From assembly GCA_903844815.1 (NCBI GenBank), contig CAIMVD010000309.1:2504-66503 (forward strand): a stretch of DNA of 64,000 nucleotides, given 5' to 3'. The stretch is from an uncultured Bacteroidota bacterium (GTDB lineage Bacteria; Bacteroidota; Bacteroidia; Bacteroidales; VadinHA17). Made by a program: the position numbers and the translations under genes. Positions 1-64,000 of this stretch are shown piece by piece. The stretch's first letter is position 1. Each line of letters opens with the position of its first letter. The notes under the pieces are model-generated. The model was not told the DNA's origin and made no database searches. It worked only from the letters and a program-made list of their open reading frames with translations.

Positions 1-825
1 TTTGATATTTCATATGCTTATTCTGCGACTTTTATGGCGGAGTCCGCAAAGGGGAGTTTCAGTTCGGGATCCGGAAACAGTACGATTGCCTTTGCTCCGG
101 TATACACGAGAACAATTGATATTCATGATATCATTGCACAACAGAATTCTGCTTCATTCAAACTGGCTGACCTTCCTTTTGCCCGACAAGAGGCAGAATA
201 TGTGTCACACCTGACAGGAGGTAAATTACTTGAAGGTGAGAAAGCAAAAGAATCGGTCTTTAAAAAAGAAGCTGGCAGGTATGATATAATACATCTGGCA
301 ATGCATACAATGGTAAATGACAGGGACCCGATGCAATCTACCCTGATATTCAGTCCCGAGTCCGCTGATTCCTCTTCTGATGACAGGTATCTTAAAACAT
401 ATGAAGTATATGGAATACCATTGAAAGCCAAAATGGTTGTTCTCAGTTCCTGTAATACAGGATCAGGACTACTCTCTTCCGGAGAAGGGATTCTGAGTAT
501 GGCCAGAGGCTTCATTTATTCCGGCAGTAAATCCGTTGTAATGTCTATGTGGGAAATAGATGACAGGTCCGGTACTGAAATTGTGAAAATGTTCTATAGA
601 AACCTAAAAAACGGTGATTCCAAAAGCAGGGCATTAAGGAAAGCCAGGATCGAGTACCTTAAGAAAGCTGATCAGTTAAGATCACATCCTTACTTTTGGT
701 CAGCCCTTGTTGTTTATGGTGATAATTCCCCGCTCTTTAATTTACGAAAACAATTGGTTATTTCATTATCCGTTAGCGTATTTGCTTGTATACTTTTGAT
801 TTACTATTTCATGAAACGTAAATAA
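1..825 (+). CDS. CHAT-domain (caspase-like) protein, C-terminal part, 5'-truncated by window edge; C-terminal TM helix
   Basis: Frame open from base 1 (FDISYAYSAT); CHAT motifs IHLAMH, VVLSSCNTG, SMWEIDD, HPYFWS; hydrophobic C-terminus. Confidence 0.9.
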   Translation, partial: FDISYAYSATFMAESAKGSFSSGSGNSTIAFAPVYTRTIDIHDIIAQQNSASFKLADLPFARQEAEYVSHLTGGKLLEGEKAKESVFKKEAGRYDIIHLAMHTMVNDRDPMQSTLIFSPESADSSSDDRYLKTYEVYGIPLKAKMVVLSSCNTGSGLLSSGEGILSMARGFIYSGSKSVVMSMWEIDDRSGTEIVKMFYRNLKNGDSKSRALRKARIEYLKKADQLRSHPYFWSALVVYGDNSPLFNLRKQLVISLSVSVFACILLIYYFMKRK

Positions 826-1370
826 TCCTGATATTCACGGTCCTCTTTTACAAGATCAATCAGGGCTTCTTTTGAAAGATATTTTTTCCTTCTTGCATAA
901 ACTTCATTTTTGAGTCCCATTCTTTCAGCAATTTCCTGATAGGAACATCCCTGAGAAAACAAATTAAGAATTTCCTGTTCATCAGGTTTAAGTTTCAGAA
1001 AAGCCTTGTTTACAATACTTTCAAGAAGAATTGAATGATCTTCTTCAGACTCATCTTCATCAGAAAGGTCAAAAACCAATTCAGTATTTCTTTGTTTCTT
1101 CCTAAGCTGAGCTTGCCATACATTCCTTGCGATGCCGTAAAAATAGCCTTTAAGGTCAGTTGTCAGATCAAGCTGATTTTCTGTAATTTGCTTAAATAAG
1201 ATAATTATTGTGTCCTGAAAAACATCCGAAACGTCATCAACAGAACCGCTATTCTTTAGAACATAATTTTTAATTGATTGCAAGTAATTATCATACAGCC
1301 AGTTAAGAATTTTGTCGTCCTGTTTGCGTACTCCCTCTATTATGTCTTTATCTAAAATCTTTCTAAACAA
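804..1370 (-). CDS. ECF-type RNA polymerase sigma-70 factor
   Basis: 188 aa; region 2 (DVFQDTIIILF, YFYGIARNVW) and region 4 HTH (SYQEIAERMG). Confidence 0.88.
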   Translation of the reverse strand: MFRKILDKDIIEGVRKQDDKILNWLYDNYLQSIKNYVLKNSGSVDDVSDVFQDTIIILFKQITENQLDLTTDLKGYFYGIARNVWQAQLRKKQRNTELVFDLSDEDESEEDHSILLESIVNKAFLKLKPDEQEILNLFSQGCSYQEIAERMGLKNEVYARRKKYLSKEALIDLVKEDREYQDYLRFMK

Positions 1371-1671
1371 TTGATTTGTTTTTTGAAATCAGTGATCAAA
1401 TATAGTATTTCCCTAAACTAAATTTAGAATATTGATGATCAGTATTTGTTTTTGCTAAACAGTGTAAAAATGAGAATAATATACTTTAACAAACATACAA
1501 TTCAGGATTGTTTTAACAGCGGAATCAAAAAGGGAACTGGATGATAAATTACCTAAAACCCTTTTTGTCGCTAATAAATCTAAAAATCTAAATTTTATAT
1601 GAATCTTTTAAAGTAGTTTTAAAATATAAATATCTTTAGAAGATTAAATCAGAAATTCCCCGGTAAATCTA

Positions 1672-3858
1672 ATGTCGTTTCCTTTTGTTCAACAGCCGGA
1701 TGCAATGGATTGCGGACCTGCCTGCCTGAAAATGGTGGCACAATTTCACAAAATTAACGTTTCGTTTGAGACGTTAAGGAAAAAGTGCTTTATCACCCGG
1801 GAAGGGGTTTCATTTCTGGGTCTTTCTGAGGCTGCTGATTCACTGGGATTCAGGACGATGGGTGTAAGGATCTCCCTTGAAATGCTTCTGGCTAAAGTCC
1901 CTTTACCCTGTATAATCCATTGGCGACAAAGACATTTTGTGGTTGTTTATAAAATTGAGAAAAATAAAATCTGGGCTGCTGATCCTGCATTTGGCCTTGT
2001 AAAATATTCAATCACGGAATTTACTTCCAATTGGGCTTCATCCAGTGAGGAAGGAAAACCTTCCGGGTTGGTACTTATACTTGAACCAACACCTGAACTG
2101 CAAGACAAAATAAATGAACCTGATAAGACTAACGGATTTAAATTTCTTTTCAGATATTTTGCACTCTACAGGCGATACTCTTTTCAACTGATACTTGGCC
2201 TGGTAATAGGAAGCTGCATACAGCTCGTTATTCCTTTCCTTACTCAGGCTATCATTGATATTGGTCTGAATAATAATGATATTAGTTTTATTTACCTAAT
2301 CCTTTTTGCTCAGATCGCCCTTGTTACCGGGAGGATGTTCGTTGAATTTATCCGAGGCTGGTTGCTGCTTCATATCGGATCGAGAGTAAATGTTTCCATA
2401 ATTTCCGGATTCTTACAGAAACTAATGTCCTTGCCTGTTGCTTTTTTTGATACAAAGCTCACTGGTGACATCCTTCAGCGAATTGAAGATAACAACAGGA
2501 TTGAAGAATTTCTGACTTCTGCAAGCCTGAGCATAATCTTCTCTTTTTTTAACCTGCTAATATTCGGGATTGTGCTGGCTGTTTTCAGCTTAAAAATTCT
2601 TCTGATGTTTCTCACTGGATCTGTTTTATATATCATCTGGGTTTCTCTGTTTATGAAGTCCCGATCGACTATTGATCATCAGAGGTTCAGGAAAATGTCA
2701 GCTTCCGGATCCAAATTAATTAGTATTGTAAACGGCATGCAGGAAATCAAACTTACGCAAAGTGAGTTGAGCATGCGATGGGACTGGGAAAAGCTGCAGG
2801 CCTCCATTTTCGCCTTAAAGGTAAAGGGAATGAGCATATTGCAGTATCAGTCAGCGGGTGCAACCCTGATTAATGAGCTTACCAATATAGTCATTACAAT
2901 TATCTCTGCCACAGCTGTCCTGAAAGGAGATATGACACTTGGTATGATGCTGGCGGTCCAGTTTATTATAGGCCAGTTGAATGTTCCTGTGAGCCAGATA
3001 ATAGGGTTTTTCAGTATGTCGCAGGATGCAAAAATGAGTCTGGACCGGCTTTCCGAGGTACATCATATGGAAAACGAAGAGCCAGATCAAGATATCAAGA
3101 TAGGCATACTACCTCAAAAAAGGGATATTAGCATAAGAAACCTGTCATTTCAGTACGAGGGGCCGCGATCTCCTTTCGCACTCAGGGATATAGATCTGGT
3201 GATTGAAGAGGAAAAGGTGACTGCAATTGTTGGCACCAGCGGCAGCGGAAAAACAACATTGTTGAAGTTGCTTCTGAGATTTTATCAGCCTGTTAAGGGA
3301 GAAGTTCTCGTTGGAGATTCACTTTTGTCTGACATAAGCCTGCCATTGTGGAGAGAAAAGGTAGGAGCTGTAATGCAGGACGGATTTATCTTTCCTGACA
3401 CAATTGCAAATAATATAGCACCCGGTCCTGATGAAATTGATACCGGTAAAATGGTAAGGGCCGCAGTTCTTTCTAATCTCAGGCCTCTGATTGATTCCCT
3501 TCCTTCGGGATTCAATACAAAAATCGGAGCAAATGGAAACGGATTAAGCGAGGGCCAAAAACAGAGGCTTCTTATAGCACGTGTAATCTATAAGAATCCT
3601 GATTTTCTGTTTTTCGATGAAGCAACTAATTCACTTGATGCTAACAATGAAAAGGCAATTGTGGAAAACCTTTCAGATTTTTTCATCGGAAAAACGGTTA
3701 TCGTTGTTGCACACAGGCTAAGCACTGTAAAGAATGCTGATAAAATTGTGGTTCTTGATGAAGGAAAAATCATTGAAACCGGCGACCATGATTCCCTTAT
3801 CTCAAAGAAGGGAGCCTACTACAATCTTGTAAAAAATCAGCTGGAGCTGGGAAACTAG
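1672..3858 (+). CDS. C39 peptidase-containing ABC transporter (PCAT)
   Basis: QQPDAMDCGPACL catalytic Cys, HFVVVY His, TM domain, Walker A GTSGSGKT, LSEGQKQR signature, FFDEATNSLD. Confidence 0.95.
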   Translation: MSFPFVQQPDAMDCGPACLKMVAQFHKINVSFETLRKKCFITREGVSFLGLSEAADSLGFRTMGVRISLEMLLAKVPLPCIIHWRQRHFVVVYKIEKNKIWAADPAFGLVKYSITEFTSNWASSSEEGKPSGLVLILEPTPELQDKINEPDKTNGFKFLFRYFALYRRYSFQLILGLVIGSCIQLVIPFLTQAIIDIGLNNNDISFIYLILFAQIALVTGRMFVEFIRGWLLLHIGSRVNVSIISGFLQKLMSLPVAFFDTKLTGDILQRIEDNNRIEEFLTSASLSIIFSFFNLLIFGIVLAVFSLKILLMFLTGSVLYIIWVSLFMKSRSTIDHQRFRKMSASGSKLISIVNGMQEIKLTQSELSMRWDWEKLQASIFALKVKGMSILQYQSAGATLINELTNIVITIISATAVLKGDMTLGMMLAVQFIIGQLNVPVSQIIGFFSMSQDAKMSLDRLSEVHHMENEEPDQDIKIGILPQKRDISIRNLSFQYEGPRSPFALRDIDLVIEEEKVTAIVGTSGSGKTTLLKLLLRFYQPVKGEVLVGDSLLSDISLPLWREKVGAVMQDGFIFPDTIANNIAPGPDEIDTGKMVRAAVLSNLRPLIDSLPSGFNTKIGANGNGLSEGQKQRLLIARVIYKNPDFLFFDEATNSLDANNEKAIVENLSDFFIGKTVIVVAHRLSTVKNADKIVVLDEGKIIETGDHDSLISKKGAYYNLVKNQLELGN

Positions 3859-3866
3859 GAGAAAAA

Positions 3867-5156
3867 ATGAAAGACAGGCAATCTGAACTACTGTACTCCG
3901 ACCCAATCAGGGAAATAATGGGAAGACCTCCCGGAAGGATACTCCGATGGGGAACTCTTGCAATTTTTTTGGTAATATTCTTTTTCCTTTTTTTTTCATG
4001 GATGATCAGGTACCCTGAAAAAATCGTCGCCCCGGTTGAAATAACAACGGTGAACCCTCCAGTGACTTTGGTCTCCAAGATATCGGGAAACATAAAATTC
4101 CTATACGTAAAGGATAAGGAGAATGTATCCGCAGGAAAAGTATTAGCCGTAATGGAAACAACAGCCTCCATGGACCAGATAGGGCTTCTTGAAATGATTA
4201 TCGACACTTTAAAAAATCCATCTTCCTTACTTCCCCGATTATTACCCGTTTTGTCAGAACTGGGTGAAATTCAGGAGTTCTATGGCTTATTCCGGAAAAA
4301 CCACACTAACCTTATTAATTACAATTCAAATGACTATTACGGCAGTAAAATAACGTCTCTGACATATGAGATAAAAAAGATAATGGATTACATTGGAAGG
4401 CTTAATGAAAAGGAGAGACTCTATTCAGAGAACCGGGAACTGGAAGCAAATAAATTCAGGAGAGACTCCCTGCTCCAGGCTGAAAACGTTATCTCGGTAA
4501 ATGACTTTGAACGGTCAAGGCAATCGTTGATTCGTTTGAACATCGAGCTTCAGCAAGTGAGGCTCGATCAATCAGAAAAGCTCATTGAACTTGCTGAAAA
4601 ACAACAACTTCTTAATGACTATCGGATTAACCGTGCAGAAGAGAGAGGTAAGTATTATTCGGTACTGGAAGAATCATTTCTTAATCTGAAGGCACAGCTT
4701 AATATCTGGAAAAACAATTATCTTCTGATTTCACCTGTTGATGGGAAAGTATCATTCACACGGTTCTGGAATTCAAATCAGTCAGTAATGAGAGACGAAC
4801 CAGTTTTAAATATAATTCCAAGTGAATCAGGGGATATAATCGGACGCATAAAACTTAATATGGATCGGTCGGGGAAGGTCAGGGCCGGTCAGATGGTCTT
4901 TATTAAACTTAGTGGTTATCCTTATCTTGAGTACGGAATGCTGAAGGGAAAAGTAAGATCAAAATCACTCCTTCCCTCAGACGATACTTACATAATTGAA
5001 GTGAGCATGCCTGTGGAACTTACAACATTATATGGCAAGAAACTGGAATTTGACCAGAAGATGCAGGGTACTGCTGAAATTATTACTGAGGATGTACGTC
5101 TCCTGCAGAAAATTTTCAACCCTTTCAGATACCTGATTTCGAGGAATAAACGGTAA
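3867..5156 (+). CDS. HlyD-family membrane fusion / secretion protein
   Basis: N-terminal TM, coiled-coil core, ISPVDGKV and YPYLEYGMLKGKV motifs; follows the PCAT gene. Confidence 0.92.
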   Translation: MKDRQSELLYSDPIREIMGRPPGRILRWGTLAIFLVIFFFLFFSWMIRYPEKIVAPVEITTVNPPVTLVSKISGNIKFLYVKDKENVSAGKVLAVMETTASMDQIGLLEMIIDTLKNPSSLLPRLLPVLSELGEIQEFYGLFRKNHTNLINYNSNDYYGSKITSLTYEIKKIMDYIGRLNEKERLYSENRELEANKFRRDSLLQAENVISVNDFERSRQSLIRLNIELQQVRLDQSEKLIELAEKQQLLNDYRINRAEERGKYYSVLEESFLNLKAQLNIWKNNYLLISPVDGKVSFTRFWNSNQSVMRDEPVLNIIPSESGDIIGRIKLNMDRSGKVRAGQMVFIKLSGYPYLEYGMLKGKVRSKSLLPSDDTYIIEVSMPVELTTLYGKKLEFDQKMQGTAEIITEDVRLLQKIFNPFRYLISRNKR

Positions 5157-5163
5157 TTAAATT

Positions 5164-5349
5164 TTATTTCTTTGAGTAAGGCTCATAATCATCATCCTTT
5201 GACGATGAATTGAAGGCAGAACCAGGAGAAAATGATTTGCCGGGAGTGGCATTTCCTTCTGCTGATTTTTTTTTAGAATACTTTTGGTATAACCTGAAAC
5301 CCACAAATATTATAATGAATCCGAAAATAAAAATATCCTTAGTTTCCAT
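5164..5349 (-). CDS. small single-pass membrane protein (61 aa)
   Basis: N-terminal TM followed by basic residues; own TATCTTTG -7 box on minus strand at 5412-5419. Confidence 0.6.
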   Translation of the reverse strand: METKDIFIFGFIIIFVGFRLYQKYSKKKSAEGNATPGKSFSPGSAFNSSSKDDDYEPYSKK

Positions 5350-5701
5350 ATTATTATAAGTATAATGTAATTTAGCTTGGAATATTCCGGAAAATGGCCG
5401 GAAATCTTTTACAAAGATATAACAAATTCTACTTTGACATATTGGATTTATGCCAGATTTTTCGAATCTGTCAAAGCATAATTAACATCCGGATTATTTT
5501 CATGACAATAGTGGTAACAGATATTATGATCCTTAAAAAGAGGACGAGAAAGGTTTGTGCAGGTCGATTGTCTGATCCTTACATTTATTTATTCTAATTC
5601 TTTGAGTTTTAATAAATATTTCAATATTTTCGTAATCTGAAATTTCCATGCGTTTCATGGGAATATATTCTTGTTAAGAGCTGAAATATAAAGGGATTGC
5701 T

Positions 5702-7783
5702 ATGATTGAGAAAAATCCGGAAGAATCTGTTCGTGAAGAACAATCCGTGGCTATTAATAATGCCACCGGAACTGAAGAGACCACACTGCCAGAAATTGAG
5801 CAAAAAAATGACACTTCTGATGAAGTTTTGCCAGAAGAAGACATTAATAATGCTGCGTTAGCTGAGGATTCCGCTTTGCCGGAAAACTCGCCTGAAAATG
5901 GACCTTCTGTTGAAGAGGTGCCCATTGAAACTATTGTAAATACTGTCATAAGTGATGATGTAGTTATGCCTGTAATTGAGCAGGTTATTGAGTCCGGAGT
6001 CAGGGAAGATAGTGATAGGGACAGCGTTCATGAATTCATCGATATGGAACTGCCTCCTGTTGATTATTCAGGATACAACAAACATGAACTTGTTGAGACA
6101 CTGTCACTTATTATTGAAAACAGGGCTCCTGCCGAAATTAAGGATGATGTTGAACGCATCAAGATTCTTTTCTACAAAAAGCTTAAGCTTGAGACAGATG
6201 ATCGCAAGAAAAAATTTCTTGAGGAAGGCGGAAAAATTGAAGATTACAGGGTATGGATTGACCCTGAGGATGCCGTCGTAAAACACCTTCTTGAGAAATT
6301 TAAGGAGAGAAAAACCGACTACAATAAAATTCAGGAAGCTGAGAAATTTGATAATCTGAAGAAGAAGTACGATATAATTGATAAAATAAAAGAACTGGTC
6401 AACAGGGAGGAATCAATAAACAAGACATTCCATGAGTTCAGACAGCTTCAGAACGATTGGCATGCTATTGGCGTAGTTCCACAGGCTTCACTTAAAGATA
6501 TTTGGGAAAATTATCATCATTATGTAGAAATATTCTACGATTATATCAAAATAAACAAAGAACTCAGGGATCTTGACCTTAAGAAAAACCTTGAGACAAA
6601 AGTTCTTATTTGTGAGAAGGCCGAAGAACTCCTGCTTGAACCGAATCCGGTAAATGCTTTCAGAAGCCTTCAGGATTTCCACAACCAGTGGCGTGAGGTG
6701 GGACCTGTTCCTCCCGAGTCGAAAAATGAAATATGGGAGCGATTCAAAGAGGCTACCTCTCAGATTAATAAGAGGCACCATGAGTATTTTGAAAAGCAGA
6801 AAGATGATCAGCGCAAGAACCTGGAAGCAAAAATGGCTTTATGTGAGGAAGTCGAAAGCATTAACCTTCTTGAGATAAAGAATTTCAGGGATTTCGACGA
6901 AAGGGCTGATAAGATCGTTGAACTTCAGAAGATGTGGAGGACACTTGGTTTTGCTCCTAAAAAGCAGAATAACAAGGTCTACCAGAGGTTCAGAGATGCC
7001 TGTGATGCTTTTTTTGAAAAGAAACGCGGATTCTATGCTGACAATAAGGAAGTTCAGCTTACTAATCTCCAGCTAAAGACTGAACTGTGTCTTCAGGCTG
7101 AAACCCTTCAGGAAAGTACCGACTGGAAAGCTACTTCCGATTCTCTTATTAAGCTTCAGAAAGAATGGAAGGAAATAGGACCGGTTCCACGAAAGCAATC
7201 AGAGAGAAGCTGGAAGAGGTTCAGGAAGGCATGTGATCATTTTTTCAACAGGAAATCTGAATTTTTTGCCAAACTCGATACTTCTTACGAAGATAACCTT
7301 AAGGCTAAACTCTCAATTATTGAGGAACTAGAGAAATTTGAACCGGGCCAGGATGTTCAGGCAGCTTTCGATCGCCTGAAAGATCTGCAGCGGAAATGGA
7401 CCGATATCGGATTCGTTCCTTTTAATATGAAGGATGAGATTACAAATAAATACAGGGATATTCTCAACAGAGAGTTTGATAAGCTTAAAATCGGTGACGA
7501 TGACAAGAGCATTTTAAGGTACAGGAGTAAACTGGATAACCTTAAGACTAACCCTAAAGCTTCAAGAAAAGTAAGGAATGAAAGGGATAAATTCTTTACT
7601 AAGATCAAACAGCTTGAAAGCGACATAGTGCTCTGGGAAAATAACATAGGCTTCTTCGCAAAATCAGCCAGCGCTGACACTTTTCGAAGGGAAGTTGAGG
7701 AGAAGATTGACAATGCAAAGAAGATGATAAAGACTCTCGAAGAAAAGGTCAAAATGATAGACTCGTCTGGTCTGGATGACTAG
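5702..7783 (+). CDS. DUF349 domain-containing protein
   Basis: Repeated W(K/R)EIGPVP...W.RF..A.D.FF units; acidic, probably disordered N-terminus. Confidence 0.9.
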   Translation: MIEKNPEESVREEQSVAINNATGTEETTLPEIEQKNDTSDEVLPEEDINNAALAEDSALPENSPENGPSVEEVPIETIVNTVISDDVVMPVIEQVIESGVREDSDRDSVHEFIDMELPPVDYSGYNKHELVETLSLIIENRAPAEIKDDVERIKILFYKKLKLETDDRKKKFLEEGGKIEDYRVWIDPEDAVVKHLLEKFKERKTDYNKIQEAEKFDNLKKKYDIIDKIKELVNREESINKTFHEFRQLQNDWHAIGVVPQASLKDIWENYHHYVEIFYDYIKINKELRDLDLKKNLETKVLICEKAEELLLEPNPVNAFRSLQDFHNQWREVGPVPPESKNEIWERFKEATSQINKRHHEYFEKQKDDQRKNLEAKMALCEEVESINLLEIKNFRDFDERADKIVELQKMWRTLGFAPKKQNNKVYQRFRDACDAFFEKKRGFYADNKEVQLTNLQLKTELCLQAETLQESTDWKATSDSLIKLQKEWKEIGPVPRKQSERSWKRFRKACDHFFNRKSEFFAKLDTSYEDNLKAKLSIIEELEKFEPGQDVQAAFDRLKDLQRKWTDIGFVPFNMKDEITNKYRDILNREFDKLKIGDDDKSILRYRSKLDNLKTNPKASRKVRNERDKFFTKIKQLESDIVLWENNIGFFAKSASADTFRREVEEKIDNAKKMIKTLEEKVKMIDSSGLDD

Positions 7784-7800
7784 GAGAAAAAATGGAATAA

Positions 7801-9426
<1,626 letters not shown>

Positions 9427-9498
9427 TTTACATGATCCTCTATATGATATAATAATAACATTTTCAAACACATAATTTAATTTTAACCACCTGAAAGA

Positions 9499-11466
9499 AT
9501 GGATAGAAATACAATAACGGGAATTATTCTGATTCTGGCAATCTTTATTGGTTTCAGCTTGTTCAACAACAATAGGATGAACAAGGCTTATAAGGCAGCT
9601 ATCGAGATTGCTGACAGCCGTATGGCCGCCGGAGAACTTGAAACAGCCAGAACCGAATATGTAAATGCCCTTAGATATAAACCAAATCAGCCCGATGTCA
9701 TTGCAAGGATCAATGAAATTAACCAGAAGCTTGGTATCGTAAACGAGGCTGCATCGAAAGATACTGCTATTATTCAGCAGTCAAATCAGCCGGAAATTAT
9801 AGCAGGTCAGTCTGCATCACTTTCTGACAGTACCAGATATGGTGTATTTTCAAAAGCTGCTACGGGATCGAATGATTTAATAACGCTCGAAAATAATAAG
9901 GTAGAACTTAAGATCTCATTAAAGGGAGGAAGAGTTTATTCAGCCCGTTTGAAGGACTATCGTACTCATGATGCACGGCCGCTCATTCTCTTTTCGGGCG
10001 ACTCAACCGTCTTTGGTTTTAATTTTTTCACCTCCGACAACAAGGCAGTACAGACTAATAACCTTTACTTTACACCTGAATCGGACCAGAAATATGTTGT
10101 TGTAACATCTTCACCTCAAAGTGTTGTGCTTCGACTTGTGGCTGATGCAGGAAGATATATTGAGTTCAAGTACACGCTGGCCCCAGATAAGTATATGGTT
10201 GACTTCAATGTCAATTTCAAATCGATGGAAAGTATTATTGCTGCAAATCAGAGCAACCTTACACTCGACTGGAAGATGTATATTCCGCAGCAGGAAAAAG
10301 GAAGGACCAATGAAGAAAGCTATTCAACTATCAAATATAAATATTACCAGGATGATGTCGACTACCTTAAGCTCAAATCAAACAAGGAGGTCGAAAAGGT
10401 AGAAATCCCTACAAAACTCAGCTGGGTTGCCTATCAGGATCAGTTCTTCTCAACAGTTGTGATTACAAATGATTTCTTCCTTAACGGAAGTGTTACCTCA
10501 AACAAAACACCGGCTTCGCAGAAATATTTCAGGTACTATACCTCAGAAATTGGAGTTCCTTTCAACCCGGGTGCTTCAAATGAAATTAAAATGAAGCTTT
10601 ACTACGGCCCTAACAGTATTACAATACTCAAAAAAGAGGGATATGAACTCGATCAGATAGTTATTTTGGGCAAAAACATCATAGGATGGATTAACAGGTT
10701 TGCTATAATTCCTATCTTCAACTGGCTTGATAACTTTATCGATAGTTATGGTATTATTATTCTTATTCTTACCATAATAATTAAAATTGTACTCTTCCCT
10801 CTTACCTTTAAATCTTATCAGTCAACAGCCAAAATGCAGGTTCTGAAGCCACTAGTCGACGAACTTGGAAAGAAATTCCCTAAAAAGGAAGATGCACTTA
10901 AAAAGCAGCAGGCAACCATGGATCTCTACAAGAGGGCAGGGGTGAACCCTATGGGAGGATGTCTTCCAATGCTTCTCCAGATGCCGATTCTATTTGCCAT
11001 GTTCAGGTTTTTCCCCGTGTCGATTGAGCTAAGGCAGGAACATTTTTTATGGGCAACCGACCTTTCAACCTATGATTCAATATTACAGTTACCTTTCACA
11101 ATTCCGATGTATGGCGATCATGTGAGTCTCTTCACTATTCTTATGACGGCATCAACCCTTCTTACAATGAAGATGACCGGATCAACACCCGGTTCCGATC
11201 AGCCGGGCATGAAGCTTATGATGTACATGATGCCTGTTATGTTTATGGTAATCCTGAATCAATTCTCCTCAGGTCTGACATACTACTACTTTCTTGCAAA
11301 CATGATAACCTACGCGCAGAATATAATCTCCAAGCAGTTTATAAATGAGAAGGCGGTGCTTGCCAAACTGGAGGCGAACAGGAAGAAACCCATAGTGAAA
11401 TCGAAATGGACGCAGCGGCTCGAACAGGCTGCTAAACAAAGAGGCATTAGTACTACGAAAAAATAG
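9499..11466 (+). CDS. yidC: membrane protein insertase YidC, with extra TPR-like segment
   Basis: N-terminal TM, periplasmic beta domain, GVNPMGGCLPMLLQMP, FLWATDLS. Confidence 0.96.
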   Translation: MDRNTITGIILILAIFIGFSLFNNNRMNKAYKAAIEIADSRMAAGELETARTEYVNALRYKPNQPDVIARINEINQKLGIVNEAASKDTAIIQQSNQPEIIAGQSASLSDSTRYGVFSKAATGSNDLITLENNKVELKISLKGGRVYSARLKDYRTHDARPLILFSGDSTVFGFNFFTSDNKAVQTNNLYFTPESDQKYVVVTSSPQSVVLRLVADAGRYIEFKYTLAPDKYMVDFNVNFKSMESIIAANQSNLTLDWKMYIPQQEKGRTNEESYSTIKYKYYQDDVDYLKLKSNKEVEKVEIPTKLSWVAYQDQFFSTVVITNDFFLNGSVTSNKTPASQKYFRYYTSEIGVPFNPGASNEIKMKLYYGPNSITILKKEGYELDQIVILGKNIIGWINRFAIIPIFNWLDNFIDSYGIIILILTIIIKIVLFPLTFKSYQSTAKMQVLKPLVDELGKKFPKKEDALKKQQATMDLYKRAGVNPMGGCLPMLLQMPILFAMFRFFPVSIELRQEHFLWATDLSTYDSILQLPFTIPMYGDHVSLFTILMTASTLLTMKMTGSTPGSDQPGMKLMMYMMPVMFMVILNQFSSGLTYYYFLANMITYAQNIISKQFINEKAVLAKLEANRKKPIVKSKWTQRLEQAAKQRGISTTKK

Positions 11467-11470
11467 ATAA

Positions 11471-11530
11471 AGTCGGGAGTCCGAAGTCGGAAGTCCGAAG
11501 TAGGAAGACCGAAGTAGGAAGTCCGAAGTT
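11471..11530. repeat. short-period tandem repeat (AGTCGGA/AGTCCGA heptamer family)
   Basis: aagtcgggagtccgaagtcggaagtccgaagtaggaagaccgaagtaggaagtccgaag; related tracts at ~30585-30617, ~41091-41120, ~63887-63922. Confidence 0.75.
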
Positions 11531-11539
11531 AATTTGAAT

Positions 11540-11576
11540 AAAAAAAGAAGCGCGGATCGTTGGTCTGCGCTTTTTT
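11540..11576. terminator. bidirectional intrinsic terminator between yidC and lysA
   Basis: A-tract, aagcgcggatc-gtt-ggtctgcgctt stem, T-tract. Confidence 0.8.
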
Positions 11577-11578
11577 AA

Positions 11579-11716
11579 TGGCCCCGATTACAAATCGGCG
11601 CCAGCCTGCACTTTCTAAGCTGGCGCGGATTTGCAATCCGTGCTTTAATTTTGGCCCCGATTACAAATCGGCGCCAGCCTGCACTTTCTAAGCTGGCGCG
11701 GATTTGCAATCCGTGC
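11579..11716. repeat. two identical 65-bp REPIN/BIME-like units, each made of inverted REP-like palindromes
   Basis: 11579-11643 = 11652-11716; unit ggccccgattacaaatcggcgccagc-ctgcactttctaa-gctggcgcggatttgcaatccgtgc. Confidence 0.85.
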
Positions 11717-11720
11717 CATA

Positions 11721-12869
11721 TTATAATTCATCAGAAAATACAGCCTTTGCAAGGTTTCTGAGGTTATACCGCGACGCCATGACTTCACCGTATGCACCGG
11801 CAGAACGGATGGCAATCAGATCGCCTCTGTGTGTCTCTGGCAATTCAATGTATTTCCCGAAGGTATCTGATGATTCACAAATCGGACCCACCACATCATA
11901 CCTGTAAATATTTCCGTTCGACGTCAGGTTTTCAATCTTATGATATGCCTGATATAATGCAGGGCGTATCAGGTCGGTCATTCCTGCATCTATTATTGCA
12001 AACAGCGTCTGGCTCCCGTTCTTAATGTAAAGAACCCTTGAAATGAGGCTGCCGCATTGTCCGACTACCGAACGTCCCGGTTCCATATGAAGTGTCTGAC
12101 CTGGTCTCAGGTCGATCAACTCGTTTATAAGGGAGAAGTAATCTCCGAAAGCGGGGTTCTTTTCAGGATTTTCATAATCGATTCCGAAGCCTCCTCCCAC
12201 ATTTACTATGTCGAGACTTACTCCATGCGTAATAAACCATTCCTGAAGCTCATTTATACGGGTGCAGAGGCTCTTGAAAACCGACATCCTTGTTATCTGC
12301 GATCCAATATGAAAATGCATGCCCGCCAGTCTGATGTTTTTAAAGCCCGACATCTTCCTCAGCACCTCTTCAAGCTCCCAGGTATTTATTCCGAATTTGC
12401 TTTCTTCAATTCCTGTTGTTATGTATTTGTGTGTATGAGCCTCGATATAGGGGTTTATTCTCAGAGCGATGACTGCTGTTTTATTTTGTTTCGACGCCAG
12501 TTCGTTAATAACTTCAATCTCGGGTATAGATTCGCAGTTGAAGCAGAAGATGTCAGCTTTAAGGGCTGATTCAATCTCCCTGTCGGTTTTTCCGACACCC
12601 GCAAATACGATTTCCGAAGGATTGAAACCAGCCTCGAGGGCAGCTGCTATTTCATTATAGCTTACGCAGTCGGCACCAAATCCATATGATGAAATGATCT
12701 TCAGCAAACGGGGATTGAAGTTTGCCTTTACTGCATAATGAATCTTGTATCCTGAGTTATCTGACTCTTTTTTCAGGACATCTAGAGTTGATTTTAAGAC
12801 CTCAACATCGTAGTAGTAAAACGGAGTTTCAATTTCCCTGAATTTTTCTAATATATTAGTGCTGATCAT
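11721..12869 (-). CDS. lysA: diaminopimelate decarboxylase
   Basis: HYAVKAN PLP lysine, HFHIGSQ, EPGRS, GPICESSD, GAYG. Confidence 0.96.
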   Translation of the reverse strand: MISTNILEKFREIETPFYYYDVEVLKSTLDVLKKESDNSGYKIHYAVKANFNPRLLKIISSYGFGADCVSYNEIAAALEAGFNPSEIVFAGVGKTDREIESALKADIFCFNCESIPEIEVINELASKQNKTAVIALRINPYIEAHTHKYITTGIEESKFGINTWELEEVLRKMSGFKNIRLAGMHFHIGSQITRMSVFKSLCTRINELQEWFITHGVSLDIVNVGGGFGIDYENPEKNPAFGDYFSLINELIDLRPGQTLHMEPGRSVVGQCGSLISRVLYIKNGSQTLFAIIDAGMTDLIRPALYQAYHKIENLTSNGNIYRYDVVGPICESSDTFGKYIELPETHRGDLIAIRSAGAYGEVMASRYNLRNLAKAVFSDEL

Positions 12870-12874
12870 CTTTT

Positions 12875-14185
12875 TTAAAATAGGTGTTTGCTGAGCAGAT
12901 TCAGGGCTTTTGTCTTATCCGAAGTATCAATCAGGAGGGAAAGGCTGTTCTGGCTTCCTCCGTAAGAAATCATTTTTAGCGGAATTGTGTTAAGTGCTTC
13001 GAATATTTCCGGCGCCGACCCGGTGCGTTCAGTTCGGAAATCGCCAACCACGCATAATATTGACTGGTTTTGTTCAACATCAACGGTTCCAAGTTCCTTA
13101 AGGTCCTTTGCTATCTGATCGATGAATTCGGAATTGTCAATAGTTATTGAGACTGAAACTTCCGAAGTTGTTATCATATCAATAGGAGTTCGGTAGGCTT
13201 CAAAGATCTCGAATACCTTCCTGAGAAAACCATAGGCCATCAGCATCCTGTCGGATCTGATCCTCAGGACTGAAATGTTGTCTTTTGCAGCCACGGCTTT
13301 ATAATCGGCAAGGTTAGACGCTGAAGTGATAAGAGTACCTGCATCCTCAGGTTCCATTGTGTTCTTAAGCCTTACCGGGATGTTGCTTTCCTTTGCAGGA
13401 TTAACGCTCGACGGATGAAGTATTTTTGCTCCGAAATAGGCAAGTTCCGCCGCTTCATCGAATGAAAGTTCCCTGATAACTTTTGTATCCTCAACAAATC
13501 TTGGATCGTTATTATGGAAACCGTTGATGTCGGTCCATATCTGAATCTCACTTGCATTTACCGCTGCACCAATCAGAGAAGCTGAAAAATCGCTTCCTCC
13601 GCGCTTAAGATTGTCCACTTCCCCATAAGCGTTCCTGCAGATAAACCCCTGGGTGATTATTATCTTTTCCGATTTGTAGTTCTCCAGTTCCCTGTTAATG
13701 TTTTCCTTGATATAGAATGAATCAGGTTCTCCATCCTTGTCAATCCTCATAAAGCTTAGTGCAGGCAGCAAGGCTGATTCAATACCTCTTTCCTGAAGAA
13801 GAAGATGAAACAAGGTAGTTGACATCAGTTCGCCCTGAGAAAGGATTGCTTTTTCCTGAAGTTTTGTAAAAACCCTTAGGGTAAAATTTCTGATATAGTC
13901 AAAGTGGGAATCAATCATTTCATGGCCCGCAATCTTTTGTTCAGCCGTGGCGTACAGTTCCTCAACCACGCTGAAATATTTTTCGCTTAATTCATCAATT
14001 TTCTTTGATGCCCCGTTAATATTGTCCGCATAAAGCAGATCAGCAATTTCAACAAGGCTGTTGGTGGTTCCCGACATAGCCGACAAAACGATGATCTTGT
14101 CTTCGTCATCACTTATTAAAGGAATCAGTGCCCTCATCCTGTCAGGACTTCCTACCGAGGTCCCTCCGAATTTCATTATTTTCAT
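12875..14185 (-). CDS. lysC: aspartate kinase
   Basis: MKFGGTSVG, RGGSDFSA, ELAYFGAKILHP, C-terminal ACT domains. Confidence 0.95.
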   Translation of the reverse strand: MKIMKFGGTSVGSPDRMRALIPLISDDEDKIIVLSAMSGTTNSLVEIADLLYADNINGASKKIDELSEKYFSVVEELYATAEQKIAGHEMIDSHFDYIRNFTLRVFTKLQEKAILSQGELMSTTLFHLLLQERGIESALLPALSFMRIDKDGEPDSFYIKENINRELENYKSEKIIITQGFICRNAYGEVDNLKRGGSDFSASLIGAAVNASEIQIWTDINGFHNNDPRFVEDTKVIRELSFDEAAELAYFGAKILHPSSVNPAKESNIPVRLKNTMEPEDAGTLITSASNLADYKAVAAKDNISVLRIRSDRMLMAYGFLRKVFEIFEAYRTPIDMITTSEVSVSITIDNSEFIDQIAKDLKELGTVDVEQNQSILCVVGDFRTERTGSAPEIFEALNTIPLKMISYGGSQNSLSLLIDTSDKTKALNLLSKHLF

Positions 14186-14198
14186 ATCGTAGTGTTTG

Positions 14199-14227
14199 AA
14201 ATAAAAAAACCTGCGTTTTTGCAGGTC
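14199..14227 (-). terminator. intrinsic terminator in the lysC 5' leader (attenuator)
   Basis: Minus strand ACCTGC-AAAAAC-GCAGGT followed by TTTTTTATTT, ~14 nt before the lysC ATG. Confidence 0.8.
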
Positions 14228-14247
14228 TGTTTATCATTTGTCTTCCT

Positions 14248-14322
14248 TCAAATGGAAAAAAATGCAGACCCGTAAGCCGGATGCTTAGTTAAAAACCTCT
14301 GTTTTTTTATTTTGTTATTCAT
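14248..14322 (-). CDS. putative Lys-rich leader peptide MNNKIKKQRFLTKHPAYGSAFFSI
   Basis: 24-codon ORF between a TATTTTTG -7 box (14343-14350) and the leader terminator; 4 Lys codons in the first 13. Confidence 0.65.
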   Translation of the reverse strand: MNNKIKKQRFLTKHPAYGSAFFSI

Positions 14323-14567
14323 ATAATTTAGAAATCAGAGTGCAAAAATAAACTTTTAATCAATATATAGTATTTAATTGGTATATTTTTTACAATAATG
14401 TGATTTATTTAATGGTTGAAACAGAAACAGTGTAAAATGAAGAAGATTTTTTTTTGAAGTATAATCAACTTTGCTGTTTCCGGTCTTATTTGTTTTGGAA
14501 AGAGAAATAAGGACCATATCAATCTGGATTTTTTTCGTCAACAATATTTTTTATTCAATATTTTTTA

Positions 14568-14575
14568 TATTTTTG
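14568..14575 (+). promoter_or_regulatory. Bacteroidota sigma-A -7 box for the tRNA-Leu pair
   Basis: TATTTTTG matches TAnnTTTG, 40 nt upstream of the first tRNA. Confidence 0.6.
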
Positions 14576-14614
14576 CACCCGCTGAGAGACTATTGCAGCA
14601 GGTTCTTTAAGTAA

Positions 14615-14698
14615 GCCCAGATGGCGAAATTGGTAGACGCGCTAGTTTCAGGGACTAGTGTCAGCAATGATGTGCAGGTTCGAGTCCTGTTCTGGGCA
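14615..14698 (+). tRNA. tRNA-Leu (anticodon CAG)
   Basis: Acceptor GCCCAGA/TCTGGGC, D-loop TGGTA, anticodon arm CTAGT-TTCAGGG-ACTAG, long variable arm, GTTCGA T-loop. Confidence 0.96.
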
Positions 14699-14781
14699 CG
14701 TCTCAAGAAAAAAGACAAAAGTAAAAAGACAAAAGTCCTTTTATCTTTTTACCTTTATCTTTTATCTTTTATCCGGTCTTT

Positions 14782-14865
14782 GCCCAGGTGGTGAAATTGG
14801 TAGACACGCCAGCTTGAGGGGCTGGTGCCGGTTACGGTGTGCAAGTTCGAGTCTTGTTCTGGGCA
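14782..14865 (+). tRNA. tRNA-Leu (anticodon GAG)
   Basis: Acceptor GCCCAGG/TCTGGGC, anticodon arm CCAGC-TTGAGGG-GCTGG, long variable arm, GTTCGA T-loop. Confidence 0.96.
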
Positions 14866-14866
14866 C

Positions 14867-14900
14867 AAAAGCCAGGTTGTGAAAACAATCTGGCTTTTTT
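14867..14900. terminator. bidirectional intrinsic terminator after the tRNAs
   Basis: aaaagccaggttgt-gaaa-acaatctggctttttt. Confidence 0.85.
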
Positions 14901-14945
14901 CATTTAATGCTCCCATCGTTCAAGAGTAACTTATTCCCGCCCTCC

Positions 14946-17894
14946 TTACTTTTCAATGGCATCATATATCCCCTGCAGTATCCTGGTCCTTATGTTGAGA
15001 TCGGAAACAATGTTGTTATTGCGGGTTGGATAAACCCTGTTGCACAGAAATACATAGGAGATCTCTGAATCAGGATCGACCCAAACAAATGTTCCTGTAT
15101 ATCCCGAATGGCCGAAGCTTGTTGGGGAAGCCCCGATACAGGGATAGCTGGCTTCCGGCTTCACTGTCTTGTTATCCAGCAGCGGCTTGTCGAAACCCAG
15201 GCCCCGTCGGTTGTTGTTGCCGGGAAACTGAACCTTCGTGTATTCTTTTAATATATCTGAACTGATGATCTGCTGGCCGGCATAATTTCCCATCCTCCGG
15301 TAGAGCTCCATGAGCTTCATCAGATCGTTACCGGTTGCAAACAGCCCGGCATGACCCGAGATTCCTCCCAGCATGGCTGCACCTTCGTCGTGAACGGTGC
15401 CGCGAAGCTGCTGCTTCCTGAAGAGAGAGTCATACTCGGTGGGGATAATCCTGTCAGAAGGATACTTCTGCCATGGGTTATATGTTATATCCGAAGCACC
15501 GATCTTCTGCCAGATATTCTCACTGACAAATTCCTGCCACTTTTCACCCGTTATCCTGCCAATTATCTCCGGAGCTATGATGAAGGTAAGGTCAGAATAT
15601 ACATATTTCTTCTCGCCAATCTTGCTCTTCATGATCTCCGAGAACATCTTCTTCTTATAGTTTCTGTTGATGAACAGTCCCGGAGCAACTTCATAAGGGT
15701 ATTTTTCCGACCACCCCGTTCTGTATATCTTTTTTTTGTAGCTTCCATCCTCATTCATTGTCTCTTTCCAGAACTGGATAAACGGAGTAAGTCCTGCCTG
15801 GTGTGTCAGCAGGTCGCGTAGTCCGATCTTTCCTTTATCCGACTTGTTGAACTCCGGCAGATAGCTTCCTATTGTGGCATCGGGTGAGAATCTTCCCTGG
15901 CTGTTAAGGAGCATAAGTCCGGGCAGTGCAGCTGAGATCTTTGTCACCGAGGCAAGGTCGAAGAGGTCGTCGCTTCCCACAGCCACCTTCTTATCATAGG
16001 TCTGATAACCATAAGTTTTGGTTAACACTACAACACCTTTCCGGGCAATTAAGACTTCGCACCCGGGGAAGGCGCCTGCTGCAAGTGCCTCGTTAACTAT
16101 AGCATCAGTTCCTGCAAGAAGTTTTTCAGATGATAGTCCTGCACTCTCGGGAAAACCGTACTGAACCCTCAGGCCTCCTTCGGTCTGAATTCCAAATCCT
16201 GATTTTAACCCGGAATTGATAGTTACGGGAAGAGTTCCCTTTGCACCTATTGCGCCAAAGATCAGCTGTGCCGACAGATCCTCCGTGAAGTCATTTAGCT
16301 GGTATGGGAGAAGAAGTCCTGATGATTTTTCAAGAGCCGGGAGTTTGGCTATTGCATATGGATTTCCGAAATAGGTTATTATACATTTTCCGCCGGAATT
16401 GAGCTTACCTATGAGTTCGTTAAGCCCCTCCTGAATGCCGAAGTTTCGTGTAGGCCTCTGATCGGTATCGAAAACCCCTGCAATAACAAGATCGTATCCT
16501 GACAGCTTCTTGAGTGTAGCTGCTGTCTTTTTACTTCCTATTGAATCGATGAAAAAGTGATCGGCCTTCACATAATCGGCAATCCTTTTCTGGAAGAGGG
16601 AAAGATCATTGCTGTTTATAGCCAGGGTTGCAATCTTCATACCTTCGGTCTGCTTCACGGGAATCACTTGTTTCTCATTTCGCAGGAGGGTTATTGCACT
16701 GGCATAGAGTTCGCGGATAAGTGCGAGTGACTTACCTGATGTGAGTGCAGCGGGAAACCCGTTGGGGGAGAGACTGTCGGCACGGAAGGCACCGGTCCAG
16801 TATTTTGCCGCGAGAACCTTCCTGCATTTTTCATTCACCGATTCAGGTGTAATCTCATTTTTGCCAATCTTATCCATTATTGTATTGATAGCTTTTTCCG
16901 GATCCTGAACATATTCAAGCACATCCAATCCGGCAGCGAGGGCGGCTGCTTCGGCCTCACCAGGCTGTTTCGCCTTTGTGAGTCCCTGCATGTTCATTGC
17001 ATCGGAAAATACAAGTCCACTGAAACCCAGTTCGTTTTTAAGAAGGCCTGTAATAATAGTATGTGAAAGGGTTGTAGGCATATTCTTTTCTGGATCAAGG
17101 GCAGGTATGCTCAGGTGGCCTGGCATTACACCGCTGATTCCTGCAGCTATCAGACTCCTGAATGGTGCAAGTTCTACTGAGTCGAGCCGTGCGCGATCGT
17201 GGGTTATAACAGGCATGTCATAATGTGAATCTGTTCCCGTGTCGCCGTGCCCGGGGAAGTGTTTGGCAACAGCCATTACCTGTTTATCCTGCATTCCCTT
17301 CATATACATTAAAGCCTTTTTACTCACCTTTGATGGATTCTCGCCAAAGGAACGGTAATTTATCACCGGGTTTTCTGCATTGTTATTGACATCAGCGTCG
17401 GGAGCCAGATTGATGAATATTCCGGCTTTTCTGAATTGTTCGCCGACTGATTGTCCCATCCTGTATATCAGCGAGTCGTCGGCGATTGCTCCGAGTGTCA
17501 TCTGAAAAGGATATCTGGTCACGCCTTCGAGTCGCATTCCAAGGCCCCACTCTCCATCCATTGCATAAATCAGTGGTACCTTAGTAACATTCCTGAACCA
17601 GTTCATCATCTCTGTCTCCTTAACCGATTTGTCCTGGAAGAAGACCACGCCTCCAACCTGGTTCTTTTCGATCATGCTGCTAAGCCTTACATCATACCCT
17701 GTTTCACGGTTTGAATAGGCCGGCACCCAGATCAGCTGGGCAACCTTTTCCCTGAGGGTAAGGCTGTTCATCACCGAATCGACCCAGGGGTGGTTCATAT
17801 ATTTGAGGAAGGGGGGGGCCTGCTGAGCAGTGGCAAGTGCGGGAAAAAGAATTGCAAGTGAAAGAATCAGATTCCTGATGTGTCCGGGGTTCAT
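14946..17894 (-). CDS. secreted GH3 beta-N-acetylglucosaminidase fused to a beta-lactamase-like serine hydrolase
   Basis: Signal peptide; GH3 KHFPGHGD and SDAMNM; C-terminal ASVTK (SxxK), YSD, GHSGYTGT; -7 box TAACTTTG at 17932-17939. Confidence 0.92.
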   Translation of the reverse strand: MNPGHIRNLILSLAILFPALATAQQAPPFLKYMNHPWVDSVMNSLTLREKVAQLIWVPAYSNRETGYDVRLSSMIEKNQVGGVVFFQDKSVKETEMMNWFRNVTKVPLIYAMDGEWGLGMRLEGVTRYPFQMTLGAIADDSLIYRMGQSVGEQFRKAGIFINLAPDADVNNNAENPVINYRSFGENPSKVSKKALMYMKGMQDKQVMAVAKHFPGHGDTGTDSHYDMPVITHDRARLDSVELAPFRSLIAAGISGVMPGHLSIPALDPEKNMPTTLSHTIITGLLKNELGFSGLVFSDAMNMQGLTKAKQPGEAEAAALAAGLDVLEYVQDPEKAINTIMDKIGKNEITPESVNEKCRKVLAAKYWTGAFRADSLSPNGFPAALTSGKSLALIRELYASAITLLRNEKQVIPVKQTEGMKIATLAINSNDLSLFQKRIADYVKADHFFIDSIGSKKTAATLKKLSGYDLVIAGVFDTDQRPTRNFGIQEGLNELIGKLNSGGKCIITYFGNPYAIAKLPALEKSSGLLLPYQLNDFTEDLSAQLIFGAIGAKGTLPVTINSGLKSGFGIQTEGGLRVQYGFPESAGLSSEKLLAGTDAIVNEALAAGAFPGCEVLIARKGVVVLTKTYGYQTYDKKVAVGSDDLFDLASVTKISAALPGLMLLNSQGRFSPDATIGSYLPEFNKSDKGKIGLRDLLTHQAGLTPFIQFWKETMNEDGSYKKKIYRTGWSEKYPYEVAPGLFINRNYKKKMFSEIMKSKIGEKKYVYSDLTFIIAPEIIGRITGEKWQEFVSENIWQKIGASDITYNPWQKYPSDRIIPTEYDSLFRKQQLRGTVHDEGAAMLGGISGHAGLFATGNDLMKLMELYRRMGNYAGQQIISSDILKEYTKVQFPGNNNRRGLGFDKPLLDNKTVKPEASYPCIGASPTSFGHSGYTGTFVWVDPDSEISYVFLCNRVYPTRNNNIVSDLNIRTRILQGIYDAIEK

Positions 17895-17950
17895 ATTGAA
17901 TAGAATGAGTTTGTTTTATTATACTGGTTCTCAAAGTTAAGGACTTCGGT

Positions 17951-18796
17951 TTATTTCCCGTTCATGCTTTTATAATACTCAAGTGCCTTCTTCACCGATC
18001 CGTGTTCCAGGAGCAAGGTTCTCGCAGCATCCCGCTGAATTCCCAGCTCATCGACGATCATCCTTGTTCCGCGCTCGATCAGTTTCCTGTTTGTAAGCTG
18101 CATGTTGATCATCCTGTTACCCTTTACTCTTCCCAGTTTGATCATTACAGTTGTTGTGATCATGTTCAGTACCAGCTTTTGTGCTGTCCCTGCCTTCATA
18201 CGTGAACTTCCTGTTACAAATTCCGGTCCTACAACAACAATAATCGGGCATTCAGCGACTTCTGCAAGCATACTCTCGGGATTGCAGGTGATACACCCGG
18301 TGAGGAGGCCATTTTCCCTTGCTTTTGCCAGACCGCCAACAACATAGGGTGTCGATCCCGAAGCTGCTATGCCTATGACAATGTCGTTATTATCGACATT
18401 GAATACAAGGAGTTCCTTCCATGCCATCTCGGTATCATCCTCTGCAGCCTCCACAGCACTCCGGAGAGCCTTATCGCCTCCGGCTATCAGTCCTATAACC
18501 CGTGCTGATGATACGCCGAAGGTAGGAGGGATCTCTGAAGCATCAAGGACTCCCAGTCGTCCGCTGGTCCCTGCCCCGAGATAAAAGATACGGCCTCCTT
18601 CCTTCATCCTGGTTACAATCCTGGTGACAAGATCTTCAATTTGGGGCAGGGCCTTTTCCACCGCAACAGGAACCGTTGTGTCTTCATGGTTAATGTTTGT
18701 CAGAAGCTCTTTTACCGACATCATCTCAAGATTATCGAAGTTCGAGGATGCCTCGGTAATGCTTAAATTTTTTACGTTTTCTTTCTTTTCGGTCAT
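17951..18796 (-). CDS. murQ: N-acetylmuramic acid 6-phosphate etherase
   Basis: GAGTSGRLGVLDASE, GPEFVTGSSRMKAGTAQKLVLNM; start taken at MTEKK. Confidence 0.96.
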   Translation of the reverse strand: MTEKKENVKNLSITEASSNFDNLEMMSVKELLTNINHEDTTVPVAVEKALPQIEDLVTRIVTRMKEGGRIFYLGAGTSGRLGVLDASEIPPTFGVSSARVIGLIAGGDKALRSAVEAAEDDTEMAWKELLVFNVDNNDIVIGIAASGSTPYVVGGLAKARENGLLTGCITCNPESMLAEVAECPIIVVVGPEFVTGSSRMKAGTAQKLVLNMITTTVMIKLGRVKGNRMINMQLTNRKLIERGTRMIVDELGIQRDAARTLLLEHGSVKKALEYYKSMNGK

Positions 18797-18797
18797 G

Positions 18798-19643
18798 TCA
18801 GAAATTATTATTAGTATGGTAAATGACAAGGTTTTCCATCGGAGACTGGGTAATAGTACCCGGGTTAAGATTTTTTGCTTTAAGAGATTCTTCGAGGAAG
18901 GGTCTGAAATGCCAGGCGATACTTCCTGTAAAATGTACAGGCAGATCTTCAGCCTCAGGATATTGCAGTATGTTTCTGATTATGAATTCATCGAAACTTG
19001 AAGTGATAATAAATCGTAATTCTGGTACAGCGCTGTTTGATGACAGGAATCTGGCAAACTGTCCGAGAAATCTGTTCGGGAAGGGTTTCATGTAAACATT
19101 TTCGAGAATGTCGGCCGGAGACATTTTGTAGGTCTCAAAAAACCTTTCGATAACATCCTTAGGAACCTGTTTTTTGAGAACTCCGGAGACGAGTTTCCTT
19201 CCCAGAACTGCTGCTCCGCCTTCATCACCGAGGATATAGCCTAGCGGAGAAACATTTGCAGCAATTCGGGTCCCGTCAAAGTAACAGGAATTTGAACCGG
19301 TACCCATTATACATGCTATTCCGGGTTCGTCCTGGCACAATGCCCGCGCGGCTCCAAGAAGATCGCTGCCGATGAAGATTTCATCAGGTGAAAAAAACTT
19401 CTCAATGGCTCTTTTTACAATATTTTCCTTGATGGCACTGCTGCATCCGGTTCCGTAATAGATAACCTTCGAAAATGATTTTCCCGACAGAATGTTAAGC
19501 TCTTTTTCAAGAAGAATAAATATATCTTCACCCGAAAGGAAAAAAGGATTAATTCCCGAGGTGTAAAGAGATTCTCCTGCAGCACCATCTTCTATAACTC
19601 TCCATTCGGTCTTTGTCGAACCCCCGTCAGCTAGTAATATCAT
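18798..19643 (-). CDS. BadF/BadG-type N-acetylhexosamine (GlcNAc/MurNAc) kinase
   Basis: ADGGSTKTEW, GTGSNS, GYILGDEGG, FTGSIA; directly upstream of murQ. Confidence 0.85.
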   Translation of the reverse strand: MILLADGGSTKTEWRVIEDGAAGESLYTSGINPFFLSGEDIFILLEKELNILSGKSFSKVIYYGTGCSSAIKENIVKRAIEKFFSPDEIFIGSDLLGAARALCQDEPGIACIMGTGSNSCYFDGTRIAANVSPLGYILGDEGGAAVLGRKLVSGVLKKQVPKDVIERFFETYKMSPADILENVYMKPFPNRFLGQFARFLSSNSAVPELRFIITSSFDEFIIRNILQYPEAEDLPVHFTGSIAWHFRPFLEESLKAKNLNPGTITQSPMENLVIYHTNNNF

Positions 19644-19849
19644 ATTCAAATCAGCATTTCATATTCTGAAGGTTTTCTTCCCTTCCCATCTGTTTTTTTT
19701 CTGAAGCGTGCATTCCGGTTAATAACCACAGCTTCTGAAACAAAAATAGTTATTAATTTCGGAGTCAGGAATCGTATCGGAAGAAAACAACGGTTGCCGC
19801 AAATTGGTTTTAATTGTTATTTTTACGTTTCTTTTTTTGATTCCTGGTT

Positions 19850-20959
19850 ATGGCAAAAAACGGCAGCAGATTGGTTTCTCTGGATATCTTCAGGGGCTTG
19901 ACAGTGGCATTCATGATTATTGTCAACACCCCCGGGAGCTGGACTTATGTATATTCACCCTTGCGTCATTCGGAATGGGATGGCTGTACTCTGGCCGACA
20001 TGGTTTTCCCATTTTTCCTGTTCATTGCCGGCGTTTCAATGTGGTATTCCCTTAAGAAATATAAACACATCTTTAACGGAGGCTCGCTTTTAAGGATTTC
20101 CAGGCGTGTTATTGCTGTTTTTGGCGTCGGTCTCTTCCTTGCGATTTTTCCATACTTTGGCAGGGATTATTCAACATTAAGGATAATGGGTGTCCTTCAG
20201 CGAATTGCCCTCGCCTATGCCCTGGCCTCGTTTATTTGCCTTTCGGTAAATCGTCAGTATTTGTGGATTGTTATTGCCGTATTACTTCTTTTGTATTGGG
20301 CGGCTCTTGTATTTTTTGGAGGTGCCGAGCCCTTCAGCCTTGAAGGTAATGCAGTGAAAAAAGCAGATCTGGCTTTGCTGGGCGCGAAACATATGTATAA
20401 AGGATTCGGAATTCCATTTGATCCGGAAGGTCTATTGAGCACTTTAACTGCTTCTGTTACAATGATTATAGGTTATTACTGTGGAGAGATTACGAGTAAG
20501 AAATCATCCTCCGGTGTCAATATCCTGAAGCTTTTCCTGATTGGTGTAGCTTCAACAGGACTAGGTCTTTTATGGGATATGGTTTTTCCAATAAATAAAC
20601 CAATATGGTCAAGTTCTTATGTCCTGTACACGGCAGGGCTGGCAATGATGATACTTTCATTGTTCTACCTTGTTGCTGATCATTTTAAATTTCAGAAATG
20701 GGCTACCGTCTTTACTATTCTTGGCACAAACGCGCTTTTCTCTTTTTTCCTCTCGGGCATATTGACAAGGATGCTAATATTCATTAAAATTCATTCAGGA
20801 AAAACAGTTATAACTCTTTATACCTGGATATTTGAGAAATTATGTGCACCAGTGGCCGGTAATTTCGGAGGCAGCCTGATGTTTTCAATAATAACACTTA
20901 TTATAATATGGTTAGTTGCCTTTTTCCTTCACAGGAAAAAAATCATGATAAGATTATAA
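19850..20959 (+). CDS. HGSNAT/NagX-like (DUF5009) membrane acyltransferase
   Basis: RLVSLDIFRG, ADMVFPFFLF, GVLQRIA, DPEGLLST, PINKPIWSSS. Confidence 0.88.
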   Translation: MAKNGSRLVSLDIFRGLTVAFMIIVNTPGSWTYVYSPLRHSEWDGCTLADMVFPFFLFIAGVSMWYSLKKYKHIFNGGSLLRISRRVIAVFGVGLFLAIFPYFGRDYSTLRIMGVLQRIALAYALASFICLSVNRQYLWIVIAVLLLLYWAALVFFGGAEPFSLEGNAVKKADLALLGAKHMYKGFGIPFDPEGLLSTLTASVTMIIGYYCGEITSKKSSSGVNILKLFLIGVASTGLGLLWDMVFPINKPIWSSSYVLYTAGLAMMILSLFYLVADHFKFQKWATVFTILGTNALFSFFLSGILTRMLIFIKIHSGKTVITLYTWIFEKLCAPVAGNFGGSLMFSIITLIIIWLVAFFLHRKKIMIRL

Positions 20960-21094
20960 TTAAATTTGTGTCCTTTCCGAAAAGTAAAAAAATGAAAATG
21001 CCACAAAGACGCCAGGGCACGAAGGCGCAAAAAATCTTTTTGCGTATGTCTTTGTGCCTTGGTTATAAAAAAAGTATAGATAAAAGAAGGATTA

Positions 21095-22138
21095 ATGAGT
21101 GAGACAGATATTGTATCGGAAGGATACAGGGAATTATTCGGTAAGAAAGATTTTGAAATAATCGCATTACCAAAATCAGGCTCCGACAGGCGGTATTTCA
21201 GGATCTTAACCGGGTCAGAAACCGTAATTGGCGCCTTCAATGCGAATCCGGAGGAAAATGCAGCTTTCATAGGATTTACAGCACACTTCAGGAACAAATC
21301 ACTCCCTGTTCCGGAGATCTATGGGTATCTGCCTGAGAAGAATGTTTATTTTCTAGGAGACCTGGGAGATATTAATTTATATACATGGCTGCATAGCAGG
21401 CCGGGCATTTCGGATTTTGACAATGAAACTAAGAATCTTTACAGGAAAATCCTCGATAAGCTGATTATTTTCCAGACAAAGGGGATTGAAGGACTTGACC
21501 TTAGCCTGTGTTATCCGCACAGAAGTTTTGATCGCCAGTCGATGATGTGGGATATGAATTATTTCAAATACATGCTCCTTAAACTGCTGGCTGTTCCTTT
21601 CAATGAAAGGCAGCTGGAACATGATTTCAACTCTCTGTGCGATTACCTTCTCGAAACCGGCCAGGATTATTTCCTTTACAGGGATTTTCAAACTGCAAAC
21701 ATAATGATAGTGGGAGAGGAACCCTGGTTCATCGACTATCAGGGCGGCAGGAAAGGCGCTCCGCAATATGATGTCGCTTCCCTTTTGTACGACGCCAAAA
21801 TTCCAATGAGCGACATAAACCGTGAAGAGCTTCTTGAATATTATGTCGCCAGGTTTTGCGCTATTTCAGGCGAGGATGTTAATAAGTTCAGGGGATTTTA
21901 TTCCGGGTTCAGCATGATAAGAATTATGCAGGCTTTGGGTGCTTTTGGCTTTCGGGGCCTTTATGAACAAAAGCCTACTTTCACCGAAAGTATTGTTCCG
22001 GGGGTCATAATTCTTAATAAAATCGCTGAATCGGCTGAAGGCCATGTGGCTCTTCCGGAACTCTTTCGTACCATCAGTGCGATTCCTGTATGCCCCAAAT
22101 TTCAAGTATTACTTTCTCAAACCGGCAAAGTGAAATAG
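21095..22138 (+). CDS. APH-family phosphotransferase, likely anomeric MurNAc/GlcNAc kinase (AmgK-like)
   Basis: GSDRRYFR, YRDFQTANIM, IDYQG, YDVASLL; followed by a nucleotidyltransferase. Confidence 0.82.
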   Translation: MSETDIVSEGYRELFGKKDFEIIALPKSGSDRRYFRILTGSETVIGAFNANPEENAAFIGFTAHFRNKSLPVPEIYGYLPEKNVYFLGDLGDINLYTWLHSRPGISDFDNETKNLYRKILDKLIIFQTKGIEGLDLSLCYPHRSFDRQSMMWDMNYFKYMLLKLLAVPFNERQLEHDFNSLCDYLLETGQDYFLYRDFQTANIMIVGEEPWFIDYQGGRKGAPQYDVASLLYDAKIPMSDINREELLEYYVARFCAISGEDVNKFRGFYSGFSMIRIMQALGAFGFRGLYEQKPTFTESIVPGVIILNKIAESAEGHVALPELFRTISAIPVCPKFQVLLSQTGKVK

Positions 22139-22147
22139 CATAATCTG

Positions 22148-22858
22148 ATGAAAGCAATGATACTTTCGGCGGGGAAGGGTACAAGGCTTGGAAAGATAAC
22201 CGAATCCATTCCTAAGGCTCTTGTTGATATAAACGGAAAATCCGCGCTACAGATAGCCGCTGAGAAATGTACGGCTTTCGGATTTGATGACATTATAATA
22301 AATGTTCATCATTTTGCAGGGATGGTAGAGGAGGAGGTGAGAAGGCTTAATTCCGCAGGATTGAGGATTACCGTGTCAGATGAACGTGAAGAGCTTCTTG
22401 AAACAGGCGGAGGCCTTTTCAAGGCGAAAGATTTCTTCGGGAAAGATCCATTTCTACTCTATAACGTTGATATAATATCGGATATTGACCTGTCAGAAAT
22501 GCACAGGTTTCATCTTGAAAAGGGTGGGCTTGCCACTCTCGCTGTACGAAACAGGCCGGGGAACAGGTACTTTCTTGTCGATGATGCCGGCTTACTTAGG
22601 GGCTGGGAAAATATATCAACAGGTGAGAAAATTATTTCAGGCCTGGTATCCGATAAGCTGACAAGGATAGCATTCCTTGGGATTCATATTATCGATCCTG
22701 AAATATTTAATTATATGAGCCCGGGGATTTATTCTATGACTAAGCTCTATCTTGAGCTTGCGGCGGAACATAAGATTTATACTTACCTTAATGACAACGG
22801 ACTCTGGTGCGATATAGGCAGCCCGGAAAACCTTGAATACATCAGAAAAATATTATAG
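22148..22858 (+). CDS. sugar-1-phosphate nucleotidyltransferase, likely MurU-like
   Basis: MKAMILSAGKGTRL...PKAL, LETGGGL, WCDIGSP. Confidence 0.85.
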   Translation: MKAMILSAGKGTRLGKITESIPKALVDINGKSALQIAAEKCTAFGFDDIIINVHHFAGMVEEEVRRLNSAGLRITVSDEREELLETGGGLFKAKDFFGKDPFLLYNVDIISDIDLSEMHRFHLEKGGLATLAVRNRPGNRYFLVDDAGLLRGWENISTGEKIISGLVSDKLTRIAFLGIHIIDPEIFNYMSPGIYSMTKLYLELAAEHKIYTYLNDNGLWCDIGSPENLEYIRKIL

Positions 22859-24298
22859 TCTCCAGAAGCTGTTTGTAAAAATTGTAAAAACCGTGATAAT
22901 CTCAAGTCTGCCTAAGATCATCAGGAGACTTAATATTATCTTACTAAGTTCAGGAAGATGGCCAAAGTTACAAAGCGGACCAACCGTGCCAAGCCCGGGG
23001 CCAATTCCAGCCATGCATGTTGCTACTGAAGTTGATGCAGTAATGGGATCTACCCCTGTCATTACTATAAAGATGGTACCCAGAACAAAGATGAAAAGAT
23101 AGAGGACAACGAAGGAGATTATCGAAATGTTAGTTGTTTCTCCGAGGACTTTGCCATTAAGCCTTATTATTGAGATTGATTTGGGATGATTCAGCCTTAA
23201 AAATGCATTTTTTATATTCTTCAGTACTATAAGGTGCCGTGCCATCCTTATCCCACCACTCGATGAACCAGTACTTCCTCCCGAAAACATCAGTAGAAAA
23301 AGCAACAGGGTTCCTGCAGTAGTCCATAAGCCGAAATTAGTTGAGTAATAGCCGGTAGAGCTCATAATTGAAATTACCTGAAAAAACCCGTGCCTGAATG
23401 CTTGTTCAAAGGGATAAGTGGTATTTAAAAGAAGTATAATCGTTGCCAGCGAACCACTAATAATTACTACCGCAGTATAGAAGAACCACTCCTCGTTCTG
23501 CCTGACCTTCTTAATGTTAATCTTAACAAGGTAGTAAAAGGTGACCTGACTGGTACCTGCCAGAAACATGAATAACAATACAACATACTGAGTATATGAG
23601 GAGAAAGATATCAGATTCGTGTTTTTGGTCGAGAATCCGCCAGTAGCAACTGTTCCGAATGAGTGACAGATGCTGTCGAACAGATTCATGTCTCCAAGCT
23701 TAAGCAGTATAATTTCAGCAAGCGTCAGACCCAGATATACAAAAAGAATCCTGAATCCGATGGCATTGGTTTTAGGATGGAATTTTTCAGTTAGCGATGA
23801 TTCGAGATTGAAAAGCTGGTATCCTGAAACCTTAAGAGAGGGAAGTATTAATATCAGCAGGGCAATAATCCCGATTCCTCCGACCCATTGCGTAAGGCTC
23901 CGGTAGAATAATACTGAGTAGGGCAACGATTCAACATCCATTAAAATTGATGATCCCGTTGTCGAAAAACCTGAAGTCGATTCAAAAAATGCATTAATAA
24001 AATCCGGAATTGTAGCGCTGATCAGATAAGGAAGTGTTCCGAGCAAGGAAAAGACCAGCCAGGCAATAGTCACCGAAAGATAACCGTCCCGGTTATTAAA
24101 CTTCGTAAAATCAGCTTTTCTTGATATAAGATAAAATATGCCAGATAACAGTATTGTTATGCCTGCCGAAAGCAGAAACGGGGAATACGGCTCATTATAT
24201 ATTAACGAAACAGGTAAACACAGGAGAAATGTAAATGTCTCAATCAGAAGAATGGTGCTCAGTATCCTTAAAATCAGCAACGGGTTGATCAGCTTCAT
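22853..24298 (-). CDS. trkH: Trk potassium uptake membrane protein
   Basis: FESTSGFSTTG, VATGGFS, GSTGSSSGG, GPGLG, GRLEI; -7 box TATATTTG at 24323-24330. Confidence 0.93.
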   Translation of the reverse strand: MKLINPLLILRILSTILLIETFTFLLCLPVSLIYNEPYSPFLLSAGITILLSGIFYLISRKADFTKFNNRDGYLSVTIAWLVFSLLGTLPYLISATIPDFINAFFESTSGFSTTGSSILMDVESLPYSVLFYRSLTQWVGGIGIIALLILILPSLKVSGYQLFNLESSLTEKFHPKTNAIGFRILFVYLGLTLAEIILLKLGDMNLFDSICHSFGTVATGGFSTKNTNLISFSSYTQYVVLLFMFLAGTSQVTFYYLVKINIKKVRQNEEWFFYTAVVIISGSLATIILLLNTTYPFEQAFRHGFFQVISIMSSTGYYSTNFGLWTTAGTLLLFLLMFSGGSTGSSSGGIRMARHLIVLKNIKNAFLRLNHPKSISIIRLNGKVLGETTNISIISFVVLYLFIFVLGTIFIVMTGVDPITASTSVATCMAGIGPGLGTVGPLCNFGHLPELSKIILSLLMILGRLEIITVFTIFTNSFWRL

Positions 24299-24526
24299 GG
24301 GGATCGGGAAAAGTTCAGAATGCAAATATAATCAGAATTAGTTGTCCTGCGATCTACATTAACAAGAAGCCTTGTATTATGATTTTGTGTGAATAAAGTA
24401 CATTGATTGGTCATTTTTATGTTTTATATTTGGGTCACTTTTAGTATTGATAGTGCGGTGCACACGGGGAGAAGAGATGTTATCGCATTAGCTTGCAGAA
24501 TTAATAAATTTAAAAATATTCTAACT

Positions 24527-25720
24527 ATGGGAAAAGTATTAGTGATTGGTGCCGGTGGTGTGGGAACTGTTGTAGTTCACAAGATGGCATCATTACCAGG
24601 TGTTTTCACTGAGATTATGCTGGCAAGCCGGACAAAAGCGAAATGCGATGCAATCGCTGCAAAGATTGGCGGCGGACGGGTTCAGACTGCACAGGTCGAT
24701 GCCGATGATGTGCCGCAACTCGTTAAGCTTATCAGAACCTTCAATCCTGATATAGTTGTGAATGTCGCACTTCCCTACCAGGATCTTCATATCATGGACG
24801 CTTGTCTCGAAACAGGCGTTGCTTATCTCGATACTGCAAATTATGAGCCGCTTGATGAAGCCAAGTATGAATATAGCTGGCAGTGGGCTTACATTGACAG
24901 GTTCAAAAAAGCAGGACTTACAGCCATCCTCGGTTGCGGGTTTGATCCGGGAGTTACATCAGTTTATACAGCCTATGCAGCCAAACATCACTTTGATGAA
25001 TTGCATTATCTCGACATAGTTGATTGCAATGCAGGAGACCACGGAAAACCTTTTGCCACAAACTTCAATCCTGAGATTAATATCCGGGAGGTTACGCAGA
25101 ATGGCAAATACTGGGAAGATGGTAAGTGGATTACAACAAAACCCCACGAGATTCACCGGCCTGTCAATTATCCGAATATCGGGCCTAAGGAATCTTATGT
25201 CATTTATCATGAGGAACTTGAGTCGCTCGTAAAGAATTATCCGACCCTTAAAAGAGCAAGGTTCTGGATGACGTTTGGGCAGGAGTACCTTACCCACCTT
25301 CGCGTAATACAGAATATAGGTATGGCAGGTATTATACCTATCATGTACGAGGGCAGGGAGATTGTCCCTATACAGTTCCTGAAAGCTGTTCTGCCCAATC
25401 CGGGTGACCTTGGCGAGAATTACACGGGTCAGACATCAATTGGCTGCCGGATAAGAGGACTTAAGGATGGGAAAGAAAAAACCTACTACGTGTTCAATAA
25501 TTGCAGTCATGAAGCTGCCTATGCAGAAACCGGAACCCAGGGTGTGAGCTATACAACCGGAGTGCCGGCAGCCATCGGAGCAATGATGTACCTGCAGGGA
25601 CTATGGAAGAAACCGGGTGTATTCAATGTTGAAGAATTTGATCCTGATCCCTTCATGGCTGAACTAAATAAACTGGGATTGCCATGGGTGGAACAGCATA
25701 ACGTCGACATTGAACTTTAA
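24527..25720 (+). CDS. saccharopine dehydrogenase family, carboxy(nor)spermidine dehydrogenase
   Basis: GAGGVG Rossmann motif, YLDTANYE, GFDPG, TNFNPEINIRE; upstream of nspC; start at MGKVLV. Confidence 0.92.
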   Translation: MGKVLVIGAGGVGTVVVHKMASLPGVFTEIMLASRTKAKCDAIAAKIGGGRVQTAQVDADDVPQLVKLIRTFNPDIVVNVALPYQDLHIMDACLETGVAYLDTANYEPLDEAKYEYSWQWAYIDRFKKAGLTAILGCGFDPGVTSVYTAYAAKHHFDELHYLDIVDCNAGDHGKPFATNFNPEINIREVTQNGKYWEDGKWITTKPHEIHRPVNYPNIGPKESYVIYHEELESLVKNYPTLKRARFWMTFGQEYLTHLRVIQNIGMAGIIPIMYEGREIVPIQFLKAVLPNPGDLGENYTGQTSIGCRIRGLKDGKEKTYYVFNNCSHEAAYAETGTQGVSYTTGVPAAIGAMMYLQGLWKKPGVFNVEEFDPDPFMAELNKLGLPWVEQHNVDIEL

Positions 25721-25767
25721 CCAGTCTGGTTGTTAAATCCTGATATTTAAAATTTAAGTTATTTACT

Positions 25768-26907
25768 TTGAAAATTGACTACAGCAAAATACCCTCTCCC
25801 TGTTATGTAATTGACGAGGAGCGTTTCAGGGGGAACCTTTCTCTTATTAAAAGCGTATCGGATCAGTCGGGAGCCGAGATAATCCTGGCTTTCAAGGGAT
25901 TCGCCATGTGGGGAGTATTCCCGATACTCAGGGAATATGTATCAGGAGCGGCGGCCAGCTCCCTCGATGAGGCCCGGCTTTGTTTTGAGGATATCGGTTC
26001 ACCTGCCCATACCTATTCGCCTGTTTATAAGGAAAATGACTTTCTCCCAATCGTCAGGTACAGCTCGCATATCACATTTAACTCGATCAATCAGTACAGA
26101 AAGTACGCTTCCGAGCTAAGAAAGTACCCGGGAGATATTTCAGCAGGACTGAGGATAAATCCTGAGTTTTCAGAAGTAAGTCACGGCATCTATAATCCCT
26201 GCTCACCGGGTTCGCGTCTTGGCGTTACTGCAGCTGAACTCGGCGACGGTCTTCCTGAAGGTATAGAGGGACTTCATTTTCATGTGCTGTTCGAGTCCGA
26301 TTCTTTTGCACTGGAAAAAGTTCTTGATATTGTTGAAGCCAGATTCGGACATCTGTTCCCCTCGCTTAAGTGGATCAACATGGGAGGAGGGCATCTCATG
26401 ACTAAAAAAGGATATGATACCGATCACCTCGTAAAAATAATAAGAAGGTTCAGGGAAAAGTCGGGACTCCATGTGATTCTTGAACCGGGAAGTGCATTTG
26501 CCTGGGAAACAGGTGAACTGGTTTCAACCGTCGAAGATATTGTTGAAAACAGCGGTATTAAGACAGCCATTGCCGACATCTCTTTCACTGCACATATGCC
26601 CGACTGTCTTGAAATGCCATATAAACCGAAAATACTCGGGGCATCTGATCCTGTTCCCGGACTGCCCACCTACAGGATCGGAGGCAATTCCTGCCTTTCC
26701 GGCGATGTAATGGGCGACTGGTCGTTCGAAACCGAACTGAAACCAGGAGACAGACTCATTTTCCTCGATATGATCCACTACACAATGGTTAAAACCTCCA
26801 CCTTCAATGGCGTTCATCATCCGTCTATCGGGTTATGGACCCTTGATGGCAAATTCAGGCTTCTGAAGGAATTTGGTTACGAGGACTATAGAAACAGATT
26901 ATCATAA
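25768..26907 (+). CDS. nspC: carboxynorspermidine decarboxylase
   Basis: LAFKGF, YNPCSPGSRLG, NMGGGH, HMPDCLEMPY, HYTMVKTSTFNG. Confidence 0.95.
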   Translation: MKIDYSKIPSPCYVIDEERFRGNLSLIKSVSDQSGAEIILAFKGFAMWGVFPILREYVSGAAASSLDEARLCFEDIGSPAHTYSPVYKENDFLPIVRYSSHITFNSINQYRKYASELRKYPGDISAGLRINPEFSEVSHGIYNPCSPGSRLGVTAAELGDGLPEGIEGLHFHVLFESDSFALEKVLDIVEARFGHLFPSLKWINMGGGHLMTKKGYDTDHLVKIIRRFREKSGLHVILEPGSAFAWETGELVSTVEDIVENSGIKTAIADISFTAHMPDCLEMPYKPKILGASDPVPGLPTYRIGGNSCLSGDVMGDWSFETELKPGDRLIFLDMIHYTMVKTSTFNGVHHPSIGLWTLDGKFRLLKEFGYEDYRNRLS

Positions 26908-26968
26908 GAATTAAGTTTTTTTCCTTTCTCGCGAAGACGCAAGTTGAAATTTTCCTGATGACTGATTT

Positions 26969-27065
26969 CCTCTGTGTAACTCTGTGCTTCTCTGTGTCCC
27001 TCTGTGAAATTTAAAAATTAAGAACTTACACAGAGATCACAAAGCTACACAGAGTTCCACAGAGG
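26969..27065. repeat. inverted array of CTCTGTG / CACAGAG 10-bp-period units
   Basis: Four ctctgtg units followed by four inverted caca(g/a)ag units between convergent genes. Confidence 0.8.
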
Positions 27066-27161
27066 TCGTCTGAGTTACACTATTGTCTACCTAGACATAA
27101 ATCGCTATATCCGAAAAAAGGACTTTGAGATCTGTGTTTAAAATACAATGAGTAAAAAGTA

Positions 27162-27863
27162 CTATTTTCTGTTTATTGTAATATCCGTTACAAGTAGTCT
27201 CGCATCGCCTTTTACTGCATTAACGATTTTCAATGCCACTTCAGCCGGATCCATAAAGTTAGTTAAGTCACGCGATTTATCAACTATACTCCAGAAGTCT
27301 GTTCTCATGCCTCCCGGATATACTGCTATGATATTCTTTTTTGTGCCCTTGTATTCAGTCCTGAGAGCCTCCGTGTACCCTCTGGCACCCCATTTGGCAG
27401 CACAATATATCGTCTCGTCAGCTCTTCCAATCAGTGAAGAAGTCGACATTATGTTGATTATTGTAAGTTCATCTTTGTCGGGGGTGATTCTCAGAATTTC
27501 TGTTGTCAGCAGTATCATCCCCTTAAGATTGGCCTCGAAGATATTTTCAATCAATTGTGCTGTTGTATTTTTTGCTGCTGAAGACAGACCTTGTCCGGCA
27601 TTGTTGAAAAGATAATCGACTTCATAATCGTTTTCTTCAATGAAGGCCCCGGTATGTTTTATGTCATTCTCATCACCGATATTGCATACAAGCGATTCAG
27701 TTTTTCCGCTGTTGGATGATTTGACAAGCCTTGACATGGCCATCCCAAGTTTCTCCTTGTTTCTGCCCAGGATAAGCACATTATTTCCTGATTTGACAAG
27801 AAGATCGGCAATTTCGAGACCAAGACCGCTGCTGCCTCCACTGATTACAGTTAACTTTTTCAT
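27162..27863 (-). CDS. short-chain dehydrogenase/reductase
   Basis: SGGSSGLG, NNAG, YCAAK (YxxxK), PGGMRT. Confidence 0.92.
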   Translation of the reverse strand: MKKLTVISGGSSGLGLEIADLLVKSGNNVLILGRNKEKLGMAMSRLVKSSNSGKTESLVCNIGDENDIKHTGAFIEENDYEVDYLFNNAGQGLSSAAKNTTAQLIENIFEANLKGMILLTTEILRITPDKDELTIINIMSTSSLIGRADETIYCAAKWGARGYTEALRTEYKGTKKNIIAVYPGGMRTDFWSIVDKSRDLTNFMDPAEVALKIVNAVKGDARLLVTDITINRK

Positions 27864-27969
27864 CTCATGTTTTTTCAAATATATTGATTATTGCATAACC
27901 ATTCCTAAAATTTACTTTTATAAAGAAAAGTATCTTGCTTTTCGTAATTTTACGGCTCAAATTCTGATT

Positions 27970-28938
27970 ATGCATAGAAGCAGGACTAAGACCTGGGCAC
28001 ATCTTTCACTTTTGGCTGCCAACATTATTTACGGACTGAATTATTCTATAGCCAAAGCGGTTATGCCCGAATCAATTAAGCCCTTCGCCCTTGTTTCATT
28101 CAGAAGCGCATGTACGGCTTCATTATTCTGGATTACAAGTCTTTTCATGCGTAAAGATCCGGTAGTGGGAAAGTATCTTTTATATCTTTTCGCCTGTTCT
28201 TTCTTCGGAGTTGTCATAAATCAGACATTGTTTCTTTTAGGGCTAAGCATGACTTCACCCATTAACTCTTCAATTCTCCTGTCAACTAACCCTATATTTG
28301 CCTTTGTCTTTGCCGCCATTATACTTAAGGAGAAGATAACCATTCTCAGAGGTTTTGGGCTTACCCTTGGATTCATTGGAGTGTTAATACTGATTTTACA
28401 GAACGGAACTCCGGATATGGCAAGTACCACTTTTCTGGGCGATATGTTCACACTGGTCAATACAATCAGCTGGGCTTTTTATACAGTTATAATAAAGAGA
28501 ATGCTTGATAAATACCATCCGGTAACGGTTATGAAATGGACTTTCCTGTTCGGACTGCTGACAAACATACCGGTCGGTTATCATCAGTGGAGCAAAATGG
28601 ATTGGTCGGCAATATCCCTGAATGGCTGGCTTGGAATCGGTTTTGTTGTCGTTTTTGCCACCTTCCTGGGCTACCTGCTTATTATTTTTGGATTAAGAAG
28701 GCTTAGCCCGACTATAGTCAGTACCTATACTTATACTCAACCAATTATTGCTGCTTATGTTGCTTCATTTCTGGGTCAGGACCATATAGATCTGGTGATG
28801 ATTTTGTCTGCCCTGCTGATTTTTTCAGGCGTATTTGTAGTAAGCTTTCAAAAACAGTCTGAAACCATGAATATTCTAACGCACAAGCTGAAATTCATTG
28901 GATCCCTGTGGAAAAAGGGCGATGAAAATAACCTTTAA
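27970..28938 (+). CDS. DMT/EamA family transporter
   Basis: About ten TM helices in two EamA repeats; start taken at MHRSR. Confidence 0.9.
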   Translation: MHRSRTKTWAHLSLLAANIIYGLNYSIAKAVMPESIKPFALVSFRSACTASLFWITSLFMRKDPVVGKYLLYLFACSFFGVVINQTLFLLGLSMTSPINSSILLSTNPIFAFVFAAIILKEKITILRGFGLTLGFIGVLILILQNGTPDMASTTFLGDMFTLVNTISWAFYTVIIKRMLDKYHPVTVMKWTFLFGLLTNIPVGYHQWSKMDWSAISLNGWLGIGFVVVFATFLGYLLIIFGLRRLSPTIVSTYTYTQPIIAAYVASFLGQDHIDLVMILSALLIFSGVFVVSFQKQSETMNILTHKLKFIGSLWKKGDENNL

Positions 28939-28953
28939 TTAAAGCTGATATTG

Positions 28954-30549
28954 ATGAAAAAATTCTCTTTTCTGTTTCTGCTTTCCATTTTATTCCTGTC
29001 AGGATTCAGCAAAGATGGTTATCCCCGGAATCTTCAGGCAGATGTCATATCTTATCGTTTCTCCCTGGCATTGAACGATTCAACTGATAAAATCAGGGGA
29101 AATGCTCTGATAAAAGTCAGATTTCTGTCATTGGCTTCATCAATTGTTTTAGATCTTAATGGAGTTGGCAGTGGCGGGAAAGGCATGATTGTAACAAATG
29201 TTACAATTTCAGGTACCTCGGTGAAGTGGAAGCATATTGAAGGGAAGCTTGATATTCGAATGAATAAGCCCGCAGCCGCAAATGACACTCTTGAATTCTT
29301 AATTGATTATTCAGGAATTCCTTCTGACGGTCTTATCATATCTAAGAATAAATTCGGAAACCGGACATTTTTTGCGGATCACTGGCCCGACCGGGCTCAT
29401 TGCTATTTGCCATGTATTGATCACCCTTACGACAAGGCAACTGTTGATTTTATAATTACTGCTCCTGACCATTATAAAATTGTAGCCAGCGGAACAGTTG
29501 AAGAAGAATCCGACCTTCCGGGACCGAATACACTCACCCGCTGGTATGAAACTGTTCCCCTCGCCACCAAGGTTATGACCTTCGGTGCAGCCTCTTTCGC
29601 TGTTAAACCTGAAGGTCTGGTTTCGAATGTGCCTGTTTCTACCTGGGTATTTCCTGAAAATATGGTGGAAGGCTTTTCTGATTATTCAGTGGCGGTTAAG
29701 CCAATGGCCTACTATATAGGCACTTTCGGGAACTATCCCTATGAAAAGCTGGCAAATGTTCAGTCGAAGACCATTTATGGAGGCCTGGAGAATGCAGGAA
29801 CAATTTTCTATTCCGAAAACTCCGTAACAGGGAAGAGCATGGCTGAAGGGCTGATCGCCCATGAAATTGCGCATCAATGGTTCGGTGACTGTGTTACGGA
29901 GGCCGACTGGCACCATATTTGGCTCAGCGAAGGTTTTGCCACCTACCTCACTTCCTTGTATTTCGAAGCAGCACAGGGACGAAAAAGACTTGAAAAGGAT
30001 ATGTCTTCTTCGCGTTCAAGAGTTTTGAAATATTATGAAAAGAAACCTGCTCCTGTGATTGATACAACAGTTACAAATCTTATGGAGTTGCTGAATCCCA
30101 ATTCATACCAGAAGGGAGCCTGGGTTCTTCACATGCTCCGTTATGAAATCGGGGATGACAAGTTTTTCAAAGGAATGAGGCTCTATTTTGAGAGGTTCAA
30201 AAATTCAAATGCACTAACAGCCGATTTTCGTAAGGTGATGGAAGAGGTCAGCGGGAAGAACCTTGATATCTTCTTCAGGCAGTGGCTCTATATTGCAGGT
30301 CAGCCGGAACTTAAATTTTCGAAACAGCCCGGTAAGACGAAAAATGAAACAGAAATAATCATTGAACAGAAGCAGGATTATTTATTTAAATTTCCACTCG
30401 AGCTTCTCCTGAAAGATTCTACAGGTGAGAAACATGAAAATATTTTAATCAAAGACAGGGTTACAAGAATCATTGTACGCGATATGACCGACCCGCAAAT
30501 CACTCCTGATCCGAAAATTAACCTGCTGTTTCGGATTGCGGAATTCTGA
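28954..30549 (+). CDS. secreted M1 family aminopeptidase
   Basis: Signal peptide, GGLEN, HEIAH-x18-E zinc motif, YQKGAWVLHML. Confidence 0.93.
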   Translation: MKKFSFLFLLSILFLSGFSKDGYPRNLQADVISYRFSLALNDSTDKIRGNALIKVRFLSLASSIVLDLNGVGSGGKGMIVTNVTISGTSVKWKHIEGKLDIRMNKPAAANDTLEFLIDYSGIPSDGLIISKNKFGNRTFFADHWPDRAHCYLPCIDHPYDKATVDFIITAPDHYKIVASGTVEEESDLPGPNTLTRWYETVPLATKVMTFGAASFAVKPEGLVSNVPVSTWVFPENMVEGFSDYSVAVKPMAYYIGTFGNYPYEKLANVQSKTIYGGLENAGTIFYSENSVTGKSMAEGLIAHEIAHQWFGDCVTEADWHHIWLSEGFATYLTSLYFEAAQGRKRLEKDMSSSRSRVLKYYEKKPAPVIDTTVTNLMELLNPNSYQKGAWVLHMLRYEIGDDKFFKGMRLYFERFKNSNALTADFRKVMEEVSGKNLDIFFRQWLYIAGQPELKFSKQPGKTKNETEIIIEQKQDYLFKFPLELLLKDSTGEKHENILIKDRVTRIIVRDMTDPQITPDPKINLLFRIAEF

Positions 30550-30619
30550 TTGCGGATTTCGGATTTTTGATTGCGGATATTTGGCTCCTGACTTCCGACT
30601 TCGGACTTCGGACTCCCAA

Positions 30620-31819
30620 CTACTTGTCTATCACCCCCGATCCAATAACTTCTTCTCCGTCATAAAACGCCGCGAACTGACCGGGAGTTATTCCCCTTTG
30701 CGGTGAATCGAAAATAATATACAGGCCATTATGGCGATAAAAGAGCCTTGCTTTCTGCAAAGGCTGGCGGTAACGTATCCTGACGAGGTAGTCGCGGCAT
30801 TCTCCGGGCTCCATTTTCAGATCTGTTCTTATCCAGTGAATCTCATCATTCCTTATGAAAAGCCCTTTACGGTTAAGTCCGGGATGAGCATGTCCTTCAC
30901 CTGTATAAACAATATTTTGCTCAACATCGGTTGCAATGACGAATAAAGGTTCTTTATATCCTCCGACATTCATTCCTTTCCGCTGACCGATTGTGAAGAA
31001 GTGAGCCCCATTATGCTCTCCTACAACTTTTCCAAAGGCAGGCTGGTATTTAAAGGGTTCCGCGAGAGAGCTTAGCATTTCATCGGATGCTTGAGCGGAA
31101 GGCAGACCTTCGTTTAGCTCAGGGTAAAGCGTAAAATCCTTTATTTCAATAATATTACCCTTTTTTGCTTCAAGTTTTTGCTGAAGAAAGGTTGGAAGAT
31201 GCACTTTCCCCACGAAACAAATACCCTGCGAATCTTTACGGGTAGCTGTGGCAAGTCCCAGTTTCTCCGCAATCGTCCTTACCTCAGGTTTTCTCAGTCC
31301 TCCAATGGGAAAGAGCGCTGTTGACAGCTGTTTCTGGCTAACCTGGCAAAGGAAATAACTCTGGTCCTTGTTATCATCCACCCCTGAAAGGAGTCTGTAA
31401 TAAGTTGTATCACCCTTACTGATTTCCGCTTTCCTGCAATAATGACCGGTAGCAACATAATCGCCTCCAAGCCGTCGGGCTTCCTCCGCGAATGAATCGA
31501 ATTTTATCTCCCTGTTGCACAACACGTCGGGATTGGGTGTTCTTCCCTTCCCGTATTCCGAAAACATGTAATCGACCACCCTCTGACGATATGGACCACT
31601 GAGGTCAACCTGGTGAAAGGGTATCTCAAGTTTTTTGGCAACCATTTCAGCAAACATAATATCATCCTCCCAGTGACAGTCGCTCTGGAGCAAACCCGTT
31701 GTATCGTGCCAGTTCTTCATGAACAAGCCGGTTACTTCATATCCTTCTTCCTTAAGAATCCAGGCCGCGACGCTTGAGTCAACGCCTCCCGATAAACCTA
31801 CTACCACCTTTTTTTTCAC
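30620..31819 (-). CDS. mnmA: tRNA 2-thiouridylase
   Basis: [37 protein letters not shown]; GTG start. Confidence 0.97.
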
Positions 31820-31866
31820 AGCCCAAAGTTAAGGAAAAAGCAATAAAAACGATACCTTTAAACTCT

Positions 31867-34800
31867 ATGGGAAAAGGAACACTGACTATCTGCAGCGCAT
31901 CAGCCGGATCGGGCAAAACATACAAGCTCACAGGTATTTATCTTGCAAGCCTCTTCCGTTCGAGGAATAATTACAGGAGAATACTCGCAGTAACCTTCAC
32001 CAACAAGGCAACTGCAGAGATGAAATCAAGAATACTTGAGAATCTTCACAGGCTTGCCATCGGTGAACAGTCAGATTACCTGCCGGAACTTGTAAGGGAC
32101 TCTGGTAAAACTGAAGCTGCCATCAGACAGGAAGCAAAAGATATTCTCAATTCCATTCTGCACGATTATTCAAGGTTTTCGGTTTCCACTATTGATAGTT
32201 TTTTCTCGAAGATTATCCGTGCTTTCGCTCGTGAGGCCGGCCTGCATTCAGGCTTCAGCTTTGAAATAGACCATACTGCAATACTTTCCGATGCCGTTGA
32301 TGAAATGATAGCCTCTTCGGCTGACGATATCCGGCTTAAAAAGTGGCTTACTACCTACGCTTTAAAGAACATCGATGAGGAGAAGAGCTGGAATATCAAG
32401 AATTCTGTAATAAAACTGGCAGAAGAGCTTTTTAAGGAGAAGTACAAGATCCTTTCAACCGATGAAAAGTCGAATCTTGAGAATAAGGAATTCCTGATCG
32501 GGTATATTGAGCGAATTAGAGCAATCAGTGCCTCTTTCGAGAAAAAGCTTAAAGAGTTTGGCGATAAGGCTGCTGCTTTGTATTCTCAATACGGACTCAC
32601 CGACGATATGTTCTTTCAAAAGGGCAGGGGAGTGCCCGGCTATATAAGAGGACTATGCGATGGATCTGTTAAACCCCCGAATAACTATGTTCTTGAAATT
32701 CTGAATGATCCTCCAAAATGGACAAGCGGCAAACCTTCTCCCAGTCTTTTGTCAGCAATTACGGGAGGCCTTGATGCAATTATAAGGGAAGCAGTAACAT
32801 TTTTTAATAGTAATAAACTTGATTACAACACTTCAGGTGCAATAATTGAATATTTGTATGCACTTGGGATCTTATCGGATGTTCTTCATAATGTACATGT
32901 TATAACTGATTCTGAAAACAGTTTCCTTCTTTCTGATGCGGGAGAAGTGCTTAGCCTGATAACCCGTGGCGACCAGTCGCCTTTCATCTATGAAAAGGTG
33001 GGAAACAGGTATGAGAATTTCATGATCGACGAGTTTCAGGATACATCAATTATTCAGTGGAACAATTTCAAACCGCTTATCGAAAACAGCATGGCGGAAG
33101 GACACGATAACCTTGTTGTTGGCGACGTAAAACAATCAATTTACAGGTGGCGCAACAGCGACTGGAAAATTCTGGGGATGACACTTTCGGGTATGGCCGA
33201 CAATGACAGGTTTATAAGTGATCCGCTTAAGACCAATTACAGGAGCCGTTCAAACATTATTAGGTTCAATAATTCCCTGTTCTCGTCTATTCCTGTATTA
33301 TTCGACAGGGAACTTTCGGATGTTAAACAGCCTGTTAGTTTCAGAGTCCTCTATTCTGAAGCAGTTCAGGACGATCCCGGAAAAAAGGAGGGAGGGTATG
33401 TACGGATCGAATTCATTGAGGATTCAAAGGAAATGAGATGGCAGGATGCAGTCCTCGAAAAGCTGCCCGGAATTATTGAAACTTTCCAGGATAAGGGTTA
33501 CGGAGCATCCGATATAGGGATTATTGTGCGCGACGGAAAAGAAGGCGCCTCAGTGCTTAAAACCCTTATAGATTATAGTAACAGCTGTTCTCCTGAAAAA
33601 AAAGAAACATACAATTATAATGTTGTCTCTAACGATTCTCTTTTGCTGTCAAACTCACCGGCAATAAACTTCATTATTTCGGTTTTGTCAGTCGTTAGTA
33701 ATCCTTCCGATGTTATTAACATGGCAATGATGGTCAGGCTTATCTTGCTTGCCAAAGGGGAAGGTGGTGCCGAAAATGCAGAATTGTCAGTTGATAAAAT
33801 ACATGAACATTCCAATGTTTATTTTCCTTCCGGTGTCTGGGCTTTTTTAGATACCCTTAAAGAGCTGCCTCTCTTTGAAGCCACCGAAAGCATAATTAAA
33901 TTCTTCGGACTGGGAGCGTTTTCCTGGAATGTCGCCTATCTCAATACTTTTCAGGATATTGTTCTGAGTTTTGCGGGGAAGAAAAACCCCGACGCAGTTT
34001 CATTTCTGGAATGGTGGGCCGAAACGGGATTTAAAAAGTCGGTTGTCCTGCCCGATAACCAGGAAGCCATCAGGATACTTACTATCCATAAGTCGAAGGG
34101 ACTGGAATTCAAGGTTGTTCTTCTGCCGTTTATAAGGTGGAACCTCGATCACGATGCCGGCAAACAGCCTGTCATGTGGGTAAATCCAGGCAGACCTCCC
34201 TTCGACGATCTTGGAATTGTTCCGGTTAAATATGGCTCAGGTTTAAAAGAAACTATTTTTTCAGAGGAATACAACGATGAGAAATTTTCGGTTTACCTCG
34301 ATAACCTTAACCTCCTCTATGTAGCCCTCACGCGTGCAAAAGACGCTCTATGGGGATTTTCAGTAAGGAATCCGAAAAGCAAAAATTCAATCTCAAGGGT
34401 GCTTGCAGAAACATTATCAGGCAGTTTCGATTCTCAAAATGAAAATAGCCTGAGATTGAATGATTTCTACAATACAGAAACAGGTGTTTTTGAATTAGGT
34501 GAAATACCCGAAAACAGTAATGAACCCCATTTTTTTCAGGGACTTACGGCAACTGAATATTCAGTTAGTACTGCAATAGATTCGCTCAGACTAAAACTAC
34601 ACGGGGAGAATTATTTCGCTGCCGGTAAAGCCGACCTTAAGAAAAAGATTAACTACGGAAAGATGATGCACACTGTATTCGAAAGCGTCAGGATTCCTTC
34701 TGACGTACCTGGTGCAGTCAGACGACTTGTTTTGGAGGGAATAATTACAGATGCTGAGGCTGCGGACATCGAAACAAGAGTAAATAGTCTTATTGCCGGT

Positions 34801-35064
34801 CCGGAAGTCAGCGAGTGGTTCCTGCCCGGAAATGACGTTCTGACCGAAGCCGGGATCCTAATGCCTTCGGGTAGTACACGGCGTCCCGACAGGATTATTT
34901 TCCGGGATGGAAAAATCACTATTATCGATTTTAAATTCGGTGAAGAAAATGCCCGTTACGCTGATCAGGTTTCCAGGTACCGGGGTTTAATGTCAGGAAT
35001 GGGGTATGAGAACATAGACGGGTTTATCTGGTATGTCGACAAGAATTTAATTGTCCCTGCTTAG
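31867..35064 (+). CDS. UvrD-like helicase with C-terminal PD-(D/E)XK nuclease (AddA-like)
   Basis: ASAGSGKT, TFTNKA, IDEFQDTS, VGDVKQSIYRWR, TIHKSKGLEF, YVALTRA, RPDR..IIDFK. Confidence 0.92.
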   Translation: MGKGTLTICSASAGSGKTYKLTGIYLASLFRSRNNYRRILAVTFTNKATAEMKSRILENLHRLAIGEQSDYLPELVRDSGKTEAAIRQEAKDILNSILHDYSRFSVSTIDSFFSKIIRAFAREAGLHSGFSFEIDHTAILSDAVDEMIASSADDIRLKKWLTTYALKNIDEEKSWNIKNSVIKLAEELFKEKYKILSTDEKSNLENKEFLIGYIERIRAISASFEKKLKEFGDKAAALYSQYGLTDDMFFQKGRGVPGYIRGLCDGSVKPPNNYVLEILNDPPKWTSGKPSPSLLSAITGGLDAIIREAVTFFNSNKLDYNTSGAIIEYLYALGILSDVLHNVHVITDSENSFLLSDAGEVLSLITRGDQSPFIYEKVGNRYENFMIDEFQDTSIIQWNNFKPLIENSMAEGHDNLVVGDVKQSIYRWRNSDWKILGMTLSGMADNDRFISDPLKTNYRSRSNIIRFNNSLFSSIPVLFDRELSDVKQPVSFRVLYSEAVQDDPGKKEGGYVRIEFIEDSKEMRWQDAVLEKLPGIIETFQDKGYGASDIGIIVRDGKEGASVLKTLIDYSNSCSPEKKETYNYNVVSNDSLLLSNSPAINFIISVLSVVSNPSDVINMAMMVRLILLAKGEGGAENAELSVDKIHEHSNVYFPSGVWAFLDTLKELPLFEATESIIKFFGLGAFSWNVAYLNTFQDIVLSFAGKKNPDAVSFLEWWAETGFKKSVVLPDNQEAIRILTIHKSKGLEFKVVLLPFIRWNLDHDAGKQPVMWVNPGRPPFDDLGIVPVKYGSGLKETIFSEEYNDEKFSVYLDNLNLLYVALTRAKDALWGFSVRNPKSKNSISRVLAETLSGSFDSQNENSLRLNDFYNTETGVFELGEIPENSNEPHFFQGLTATEYSVSTAIDSLRLKLHGENYFAAGKADLKKKINYGKMMHTVFESVRIPSDVPGAVRRLVLEGIITDAEAADIETRVNSLIAGPEVSEWFLPGNDVLTEAGILMPSGSTRRPDRIIFRDGKITIIDFKFGEENARYADQVSRYRGLMSGMGYENIDGFIWYVDKNLIVPA

Positions 35065-35087
35065 ATGTAAACGGAAAAGATAAAAAA

Positions 35088-36077
35088 ATGATATATTCCT
35101 GGGGGCACGAACGAAGATTCAATGCCTATTCAAACTATTTCAGGCAGATTTATGGGGCAAGGGTACAGAAAGTCTCGATCGATGCAGGCTTTACCTGCCC
35201 AAACCGCGACGGTACTAAAGCTTATGGAGGTTGTACTTATTGCAATAACGACGCCTTCAATCCTTCTTATTGCCAGCCTTCGAAAAGCATTACAAGGCAA
35301 ATTGAGGAAGGAGTAGAGTTTCATAAACGGAGGTACAACGAAGCTTCGTCATATCTGGCCTATTTCCAGGCTTATTCAAATACCTATGCTCCGCTCGGGG
35401 ACCTTAAAAAACTCTATGAGGAGGCTTTAAGCTACGAAGGAGTTATTGGACTTATAATCGGTACTCGTCCCGACTGTATCGATGATGAGAAGCTTGATTA
35501 CCTGAAAGAGCTTTCAAAGAAGTATTATGTTGCTGTAGAATATGGCATTGAATCGTGCTATAACACTACCCTGAAGAGAATTAACAGGGGGCATACTTTC
35601 GAAGAGGCTGAAGATGCAGTAGTACGTACGGCAGGACGCGGAATAATTACCGGTGCTCACTTTATTTTCGGACTTCCCGGTGAGACAAGGGAAGAGATGC
35701 TGAAAGGAGCTGATATTATTTCAGAGTTGCCGCTCACTACTGTTAAATTCCATCAGCTGCAGATCATCAGGGGAACCACCATGGAGAAGGAATTCGAAAA
35801 TAATCCTGCAGATTTTGAGTTGTTCTCGTGGGAGGAATATCTCGATTTCTTTATTAAATTCCTTGAAAGACTTAACCCGGCAATCGTTGTGGAACGATTT
35901 ACAGGAGAAGCTCCCCCACGCTTTCTGAAAGGCGAACCGTGGGGTAAGAAAAGAACAGATCAGATCGTAGGACTTGTCGAAAAGAGGCTTGAAGAACTAG
36001 ATACATGGCAGGGAAGGCTATATGATATTCGGGGCACGGATTGCAAATCCGCGCCAGCAAAGACTGGAACTTCCTGA
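35088..36077 (+). CDS. radical SAM protein, TIGR01212/YhcC family
   Basis: GFTCPNRDG...GGCTYC, YFQAYSNTY, GTRPDC, VKFHQLQI. Confidence 0.9.
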   Translation: MIYSWGHERRFNAYSNYFRQIYGARVQKVSIDAGFTCPNRDGTKAYGGCTYCNNDAFNPSYCQPSKSITRQIEEGVEFHKRRYNEASSYLAYFQAYSNTYAPLGDLKKLYEEALSYEGVIGLIIGTRPDCIDDEKLDYLKELSKKYYVAVEYGIESCYNTTLKRINRGHTFEEAEDAVVRTAGRGIITGAHFIFGLPGETREEMLKGADIISELPLTTVKFHQLQIIRGTTMEKEFENNPADFELFSWEEYLDFFIKFLERLNPAIVVERFTGEAPPRFLKGEPWGKKRTDQIVGLVEKRLEELDTWQGRLYDIRGTDCKSAPAKTGTS

Positions 36078-36132
36078 CCTGCAAGACTGGCACGACCTGC
36101 AAGACCTGCACGACCTGCAAGACCTGCAAGAC
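36075..36132. repeat. 9-bp tandem repeat (GACCTGCAA variants), about 6 copies
   Basis: gacctgcaa gactggcac gacctgcaa gacctgcac gacctgcaa gacctgcaa gac. Confidence 0.8.
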
Positions 36133-36146
36133 ATAAATAAAAAAAG

Positions 36147-39038
36147 ATGAATTACTTCCTTGAAAAAATAGCCGGATCATTATACTCCGAGTTTGGTAAC
36201 ACCCTTAACCGCCACTGCCTCGTATTCCCAAGCAGACGGGCAGGGCTATACCTGATTAAATACCTCGCCGCGGGACTTGAAAAGCCTGTATGGGCACCAC
36301 CGGTAATGACAATCAACGACCTGTTCCGTTCATATACCCCGCTTCAGACTGCAGGAAACGAGACACTTCTTTTTGAACTTTACAAGATCTACCGGAAAAT
36401 AAAGCATTCTCCCGTAAGCTTCGATGATTTCTTCTTCTGGGGCGATATGCTCCTGAACGATTTTGACGATGTTGACAAATATCTTGTTGATGCTTCTCTG
36501 TTATTCAGGAATATCAGGGATATTAAGGAGATTGACAATCTGTTCGGAGGTTTAACTGAAGAACAGGTATCGATAATTAAAAAGTTTTGGGTGAATTTCG
36601 AACCTGATAAGGTCACCAACGAAAAAACAGGATTCATCAGCATTTGGTCAATCCTTTTTGAGATTTATCAGAGTTTCAAAACCTCTTTAAGGCAACAGAA
36701 CCTCGCTTATGAAGGGATGATCTTCCGTGAACTGGCAGAAGATAATAGCAGGGATCTCATTGCAGGCACTGGCTGGGACATGGTTCATTTCATAGGATTC
36801 AATGCCCTGAATGAATGTGAGAAAACTGTGATGAAGAGGCTTAAAAAGTCAGGAAAGGCCAGGTTTTACTGGGATTATGACACCTCGTACATTAAGGATG
36901 GAGAGCATAATTCAGCAGGATTGTTCATGCGTATCAACCTGAAGACTTTTGGCAACGACATGCCTGAGGATTGGAATTATAATACAATGCTGTCATCATC
37001 GGCGGGAACAGCCAGGCGACGTGTAATTGCAACTTCGTCGGATGTAGCCCAGGTTAAGCTGGTGCCGCGCCTTTTGGAGGAGCTTCAGGGACAGTCACTT
37101 GAAAAAATGCACCATACTGCTGTAATACTTGCTGACGAGAACCTGATTGTCCCTGTCCTGACCAGCCTTCCTGAAAATACAGGAGATATTAACATCACAA
37201 TGGGCTACCCGCTGAAGGAGACACTGGTTTACACACTGATAAAGCAACTGATGGATCTTCAGCTAAAAGCAACAATTAGTGAAGAGGTCCGGATTTTCAG
37301 CTGCAGGGAGGTTACAGCCATACTGAAACATCCGTTGATAACGGTTATTGACACTGAATCGAACGGCAAAATACTTGAACATATTACGCAAAATAACCTG
37401 GTCTGGATTCCGTCAGTTAAATTTTCAGGACCTGATCATTTTGAACGTATCTTCATAAAACCGGAGTCCCCGATTCATTTGTCAGCTTATTTTAAAGATA
37501 TTATGTCGCTCATTGCCCCTGGCACTGAGGAGGAAAATGAAACCGAAAGCAGGCAGGGCATTCGTGTAAATATTATTAATGAATTTATTTACAGGGTAAT
37601 ATTATCAATTAATAAGCTTGAATCAATTATTGACAGCATTGATGTCAGTCTGAATACCGTCACCTACATCAGAATCCTCGACAGGATGCTTCGGATGCAG
37701 TCGGTTCCGTTTTCAGGAGAACCCTTGTCAGGTGTTCAGATTATGGGGATTCTCGAAACCAGGGCACTTGATTTTAAAAACCTTATAATACTGTCAGTTA
37801 ATGAGGGAGTTATGCCGGCTATCTCATCAGGTTCATCATATATCCCTTTCAGCATCCGCGAAGCCTTCGGGCTTCCATCGGTAAACCACCAGGAATCAAT
37901 TTATGCTTATCATTTTTACAGGCTTCTGCACCGTGCCGAAAATGTGACTTTTGTATATAATTCCAATCCTGAGGGAATGAAAAGCGGCGAAATGAGCAGG
38001 TTTCTAATCCAGATGAAATACGATGAAAATGCAAGACCGGAATTTCAGGATCTCAGGTTTGAGATAAAGACCCTCGGATCTATACCGCAACAACTTGAAA
38101 GGACCGGAGAACATACCCGAAGGCTGATATCACGTTTTACAGGAACGGGCAGGCTGTTATCGCCTTCGGCAATAAACATGTGGCTTAGTTGCAGGATGAA
38201 GTTTTTCTACCGCTATGTTAACAACCTGAAGGAACCTGAAACAGTTACAGCCGACATCGATCCTGCAGCTCTCGGAAATATCCTTCACGAGAGCATGAGG
38301 AGCCTGTACAATGACTATCGCGGGCAGGTCGTTTCCGGAGAAATATTGGCCTCCATGCTAAAGGATAAAAAACTCTTGCCGGAAATAGCGGGCAGGGCAA
38401 TTTCTGAGAAATTCAGGGATGGAAGCAAAACTATTATCAGCGGTAGTGAATTGATTGTAAGGGATATTCTGGTAGAGTACATCTCAAGGATACTACGTTC
38501 TGATAAAGCGCTTGCTCCCTTTGCCATTCTTAATCTTGAGGATAGCTTCAGCTTTCAATTGCCGGTTGTATCGGGAGAAGCTAATATTAATATCACAACA
38601 GGCGGGCAGGTTGACCGCATAGATAACCTCAGGGGTGTTACAAGAATAGTCGACTACAAGACCGGAGCAGTTGCCGACAGCATTGCACTGATCGACGACC
38701 TTTTCACTGAGGACAGGAAAAAGGAGGCCGATGCCTGGCTCCAGACCCTGCTTTATTGTGAAGCCTGGCTGGTGAATAACCCCGGAACCATAGTGATGCC
38801 TTCAGTTTATAAAATAAAGAAGATGGGCAGAGTGAGCATAGATAATTCACTAAAGCTAAAGACCGACCGTACAGCCGAAGTGTCTGTTACTGATTACTCT
38901 GCAGTAAGAACTGAGTTTATGGATGGTCTTGCCGGTGTCGTTAATACAATTTTCAGCAGCCAGGAACCTTTTACGATGACCTCCGACGCCTGGGGCAAAT
39001 GCGGATACTGTCCTTACAAAGGATTATGCCTGCGATAA
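36147..39038 (+). CDS. PD-(D/E)XK nuclease family protein (AddB-like) with putative 4Fe-4S cysteines
   Basis: VFPSRRA, MGILETRALDF, LSPSAI..WLSC, GQVDRID..IVDYKTG, CGYCPYKGLC. Confidence 0.9.
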   Translation: MNYFLEKIAGSLYSEFGNTLNRHCLVFPSRRAGLYLIKYLAAGLEKPVWAPPVMTINDLFRSYTPLQTAGNETLLFELYKIYRKIKHSPVSFDDFFFWGDMLLNDFDDVDKYLVDASLLFRNIRDIKEIDNLFGGLTEEQVSIIKKFWVNFEPDKVTNEKTGFISIWSILFEIYQSFKTSLRQQNLAYEGMIFRELAEDNSRDLIAGTGWDMVHFIGFNALNECEKTVMKRLKKSGKARFYWDYDTSYIKDGEHNSAGLFMRINLKTFGNDMPEDWNYNTMLSSSAGTARRRVIATSSDVAQVKLVPRLLEELQGQSLEKMHHTAVILADENLIVPVLTSLPENTGDINITMGYPLKETLVYTLIKQLMDLQLKATISEEVRIFSCREVTAILKHPLITVIDTESNGKILEHITQNNLVWIPSVKFSGPDHFERIFIKPESPIHLSAYFKDIMSLIAPGTEEENETESRQGIRVNIINEFIYRVILSINKLESIIDSIDVSLNTVTYIRILDRMLRMQSVPFSGEPLSGVQIMGILETRALDFKNLIILSVNEGVMPAISSGSSYIPFSIREAFGLPSVNHQESIYAYHFYRLLHRAENVTFVYNSNPEGMKSGEMSRFLIQMKYDENARPEFQDLRFEIKTLGSIPQQLERTGEHTRRLISRFTGTGRLLSPSAINMWLSCRMKFFYRYVNNLKEPETVTADIDPAALGNILHESMRSLYNDYRGQVVSGEILASMLKDKKLLPEIAGRAISEKFRDGSKTIISGSELIVRDILVEYISRILRSDKALAPFAILNLEDSFSFQLPVVSGEANINITTGGQVDRIDNLRGVTRIVDYKTGAVADSIALIDDLFTEDRKKEADAWLQTLLYCEAWLVNNPGTIVMPSVYKIKKMGRVSIDNSLKLKTDRTAEVSVTDYSAVRTEFMDGLAGVVNTIFSSQEPFTMTSDAWGKCGYCPYKGLCLR

Positions 39039-39066
39039 AGAAAAAAGGCGCTTCAGAAGACTAAAA

Positions 39067-39552
39067 TTATTCCATATCCTGCTGAAGGGCGGCCATCTTA
39101 ATGGCTGTAACAGCAGCTTCATCGCCTTTGTTGCCATGTTTGCCTCCGGCCCTGTCAACAGCCTGCTGATGGTCATTGGTTGTAAGTACACCGAAGATGA
39201 ACGGTATATTATACTCCAGGTTCAGCTGAGTGATGCCCTGGGTGACTCCCTGGCAAATGTAGGTAAAATGTGGTGTTTCTCCCTGGATTACACAACCAAG
39301 GCAGATTACGGCATCAACATCATCATATTCCGCAAAAAACTGTCCGCCCAGAGTCAGCTCAAAGGTACCTGGAACGTGTTTTACGATAATATTTTCCTCA
39401 TCGGCGCCATGTTTCTTCAGAGTCGAGATTGCGCCTTCGAGCAGTGCCCAGGTTATCTCTTTGTTCCAGTCGGCGACAACGATTCCAAAAAGCATGTCGC
39501 TGGCATCCGGAACATTCTCCGGATCGTAGGCTGATAAATTGTCTGTACTCAT
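39067..39552 (-). CDS. ribH: 6,7-dimethyl-8-ribityllumazine synthase
   Basis: [27 protein letters not shown]. Confidence 0.97.
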
Positions 39553-39643
39553 CCTGATATTTTTTAAATAAAAAAACGCACCTTCCTCATATATGTATGA
39601 ACCCGATGCGTTTTAAGCGGTGATTTAAAACAAGAAGCAGAGG

Positions 39644-40330
39644 CTACTTTATAAGCAGCTTAATTCTTGCAATATATTTTTCTATAGTAGTACCCTCTGT
39701 ACTCTCGGGATACTCCTTCTCAATTCTTTCGTAAACTTTCAAGGCTTCTGATAATTTTCCGGTCATCTCATAGATTTCACCGGCTTTCATCAGAAATACA
39801 GGAGTATTGAATGAGTTCTTTGCAAAATCAGCAGCCTCGATGTACTTAGCAACACCTTTTTCCAGGTTTCCTGTTTCAACGTATGCGTCGCCTGTAGCTC
39901 CTATGGCAAGGGATCCGAGTACCTTGTCCTTTTTTGAATATTTGTTGAGATATTCGATTGCTTCCTTGTACTGTCCGAGATGGAGGTAGCAAATACCAGC
40001 ACCGTAGCGTGCCAGGTTGCCTGTATTGGTGAGCCTGTATGATTTGGCAATATCAAGGAATCCGAGGTAGTTTCCGTCGCCGTTCAGAGCAAGCTTAAGA
40101 GAATCCATTTCGAGGTATTTCTGTGCCTGGTAGACCTGGGTCTGGGCCTCTTCATTCCTATTGTTCATATAAAGTTTGCCGAGCCATACAAGACCTACAA
40201 GTACAATTATAACGCCCAACCCTGTTAATATTACTTTATAATTATCTTCAAGATACTTTTCAGTTTTTGACAGGGTTTCCTCAACACTTGAAATGGTCTG
40301 TGGATTTTCTTCCTTCTTATTTTTGCTCAT
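39644..40330 (-). CDS. membrane-anchored tetratricopeptide repeat protein (YfgM-like)
   Basis: One N-terminal TM, ALNGDG..GFLDI motif, TPR helices; -7 box TACTTTTG at 40369-40376. Confidence 0.88.
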   Translation of the reverse strand: MSKNKKEENPQTISSVEETLSKTEKYLEDNYKVILTGLGVIIVLVGLVWLGKLYMNNRNEEAQTQVYQAQKYLEMDSLKLALNGDGNYLGFLDIAKSYRLTNTGNLARYGAGICYLHLGQYKEAIEYLNKYSKKDKVLGSLAIGATGDAYVETGNLEKGVAKYIEAADFAKNSFNTPVFLMKAGEIYEMTGKLSEALKVYERIEKEYPESTEGTTIEKYIARIKLLIK

Positions 40331-40480
40331 AAAGGTATTTACTTAATCGCTTAAAAAATTTTTCAACGCAAAAGTAATTTTTTTCGTATAATATTGAAAC
40401 ATTTAGCAAAAAAAATATACTTAAGATGCATAACATGCGACAATAGACTCACGACACACGACACACGACACTATGACTTT

Positions 40481-40657
40481 AAGTCTCTAAGTCTCTAAGT
40501 CTCTAAGTCTCTAAGTCTCTAAGTCTCTCAGTCTCTCAGTCTCTCAGTCTCTCAGTCTCTCAGTCTCTCAGTCTCTCAGTCTCTCAGTCTCTCAGTCCCT
40601 AAGTCTCTCAGTCTCTCAGTCTCTCAGTCCCTAAGTCTCTCAGTCCCTCAGTCCCTC
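40481..40657. repeat. 8-bp microsatellite (A/C)AGTC(T/C)CT, about 22 copies
   Basis: aagtctct x6, then cagtctct/cagtccct units up to the stop codon of the downstream minus-strand gene. Confidence 0.95.
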
Positions 40658-41038
40658 TTACCTCATCGCCACAATCATTGCTCCAGTTATATATGCTGCC
40701 AGCCACCAGCCATATGCTATAACCGAGTATAGGTGAAGAGAAGGCGAAATCTGGCTATCTGCTTCATTTCTGAGGCGGGATTTCCAAATAAGTATTGAGT
40801 CGATCAGCATACCAGCAAGCGATGAATAGCCCAGTATGCCGTGTATTGAAAATGGTCCCTTTGAGGAACCGATGATCATACAGATAGTGGCAGTGATATC
40901 AAGTATTACACCAATTGTAAGGAAGGTAAGTACTCTCTTACCAGCCTTTTTTGTCTTTCTTTCCGAATATATGAAGATTGAATAACAGATAAGAGCAAGA
41001 TTAACTATTGTGGTTCCGGCGATAAGAATTGGTTTCAT
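40658..41038 (-). CDS. small four-TM membrane protein (resembles TIGR03987/HsmA-like family)
   Basis: LALICYSI...G...DITAT..M...HGILG pattern; -7 box TATCTTTG at 41063-41070. Confidence 0.6.
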   Translation of the reverse strand: MKPILIAGTTIVNLALICYSIFIYSERKTKKAGKRVLTFLTIGVILDITATICMIIGSSKGPFSIHGILGYSSLAGMLIDSILIWKSRLRNEADSQISPSLHLYSVIAYGWWLAAYITGAMIVAMR

Positions 41039-41198
41039 GGTGGTTGGTTAAAAATTCAGGGGCAAAGATAGGAATTTTTATCTTTTCGTAGAGTCGGGAG
41101 TCGGAAGTTGGGAGTCGGGCCTCCAAAATCTTGTCTTCTCTCCCCTGTTAATTTGTTATATTTGTGAGATATTGATTGATTTTAAAAAACTAAATTGC

Positions 41199-41618
41199 AT
41201 GGATGACCAGGACATTAGATGGCTGCAACGCTTTAGCAACTATAAAAAAGCGTTATTGCAGCTCCAAAAGGCCGTAACCCTGGCCAATGAAAGAAGCCTG
41301 ACCGAAATAGAACAGCAAGGGCTGCTTAAGGCTTTCGAATTCACTCATGAACTAGCATGGAATGTTATGAAGGATTTCTTTGAATACCAGGGAAATGTTT
41401 CAATAAAGGGTTCACGCGATGCCATAAGAGAAGCTTTTGCAACAGGCCTTGTTGAGGAAGGTGAAATTTGGATGGATACAATAAAAAGCAGGGTACAAAC
41501 AGTACATGCTTACGACGAAAGCACAGCCAGCGAAATCGCGGCAAAGGTAATTGAAAGGTATTTTCCTGTTTTTATCGGTTTTAGAGACAAAATGGAAAGT
41601 TTGACAGAAGGGAATTAA
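41199..41618 (+). CDS. HEPN-domain (HI0074-like) toxin
   Basis: FEFTHELAWNVMK; RVQTVHAY = Rx4HxY; -7 box TATATTTG at 41157-41164. Confidence 0.9.
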   Translation: MDDQDIRWLQRFSNYKKALLQLQKAVTLANERSLTEIEQQGLLKAFEFTHELAWNVMKDFFEYQGNVSIKGSRDAIREAFATGLVEEGEIWMDTIKSRVQTVHAYDESTASEIAAKVIERYFPVFIGFRDKMESLTEGN

Positions 41619-41619
41619 T

Positions 41620-41943
41620 ATGCCATACGGACTTAACGAAAATACTATCAAGGCGATTCATACAATATTCGCAAGTTATCCCGACATCGATGAAGTTATT
41701 TTATATGGTTCGCGGGCAAAAGGCAACTACCGCCCCAACTCAGATATCGATCTTACCATAAAGGGAGAAAATCTTAATTTAACTACTCAGTTCAAAATAG
41801 AAACTGAATTAGATGACTTGCTTTTGCCATATAAAATAGATTTGTCCATTTACAATAGTATTGAAAACCAGAATTTGACAGACCATATTTTGAGAGTAGG
41901 TATTGTTTTTTACGAAAAAGAGATGGCAAATAGAGGGAAATAG
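41620..41943 (+). CDS. minimal nucleotidyltransferase (MNT) antitoxin
   Basis: LYGSRAKGNYRPNSDIDL = GSx10DxD; adjacent to the HEPN gene. Confidence 0.92.
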   Translation: MPYGLNENTIKAIHTIFASYPDIDEVILYGSRAKGNYRPNSDIDLTIKGENLNLTTQFKIETELDDLLLPYKIDLSIYNSIENQNLTDHILRVGIVFYEKEMANRGK

Positions 41944-42163
41944 AATTTTCAAACCCGCTTTTCAATTTCTAAAACCTCCAACTGATCTGCTCCTCTCTTA
42001 AAATGATCAGAAATGAACGATAAGAGCGGTTTTGTTTGGTACATGATATGCTTTTAATCATAAATGCAAAAATATGTGCGAGAGGTATATCGCGGATTAA
42101 ACAATTGTTTCTATATTTTGGGACTATTAAACGTTCCGCCCATTAATATAAACCTCCCGGAAT

Positions 42164-45100
42164 ATGAAATTCAAACTGCTCCAGCTTAAAAAAGTCAGGG
42201 AAAACCTCATTGCATCGGAAAAAACGGAAGATAAGCATTCCGGCAGACGTGATTTTATCCGTACCATGGGACTTGGATTATTGTCGCTGAATCCTGTTGC
42301 AAGGACTTTCAGGGCAATAAATAATCAGCCATTCGATATAAGGATGAGCAATGACAGGTTTTCAGTATCCAGGAACGGATCCGTAGAATGGGAAATTTCC
42401 CGTGGTTTTTTCGAAAAGGGATTTTCACTTGCACTTGAAACAGGGGAGGAGAGTTACAATCTCTCTGCTGATAGGTTGATTGTAAACAACTCAACACTGG
42501 GGTTTTCGCTCGATGCGGATATTTACACAGTGGAAGGCAGATGGGTCATGGATCTTAAAATTCCGGGCCTCGGAATTGATCAGAAGGTTGACTTTCTTGA
42601 ATGGCTCGATAAAAACTCAACAGCCTCCGGAGATGCTGCCTTCGGCAGGCAAAGGATAGTGTTGAATTCGGGCGACGCAATAGAATGGGAGGGGAACTGT
42701 CCTGTGACCCTCGATGCCGGATGGAAAATGGCTGTGAAGAGCGAAAACGGAATTTCCTTCTGCATAAACGGGAACGATTACAGCAACAGCGATATACTGC
42801 TTGAACCCTATGGGGGACAGGCTGATTCATTTCTGACTTCCGTCTCCCGCGGCTCCTTGAAAATTACGGCTCCTGGTTTTAAAGGATGGGAAGAGTTCAT
42901 TTCCGCATTAAACTTTTATGACGGCAATAATATCTCTGTGTACGGTTCAGACCCTGATCTGCATGCTGTTGCCGCAGTAAATGGCAGCGGATCTGCATTT
43001 AAGGCATTGTGGGTCACTCAGAAGGATGGTTATCTCCAGTACAGCCCTTCATCAGGATCGGAGGAGAAATTCATTTTTGCGCCTTATTTTTGGTATTCGG
43101 AATACAGGGACGATAATGCTCCTCAATTTTATCTTGCCGGCAGGCTGAAGGAAAAAGAACAATGGGTCTCAGGTCGTCTTGGCTCGATGAAATTTGCCAA
43201 TGGTGCCGGATATCCCGGTTTTGAGGCTTTCGGATTTCAAAATACGATTACCAGGCACATCTGTGAGCTTCTGTTGCAGTCATTCAATCCGGTGGTTGCG
43301 GGAGCCGTTACTCTTCCGTTTATGTTCCCGGAGGCAATGGCAGTACGCATAAATTCTTCAGGTAACGTTCCGGATGAGGATGAAAATAAGTTATTTGTGG
43401 AGGAAGGAAATGACGAATTAAGAGATATCGTCCAGGACATCCCACGTAACCAGAGACAGGTTAATACCCAGAAGCAGGTCAATATCCAAAGGCAGCCTGC
43501 CGCTTCATCAGTTTCTCAGATGAAAATAAACTTCCGGGAAGTAAGGCTTGAACCCAGACGGGCAATAAAGATAAGTCTGTTACGACCTGAAGATCTTATT
43601 CAGCTCGACTTCGAGTTTCATAATTTTGGCTTTTCAGGCGGGGGACAGGGAGGTTTTCTACAGCTGGATGACAGCAGTCAGAAAGGAGTAATGATCGTTC
43701 ACTTTCCAACACAGCACACTCTCGAAGAAGCATGGTTTGAAACAGGCAAAATCCCCGCAACAGGCAAGGAAGAGCCCATAGTACTTCCTGCACGGCAGAT
43801 CAGGGCGCGCAAGAGCAGGCTTGTTTACGAACTTGCTGCCGGTAGCGCGGGTTTTCCCCTTATGCTTGAAGAATTGCTCGACTGGTCAAGATTTAGCCTG
43901 AGAGTTCATCCCAGGGCTTACATTAAGCTTCCTTCACTTCTTAAGAGGAGGTCTTATACGGCTGGCACTGCAAGTCAGAAACGGGTGAAAACAGCCGACA
44001 ACATTATCGACCGGAAACAGGGTTCACTGGATTATCAGTTGAGGCTGATGGAGAGAAAAAGGGTGGTTGATCAGGATGAATATTTTATAAACAGTGAAAA
44101 TGCTGTCAGGCTTTTTCACAATGATATTGCACCAACCGTAGCACCTTCATTTAATTTTGCAAATTTTTCGAAGGACTGGCTGAAACCCGGTCCTGTTCCC
44201 GATGACTGCACATCTATTGAAGCTCCCGCCTTAATGTACATCTCGCCTAACCAGATTAACGATTTCGTTCACAGCCGGGCTTTGAAGTCTTTTGAGACCG
44301 AGGTGGCAGAATCGCCGGATATGATCTCAAAGCTGAGGGTTTATGATAAACAGACGGGTGGGCAGAAGGGCTCTGTTACCGAGCTCTGGCATACAAAACT
44401 GGGTGTAAGGCTTCGTGATGGCGGTATAAGTACCTCAAGTCTTCAGAACTTCAAAACAATAAGGGTATTGTGGGCCTTTGAGGCTGATGAGGATTATAAA
44501 TACCAGGCACCACTTTATAAGCCATTCATGACCTCACTTGATGCCTCCGACAGGCAGGTTCTTGTACATCAGACATCGAACTTCAGTGAAAAGTTCACAC
44601 CCGTGCCTGTTCCGGTTAAGAGCCTGATGCTGACAACTCTGGGAGCATACCTCAACTGGCATGTTTTCTTTCGTCTGCCGCCTGAGTATACAAATAACCT
44701 TAATATTATTGAATGGCAGCACCTTGCCACCCTGGGACGCGATCATTATGTGAAAGTTGTAAGGGAAGGGTATCTCTTTCCTTTCGGTCATAAAGCTGCC
44801 CTGGTCAAGATCACCGAGAGAAAATTCCATAATGAGACCCGTGCGGCAATAAACCGGCAGAGAATGTATGTTGTAATCCTTGAGAAAGAGGTGGAATACA
44901 GGCGCACTGACCCGGATAATGTATTCATTGAGTTTCCGTTCGAAAAGATCAGGATAGTAAATGATTATACTCCTGACATCGACCATCCTTCGGGTTCAAC
45001 CCTTGCCACTTTCAGCAATAAGAAAATTATTTTCAGGCTCACCGGAACTAAAGACAATGAACCTGCTGAAAACGTCTCATATAACTTTTATATCTGCGTC

Positions 45101-47035
45101 GGGGGAGGGAAATTCATGTTCGACATCGAAGGTATCGATAAAGAAGGTTTTGAGCATAAATTCAGGATCCCTCTCGTCTTTGTAGAAAACATAATCGGCC
45201 GTACGAAAGACAATGTTGATACTATCGTTGCAAAGTACAATGAGAAGGCAGAAGAGGCTGGTACTTCAAACCTAAACGGGCAGAAAATCGCGTTTGCGGA
45301 ATGCCTCGTCGACGGGGATACGGCCTTTGAGACTAAGTCGGTGACCTTTAACGGACAGTACTATCCTGCTAAAGGCATCCCCGATCTGAAGTTTCACCCT
45401 AAAATGAAGAAGGCAAACATCTATCTCAGGCAGGTGGAAGAACTTACCGGAAAACGTGAAGCTGTGCAGATCTCACTGACCGACGACAGCAATCAGGGCC
45501 ATGTTTTTGCCGCTGTAACAGGAGCAAAAGTCGATTTTACAGGAGGATCGGACAAAGCCGGAGGATTCCTCTCACCCAATATGGATATTTCGGCTCTCAG
45601 CCGTCTGCAGGGGCCGGTTGGCGGAACAATGGATAACTGTAAAAACCTTAAATTCAATGCTGAAGAATTTTTCAAGTCGGTCTCCCTGCCATCAGCAAAA
45701 ATATTCGGCTGTATCGATGTTTTCAGCCTGCTGAAAATCGTCGACCTGGGTGGAACTTTCGGTTCTTATACCTCGGTGATAGGATCACTCAAAGATGAAA
45801 TGAACGGCATAAAGAGCGAGATTCTTTCACTCGAAAATCAGGCCAGAGAAACGGCCTCAGATCTGAGCAGCTCAATTCTCGCAAAAAAAGAAGAACTTAA
45901 GATAAAAGTGGCTAAACTATTGGAGGCCATTAACAGTAATGTTCCAAGAATCCCGGGATTCAAGACTTATTTTACCGATGAAGCCTTCTATGCCGAATAC
46001 CGCTGGCAACCCGAAATGAAAGGATCGTCGATAGAAGTCTTTCCCGGAATGCTTACAGTAAATGTAACTGATCCGGCAAAGGCCCTTGAGGTTATAACCC
46101 TTCTTGAGAAGCCTTTTGATATGTCGCAGCAGGCAAAGATGAACGGAAGCGCCAGGTTCAGTAATTTTGAAGTTGTTGTGGCAAAGATGATAGGCGTTAG
46201 TTTCAAATACCTTGAATTCAAAACGGGATCATCACAGAAGACCGATGTGAAAGTGGAACTGGCAACTCCTGTTCCGATTTCGTTCATGGGGCCCCTGAGC
46301 TTTGTGAACAGCCTCCAGAGCATAATTCCCTCATCAGGATTTGCAGGCGACGGCCCTTATGTTGATCTTTCGCCAACAGGTGTAACCGCAGGATTCTCAA
46401 TTAGCATTCCCAGTATTGAGGTCGGCATCTGCAGCATAGCGAATATCAGCCTTGGAGCCAGTGTAACCCTTCCCTTTACTGGAGACCCGCTTCTCCTTGC
46501 CTTTAATTTCTGTACCCGTGAAAATCCTTTCCTCCTTACAGTCTCCTGTTTCGGTGGTGGAGGATTTTTCAGGCTGGTAACCTCCCTGAAACAGATTGAG
46601 ACAGTGGAGGCTGCCTTTGAATTCGGGGCTTCAATGTCGCTTAATGTGGGTGTTGCCTCAGGAAGCGTCTCGGCAATGGGCGGGATCTATTTTAAATCGG
46701 AACACGCAGTAATAAACGGTTACGATGCAAATATTGTAGTCCTTACGGGTTATCTTAGGCTTAACGGCAGGCTTTCAATTATCGGGCTCATTACGGTGTC
46801 GCTGGAGTTCTATCTGGCATTCACTGCCAACTTTGTCAGCAAGAACGGAAAAGATGTTGTAGACAAGCTTGTTGGGGAGGCTACACTTAAAGTAAAGGTT
46901 GAGGTTTTATTCTTCAGTAAAACTGTATCAGTAACTGTAAGGCGTGAACTCCAGGGTGCTGACGCCGATCCGAAATTCACCCAGATGATACTTCCGGAAG
47001 ACTGGGAAGAGTATTGCCTTGCATTTGCCGGTTAA
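42164..47035 (+). CDS. giant uncharacterised protein (1623 aa) with twin-arginine signal-like N-terminus and Gly-rich beta-strand C-terminus
   Basis: Long uninterrupted ORF; SGRRDFIRTMGLGLLSL; Q-rich linker; coiled-coil segment; alternating-hydrophobic C-terminal strands; function not recognised. Confidence 0.85.
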   Translation: MKFKLLQLKKVRENLIASEKTEDKHSGRRDFIRTMGLGLLSLNPVARTFRAINNQPFDIRMSNDRFSVSRNGSVEWEISRGFFEKGFSLALETGEESYNLSADRLIVNNSTLGFSLDADIYTVEGRWVMDLKIPGLGIDQKVDFLEWLDKNSTASGDAAFGRQRIVLNSGDAIEWEGNCPVTLDAGWKMAVKSENGISFCINGNDYSNSDILLEPYGGQADSFLTSVSRGSLKITAPGFKGWEEFISALNFYDGNNISVYGSDPDLHAVAAVNGSGSAFKALWVTQKDGYLQYSPSSGSEEKFIFAPYFWYSEYRDDNAPQFYLAGRLKEKEQWVSGRLGSMKFANGAGYPGFEAFGFQNTITRHICELLLQSFNPVVAGAVTLPFMFPEAMAVRINSSGNVPDEDENKLFVEEGNDELRDIVQDIPRNQRQVNTQKQVNIQRQPAASSVSQMKINFREVRLEPRRAIKISLLRPEDLIQLDFEFHNFGFSGGGQGGFLQLDDSSQKGVMIVHFPTQHTLEEAWFETGKIPATGKEEPIVLPARQIRARKSRLVYELAAGSAGFPLMLEELLDWSRFSLRVHPRAYIKLPSLLKRRSYTAGTASQKRVKTADNIIDRKQGSLDYQLRLMERKRVVDQDEYFINSENAVRLFHNDIAPTVAPSFNFANFSKDWLKPGPVPDDCTSIEAPALMYISPNQINDFVHSRALKSFETEVAESPDMISKLRVYDKQTGGQKGSVTELWHTKLGVRLRDGGISTSSLQNFKTIRVLWAFEADEDYKYQAPLYKPFMTSLDASDRQVLVHQTSNFSEKFTPVPVPVKSLMLTTLGAYLNWHVFFRLPPEYTNNLNIIEWQHLATLGRDHYVKVVREGYLFPFGHKAALVKITERKFHNETRAAINRQRMYVVILEKEVEYRRTDPDNVFIEFPFEKIRIVNDYTPDIDHPSGSTLATFSNKKIIFRLTGTKDNEPAENVSYNFYICVGGGKFMFDIEGIDKEGFEHKFRIPLVFVENIIGRTKDNVDTIVAKYNEKAEEAGTSNLNGQKIAFAECLVDGDTAFETKSVTFNGQYYPAKGIPDLKFHPKMKKANIYLRQVEELTGKREAVQISLTDDSNQGHVFAAVTGAKVDFTGGSDKAGGFLSPNMDISALSRLQGPVGGTMDNCKNLKFNAEEFFKSVSLPSAKIFGCIDVFSLLKIVDLGGTFGSYTSVIGSLKDEMNGIKSEILSLENQARETASDLSSSILAKKEELKIKVAKLLEAINSNVPRIPGFKTYFTDEAFYAEYRWQPEMKGSSIEVFPGMLTVNVTDPAKALEVITLLEKPFDMSQQAKMNGSARFSNFEVVVAKMIGVSFKYLEFKTGSSQKTDVKVELATPVPISFMGPLSFVNSLQSIIPSSGFAGDGPYVDLSPTGVTAGFSISIPSIEVGICSIANISLGASVTLPFTGDPLLLAFNFCTRENPFLLTVSCFGGGGFFRLVTSLKQIETVEAAFEFGASMSLNVGVASGSVSAMGGIYFKSEHAVINGYDANIVVLTGYLRLNGRLSIIGLITVSLEFYLAFTANFVSKNGKDVVDKLVGEATLKVKVEVLFFSKTVSVTVRRELQGADADPKFTQMILPEDWEEYCLAFAG

Positions 47036-47061
47036 CAAATTAATGTTTAAACATCACTGAT

Positions 47062-50000
47062 ATGTCGCAGGAAATAATTTTTACAGCTTTGCCAAACGGT
47101 CGAACTGAAACTTCAGGAAAACAATACCTGAAACTCTCGGTTTTTACTACTATTCAGATTAAGACTCCCGGCGAATCAAAGCTTGCTGATTATGAAGATA
47201 TCCTAAACTGGCCTGATAAGATTACAGGCGCCGTATTCAAATTCAGGGCCGGAAATGGCAGCTTGATTGATGCAACCCTCGATGCCGGCAAAATTGACGC
47301 CTCGCTTTATAAAAGTATTTTTCACAAGGATATCAGGCTTAAGGGTTACCTGCCTGAAAATTTTACCAATCTCCGGATAAATTCCTTCCCGGCACAAAGC
47401 ATTAAGGATTATCTTCTTAAGAATTACCTACAGACAGCCATTGAAAGCCCTACCAGGCTGGTAAGCGCCGAGAAATTCATCGACGAAGAACGCTTTGGTG
47501 TTATTTCGCGCTACACAATTGATGAAAATGAGTTTGAACGAGCTAAAATCCAAAAAACAAGGATACAGCCGGCGAAATCAAAGCTTCTGATAAAACGTCC
47601 GGGGGGGGTCGACGCAATGACTGATTCAGGAGCTAATCTGAAGTTTACAAAGATGCCTCTGAAGATGGATCCCAGGACTGACTTTACCCTGTTCCGGAAT
47701 TTTCACCGCACTGAAAAATGGAAGAGAAAAGCAGAACCACTGAAGATTAAAAAGCCGGAATTCGAATTCCATCAGATAACTGCAATACTGAACAGTTACC
47801 CTATGCTGATGAGAAAGCTGGGATTTATCCTTGATTTTACAATCCCATATGACAGCACACTTGCAAAAATCGGAGGAATAAGCCTTGTTCCCTCATCAAT
47901 AGCCTTTGAAGAAAGTGAAACAGTAGTCTCTGTGCCAACGACGGCATATGCAATTACCGATGACGGCTTTTTTACCGATGACAATGAGGGGGCAATATTT
48001 AAAAGAGGTTTTGTAAAAATAAACACCGATGATTTTGCGGTTATCCAGATAGATGCTGATGGTGCGGCTATCAAGGCGCATAACCTTGCCGAGAACAAAA
48101 CGAAACAGATTGCCCGATATCTTGGTGATAAGGCTTCCTCCAGAAGTTTCATAGTGGAGGATGATTCCGAGGATATTAAATTTTCTGAACCTCCTGAGGA
48201 TGAAGGCTTGCCTTTTATTCGTTCCGCCGGTATAGCCATTACTAAAAATTCAATGGCTGAGCATCTTACACTCGGTATTCAACGCAATTTAAACCTGCGA
48301 AAGATCTTTACAGATCAGACTCCCGAGAATAAAATTATGGTCCCGGGCCTCAGGTTGAAATTGCCTGACGACAAGTTGTATTCCTCCGATATTATTCAGG
48401 GTTACAGAATGGATATAGCCTATGAAAGCGATCCGGAAAAATGGTACTCGCTTCATTTCAGAAAGGATAGCTATAGCTGGTACGACGAATCATCTGTGGC
48501 ACACCCTGTTGACGGTATTGAACCCGATGAGGGGTATATTGAGCTTGGCCTTACAGAGGACCCCGATGATCCCTCGGATATGTTTGTGTCGGACACTATT
48601 GCACGATGGGAGGGCTGGAGTCTCGCAGTTGGTAAGCCGGGATTCTCCATAAACCATGCTGATGATAGTGAAACTGTACCTAAGGATGGAGTAAAACGCG
48701 ATTTTGTACATAAAAGCAGGGCAGAAGAAGCAAAGAAATACGCTTTCGATCCCGACCTTCAGTTCAGGGTAAATGCGGCCTCTTCAATAGTGCCGGGGAC
48801 CTTGCCAAAGCTACGTTTTGGCAAAGATTACCGTATTCGCATCCGTGCCGTGGATCTTGCCGGAAACAGCCTTCCTGTTACTTCAGGTACAACCGACCAG
48901 GACCTTACTACTCAGAAGAATATCCGTTATCTGCGCTATGAACCGCTTGCAAGCCCAATAGTACTCGTGGGCAACGAACTCAGGGACGGTGAGTTTCTCG
49001 AAAGAATGGTTATCAGGAGCAACTTTGACCAGAGTGTTTCGCAATATGAGGTTAGTCATCCGATAGGAGGAAAGGCCATGGAGGTTTATTCGCAGCGCTA
49101 CCTGCTACCACCAGACAATAGCCAGGCAATGGCGGAAACACATGGCATGATTGAAAAGGCTTTTACGGGAAATCCTTCGGCCGCAAAGGAAATTTATGAT
49201 CTCATAGCCGCGCACGAAGGGAAATATGATCGTGAACATGCAACCGTTGAAAAAGTATACAAGCCTTCAGAAGTTGAAGTAATTTATCTTCCGGATCCGA
49301 TGGCTGCAGGAGTCGCGTTTTTTGTTGCCGACGGATTCGCGACGACCCATTCGCAGGAATTTTTCAAGCCGAGGCTCTTCGGTTTTTTTACCAACGAAGA
49401 AATTATGCCGGAAAATACCAACGCTGAAATCCCTCCCGACTGGTACAATGCCAAAGCTGTCACAATAAGGCTTGAAGAGGGTGAACTTTCGGCTGACTGG
49501 AATTCATCGGCAAGGATATTGACAGTATTTTTACCTAAAGGTCTGAGAACGAGGATTAAATTCAGCACCTTCTGGCGCGATAAGGATATTAAACAGTTGT
49601 CGGCATTCTGGAGCATGATTAAGGAACAATCGCCTTCAAACATAAGCGAACTTGAAAGGCTGATGGCAGCAGGTCAGCACTGGATGATAAGCCCCTCAAG
49701 AGAATTTGAACTTGTACATGCAACCCAGCAGCCTGTTGAGGAACCTGTTTTGAAGGCCCTCATCCCGGTGCGCGACTTTGACGACACAACTGCGGATTTA
49801 AATGTCAGGTTCCAGGTTCATGGTGAGAGTACCGATAAAGTTGAAATCCAGGCAAAATGGACCGAGCCGCTTGATGACGGTATCTCTGTCTCGGTTAAAG
49901 AGAGCCAGGGCAGAAATTCGATTAGGGATATAAACGTGAACTATCACGATGACGTGGTCACTCGAGGTACAATTCCTGAAATTCCTAAGGTTGAACTGAA

Positions 50001-51444
50001 GACAAATCCAAAATTGATGTTTCAGCCACACAGTGAGCTTAAAATGAGGACTAAGAGCGAATTCAGAGTGAATCCTCAGCCGGAAGCAACAAAGGTGGGC
50101 AGTTTGTTTAAGGTTCAGGATGAGGGGTTCGAAAAACTGCAAAAGGCTGACTTTGCGGCTTCAAAAACTCTTGTATCCAGCCTGCGGTTCGAAATTGAAG
50201 CCTCAAAATTCAGTTTTCTTCGTAATATTAATCTAAGGATACAGCCATTAAAACAAAACTTTGGCGACACAAGGCACAGGTGGGTTGATTACAACATTCA
50301 GGCGACAACCAGGTACCGCGAATATTTTGCAAAGATTCTTACACAGGATGATAAACTTCTGGTTTCACGTGAAAGCAACTGGATAGAACAGATCAATATT
50401 CTGAGCACTTCAAGGCCTAAACCTCCTGAAATTGATTATATTATACCAACATTTGAATGGATCAGGACACAGGATGCGAATAATATCCAGCACCGGCGCA
50501 TGGGAGGAGGTCTGAGAATTTATATAAAACGTCCATGGTTCTCATCGGGAGAAGATGAGATGCTTGCCATTCTTCTTCCTCCTTCTGCTGAAAGTGCCGG
50601 GGAAAAAGCCCCGGTCCGGGCAACGCTTGCGGCACCACGCCCTGTCTATACTCCCTATTATACAAACTGGGGCCTCGATCCCCTTCATACTTCAACAGTG
50701 CCTGATAATTTCAGTCCTTCAGAGAATGATTTCAGGTACAGCCCTCTCAAAGTATCAAATATCCAGTATCCTGATCCAACCAGCATCAGGACCGATGTTG
50801 TGGCTTATCCCGTTAAATTCGATAAAGAGAAGCAGATGTGGTACTGCGATATTGCAATTAACCCTGGCAAAATGTATTTGCCATTTATAAAACTGGCCCT
50901 GGCAAGGTATCAGCAGCATTCTGTTAGAAAAGGAAATGATGATGTGTGTTTATCGCCTGTGGTTTTTGCTGATATGATGCAGCTTATGCCCGACCGGTCT
51001 GCCACCCTGGCCTTTAAGAATGATGAGAATAATTCGAGGTTTACAGTGACCATAAGCGGAGTAATTTACAATGGATTGGAAAGGGGCACCAGATCTACAG
51101 ATACGGTTATTAAAGTCTCTTTTGTCGACACAAGGCTAGCTCAGCCTGTTTATGGATTAATTGACGATAACACTACTCCTCAAAATCTTATCGGTGAAGC
51201 TTATGATATTCAAATTCTGCCTGATAATATTACCGGTAACCGTTTTACTATATCGCATGAGTTCAAGTTGCCGGGCGAGTATAAAAAAGCGCCTTTTGAA
51301 GTTGTCATCAGGGAGTTTGAACAGATTCCGCTTAAGACAAGAGATGTCGACAATAAGTACAATAGCAGGATTGAGCGTTCAGAGGAAACAAATAAGCTTA
51401 TCTATGCTGATGTGTTTAAGATAAACAGTTCGGAGAAGAAGTGA
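47062..51444 (+). CDS. giant uncharacterised protein (1460 aa), no signal peptide
   Basis: Long ORF 26 bp after the previous gene; contains FN3/Ig-like strand motif YRIRIRAVDLAGNS; function not recognised. Confidence 0.85.
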   Translation: MSQEIIFTALPNGRTETSGKQYLKLSVFTTIQIKTPGESKLADYEDILNWPDKITGAVFKFRAGNGSLIDATLDAGKIDASLYKSIFHKDIRLKGYLPENFTNLRINSFPAQSIKDYLLKNYLQTAIESPTRLVSAEKFIDEERFGVISRYTIDENEFERAKIQKTRIQPAKSKLLIKRPGGVDAMTDSGANLKFTKMPLKMDPRTDFTLFRNFHRTEKWKRKAEPLKIKKPEFEFHQITAILNSYPMLMRKLGFILDFTIPYDSTLAKIGGISLVPSSIAFEESETVVSVPTTAYAITDDGFFTDDNEGAIFKRGFVKINTDDFAVIQIDADGAAIKAHNLAENKTKQIARYLGDKASSRSFIVEDDSEDIKFSEPPEDEGLPFIRSAGIAITKNSMAEHLTLGIQRNLNLRKIFTDQTPENKIMVPGLRLKLPDDKLYSSDIIQGYRMDIAYESDPEKWYSLHFRKDSYSWYDESSVAHPVDGIEPDEGYIELGLTEDPDDPSDMFVSDTIARWEGWSLAVGKPGFSINHADDSETVPKDGVKRDFVHKSRAEEAKKYAFDPDLQFRVNAASSIVPGTLPKLRFGKDYRIRIRAVDLAGNSLPVTSGTTDQDLTTQKNIRYLRYEPLASPIVLVGNELRDGEFLERMVIRSNFDQSVSQYEVSHPIGGKAMEVYSQRYLLPPDNSQAMAETHGMIEKAFTGNPSAAKEIYDLIAAHEGKYDREHATVEKVYKPSEVEVIYLPDPMAAGVAFFVADGFATTHSQEFFKPRLFGFFTNEEIMPENTNAEIPPDWYNAKAVTIRLEEGELSADWNSSARILTVFLPKGLRTRIKFSTFWRDKDIKQLSAFWSMIKEQSPSNISELERLMAAGQHWMISPSREFELVHATQQPVEEPVLKALIPVRDFDDTTADLNVRFQVHGESTDKVEIQAKWTEPLDDGISVSVKESQGRNSIRDINVNYHDDVVTRGTIPEIPKVELKTNPKLMFQPHSELKMRTKSEFRVNPQPEATKVGSLFKVQDEGFEKLQKADFAASKTLVSSLRFEIEASKFSFLRNINLRIQPLKQNFGDTRHRWVDYNIQATTRYREYFAKILTQDDKLLVSRESNWIEQINILSTSRPKPPEIDYIIPTFEWIRTQDANNIQHRRMGGGLRIYIKRPWFSSGEDEMLAILLPPSAESAGEKAPVRATLAAPRPVYTPYYTNWGLDPLHTSTVPDNFSPSENDFRYSPLKVSNIQYPDPTSIRTDVVAYPVKFDKEKQMWYCDIAINPGKMYLPFIKLALARYQQHSVRKGNDDVCLSPVVFADMMQLMPDRSATLAFKNDENNSRFTVTISGVIYNGLERGTRSTDTVIKVSFVDTRLAQPVYGLIDDNTTPQNLIGEAYDIQILPDNITGNRFTISHEFKLPGEYKKAPFEVVIREFEQIPLKTRDVDNKYNSRIERSEETNKLIYADVFKINSSEKK
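51334..51403 (+). repeat. left direct repeat (attL-like), 70 bp identical to 62778-62847
   Basis: aagacaagagatgtcgac...aataagcttatct, exact match; weaker similarity continues ~60 bp further. Confidence 0.95.
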
Positions 51445-51521
51445 TTTTTACTATTTTAAAGACATAACGAAGTTAGCTGAAAAGCAAATTGTGGCTAAGA
51501 TCAGTATGTATAATGCCTTTT

Positions 51522-51607
51522 AGCTCCGAAGGAGCTGAATGTGAATAACCCCCTGCGCCAGCAGGGGGTGCAACCTCCCACCATGTCCCTAAGCCCCGAA
51601 TGGGGCT
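51522..51607. repeat. cluster of three GC-rich hairpins (REP/REPIN-like)
   Basis: agctcc-gaa-ggagct; accccctgc-gcca-gcagggggt; agcccc-gaat-ggggct. Confidence 0.7.
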
Positions 51608-51797
51608 ATATCCCTAACAACACAAAACTAATACAATGAATAATGAGAAAAACTCACCTCATGATGATTGGTTCTACCGGAACAGGTAAATCATTCCAAT
51701 ACTTCAGCTAAATACGATTAAACTTATAAATTGAACTCTCTTGTTCATTGCAGGATTAAATAAGATTAAATTAGAGGATTAAAAACTCAAAGAACCA

Positions 51798-53372
51798 ATG
51801 GCTAAGAAGAACGGAAACGGGACTGAAGAACCTTTAGAGAAACAACTTTGGAAAACAGCTGATAAACTTCGTAAAAACATAGATGCGGCAGAGTATAAAC
51901 ATGTTGTGTTGGGATTGATCTTCCTGAAATACATAAGCGATTCGTTCGAGGAATTATTTTCCAGATTAAAAGCTGAAGAAGCGCAGGGAGCCGATCCCGA
52001 AGACCGCGATGAATACAAAGCCGAAAATGTATTTTTTGTGCCGCAGGATGCCCGTTGGAATTATTTGCAGTCGAAAGCAAAGCAACCTGAGGTAGGTAAG
52101 TTTGTTGACGATGCAATGGATGCAATTGAAAAGGAAAATGCATCACTGAAAGGTGTTTTGCCTAAAGTGTTTGCAAGGCAAAATCTCGACCCAACCAGTT
52201 TGGGCGAATTGATCGATTTGGTTGGAAACATTGCTCTGGGCGATGCCAAAGCGCGCAGCGCCGATGTGCTGGGTCATGTGTTCGAATATTTTCTGGGTGA
52301 GTTTGCTTTGGCCGAAGGAAAACAAGGCGGACAGTTCTATACTCCGCGCAGTATCGTCGAGTTATTGGTGAAAATGCTCGAACCTTACAAAGGACGGGTA
52401 TTCGACCCATGCTGTGGCTCCGGTGGTATGTTTGTGCAATCCGAAAAGCTTGTGCTCGAACACCAGGGACGGGTAAACGATATTTCGATTTACGGACAGG
52501 AAAGCAACCAAACCACCTGGCGTTTGTGCAAAATGAACCTGGCCATCCGGGGTATCGACAGCTCTCAGGTGAAATGGAACAACGAAGGTTCGTTCCTGAA
52601 CGATGCACACAAAGACCTGAAAGCCGATTACATCATTGCCAATCCGCCGTTTAATGTGAGCGATTGGGGCGGTGATTTAATGCGTACCGACGGACGCTGG
52701 CAATATGGCGTACCACCCACCGGGAACGCCAATTTTGCATGGATGCAGCATTTTATTTACCACCTTTCTCCAACCGGACAAGCCGGAGTCGTTCTGGCAA
52801 AGGGAGCTTTAACATCCAAATCATCGGGCGAAGGCGAAATACGGAAAGCCCTGATTGAAGCCGGTTTGATAGACTGTATTGTAAACCTGCCTGCCAAATT
52901 ATTCCTGAACACACAAATTCCTGCCGGTTTGTGGTTTTTACGCCGCAACCGGGCTTCGACAGGCTCAGCCAACGGTTACCGCGACCGCAGCAACGAAATA
53001 CTCTTTATTGATGCCCGGAATTTAGGATTCCTGATAAACCGGCGAACCCGGGAACTTTCTCCGGAAGATATTTCGAAGATTACAGATACTTACCACAAAT
53101 GGCGATCGTTGCCTGAGCTTGTCGAAGGCAGGGATTACGGAGATATTCCAGGGTTCTGTGCTTCTGCTCCAATTGACAAAGTCCGGGAACTGGATTATGT
53201 GGTTACTCCGGGACGTTACGTGGGATTACCCGATGATGAAGATGATTTTGATTTTAACGAACGGTTCTCTGCTTTAAAAACCGAACTGGAAGAACAAATA
53301 AATGAGGAAACTGCACTAAATATGATTATTGCAGAAAATCTGGCAAAGATTAATCTAAATGAAGGAAAGTAA
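51798..53372 (+). CDS. hsdM: type I R-M methyltransferase subunit
   Basis: [25 protein letters not shown] (motif I), ANPPFN (motif IV). Confidence 0.96.
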
Positions 53373-53445
53373 AATAAATCCCATTTTTGCTACAAACCTC
53401 CCACGTAGAACGTAGGGCTTCACAAAAACAGGATAGCACAAAAGT

Positions 53446-54324
53446 ATGGAAAATATTGAACTCATAGAAATTGAAAACCGGATTTTTACCATTCGGGGTG
53501 TTCAGGTAATGATCGACAGGGACCTGGCTGAGATGTATCTGGTTAGCACAAAGGTTCTGAATCAATCAGTGAAACGAAATATCGATCGATTTCCTGCCAT
53601 GTTTCATTTTCAGCTTTCGGAGAAGGAAAAATTTGAACTGGTCACAAATTGTGACCGGTTCGAAAGTCTGAAACATTCATCTGTTAATCCATACGCTTTT
53701 ACAGAACAAGGTGTCGCCATGCTTTCTGCTGTACTTCGCAGCGAAACTGCAATCAAGGTAAGTATCCGGATTATGGAAGCGTTTGTCGAAATGCGGAAAT
53801 TGGTTTTAGGAAATGCCGCATTGTTTCAACGACTCGACCGGATTGAATTCAAACAACTGGAATCCGATCATAAATTTGAACAGGTTTTTAAAGCGCTCGA
53901 AAGCCGTGAACAGTTGCCCGAAAAAGGCATTTTTTACGATGGACAGGTGTTCGACGCCTGGATATTTATCTCCGACCTGATTCGTGGCGCCAAACAATCG
54001 CTCATTCTGATCGACAATTATGTGGACGATACCGTACTTAATTTGTTTACCAAACGCGATAAAGGAGTAACTGCCACTATCCTTACCAAAAACATTAGCA
54101 AGCTATTGGCTACCGATCTGCGAAAACACAATACCCAATACGAACCTATTACCCTGAAAGAGTTTACCGCCGCCCACGACCGCTTCCTGATTATCGACGA
54201 AACAGAACTCTACCATCTTGGAGCTTCGTTGAAAGACCTGGGCAAAAAATGGTTTGCCTTCTCAAAAATGGATGCCCAGACTCCGGAAATGTTGAACCTC
54301 TTAAAGATCAAAATCAATGAGTGA
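53446..54324 (+). CDS. ORF6N-domain DNA-binding protein with C-terminal PLD-like (HDRF) domain
   Basis: IRGVQVMIDRDLAEMY, PYAFTEQGVAMLS, LIDNY, HDRFLIID, YHLGASLKD. Confidence 0.85.
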   Translation: MENIELIEIENRIFTIRGVQVMIDRDLAEMYLVSTKVLNQSVKRNIDRFPAMFHFQLSEKEKFELVTNCDRFESLKHSSVNPYAFTEQGVAMLSAVLRSETAIKVSIRIMEAFVEMRKLVLGNAALFQRLDRIEFKQLESDHKFEQVFKALESREQLPEKGIFYDGQVFDAWIFISDLIRGAKQSLILIDNYVDDTVLNLFTKRDKGVTATILTKNISKLLATDLRKHNTQYEPITLKEFTAAHDRFLIIDETELYHLGASLKDLGKKWFAFSKMDAQTPEMLNLLKIKINE

Positions 54325-55564
54325 GTGGAAAGAAACTGAAATTGGACGAATACCAATTGATTGGGACTTGAAGACGGTTGATGAAATTAAATCCCCAGAA
54401 AAGAAATCAATAATTTCAGGGCCATTTGGTTCAAATATCAGTGCAAAATATTTTGTAGAGGCTGGTGTACCTGTAATTAGAGGGAATAATTTATCTCTTG
54501 ATATAAATAGGAAATTTAATGACTCCGGTTTTGTATTTATAACTGATGAAAAAGCGAATGAATTAGGTACTTGGGCAGAAAAGAATGACATAATTTTTAC
54601 AGCCGTTGGCACAATTGGGCAGGTTGGAATTCTAACAGGCAAAGAATCATTTCAAAAATATATTATCTCTAATAAACAGCTTAGGCTAAGAATAAATAAG
54701 GAAATAATTGAACCTCTTTATGCATATTATTGGTTTGCAAGTCCAACAATGGCAGATATAATTCTACAGAGAAATACAGGTTCAAGTGTTCCTTTAATCA
54801 ACCTCTCTGTTTTAAAATCTCTTTTAATTCCTTTACCTCCTCAAAATGAAAGAGTTAAGATATTGAGTATCTTAAAAAGTTTAGATGATAAAATAGACCT
54901 GCTGCACCGCCAAAACGCCACATTGGAAGCCATGGCCAAAACGCTTTTCAGACAGTGGTTTGTGGAGGAAGCGAAGGAGGATTGGGAGGAATTTAAAGTG
55001 AGTAGAATTGCAGAACACTTGAAGGTTAATGTAATACCATCAAAACAACCATTAGCTTTTTACCATCACTATAGTTTGCCTGCTTTTGATGCAGGTCAAA
55101 ATCCTATTAGAGAGACGGGAATTGAAATTCTAAGCCATAAGTACAGAGTTTTTTCTGAATCAATCTTGGTTTCGAAGTTGAATCCAAGATCCCCCAGAAT
55201 TTGGGCAATTGGAACAGACCTAAAAGACAATTCAATCTGTTCAACTGAATTCCAGGTATTTAAACCAAAAGACAACCTCTTATTTGGATATTTATTTTTT
55301 CTATTGAAATCCGATGACGCAAAAAATGCATTAGAAATGGCTGCATCAGGAACGAGCGGAAGTCATCAAAGAGTCAGACCTGAGGATATATCAAACATAC
55401 CATTCGCATTGCCAAATATTGATCTAGCAATTGAATTCTCAAAAAAAGTACAACCACTTCTAAATAAAATCAACAAGAACCAAACTCAAGCCCGCACCCT
55501 CACGGCCCTTCGGGATACTTTATTGCCGAAGTTGATGAGCGGGGAGGTTAGGGTGGAAATGTAA
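54317..55564 (+). CDS. hsdS: type I R-M specificity subunit
   Basis: Two TRDs separated by LDDKIDLLHRQNATLEAMA; C-terminal LRDTLLPKLMSGE. Confidence 0.95.
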   Translation: MSEWKETEIGRIPIDWDLKTVDEIKSPEKKSIISGPFGSNISAKYFVEAGVPVIRGNNLSLDINRKFNDSGFVFITDEKANELGTWAEKNDIIFTAVGTIGQVGILTGKESFQKYIISNKQLRLRINKEIIEPLYAYYWFASPTMADIILQRNTGSSVPLINLSVLKSLLIPLPPQNERVKILSILKSLDDKIDLLHRQNATLEAMAKTLFRQWFVEEAKEDWEEFKVSRIAEHLKVNVIPSKQPLAFYHHYSLPAFDAGQNPIRETGIEILSHKYRVFSESILVSKLNPRSPRIWAIGTDLKDNSICSTEFQVFKPKDNLLFGYLFFLLKSDDAKNALEMAASGTSGSHQRVRPEDISNIPFALPNIDLAIEFSKKVQPLLNKINKNQTQARTLTALRDTLLPKLMSGEVRVEM

Positions 55565-55595
55565 TAAAAACTATTAACCATTAAACTAACAATTT

Positions 55596-55973
55596 ATGCC
55601 ATTAGAGCCCACTTGGATAGACGCTACAGAAATTCTTATAAAAGAGGTTAAGGGAATTTTTAACAGAAAAGCAAAGAGAAAAGAAAAAGCCTTCGAGGCA
55701 ATTGAAGCAATTAATAGAGCAGCAAACAGAACATCAATATACATTTCCAAGAATAAAAAAGGCACATACAAATCGAATTTAGAACTTTCAGATTTATGGT
55801 TAGAGACAGCCACAAAAGTTCGAGACCTTGATGTTTCTTTGTATAACCAGTTACTATATAAAGCTGAATACTGGTCAAATCCTGCAAGCTGGAGCGATAA
55901 CGATGTGAAAAAAGCGAAAATTGGATTGTTGGAGATAAAGAGAGCTGCTCAGGAAATACTTAAAAAGAAGTAA
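55596..55973 (+). CDS. hypothetical basic helical protein (125 aa)
   Basis: ORF co-oriented in the R-M operon, 31 bp after hsdS; no motif recognised. Confidence 0.7.
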   Translation: MPLEPTWIDATEILIKEVKGIFNRKAKRKEKAFEAIEAINRAANRTSIYISKNKKGTYKSNLELSDLWLETATKVRDLDVSLYNQLLYKAEYWSNPASWSDNDVKKAKIGLLEIKRAAQEILKKK

Positions 55974-56000
55974 AGATCAATCTAAATTTCCTCTGTCCAC

Positions 56001-56165
56001 ATGACTCGGATCACTGAAAACCACATCGAACTTTTGGCCAAACAACGTCTCGAATCGTTGGGTTATCATTTCCGCGGCCGTAACAAAGTTAAAGTGGAAC
56101 ACGGCCACAGTATGGATAGGGTTTTCTTTCCGGAGGATGATACTTTTACGACAATGATATGGTAA
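56001..56165 (+). pseudogene. duplicated hsdR 5' fragment
   Basis: MTRITENHIELLAKQRLESLGYHF versus hsdR MPRITENLIELLAIQHLESLGYHY; similarity ends after ~24 codons. Confidence 0.85.
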
Positions 56166-56228
56166 GAATTAAAGGTCAACGATGTATGGGGTAATGAAAA
56201 AGAATCACAGAAAATAAAAAGAAAATAT

Positions 56229-56942
56229 ATGAGAACCGAATACAATATATACTGCGATGAAAGTTGTCATTTACAAAATGACGATAGCAATGTAATGGTG
56301 TTGGGTGCTGCCTGGTGTTCAAAAACAGTAAAAGAAGAAGTTTTTGGCCGTATCCGTGAAATAAAACAAAAACATGGGTTTAAGCCCGATTTTGAAATAA
56401 AATGGAACAAGGTTTCGAAAGCCAAAACCGATTTTTACATCGAACTCATAAATTACTTTTTCGATGATGATCATCTTCATTTCAGGGCATTGGTTGTCCC
56501 CGACAAAAAAGCACTGAACCACGAGGCATTTAATCAGGATCACGATACGTTTTATTACAAAATGTATTTCGATCTTTTGAAAGTTATCCTCTCGCCTGAT
56601 TGCGCCTACAACATATACATCGACATAAAAGACACCCGTAGTCAGGAAAAAGTCATGAAATTGCAGAATGTTTTGAGAAACAATCATTATGACTATCACA
56701 ACCAGATCATACGAAAAATACAACAGGTTCATTCTCATGAAGTAGAGTTGCTCCAAATAACCGATATGCTTTCCGGGGCAATCTCGTACCTGCACAGAGG
56801 ATTGTCAGGAAACGAAGCCAAACTGAAGATTATTGAAAAAATCAGGGCACGGTCGGGCTACAGTTTATTAAAATCGACCCTGTTCAAAGAGGACAAAATG
56901 AACATTTTTATTTGGAAATCAAGAACTGTAACCAATGGCTGA
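56229..56942 (+). CDS. DUF3800 family protein (predicted RNase H-like acidic core)
   Basis: IYCDESCHL, EIKW, LLQITDML motifs typical of DUF3800. Confidence 0.82.
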   Translation: MRTEYNIYCDESCHLQNDDSNVMVLGAAWCSKTVKEEVFGRIREIKQKHGFKPDFEIKWNKVSKAKTDFYIELINYFFDDDHLHFRALVVPDKKALNHEAFNQDHDTFYYKMYFDLLKVILSPDCAYNIYIDIKDTRSQEKVMKLQNVLRNNHYDYHNQIIRKIQQVHSHEVELLQITDMLSGAISYLHRGLSGNEAKLKIIEKIRARSGYSLLKSTLFKEDKMNIFIWKSRTVTNG

Positions 56943-57450
56943 AATGGGAATAGTTTTGCCCGAATTGATATTGCTTGAAAATTTCGGCGGCGATTATAAG
57001 AATTTCATTCAAGCTGTTTATATGGCGTTCCACCGTGATTTTGTACAGCATAAAACAAAATTCAGGGGCGAAGAACTTCGATTAAAATGGCATCCGATTT
57101 ATCAGGCTAAAGCATACACCTTTTATCATATGACCCACAAAGGAGACGATGAACAAAACCGCGAACCTGATTTGCGGCGCTGTGAGCGTATGCCTTGGGC
57201 GAGGCCGGTAATTGAGAATTGCGACATGTGGAATTTGAAGATATGGCCACAAATCCGTAAAGGATCAAATCGACTTTGCATCTGGCTAGATATGGAGGAT
57301 GATCCTGATTACATAATAATATTAGATGTGCGTAAAGACTATAAACTCTTATGGACAGCTTTTGTACTGGAATACGAACATGAAAAACGGAAGAAACAAA
57401 AGGAATATGAGGAATGGATTAAAACGCTGAAATCGCCAGGTAAAACCTGA
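56935..57450 (+). CDS. conserved-looking hypothetical partner of DUF3800 (possible BECR-type RNase fold)
   Basis: 8-bp overlap with the DUF3800 gene; FYHMTH, EPDLRRCERMPW, YIIILD..LLWTAF. Confidence 0.7.
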   Translation: MAEMGIVLPELILLENFGGDYKNFIQAVYMAFHRDFVQHKTKFRGEELRLKWHPIYQAKAYTFYHMTHKGDDEQNREPDLRRCERMPWARPVIENCDMWNLKIWPQIRKGSNRLCIWLDMEDDPDYIIILDVRKDYKLLWTAFVLEYEHEKRKKQKEYEEWIKTLKSPGKT

Positions 57451-57487
57451 CGACTTCGTAACTCCTTTAACACATGGTTAATGAGAT
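57421..57487 (-). ncRNA. candidate ~65-70 nt two-hairpin small RNA convergent with the DUF3800 operon
   Basis: Hairpin 57462-57485; 12-bp hairpin 57429-57457 whose two A-C mismatches become G-U on the minus strand; promoter directly upstream. Confidence 0.6.
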
Positions 57488-57491
57488 GAAA

Positions 57492-57523
57492 CAAATGTAG
57501 TATGCTTTTTATTGAAATGCAAA
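57492..57523 (-). promoter_or_regulatory. consensus Bacteroidota sigma-A promoter
   Basis: TTTG (57523-57520) - 20 nt - TACATTTG (57499-57492). Confidence 0.72.
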
Positions 57524-57663
57524 TTTATTTTCAATGACAACAAAAATAACCGAATGAGCTATAGAACTTCTGGCCATCCAACGCCTGTAATCGTTTGGTT
57601 ACCAAAAGGGTTCAGGGAGATGACTGTGACAGATCTGGTTTGGCTCATTGACCATAGAAATCT

Positions 57664-57813
57664 GAGCCTGCTCCGAAAAGTCTTTTTTTGCCACCAAGGC
57701 GCAAAGGCACGAAGACACGCCAATGTAATTCATTAATATTATGCTCTTTGTGAGCCTTAGCGTCTTCGTGCCTTTGTGGCAATTGTATTTATTGTCTTTT
57801 TCGGAGTGGGCTC
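57664..57813. mobile_element. 150-bp MITE-like element
   Basis: 16-bp TIRs gagcctgctccgaaaa / ttttcggagtgggctc (14 of 16 match), flanking AAATCT direct repeat on both sides, internal inverted repeats. Confidence 0.75.
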
Positions 57814-57957
57814 AAATCTTTACTTTCAAAGTTTTTGGGATTTTTTATAGCCCGGTTCTCTTAGTTGGGAGATACGAGTAAAATTGATAGCAGAAAAAAT
57901 ATTACAATTATTTTATAAATCATTAACCTGATAGGTAAATATATTTATAACTTAGCG

Positions 57958-58290
57958 ATGAATATATCCTATAAAAATAATAAGCTGGAACAATCGCTTA
58001 CAATAGACAGAAACATCATAAAAAGCTATGGTGGTTTATCAAAGAAGATAAAACAGCGTTTGGAACAACTTAAGGCAGCAAATGATTTATGAATTATAGC
58101 ATAAATGCCGGTATTGCGTTTACACACTTACAAAGGAGATCTATTGGGAGAATGGACAATTAACATACAGGAGAACTGGCGAATTTGCTTCGAAATTGAC
58201 CAGGATCCCATACCAAAATCAGACGACGGAGGTGTCAACCTGAATATGGTTACAGCGATTAAGATTTTATCGGTGGAAGACCCTCATTAA
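57958..58290 (+). pseudogene. higB: HigB/RelE-family toxin pseudogene
   Basis: MNISYKNNKLEQ...LKAANDL*IIA*MPVLRLHTYKGDLLGEWTINIQENWRICF; in-frame stops at 58090-58092 and 58102-58104. Confidence 0.85.
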
Positions 58291-58307
58291 AACAAGAAAC
58301 TACAACA

Positions 58308-59411
58308 ATGACCGATTTAGAAGCAAAAAAACTACTACTATCAACTCCAGGTGATACAATTCAGGAAACTATTGATGAAATAGGTATGTCGCAGGCAGAA
58401 CTGGCGGAGCGATTAGGAAGGTCGGTACCTAAACTCAACGAATTGATTAAAGGCAAAGCTCCGATTACAAAAGAAACAGCAACCAAATTAGAATATGTCT
58501 TAGGTATTCCTGCCAGTTTTTGGATCAATCTGGAACGTCAGTATCAGGACGAACTCCTTGAGATTGAGCAAATGGAATATCTGGAACAATGCACCGATTG
58601 GGTTTTATCATTTCCCTTGTTAAACCTTAAAAAGCTGGGAATTTTACCCAACACTAACAGCAAACCTGAATTGTCAGCAACCCTTTTAAAGTTTTTCAGG
58701 GTAGCTTCTCCTAACCAATGGTCAGATATTTATAAAGGCAGCTCGCTGGCTTTCAAAATTGACCTTCGGCATACTGCAGAACCAGAGGCCATTTCGGTTT
58801 GGTTACGTTTCGGTGAATTGCAGGCGGAGAAATTAACGTTAAAGACTTTCGACAAAAAAATCATACGCGAAAACATTGACCAGATACAAGCCCTGTCCTA
58901 TGCGCACCCTGAAGAGTGGTTAGGCAAATTACAACAAATTTGTGCCATGTGTGGAATAGCTTTGGTATTTACACCCTGTATTGCTAAAGCGCCTATTTAC
59001 GGTGCAACACGTTGGATAAAGAATAATACCTTACCACTAATTCAGATAACTGACAGGCAAAAAGATTACAATGCTTTTTGGTTTACTTTTTATCACGAGT
59101 TAGCCCATATTCTCTTTCACGGTAAAAAAGAAATTTTTATCGATGGTTTGGATAGTATTGTGCCCGATAAAGAAAAGGAAGAACAGGCTGATGCCTTTGC
59201 ATCACGTATGTTATTATCTGAAAAAGAACGCAATGAATTGTTTCAATATTCAAAATTCAATACGGACCTGATAATTCATTTTAGTGAAAAATTCAAAAAA
59301 CATCCCGGGATTATTGTAGCCCAGCTTCAAAGACAATACAATAATCTGTATAAAGATGTACGCCTGAACAGCCTTAAAACGAAGGTAGTATTTACCGAAT
59401 TGATTGTATAA
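58308..59411 (+). CDS. higA: HigA-type HTH antitoxin fused to ImmA/IrrE metallopeptidase
   Basis: TPGDTI..MSQAELAERLG HTH, FWINLE..Y, FWFTFYHELAH, EEQADAFA. Confidence 0.88.
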   Translation: MTDLEAKKLLLSTPGDTIQETIDEIGMSQAELAERLGRSVPKLNELIKGKAPITKETATKLEYVLGIPASFWINLERQYQDELLEIEQMEYLEQCTDWVLSFPLLNLKKLGILPNTNSKPELSATLLKFFRVASPNQWSDIYKGSSLAFKIDLRHTAEPEAISVWLRFGELQAEKLTLKTFDKKIIRENIDQIQALSYAHPEEWLGKLQQICAMCGIALVFTPCIAKAPIYGATRWIKNNTLPLIQITDRQKDYNAFWFTFYHELAHILFHGKKEIFIDGLDSIVPDKEKEEQADAFASRMLLSEKERNELFQYSKFNTDLIIHFSEKFKKHPGIIVAQLQRQYNNLYKDVRLNSLKTKVVFTELIV

Positions 59412-59414
59412 GCT

Positions 59415-62400
59415 ATGCCCCGGATCACCGAAAACCTAATTGAACTACTGGCCATCCAACATCTGGAATCGCTGGGTTACCACTACCTGTATGGACCGGA
59501 TATCGCTCCCGATGCTTCGCCAAGTTCAGCAACAGGAGCCATTACAGATGATATCAGAGATTCATTTGAGCAGGTTTTGTTACTCAACAGACTTAAAAAA
59601 GCTGTTCGGAAAATAAATCCGGGTATTCCGGCAGATGCACAAAACGAAGCCATCAAGGAAATTCAGCGTATTGCTTCTCCAGAATTACTGGCAAACAACG
59701 AGACTTTTCATCGTTTGCTTACCGAAGGAATTCCGGTTACCAAACGGGTTCATGGTGATGACCGCGGCGACCGGGTTTGGCTTATTGACTTCAAAAATCC
59801 AACCAACAACGAATTTCTGGTGGTAAATCAATTCACCATTGTTGAGAATCATCAAAATAAACGTCCGGATATCCTTCTGTTTGTAAATGGCATTCCGCTG
59901 GTTGTGATCGAATTAAAAAATGCGGCTGACGAAAAAGCAAATGTTCATTCGGCTTTCCGGCAAATAGAAACATATAAAGCAATTATTCCCAGCCTGTTTA
60001 CTTTCAATGGCTTCAACGTCATTTCCGATGGTCTGGAAGCCAAAGCCGGTTCTTTATCTGCCGGGTTCAGCCGTTACATGGCCTGGAAAACTGCCGATGG
60101 AAAAACAGAAGCCTCTCATCTGGTTGGTCAGCTTGAAACCCTGATCCAGGGAATGCTGAATAAAGAAACCCTTATCGACCTGATCCGGCATTTCATTGTA
60201 TTCGAAAAATCGAAAAAGGTTGAGCCTTTAGCGAAATCCCGGGACGAAGGACCCGGGAAAGATTCAGATACCGGAATCACCACAATTTCAACAGTCAAAA
60301 AAATAGCAGCCTACCATCAGTATTACGCCGTCAATCGTGCTGTAGAATCTACAATCCGTGCCACCGGATTTCGTCAAGACAAGGCATGCCTTGTCCCTAA
60401 TCCCGATATCATTCAGGAATCCCCCGAATCCTATGGTCTGCCAGGGGTTCGCAAACAACCTGTCGGTGACCGGAAAGGTGGGGTTGTCTGGCATACCCAG
60501 GGAAGTGGAAAATCCCTTTCAATGGTATTCTATACCGGCAAAATCGTTTTGGCATTGGATAATCCAACCATTCTGGTCATCACCGACCGCAACGATCTGG
60601 ATGATCAGTTGTTCGATACCTTCGCAGCTTCCAAACAATTGCTTCGGCAGGAACCCGTCCAGGCAGATGACCGGAACCAGTTAAAAGATTTGCTGAAAGT
60701 AGCTTCCGGAGGTGTTGTATTTACAACCATTCAGAAATTCCAACCGGATGCTTCGACAAGCTCAGCAACCCCCGCTTTTTACGAGATGTTATCAGAGCGA
60801 AGAAACATTGTGGTGATAGCGGATGAAGCCCATCGCACACAATATGGCTTCAGTGCAAAAACAATTGACGACAAAGATGAAAAGGGAAATGTAATCGGAA
60901 AGAAAATCGTTTACGGTTTTGCCAAATATATGCGCGATGCGTTGCCAAATGCCACTTATTTAGGTTTTACAGGGACTCCCATTGAAAATACCGATGTTAA
61001 CACACCAGCAGTTTTCGGGAACTATGTTGACATCTACGACATTGCCCAGGCTGTTGAGGATGGAGCTACAGTCAGAATTTATTACGAAAGTCGTCTGGCT
61101 AAAGTCAATCTAAGCGAGGAAGGTAAAAAGCTTGTGGATGAACTGGACAAAGAACTTGATCAGGAAGATTTATCCTCCACACAAAAGGCCAAAGCTAAAT
61201 GGACACAACTTGAAGCCCTGGTTGGAAGTGAAAACCGGATCCTCAATATTGCCAAAGATATTATTACTCATTTTGAGCAAAGGCAGGAAGTCTTTGAAGG
61301 CAAGGGCATGATCGTTTCGATGAGCCGCCGCATTGCAGCCGACCTTTATCATGCCGTTATAAAACTTCGGCCGGAATGGCATTCAGCCGATCTGAATAAG
61401 GGTGTAATTAAAGTTGTAATGACTTCTGCATCATCTGACGGTCCGAAGATAGCCAGACACCATACCACCAAAGAACAGAGAAGAACGCTGGCTGAACGGA
61501 TGAAAAATCCTGACGATGAATTGAAACTGGTGATCGTTCGCGATATGTGGCTGACAGGGTTTGATGCTCCATGTCTGCATACCCTGTACATCGACAAACC
61601 CATGCAGGGACACAACCTCATGCAGGCCATTGCCCGCGTGAACCGCGTGTACAAAGACAAACCAGGTGGTTTGATTGTCGATTATCTGGGCATCGCCGCT
61701 GATTTGAAAAAGGCATTGGCCTTTTATTCCGATTCAGGAGGAAAGGGTGATCCGACTATTCTTCAGGAACAAGCTGTTCATCTGATGCTGGAAAAACTTG
61801 AAGTAGTGTCTCAGATGTACCATGGGTTTGTCTATGAACATTATTTTGATGCCGAAACGTCGCAGAAACTTTCACTGATCCTGGCAGCCGAAGAACATAT
61901 TTTAGGGTTGGACGATGGAAAGAAACGATACATAAACGAAGTTACTGCACTCTCCAGAGCGTTTGCAATTGCCATTCCACACGATCAGGCAATGGATGCA
62001 AAAGACGAGGTATCGTTCTTCCAGGCAGTAAAAGCCCGGTTGGCCAAATTCGACGGAACCGGAATGGGCAAGACCGACGAAGAAATTGAAACAACTATCC
62101 GGCAGGTCATTGACAAGGCATTGGTTTCAGACCAGGTCATTGACATCTTCGATGCTGCCGGAATTAAAAAGCCGGATATTTCAATTCTTTCGGAAGAATT
62201 CCTGTTGGAATTAAAAGGAATGGAGCACAAAAATGTGGCTCTGGAAGTCCTGAAAAAACTGTTGAATGACGAGATAAAATCGAGGGCAAAAATGAACCTG
62301 GTCAAGAGCAGATCCCTGATGGAAATGCTTGAAAACTCTATAAAAAGATACCATGCCAAAGTGCTGACTGCTGCCGAAGTCATTGATGAACTCATTCATT

Positions 62401-62732
62401 TAAGCAAAGAGATTGTCAAAATGGACAGCGAAGCCAAACATATGGGCCTTACAGATTTTGAATATGCTTTTTATACTGCTGTTGCCAGTAACGACAGTGC
62501 AAGAGAACTCATGCAACAGGAAAAGCTAAGGGAACTTGCTGTAGTGTTAACTGAAACAATTAGGCAGAACGCATCCATCGACTGGACAATAAAGGAAAGT
62601 GTTAAAGCCAAACTGAAAGTTGCAGTAAAGAGAGTATTAAGAAAGTTCGGTTATCCGCCCGACATGCAATTGCTGGCAACTGAAACCGTATTAAAGCAGG
62701 CAGAAATGATAGCAAACGAATTAACTGCCTGA
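59415..62732 (+). CDS. hsdR: type I R-M restriction subunit
   Basis: RPD..VNGIPLVVIELK nuclease motif, WHTQGSGKS, DEAHR, FTGTP, MWLTGFD, QAIARVNR. Confidence 0.96.
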   Translation: MPRITENLIELLAIQHLESLGYHYLYGPDIAPDASPSSATGAITDDIRDSFEQVLLLNRLKKAVRKINPGIPADAQNEAIKEIQRIASPELLANNETFHRLLTEGIPVTKRVHGDDRGDRVWLIDFKNPTNNEFLVVNQFTIVENHQNKRPDILLFVNGIPLVVIELKNAADEKANVHSAFRQIETYKAIIPSLFTFNGFNVISDGLEAKAGSLSAGFSRYMAWKTADGKTEASHLVGQLETLIQGMLNKETLIDLIRHFIVFEKSKKVEPLAKSRDEGPGKDSDTGITTISTVKKIAAYHQYYAVNRAVESTIRATGFRQDKACLVPNPDIIQESPESYGLPGVRKQPVGDRKGGVVWHTQGSGKSLSMVFYTGKIVLALDNPTILVITDRNDLDDQLFDTFAASKQLLRQEPVQADDRNQLKDLLKVASGGVVFTTIQKFQPDASTSSATPAFYEMLSERRNIVVIADEAHRTQYGFSAKTIDDKDEKGNVIGKKIVYGFAKYMRDALPNATYLGFTGTPIENTDVNTPAVFGNYVDIYDIAQAVEDGATVRIYYESRLAKVNLSEEGKKLVDELDKELDQEDLSSTQKAKAKWTQLEALVGSENRILNIAKDIITHFEQRQEVFEGKGMIVSMSRRIAADLYHAVIKLRPEWHSADLNKGVIKVVMTSASSDGPKIARHHTTKEQRRTLAERMKNPDDELKLVIVRDMWLTGFDAPCLHTLYIDKPMQGHNLMQAIARVNRVYKDKPGGLIVDYLGIAADLKKALAFYSDSGGKGDPTILQEQAVHLMLEKLEVVSQMYHGFVYEHYFDAETSQKLSLILAAEEHILGLDDGKKRYINEVTALSRAFAIAIPHDQAMDAKDEVSFFQAVKARLAKFDGTGMGKTDEEIETTIRQVIDKALVSDQVIDIFDAAGIKKPDISILSEEFLLELKGMEHKNVALEVLKKLLNDEIKSRAKMNLVKSRSLMEMLENSIKRYHAKVLTAAEVIDELIHLSKEIVKMDSEAKHMGLTDFEYAFYTAVASNDSARELMQQEKLRELAVVLTETIRQNASIDWTIKESVKAKLKVAVKRVLRKFGYPPDMQLLATETVLKQAEMIANELTA

Positions 62733-62777
62733 TAAACTCCTGTTCATATATCATTCTTAGGCATTTGCGTTAGACAA

Positions 62778-62888
62778 AAGACAAGAGATGTCGACAATAA
62801 GTACAATAGCAGGATTGAGCGTTCAGAGGAAACAAATAAGCTTATCTTTGCGGATGTATTTAAGATTAACAGCTCGAAACAGGAGTAA
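62778..62888 (+). repeat. right direct repeat (attR-like): alternative 3' end of the 1460-aa gene
   Basis: 70 bp identical to 51334-51403, then a diverged copy reading KLIFADVFKINSSKQE* versus KLIYADVFKINSSEKK*. Confidence 0.93.
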
Positions 62889-63013
62889 TTTTTACTATAT
62901 TGAGGATATTATAGCGTTAACAGCAGGACTATTTACAATCCCGGTTACATTATCCAATTATTATATGCAATGTCTTCAAAATGAATATATAAACCAAAAT
63001 AAACAATAATAAA

Positions 63014-63616
63014 ATGGATATTCTTTACATAAATGGAGCATCAGAAGAAACAATCAGAGAATCTTTTGAATCAATTGCTTCGAATCTGATTTCAGGCACC
63101 AAACTGGTTATCAATGATTCCATGTTTTCTTTTATAGATATCGAATTCTATTACTCGACCCAACAGCATAAAGATGAATATGCAATTAGTATAGAACACC
63201 TCCGCCCAAAAGGTGAATTCGAAGTTCACAAATATGGTGTTGATATTTCCCTGGGAAACAGTGCTGATGAGAAAGGTGGAATACTTATCAGAGGATTATA
63301 CGACGAAGTTAAAAAGCAGGTAATTCCCAAGGCTCAGGTAGTCAGGATGATTTATAACCAATTCCATATTGGAGAGAACCATTTTGAACTCATTCAGGAA
63401 AAGACCCAATGGACTGAGATTTTCAAGTCGAAGAGGATGCATCTCGGCAAGGCAGAAGGTGAAAGCAAAGAAAGGTATGCTGATACTTTCTACAGATACC
63501 TTGCAAAAGATAAAGGAATTTTCAAAAGCTATCCTGATAAAGAATTAATCTTAAAAAATTCAAACCTGTCAGAAAAACAAATTGAAGAGCTTATTGGCTA
63601 TAAATTGCGAAAATGA
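63014..63616 (+). CDS. hypothetical protein, possibly divergent AAG/MPG-fold DNA glycosylase
   Basis: DIEFYY, HKYGVDISLG, GGILIRGL, KRMHL, FYRY fall in the order of MPG motifs ETEAY, YG..NV, VLIRAL, RIGI, WRF. Confidence 0.55.
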   Translation: MDILYINGASEETIRESFESIASNLISGTKLVINDSMFSFIDIEFYYSTQQHKDEYAISIEHLRPKGEFEVHKYGVDISLGNSADEKGGILIRGLYDEVKKQVIPKAQVVRMIYNQFHIGENHFELIQEKTQWTEIFKSKRMHLGKAEGESKERYADTFYRYLAKDKGIFKSYPDKELILKNSNLSEKQIEELIGYKLRK

Positions 63617-63760
63617 TCACTGATAAGGTGTAAATCCTCATTGAGAAGCATGATTCCGGCATTGATAAAGCGAATTCTTCAATTGAGAACCAGAATTCCA
63701 GTTTCCCTAATGTGAATTCTTCCTTTTACTTTGAACCTGGACTATCTGGATAATTCATTT

Positions 63761-63864
63761 TTAAACGCAGAGTCCGCAGAGCAAAGCAAAGTACGCAGAG
63801 TGTATTCTTTACAAGAGTTACTCAGTGCCCTCAGTTCCTGATCCTTTGCGAACTCTGCGTTTAA
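63761..63864. repeat. inverted-repeat element of CGCAGAG units
   Basis: ttaaacgcagagtccgcagag ... ctttgcgaactctgcgtttaa. Confidence 0.75.
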
Positions 63865-63964
63865 TGGATTTCATTCAGCAGAAATGACTCGACTTCATAC
63901 TCCTGACTTCCTACTCCCGACTTTATTCTTACCTTTGCCCTCAGAACTACATCAAAAATCCGAA

Positions 63965-64000
63965 ATGTACCTGAAGAAGCTTGGGCTGACGAATTTTAAG
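63965..64000 (+). CDS. recF: probable DNA replication/repair protein RecF, N-terminus only
   Basis: MYLKKLGLTNFK matches the RecF/SMC N-terminus; -7 box TACCTTTG at 63930-63937; ribH-TPR-recF synteny; only 12 codons visible. Confidence 0.65.
   Translation, partial: MYLKKLGLTNFK

Follow-up and report, generated by a model that had tools for sequence, protein, structure and literature searches.

What do two giant, adjacent genes of an uncultured Bacteroidota bacterium (Bacteroidales, VadinHA17) encode, and does their product leave the cytoplasm? The genes lie in a 64,000-nt stretch of contig CAIMVD010000309.1, which is called the window here. The original prediction described them as a two-gene unit of uncharacterized proteins, one of them with a twin-arginine translocation (Tat) signal, and as a candidate exported system.

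The gene pair and its distribution

Gene A (42164..47035, + strand) encodes a protein of 1623 aa and 180.7 kDa, and gene B (47062..51444, + strand) encodes a protein of 1460 aa and 166.2 kDa without a signal peptide. The spacer between them (47036..47061) has 26 nt, and the two products have a combined mass of 347 kDa. Both frames are real genes, since full-length homologs at 40 to 84% identity were found for A (n = 184, all named hypothetical) and for B (n = 269). The two-gene unit was thus borne out, and all the motifs quoted in the prediction are present in the translations, namely, SGRRDFIR, LRPEDL, ELWHT, WQHLATLGRDHYV..GYLFPFGH, and the terminal WEEYCLAFAG in A and WEGWSL, LPKLRFGKDYRIRIRAVDLAGNS, and RPWFSSGE in B.

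The first reading could not assign either protein to a characterized family, and our searches agree: neither A nor B has a match in Pfam, NCBIfam, PADLOC, PHROGs, or PDB sequences (for A, no Pfam family at E ≤ 1). No toxin family of Pfam or NCBIfam was matched by 30 diverse relatives. The literature searched gave no description of the family, and the libraries scanned gave no name for it.

The two genes are found together. B lies directly downstream of A on the same strand in all 58 related loci whose contig runs past A, while in the 12 related loci without B, the contig ends inside A. The same order was seen in nine of nine further A-bearing Bacteroidota genomes and in the one IMG/VR locus with A. 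In distant relatives, the downstream gene was a B homolog in all three loci tested, from Bacillus wiedmannii (BLASTP E value of 1e-144), Diaphorobacter (7e-92), and Cupriavidus CH34 (hhalign probability of 100, E value of 7e-87), so that homologs were paired in every examined locus whose contig continues past A. The divergences of A and B are correlated (r = 0.94, 990 pairs). No third neighbor is conserved across the related loci, and the flanks differ from locus to locus.

A search with the core of A returned 4748 clusters (50% identity) across phyla. The family is present in 10 of the 301 sampled Bacteroidota genomes (8 of 144 genera), and in other phyla it is borne on megaplasmids or chromids, including Bacillus cereus-group megaplasmids, and also on Streptomyces plasmids. 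It appears to be a very large, pan-bacterial, unnamed family with a patchy spread, seemingly uncharacterized, and we infer that the pair is an accessory, non-housekeeping module.

Domain architecture and the predicted interface

All features of A and B lie on the + strand. In A, the region ahead of the twin-arginine motif (42164..42238; MKFKLLQLKKVR...) carries the family motif LNLxxLR, as seen in alignment A1. It is followed by the twin-arginine motif and h-region (42239..42301), with SGRRDFIR at residues 26 to 33 and the weakly hydrophobic TMGLGLLSLNPVA at residues 34 to 46. The variable N-domain (42326..43363; about residues 55 to 400) is the least conserved and fastest-evolving part of A (pairwise divergence of 0.74 versus 0.44 for the core) and is missing in Cytophagales, B. 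wiedmannii, and many other forms. A low-complexity Q/P/E-rich linker of variable length (43364..43558; about residues 401 to 465), whose columns in A1 are rich in gaps, includes the Q-rich stretch noted originally (about residues 425 to 450). The conserved core (43559..45748; about residues 466 to 1195), with invariant columns in alignment A2, has the motifs QHTLEEA, IEAPxLYISPNQ, ELWHT, and WxHxxTLGRDHYV...FGH. Its fold gave no match with Foldseek or VIA-align. AF2 models are middling overall (mean pLDDT of 65 for A and 60 for B), with residues 809 to 1119 of A at about 85 to 94.

AF2 models the short coiled coil of the original prediction as a helical hairpin (45755..45937; residues 1198 to 1258; helices at model residues 739 to 771 and 776 to 799), for which only noise matches to coiled-coil Pfam and PDB entries were obtained. 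AF2 also models long strands in a C-terminal Gly-rich amphipathic beta domain (45959..46957; residues 1266 to 1598). These strands, of 18 to 21 residues, have a hydrophobic side alternating with one of small or polar residues, in line with the amphipathic strands first described. A near-invariant helix ends the protein (46967..47032; DPKF..DDWxEYCLAFA, with invariant D, P, F, W, Y, C, and A columns) and is retained in Bacillus.

Complex prediction and interface conservation point to residues 1 to 620 of B (47062..48921) as its A-binding half, with predicted contacts in segments 214 to 246, 331 to 352, 381 to 416, 491 to 532 (which contains WEGWSL), and 545 to 583. This half overlaps a putative fibronectin type III (FN3)-like beta sandwich built from discontinuous segments (48004..48945; about residues 315 to 628; contains YRIRIRAVDLAGNS). 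Its resemblance to titin and other FN3 domains (Z of 7.7, rmsd of 3.1 Å, 90 residues aligned, 17% identity; Z of 7.3 or less in another comparison) is within the background range, and Pfam fn3 is not matched in B.

The predicted interaction between A and B scored ipSAE values of 0.83, 0.76, and 0.86 in three runs, against 0.00 for the best of three controls; ipSAE is a model confidence and not a measurement, and the input alignments were built in this analysis. This mark is attained in 116 of 157 solved complexes, compared with 2 of 215 mismatched pairs. Contacts agreed to at least 77% among the three runs, and the partner pLDDT was at least 77. Conservation is higher at the interface than in the other columns, both in A (0.85 versus 0.705; 32 of 103 columns invariant versus 41 of 257) and in B (0.779 versus 0.602; 31 of 128 versus 54 of 492). 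The C-terminal sheet and terminal helix of A are thus predicted to pack against the N-terminal half of B.

This prediction bears on the membrane roles proposed for the sheet. The lipid-binding groove originally suggested is not supported as a free groove, as the conserved face of the sheet is predicted to be buried against B. Its shape does resemble the walls of membrane beta-barrels, which made up all of the best 50 VIA-align rows for about residues 1390 to 1608 (CymA, Z of 12.2; FoxA, 10.9; SprA, 10.7; FhuA/FoxA, about 11; autotransporter beta domains, about 11), with Z values only 3 to 4 above the background quoted for the tool, rmsd values of 5 to 12 Å, and a curved beta meander being a common arrangement. 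A binary pore-forming or membrane-inserting toxin could be built this way: the sheet would be a latent segment of a transmembrane beta-barrel, covered by B until a target membrane is met, and the fast-evolving N-domain would bind a receptor. The strand length and alternating faces, the predicted cover by B, and the patchy, plasmid-borne spread all suit such a toxin. However, the interface with B suffices to explain the hydrophobic face, the toxin families of Pfam and NCBIfam are unmatched, and the signal-less forms described below show no evident release route. We regard this toxin, which overlaps the explanation that we favor and in addition commits to pore formation, as unlikely, and the membrane-inserting or toxin-delivery role named in the original prediction as conjecture.

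The twin-arginine motif and the proposed route of export

Tat signals carry the consensus S/T-R-R-x-F-L-K near the N terminus. In A, R28, R29, and F31 are invariant in alignment A1, and 44 of 52 close homologs have the strict form RRxF[LIVMF][KR] (the three rows without RR are 5'-cut ORFs). Cytophagales forms without the N-domain still carry the motif. The h-region TMGLGLLSLNPVA has 13 residues with a mean hydropathy of about 1.2, no 19-residue window of the N-terminal segment rises above 1.6, and no AxA cleavage site is conserved after it in A1. Long forms that have neither the RR nor the hydrophobic segment (those of B. bombysepticus and locus L089) retain LNLxxLR as well; it may therefore be part of the mature chain, with the signal possibly left uncleaved. 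TatC is encoded in the genome (E value of 4.7e-68), which does not discriminate between readings, because it was found in 299 of the 301 genomes sampled from the phylum. B was said to be signal-less, and none of its 47 aligned rows has a hydrophobic or signal-like N terminus.

Outside the close homologs, 55 of 66 short-form cluster representatives of A have no signal, nor do the forms from Bacillus and Cupriavidus that were tested. Export therefore looks like a lineage-specific addition, and the complex can evidently work without it. Of the proposed exported system, the Tat motif in close relatives holds up, while the wider family is not intrinsically exported.

Could the RR segment be no working export signal at all? 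A and B would then be cytoplasmic in all lineages, with the segment tethering them to the inner membrane face or idle. The size of the pair, far beyond known Tat cargo, the signal-less majority of relatives, and an N-terminal motif whose retention does not depend on the RR segment speak for this. But RRxF[LIVMF][KR] and an uncharged h-region ending in Pro persist in the 44 rows at 40 to 70% overall identity, and the motif is kept again in forms that have lost the N-domain, which argues for selection on Tat recognition and leaves a nonfunctional segment only a small chance of being correct.

We tentatively favor, as the best though by no means assured explanation, an obligate two-subunit complex with an accessory role that is here exported folded via Tat, B riding on A. 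About residues 1451 to 1623 of A (amphipathic sheet plus invariant terminal helix) would dock on the N-terminal half of B; the A C terminus and the B N terminus are encoded 26 nt apart, and therefore the subunits could assemble while being made. In the Bacteroidota lineage represented here, A would have gained the twin-arginine signal, the variable N-domain, and the flexible linker. As B has no signal and A has one, assembly in the cytoplasm followed by Tat export of the folded complex is the most likely order of events, and B would be carried by the signal of A, a hitchhiker route. Co-export of B, part of the original prediction, is made plausible by the predicted interaction. Beyond the cytoplasm, we infer an accessory module that may be antagonistic or envelope associated, with the variable N-domain as the part that would meet the outside.

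Known hitchhikers are the closest comparison. The concept of complexes with one signal-bearing subunit, and the assembly before export that it implies, is taken from two papers (PMC6708511 and PMC4273604), the former of which mentions the Tat consensus motif. Escherichia coli hydrogenase-2 (HybO-HybC), DmsAB, and PaoABC share with A-B a twin-arginine signal on one subunit and a signal-less partner encoded adjacently; B, with 47 of 47 rows lacking a signal, is predicted to be such a binding partner. The known cases, however, are redox enzymes that carry cofactors and reach at most about 150 kDa, whereas A-B has no recognizable cofactor domain and occurs in many lineages without any signal. Against the maximum of 150 kDa that a review gives for Tat cargo (PMC6708511), export of the 347-kDa pair would be unprecedented and would make it the largest cargo yet put forward for this route.

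Other known systems and remaining alternatives

Tc (ABC) toxins are likewise giant, signal-less, multisubunit, beta-rich, and patchy, on plasmids of Gram-negative and Gram-positive bacteria. They have three genes and not two, TcdB2-TccC3 comes up in Foldseek at TM-scores of about 0.04, and the TcA/TcB/TcC domains of Pfam and NCBIfam (VRP1, TcdB mid domains, and RHS repeats) are absent from A, B, and 30 diverse relatives.

For a cytoplasmic or membrane-associated anti-phage defense, in which the pair would detect infection and respond by killing or arresting the cell, the neighborhood is suggestive: within the window, A-B has a HEPN/MNT pair on one side and, on the other, a type I restriction-modification operon with PDC-M04 and PD-Lambda-2_B-like genes, very distant giant pairs adjoin SIR2 (Rhizobium) or WYL and an N6-methylase (Sinorhizobium), and the pair is patchy, self-contained, and plasmid borne. 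Yet no protein model of PADLOC-DB v2 matched A or B at E ≤ 0.1. Among 91 ORFs that flank the pair in 38 related loci, 11 had PADLOC matches (E ≤ 1e-15), mostly to generic ATPases, helicases, and methylases, the sole full-length candidate defense gene being PDC-S01 (locus L029), and the Pfam names of the flanks are those of housekeeping genes. A conserved Tat signal also fits poorly with cytoplasmic sensing, and the chance of a defense role is slim.

Classical (type Va) autotransporters share with A, in this order, a signal with an extended conserved N-region, a large beta-rich body, a helical element, and a C-terminal barrel-wall shape of 10 to 12 strands (BrkA and EspP beta domains, Z of about 11, rmsd of 5 to 12 Å). 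A differs in having a Tat-type and not a Sec-type signal, homologs in Gram-positive bacteria, and a sheet predicted to bind B; no autotransporter beta domain is matched in Pfam, and the protein ends in ...EYCLAFAG after its conserved helix, with no terminal aromatic beta-signal. AsmA/TamB-like bridges are large as well and likewise combine an anchor or signal at the N terminus with long amphipathic beta sheets, but no sequence match (AsmA, DUF490) was found, the one Foldseek row for A and TamAB is weak (E value of 8e-3, TM-score of 0.05), and A-B, with its sheet predicted to be covered, is patchy and not core and also occurs in monoderm bacteria.

An envelope-spanning structural or lipid-transfer machine of either kind, with A anchored in the inner membrane by an uncleaved Tat signal, its linker crossing the periplasm, and its sheet in or at the outer membrane, would suit the layout of A (signal, domain, flexible linker, beta-rich body, helix, and barrel-like C terminus), the lack of a conserved cleavage site, and weak Foldseek rows that include TamAB, LptD, and OrfX/P47, but it is very unlikely, given that the core and B occur signal-less in Bacillus and on Streptomyces plasmids (no outer membrane) and in Cupriavidus and that a family in 10 of 301 genomes is therefore not core envelope machinery.

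A more far-reaching reading is one that we consider decidedly unlikely. A-B would found a pan-bacterial class of giant two-subunit complexes (thousands of clusters), exported fully assembled through Tat in many diderm lineages at about 350 kDa, and once outside, B would free the sheet of A for membrane insertion. If true, Tat would pass cargo more than twice its accepted size limit, and the family would represent a new type of weapon, either secreted and pore-forming or acting at the cell surface, that is delivered by different routes in different lineages.

Two conserved giant genes without a family name

The two long forward-strand ORFs of the original prediction, separated by 26 nt, are present in the window at the lengths given there, and all the motifs quoted from them were found in the translations. 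Gene A (42164 to 47035, + strand) encodes a protein of 1,623 aa with a calculated mass of 180.7 kDa, and gene B (47062 to 51444, + strand) encodes a protein of 1,460 aa with a calculated mass of 166.2 kDa. A word-indexed search detected 184 homologs of A and 269 of B, and those listed are full length with sequence identities of 40 to 84%. A and B are genuine conserved genes. The source names of their homologs are only "hypothetical protein" or coiled-coil artifacts. Scans of both proteins against Pfam, NCBIfam, PADLOC, and PHROGs gave only noise (DUF4132, E value of 0.15), and PDB sequence searches with single-protein and profile queries returned coiled-coil noise only. When each of 41 aligned relatives of the A core and 27 aligned relatives of B was scanned separately against Pfam at a lenient threshold, the A relatives matched coiled-coil families only (Baculo_PEP_C in 21/41 and Apolipoprotein in 8/41), and nothing recurred among the B relatives. 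Such coiled-coil matches explain stray source names, for example, "gas vesicle protein" and "apolipoprotein." Pfam gave nothing relevant on 30 diverse distant relatives, and an ESM Atlas search returned unnamed clusters only. The original prediction likewise could assign neither protein to a characterized family. No description of the family was found in the literature searched. Paralogy of A and B was ruled out (hhalign probability of 0.1). A search for the N-domain of A by itself in shorter proteins found none, and promoter and terminator scans at the locus stayed at chance level.

As the original prediction anticipated, the homologs always occur as a pair. Scanning one genome per species yielded 70 related loci, and B lies directly downstream of A on the same strand in 58/58 of those whose contig runs past the 3' end of A, while in all 12 loci lacking B the contig stops inside A (tblastn). 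B also follows A in 9/9 further A-bearing genomes of the Bacteroidota phylum sample and in 3/3 distant loci tested. The pairwise divergences of A and B are correlated (r = 0.94, 990 pairs), as expected of genes inherited together. Clustering of all flanking ORFs of the related loci revealed no third conserved neighbor.

An exhaustive profile search with residues 460 to 1623 of A as the query, clustered at 50% identity, gave 4,748 clusters at an E value of ≤1e-3 and 2,670 at ≤1e-30, from Bacteroidota, Acidobacteriota, Pseudomonadota, Bacillota, and Actinomycetota; Haliscomenobacter and a metagenome-assembled genome of Pyrinomonadaceae (Acidobacteriota) are among the named members. Using one signal-less member as a tblastn query against plasmids, we found 24 records, from Cupriavidus metallidurans CH34, Diaphorobacter, Rhizobium, Sinorhizobium, Bacillus cereus-group megaplasmids, and Streptomyces. 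The gene after the A homolog is a B homolog in Bacillus wiedmannii (full length, E value of 1e-144), Diaphorobacter (E value of 7e-92), and Cupriavidus (hhalign probability of 100), and in Streptomyces, B. bombysepticus, and B. pseudomycoides a large ORF adjoins the A homolog. Very distant relatives form putative adjacent pairs of even greater size on conjugative plasmids of Rhizobium ruizarguesonis (pRlX3; 2,489 and 2,569 aa), where the pair adjoins a SIR2 gene, and Sinorhizobium meliloti (accessoryA; 2,277 and 1,560 aa), where it adjoins WYL and N6-methylase genes and a group II intron. Within Bacteroidota, the A core occurs in 10/301 sampled genomes and 8/144 genera. Among 2.9 million viral contigs, a single one, listed in IMG/VR, carries a related locus (8001 to 15330), again with A followed by B, and a phage origin of the pair was rejected as unlikely on that count. 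The breadth of the family, the invariant pairing, the patchy carriage in Bacteroidota, and the near absence from viral contigs together indicate that the A/B module is ancient, self-contained, and accessory.

Predicted folds and predicted A-B interface

AlphaFold2 modeling of A residues 460 to 1623 from the 41-row alignment gave a mean pLDDT of 65 and a pTM of 0.52, with a confidently folded beta-rich core at residues 809 to 1119 (pLDDT of about 85 to 94), a helical hairpin at residues 1198 to 1258, and a C-terminal meander of strands 18 to 21 residues long, followed by a terminal helix. In the last six strands, a hydrophobic face alternates with a small or polar face. The model of B residues 1 to 1185 (mean pLDDT of 60) has as its sole recognizable element an FN3-like sandwich at residues ~315 to 628, whose Z score of 7.7 (90 residues aligned, root mean square deviation [RMSD] of 3.1 Å) is within background. 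Foldseek of both models against the PDB gave no match at an E value of ≤1e-3, with TM-scores of ≤0.1; two BFVD hits of A at that cutoff were rejected, having TM-scores of about 0.05. VIA-align placed A residues ~1390 to 1608 on the walls of membrane beta-barrels, with FoxA (Z of 10.9, 200 residues aligned, RMSD of 5.4 Å) and SprA (Z of 10.7) in the wide search and CymA (Z of 12.2) and autotransporter beta domains (Z of about 11) within the Foldseek top 1,000, values that are only a few units over the background quoted for the tool and that concern a curved meander, which is a common arrangement. All 50 rows of the second list were membrane barrels. The core at residues 809 to 1119 received no informative row, the lists being taken up by the C-terminal sheet and the hairpin.

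Since the invariant C terminus of A and the conserved N terminus of B are made consecutively, we modeled a complex of A residues 1264 to 1623 with B residues 1 to 620. An interaction between the two proteins, as implied by the original prediction, was obtained in silico, with ipSAE values of 0.83, 0.76, and 0.86 over three runs versus 0.00 for the best of three controls. The ipSAE mark used is reached by 116/157 solved complexes and 2/215 mismatched pairs, a calibration that holds only roughly for A and B because custom alignments were used. The runs had a contact agreement of at least 77%, a partner pLDDT of at least 77, and 357 to 382 contacts. The predicted interface comprises residues 1451 to 1623 of A, which make up the long amphipathic strands plus the terminal helix, and residues 214 to 246, 331 to 352, 381 to 416, 491 to 532 (with the invariant WEGWSL inside), and 545 to 583 of B. 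Conservation is higher in the interface columns than in the other columns of the modeled segments, both in A (mean of 0.85 versus 0.705; invariant in 32/103 versus 41/257) and in B (0.779 versus 0.602; 31/128 versus 54/492). Burial by itself favors conservation, however, so this check is only partly independent. The prediction supports A-B binding, and it would account simply for the amphipathic sheet of A, whose conserved face would be covered by B. An obligate A-B complex is the best-supported reading of the pair. A pore-forming pair is a less likely reading, suggested by the barrel-like modeled shape of the C-terminal part of A and by the cover that B could provide. For the obligate complex, the predicted interface between the C-terminal sheet and helix of A and the WEGWSL region of B gives experiments a concrete handle.

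Surroundings of the pair and its likely role

Directly upstream of A in the window, with a one-base stop-start gap, are two small genes (41172 to 41943, + strand), the first encoding a nucleotidyltransferase substrate-binding (HEPN-type) domain, the second a Pol-beta-type minimal nucleotidyltransferase domain; they are a HEPN/MNT toxin-antitoxin-like pair. Downstream, a type I restriction-modification operon (51798 to 62732, + strand) is split by inserted genes, making this region a nested defense island. It consists of hsdM (51798 to 53372), an ORF6N/Rha-like gene (53446 to 54324), hsdS (54317 to 55564), a PDC-M04A/B pair (DUF3800; 56229 to 57450), a PD-Lambda-2_B/RmrA-like gene (58308 to 59411), and hsdR (59415 to 62732). 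A 126-aa ORF at 40658 to 41038 (− strand) with a weak partial match to an EamA transporter (E value of 0.008) is possibly a relic at the border of the inserted region; the window has a full-length EamA gene at 27640 to 28938. Farther upstream are an AddAB-like UvrD-type helicase (1,096 aa) and PD-(D/E)XK nuclease protein (963 aa) (31774 to 39038, + strand), their genes separated by a radical SAM gene (35088 to 36077), and a bacteriocin-type C39-peptidase ABC exporter and, after it, a 429-aa ORF that matched nothing in Pfam at an E value of ≤1e-10 (1672 to 5156, + strand).

The 91 flanking ORFs scanned, which come from 38 of these 70 related loci, are by their Pfam names ordinary housekeeping genes unrelated to one another, among them asparagine synthase, DEAD-box helicases, D-Ala-D-Ala ligase, tRNA synthetases, SecG, and ABC transporters; only one full-length PADLOC candidate, PDC-S01, was among them, and no association with defense islands was found in this set. 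At one locus (L046, 6345 to 9763), genes for a trypsin-like peptidase and a caspase-domain protein (Peptidase_C14) lie upstream of the pair, a combination reminiscent of protease-based conflict systems. Although the window neighborhood (HEPN/MNT, type I restriction-modification, PDC-M04, and the PD-Lambda-2_B-like gene) and the two very distant pairs, one beside SIR2 and one beside WYL and a methylase, would fit a function of the pair in antiphage defense, the related Bacteroidota loci give no support, and we regard this function as improbable, more so than pore formation.

For the obligate complex, the patchy spread, the plasmid carriage, the flexible linker, and the fast-evolving N-domain of A (divergence of 0.74 versus 0.44 for the core) favor an accessory role where the cell meets its surroundings and speak against core envelope machinery. 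The patchy, plasmid-associated distribution suggests competition or defense rather than housekeeping. A lacks the Pfam beta domain and the terminal aromatic beta-signal of autotransporters, and neither A nor B has signature domains of Tc toxins or a match to a PADLOC system. In our assessment, the pair fits no known kind of system. The locus is present in lake-water metagenome runs. Ten short contigs inside A and B, with 95 to 100% identity, came from two metatranscriptome runs; because they may be DNA carry-over, they are at most a weak hint of transcription, and we make no claim of expression.

A putative twin-arginine signal and the size of the proposed cargo

A has the twin-arginine motif and the weakly hydrophobic h-region expected of a Tat substrate. 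Its N terminus has SGRRDFIR and then a weakly hydrophobic stretch of 13 residues ending in NP, and the motif is kept in close homologs, as the proposed Tat signal would have it: R28, R29, and F31 are invariant in a 19-sequence alignment, and 44/52 A rows fit the strict consensus RRxF[LIVMF][KR]. RR is present in 49/52 rows, although in one of them (L045), a 5'-cut ORF, it occurs by chance; the three rows that lack it are 5'-truncated ORFs. Cytophagales forms that lack the ~400-aa N-domain still start with RRxxIK and a hydrophobic stretch, and a Tat-like start is seen in 8/9 further Bacteroidota carriers. TatC is encoded in the source genome and in 10/10 carriers, which is uninformative since 299/301 sampled genomes encode it. 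No conserved AxA cleavage site was seen past the h-region in the 19-sequence alignment. Upstream of the twin arginines, an LNLxxLR-like motif (A residues 1 to 25; window 42164 to 42238) is conserved, and it is kept in long forms without RR or an h-region, namely, in B. bombysepticus (L079, 13726 to 15300) and in a Bacteroidota locus (L089). The motif thus appears to behave as part of the protein rather than as a disposable n-region, and the signal of A may remain attached as an anchor.

We surveyed signals across the family in the best 143 cluster representatives, of which 135 were scored and 8 had no locatable core start. Tat-like starts were found in 43/65 long forms, which have the N-domain, and in 11/66 short forms, which lack it (some of the 11 being false); 55/66 short forms and 4 intermediate forms have no signal. 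The A homologs of Bacillus and Cupriavidus begin directly at the core. The Tat signal is optional across the wider family. No signal was found on any B protein examined.

In this lineage only A bears the signal, and B would be needed where A is, which would be the classic setting for export of a preassembled A-B complex by hitchhiking; Tat hitchhiker complexes are alike in having one signal-bearing subunit and a signal-less partner. The main obstacle is size. Section 8 of a review (PMC6708511) puts the upper range of Tat cargo at 150 kDa, versus 181 kDa for A alone and 347 kDa for A plus B. Either that limit is wrong, or A alone is exported once B has acted on it, or the signal is an anchor.

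With 4,748 clusters that have no Pfam or NCBIfam name, no solved relative, and no description found in print, the family marks a large blind spot of annotation. Export of A or of the A-B complex by Tat, if it occurs, would call for a revision of the accepted ~150-kDa limit, and the pair would be a natural cargo with which to test how the Tat translocase scales.
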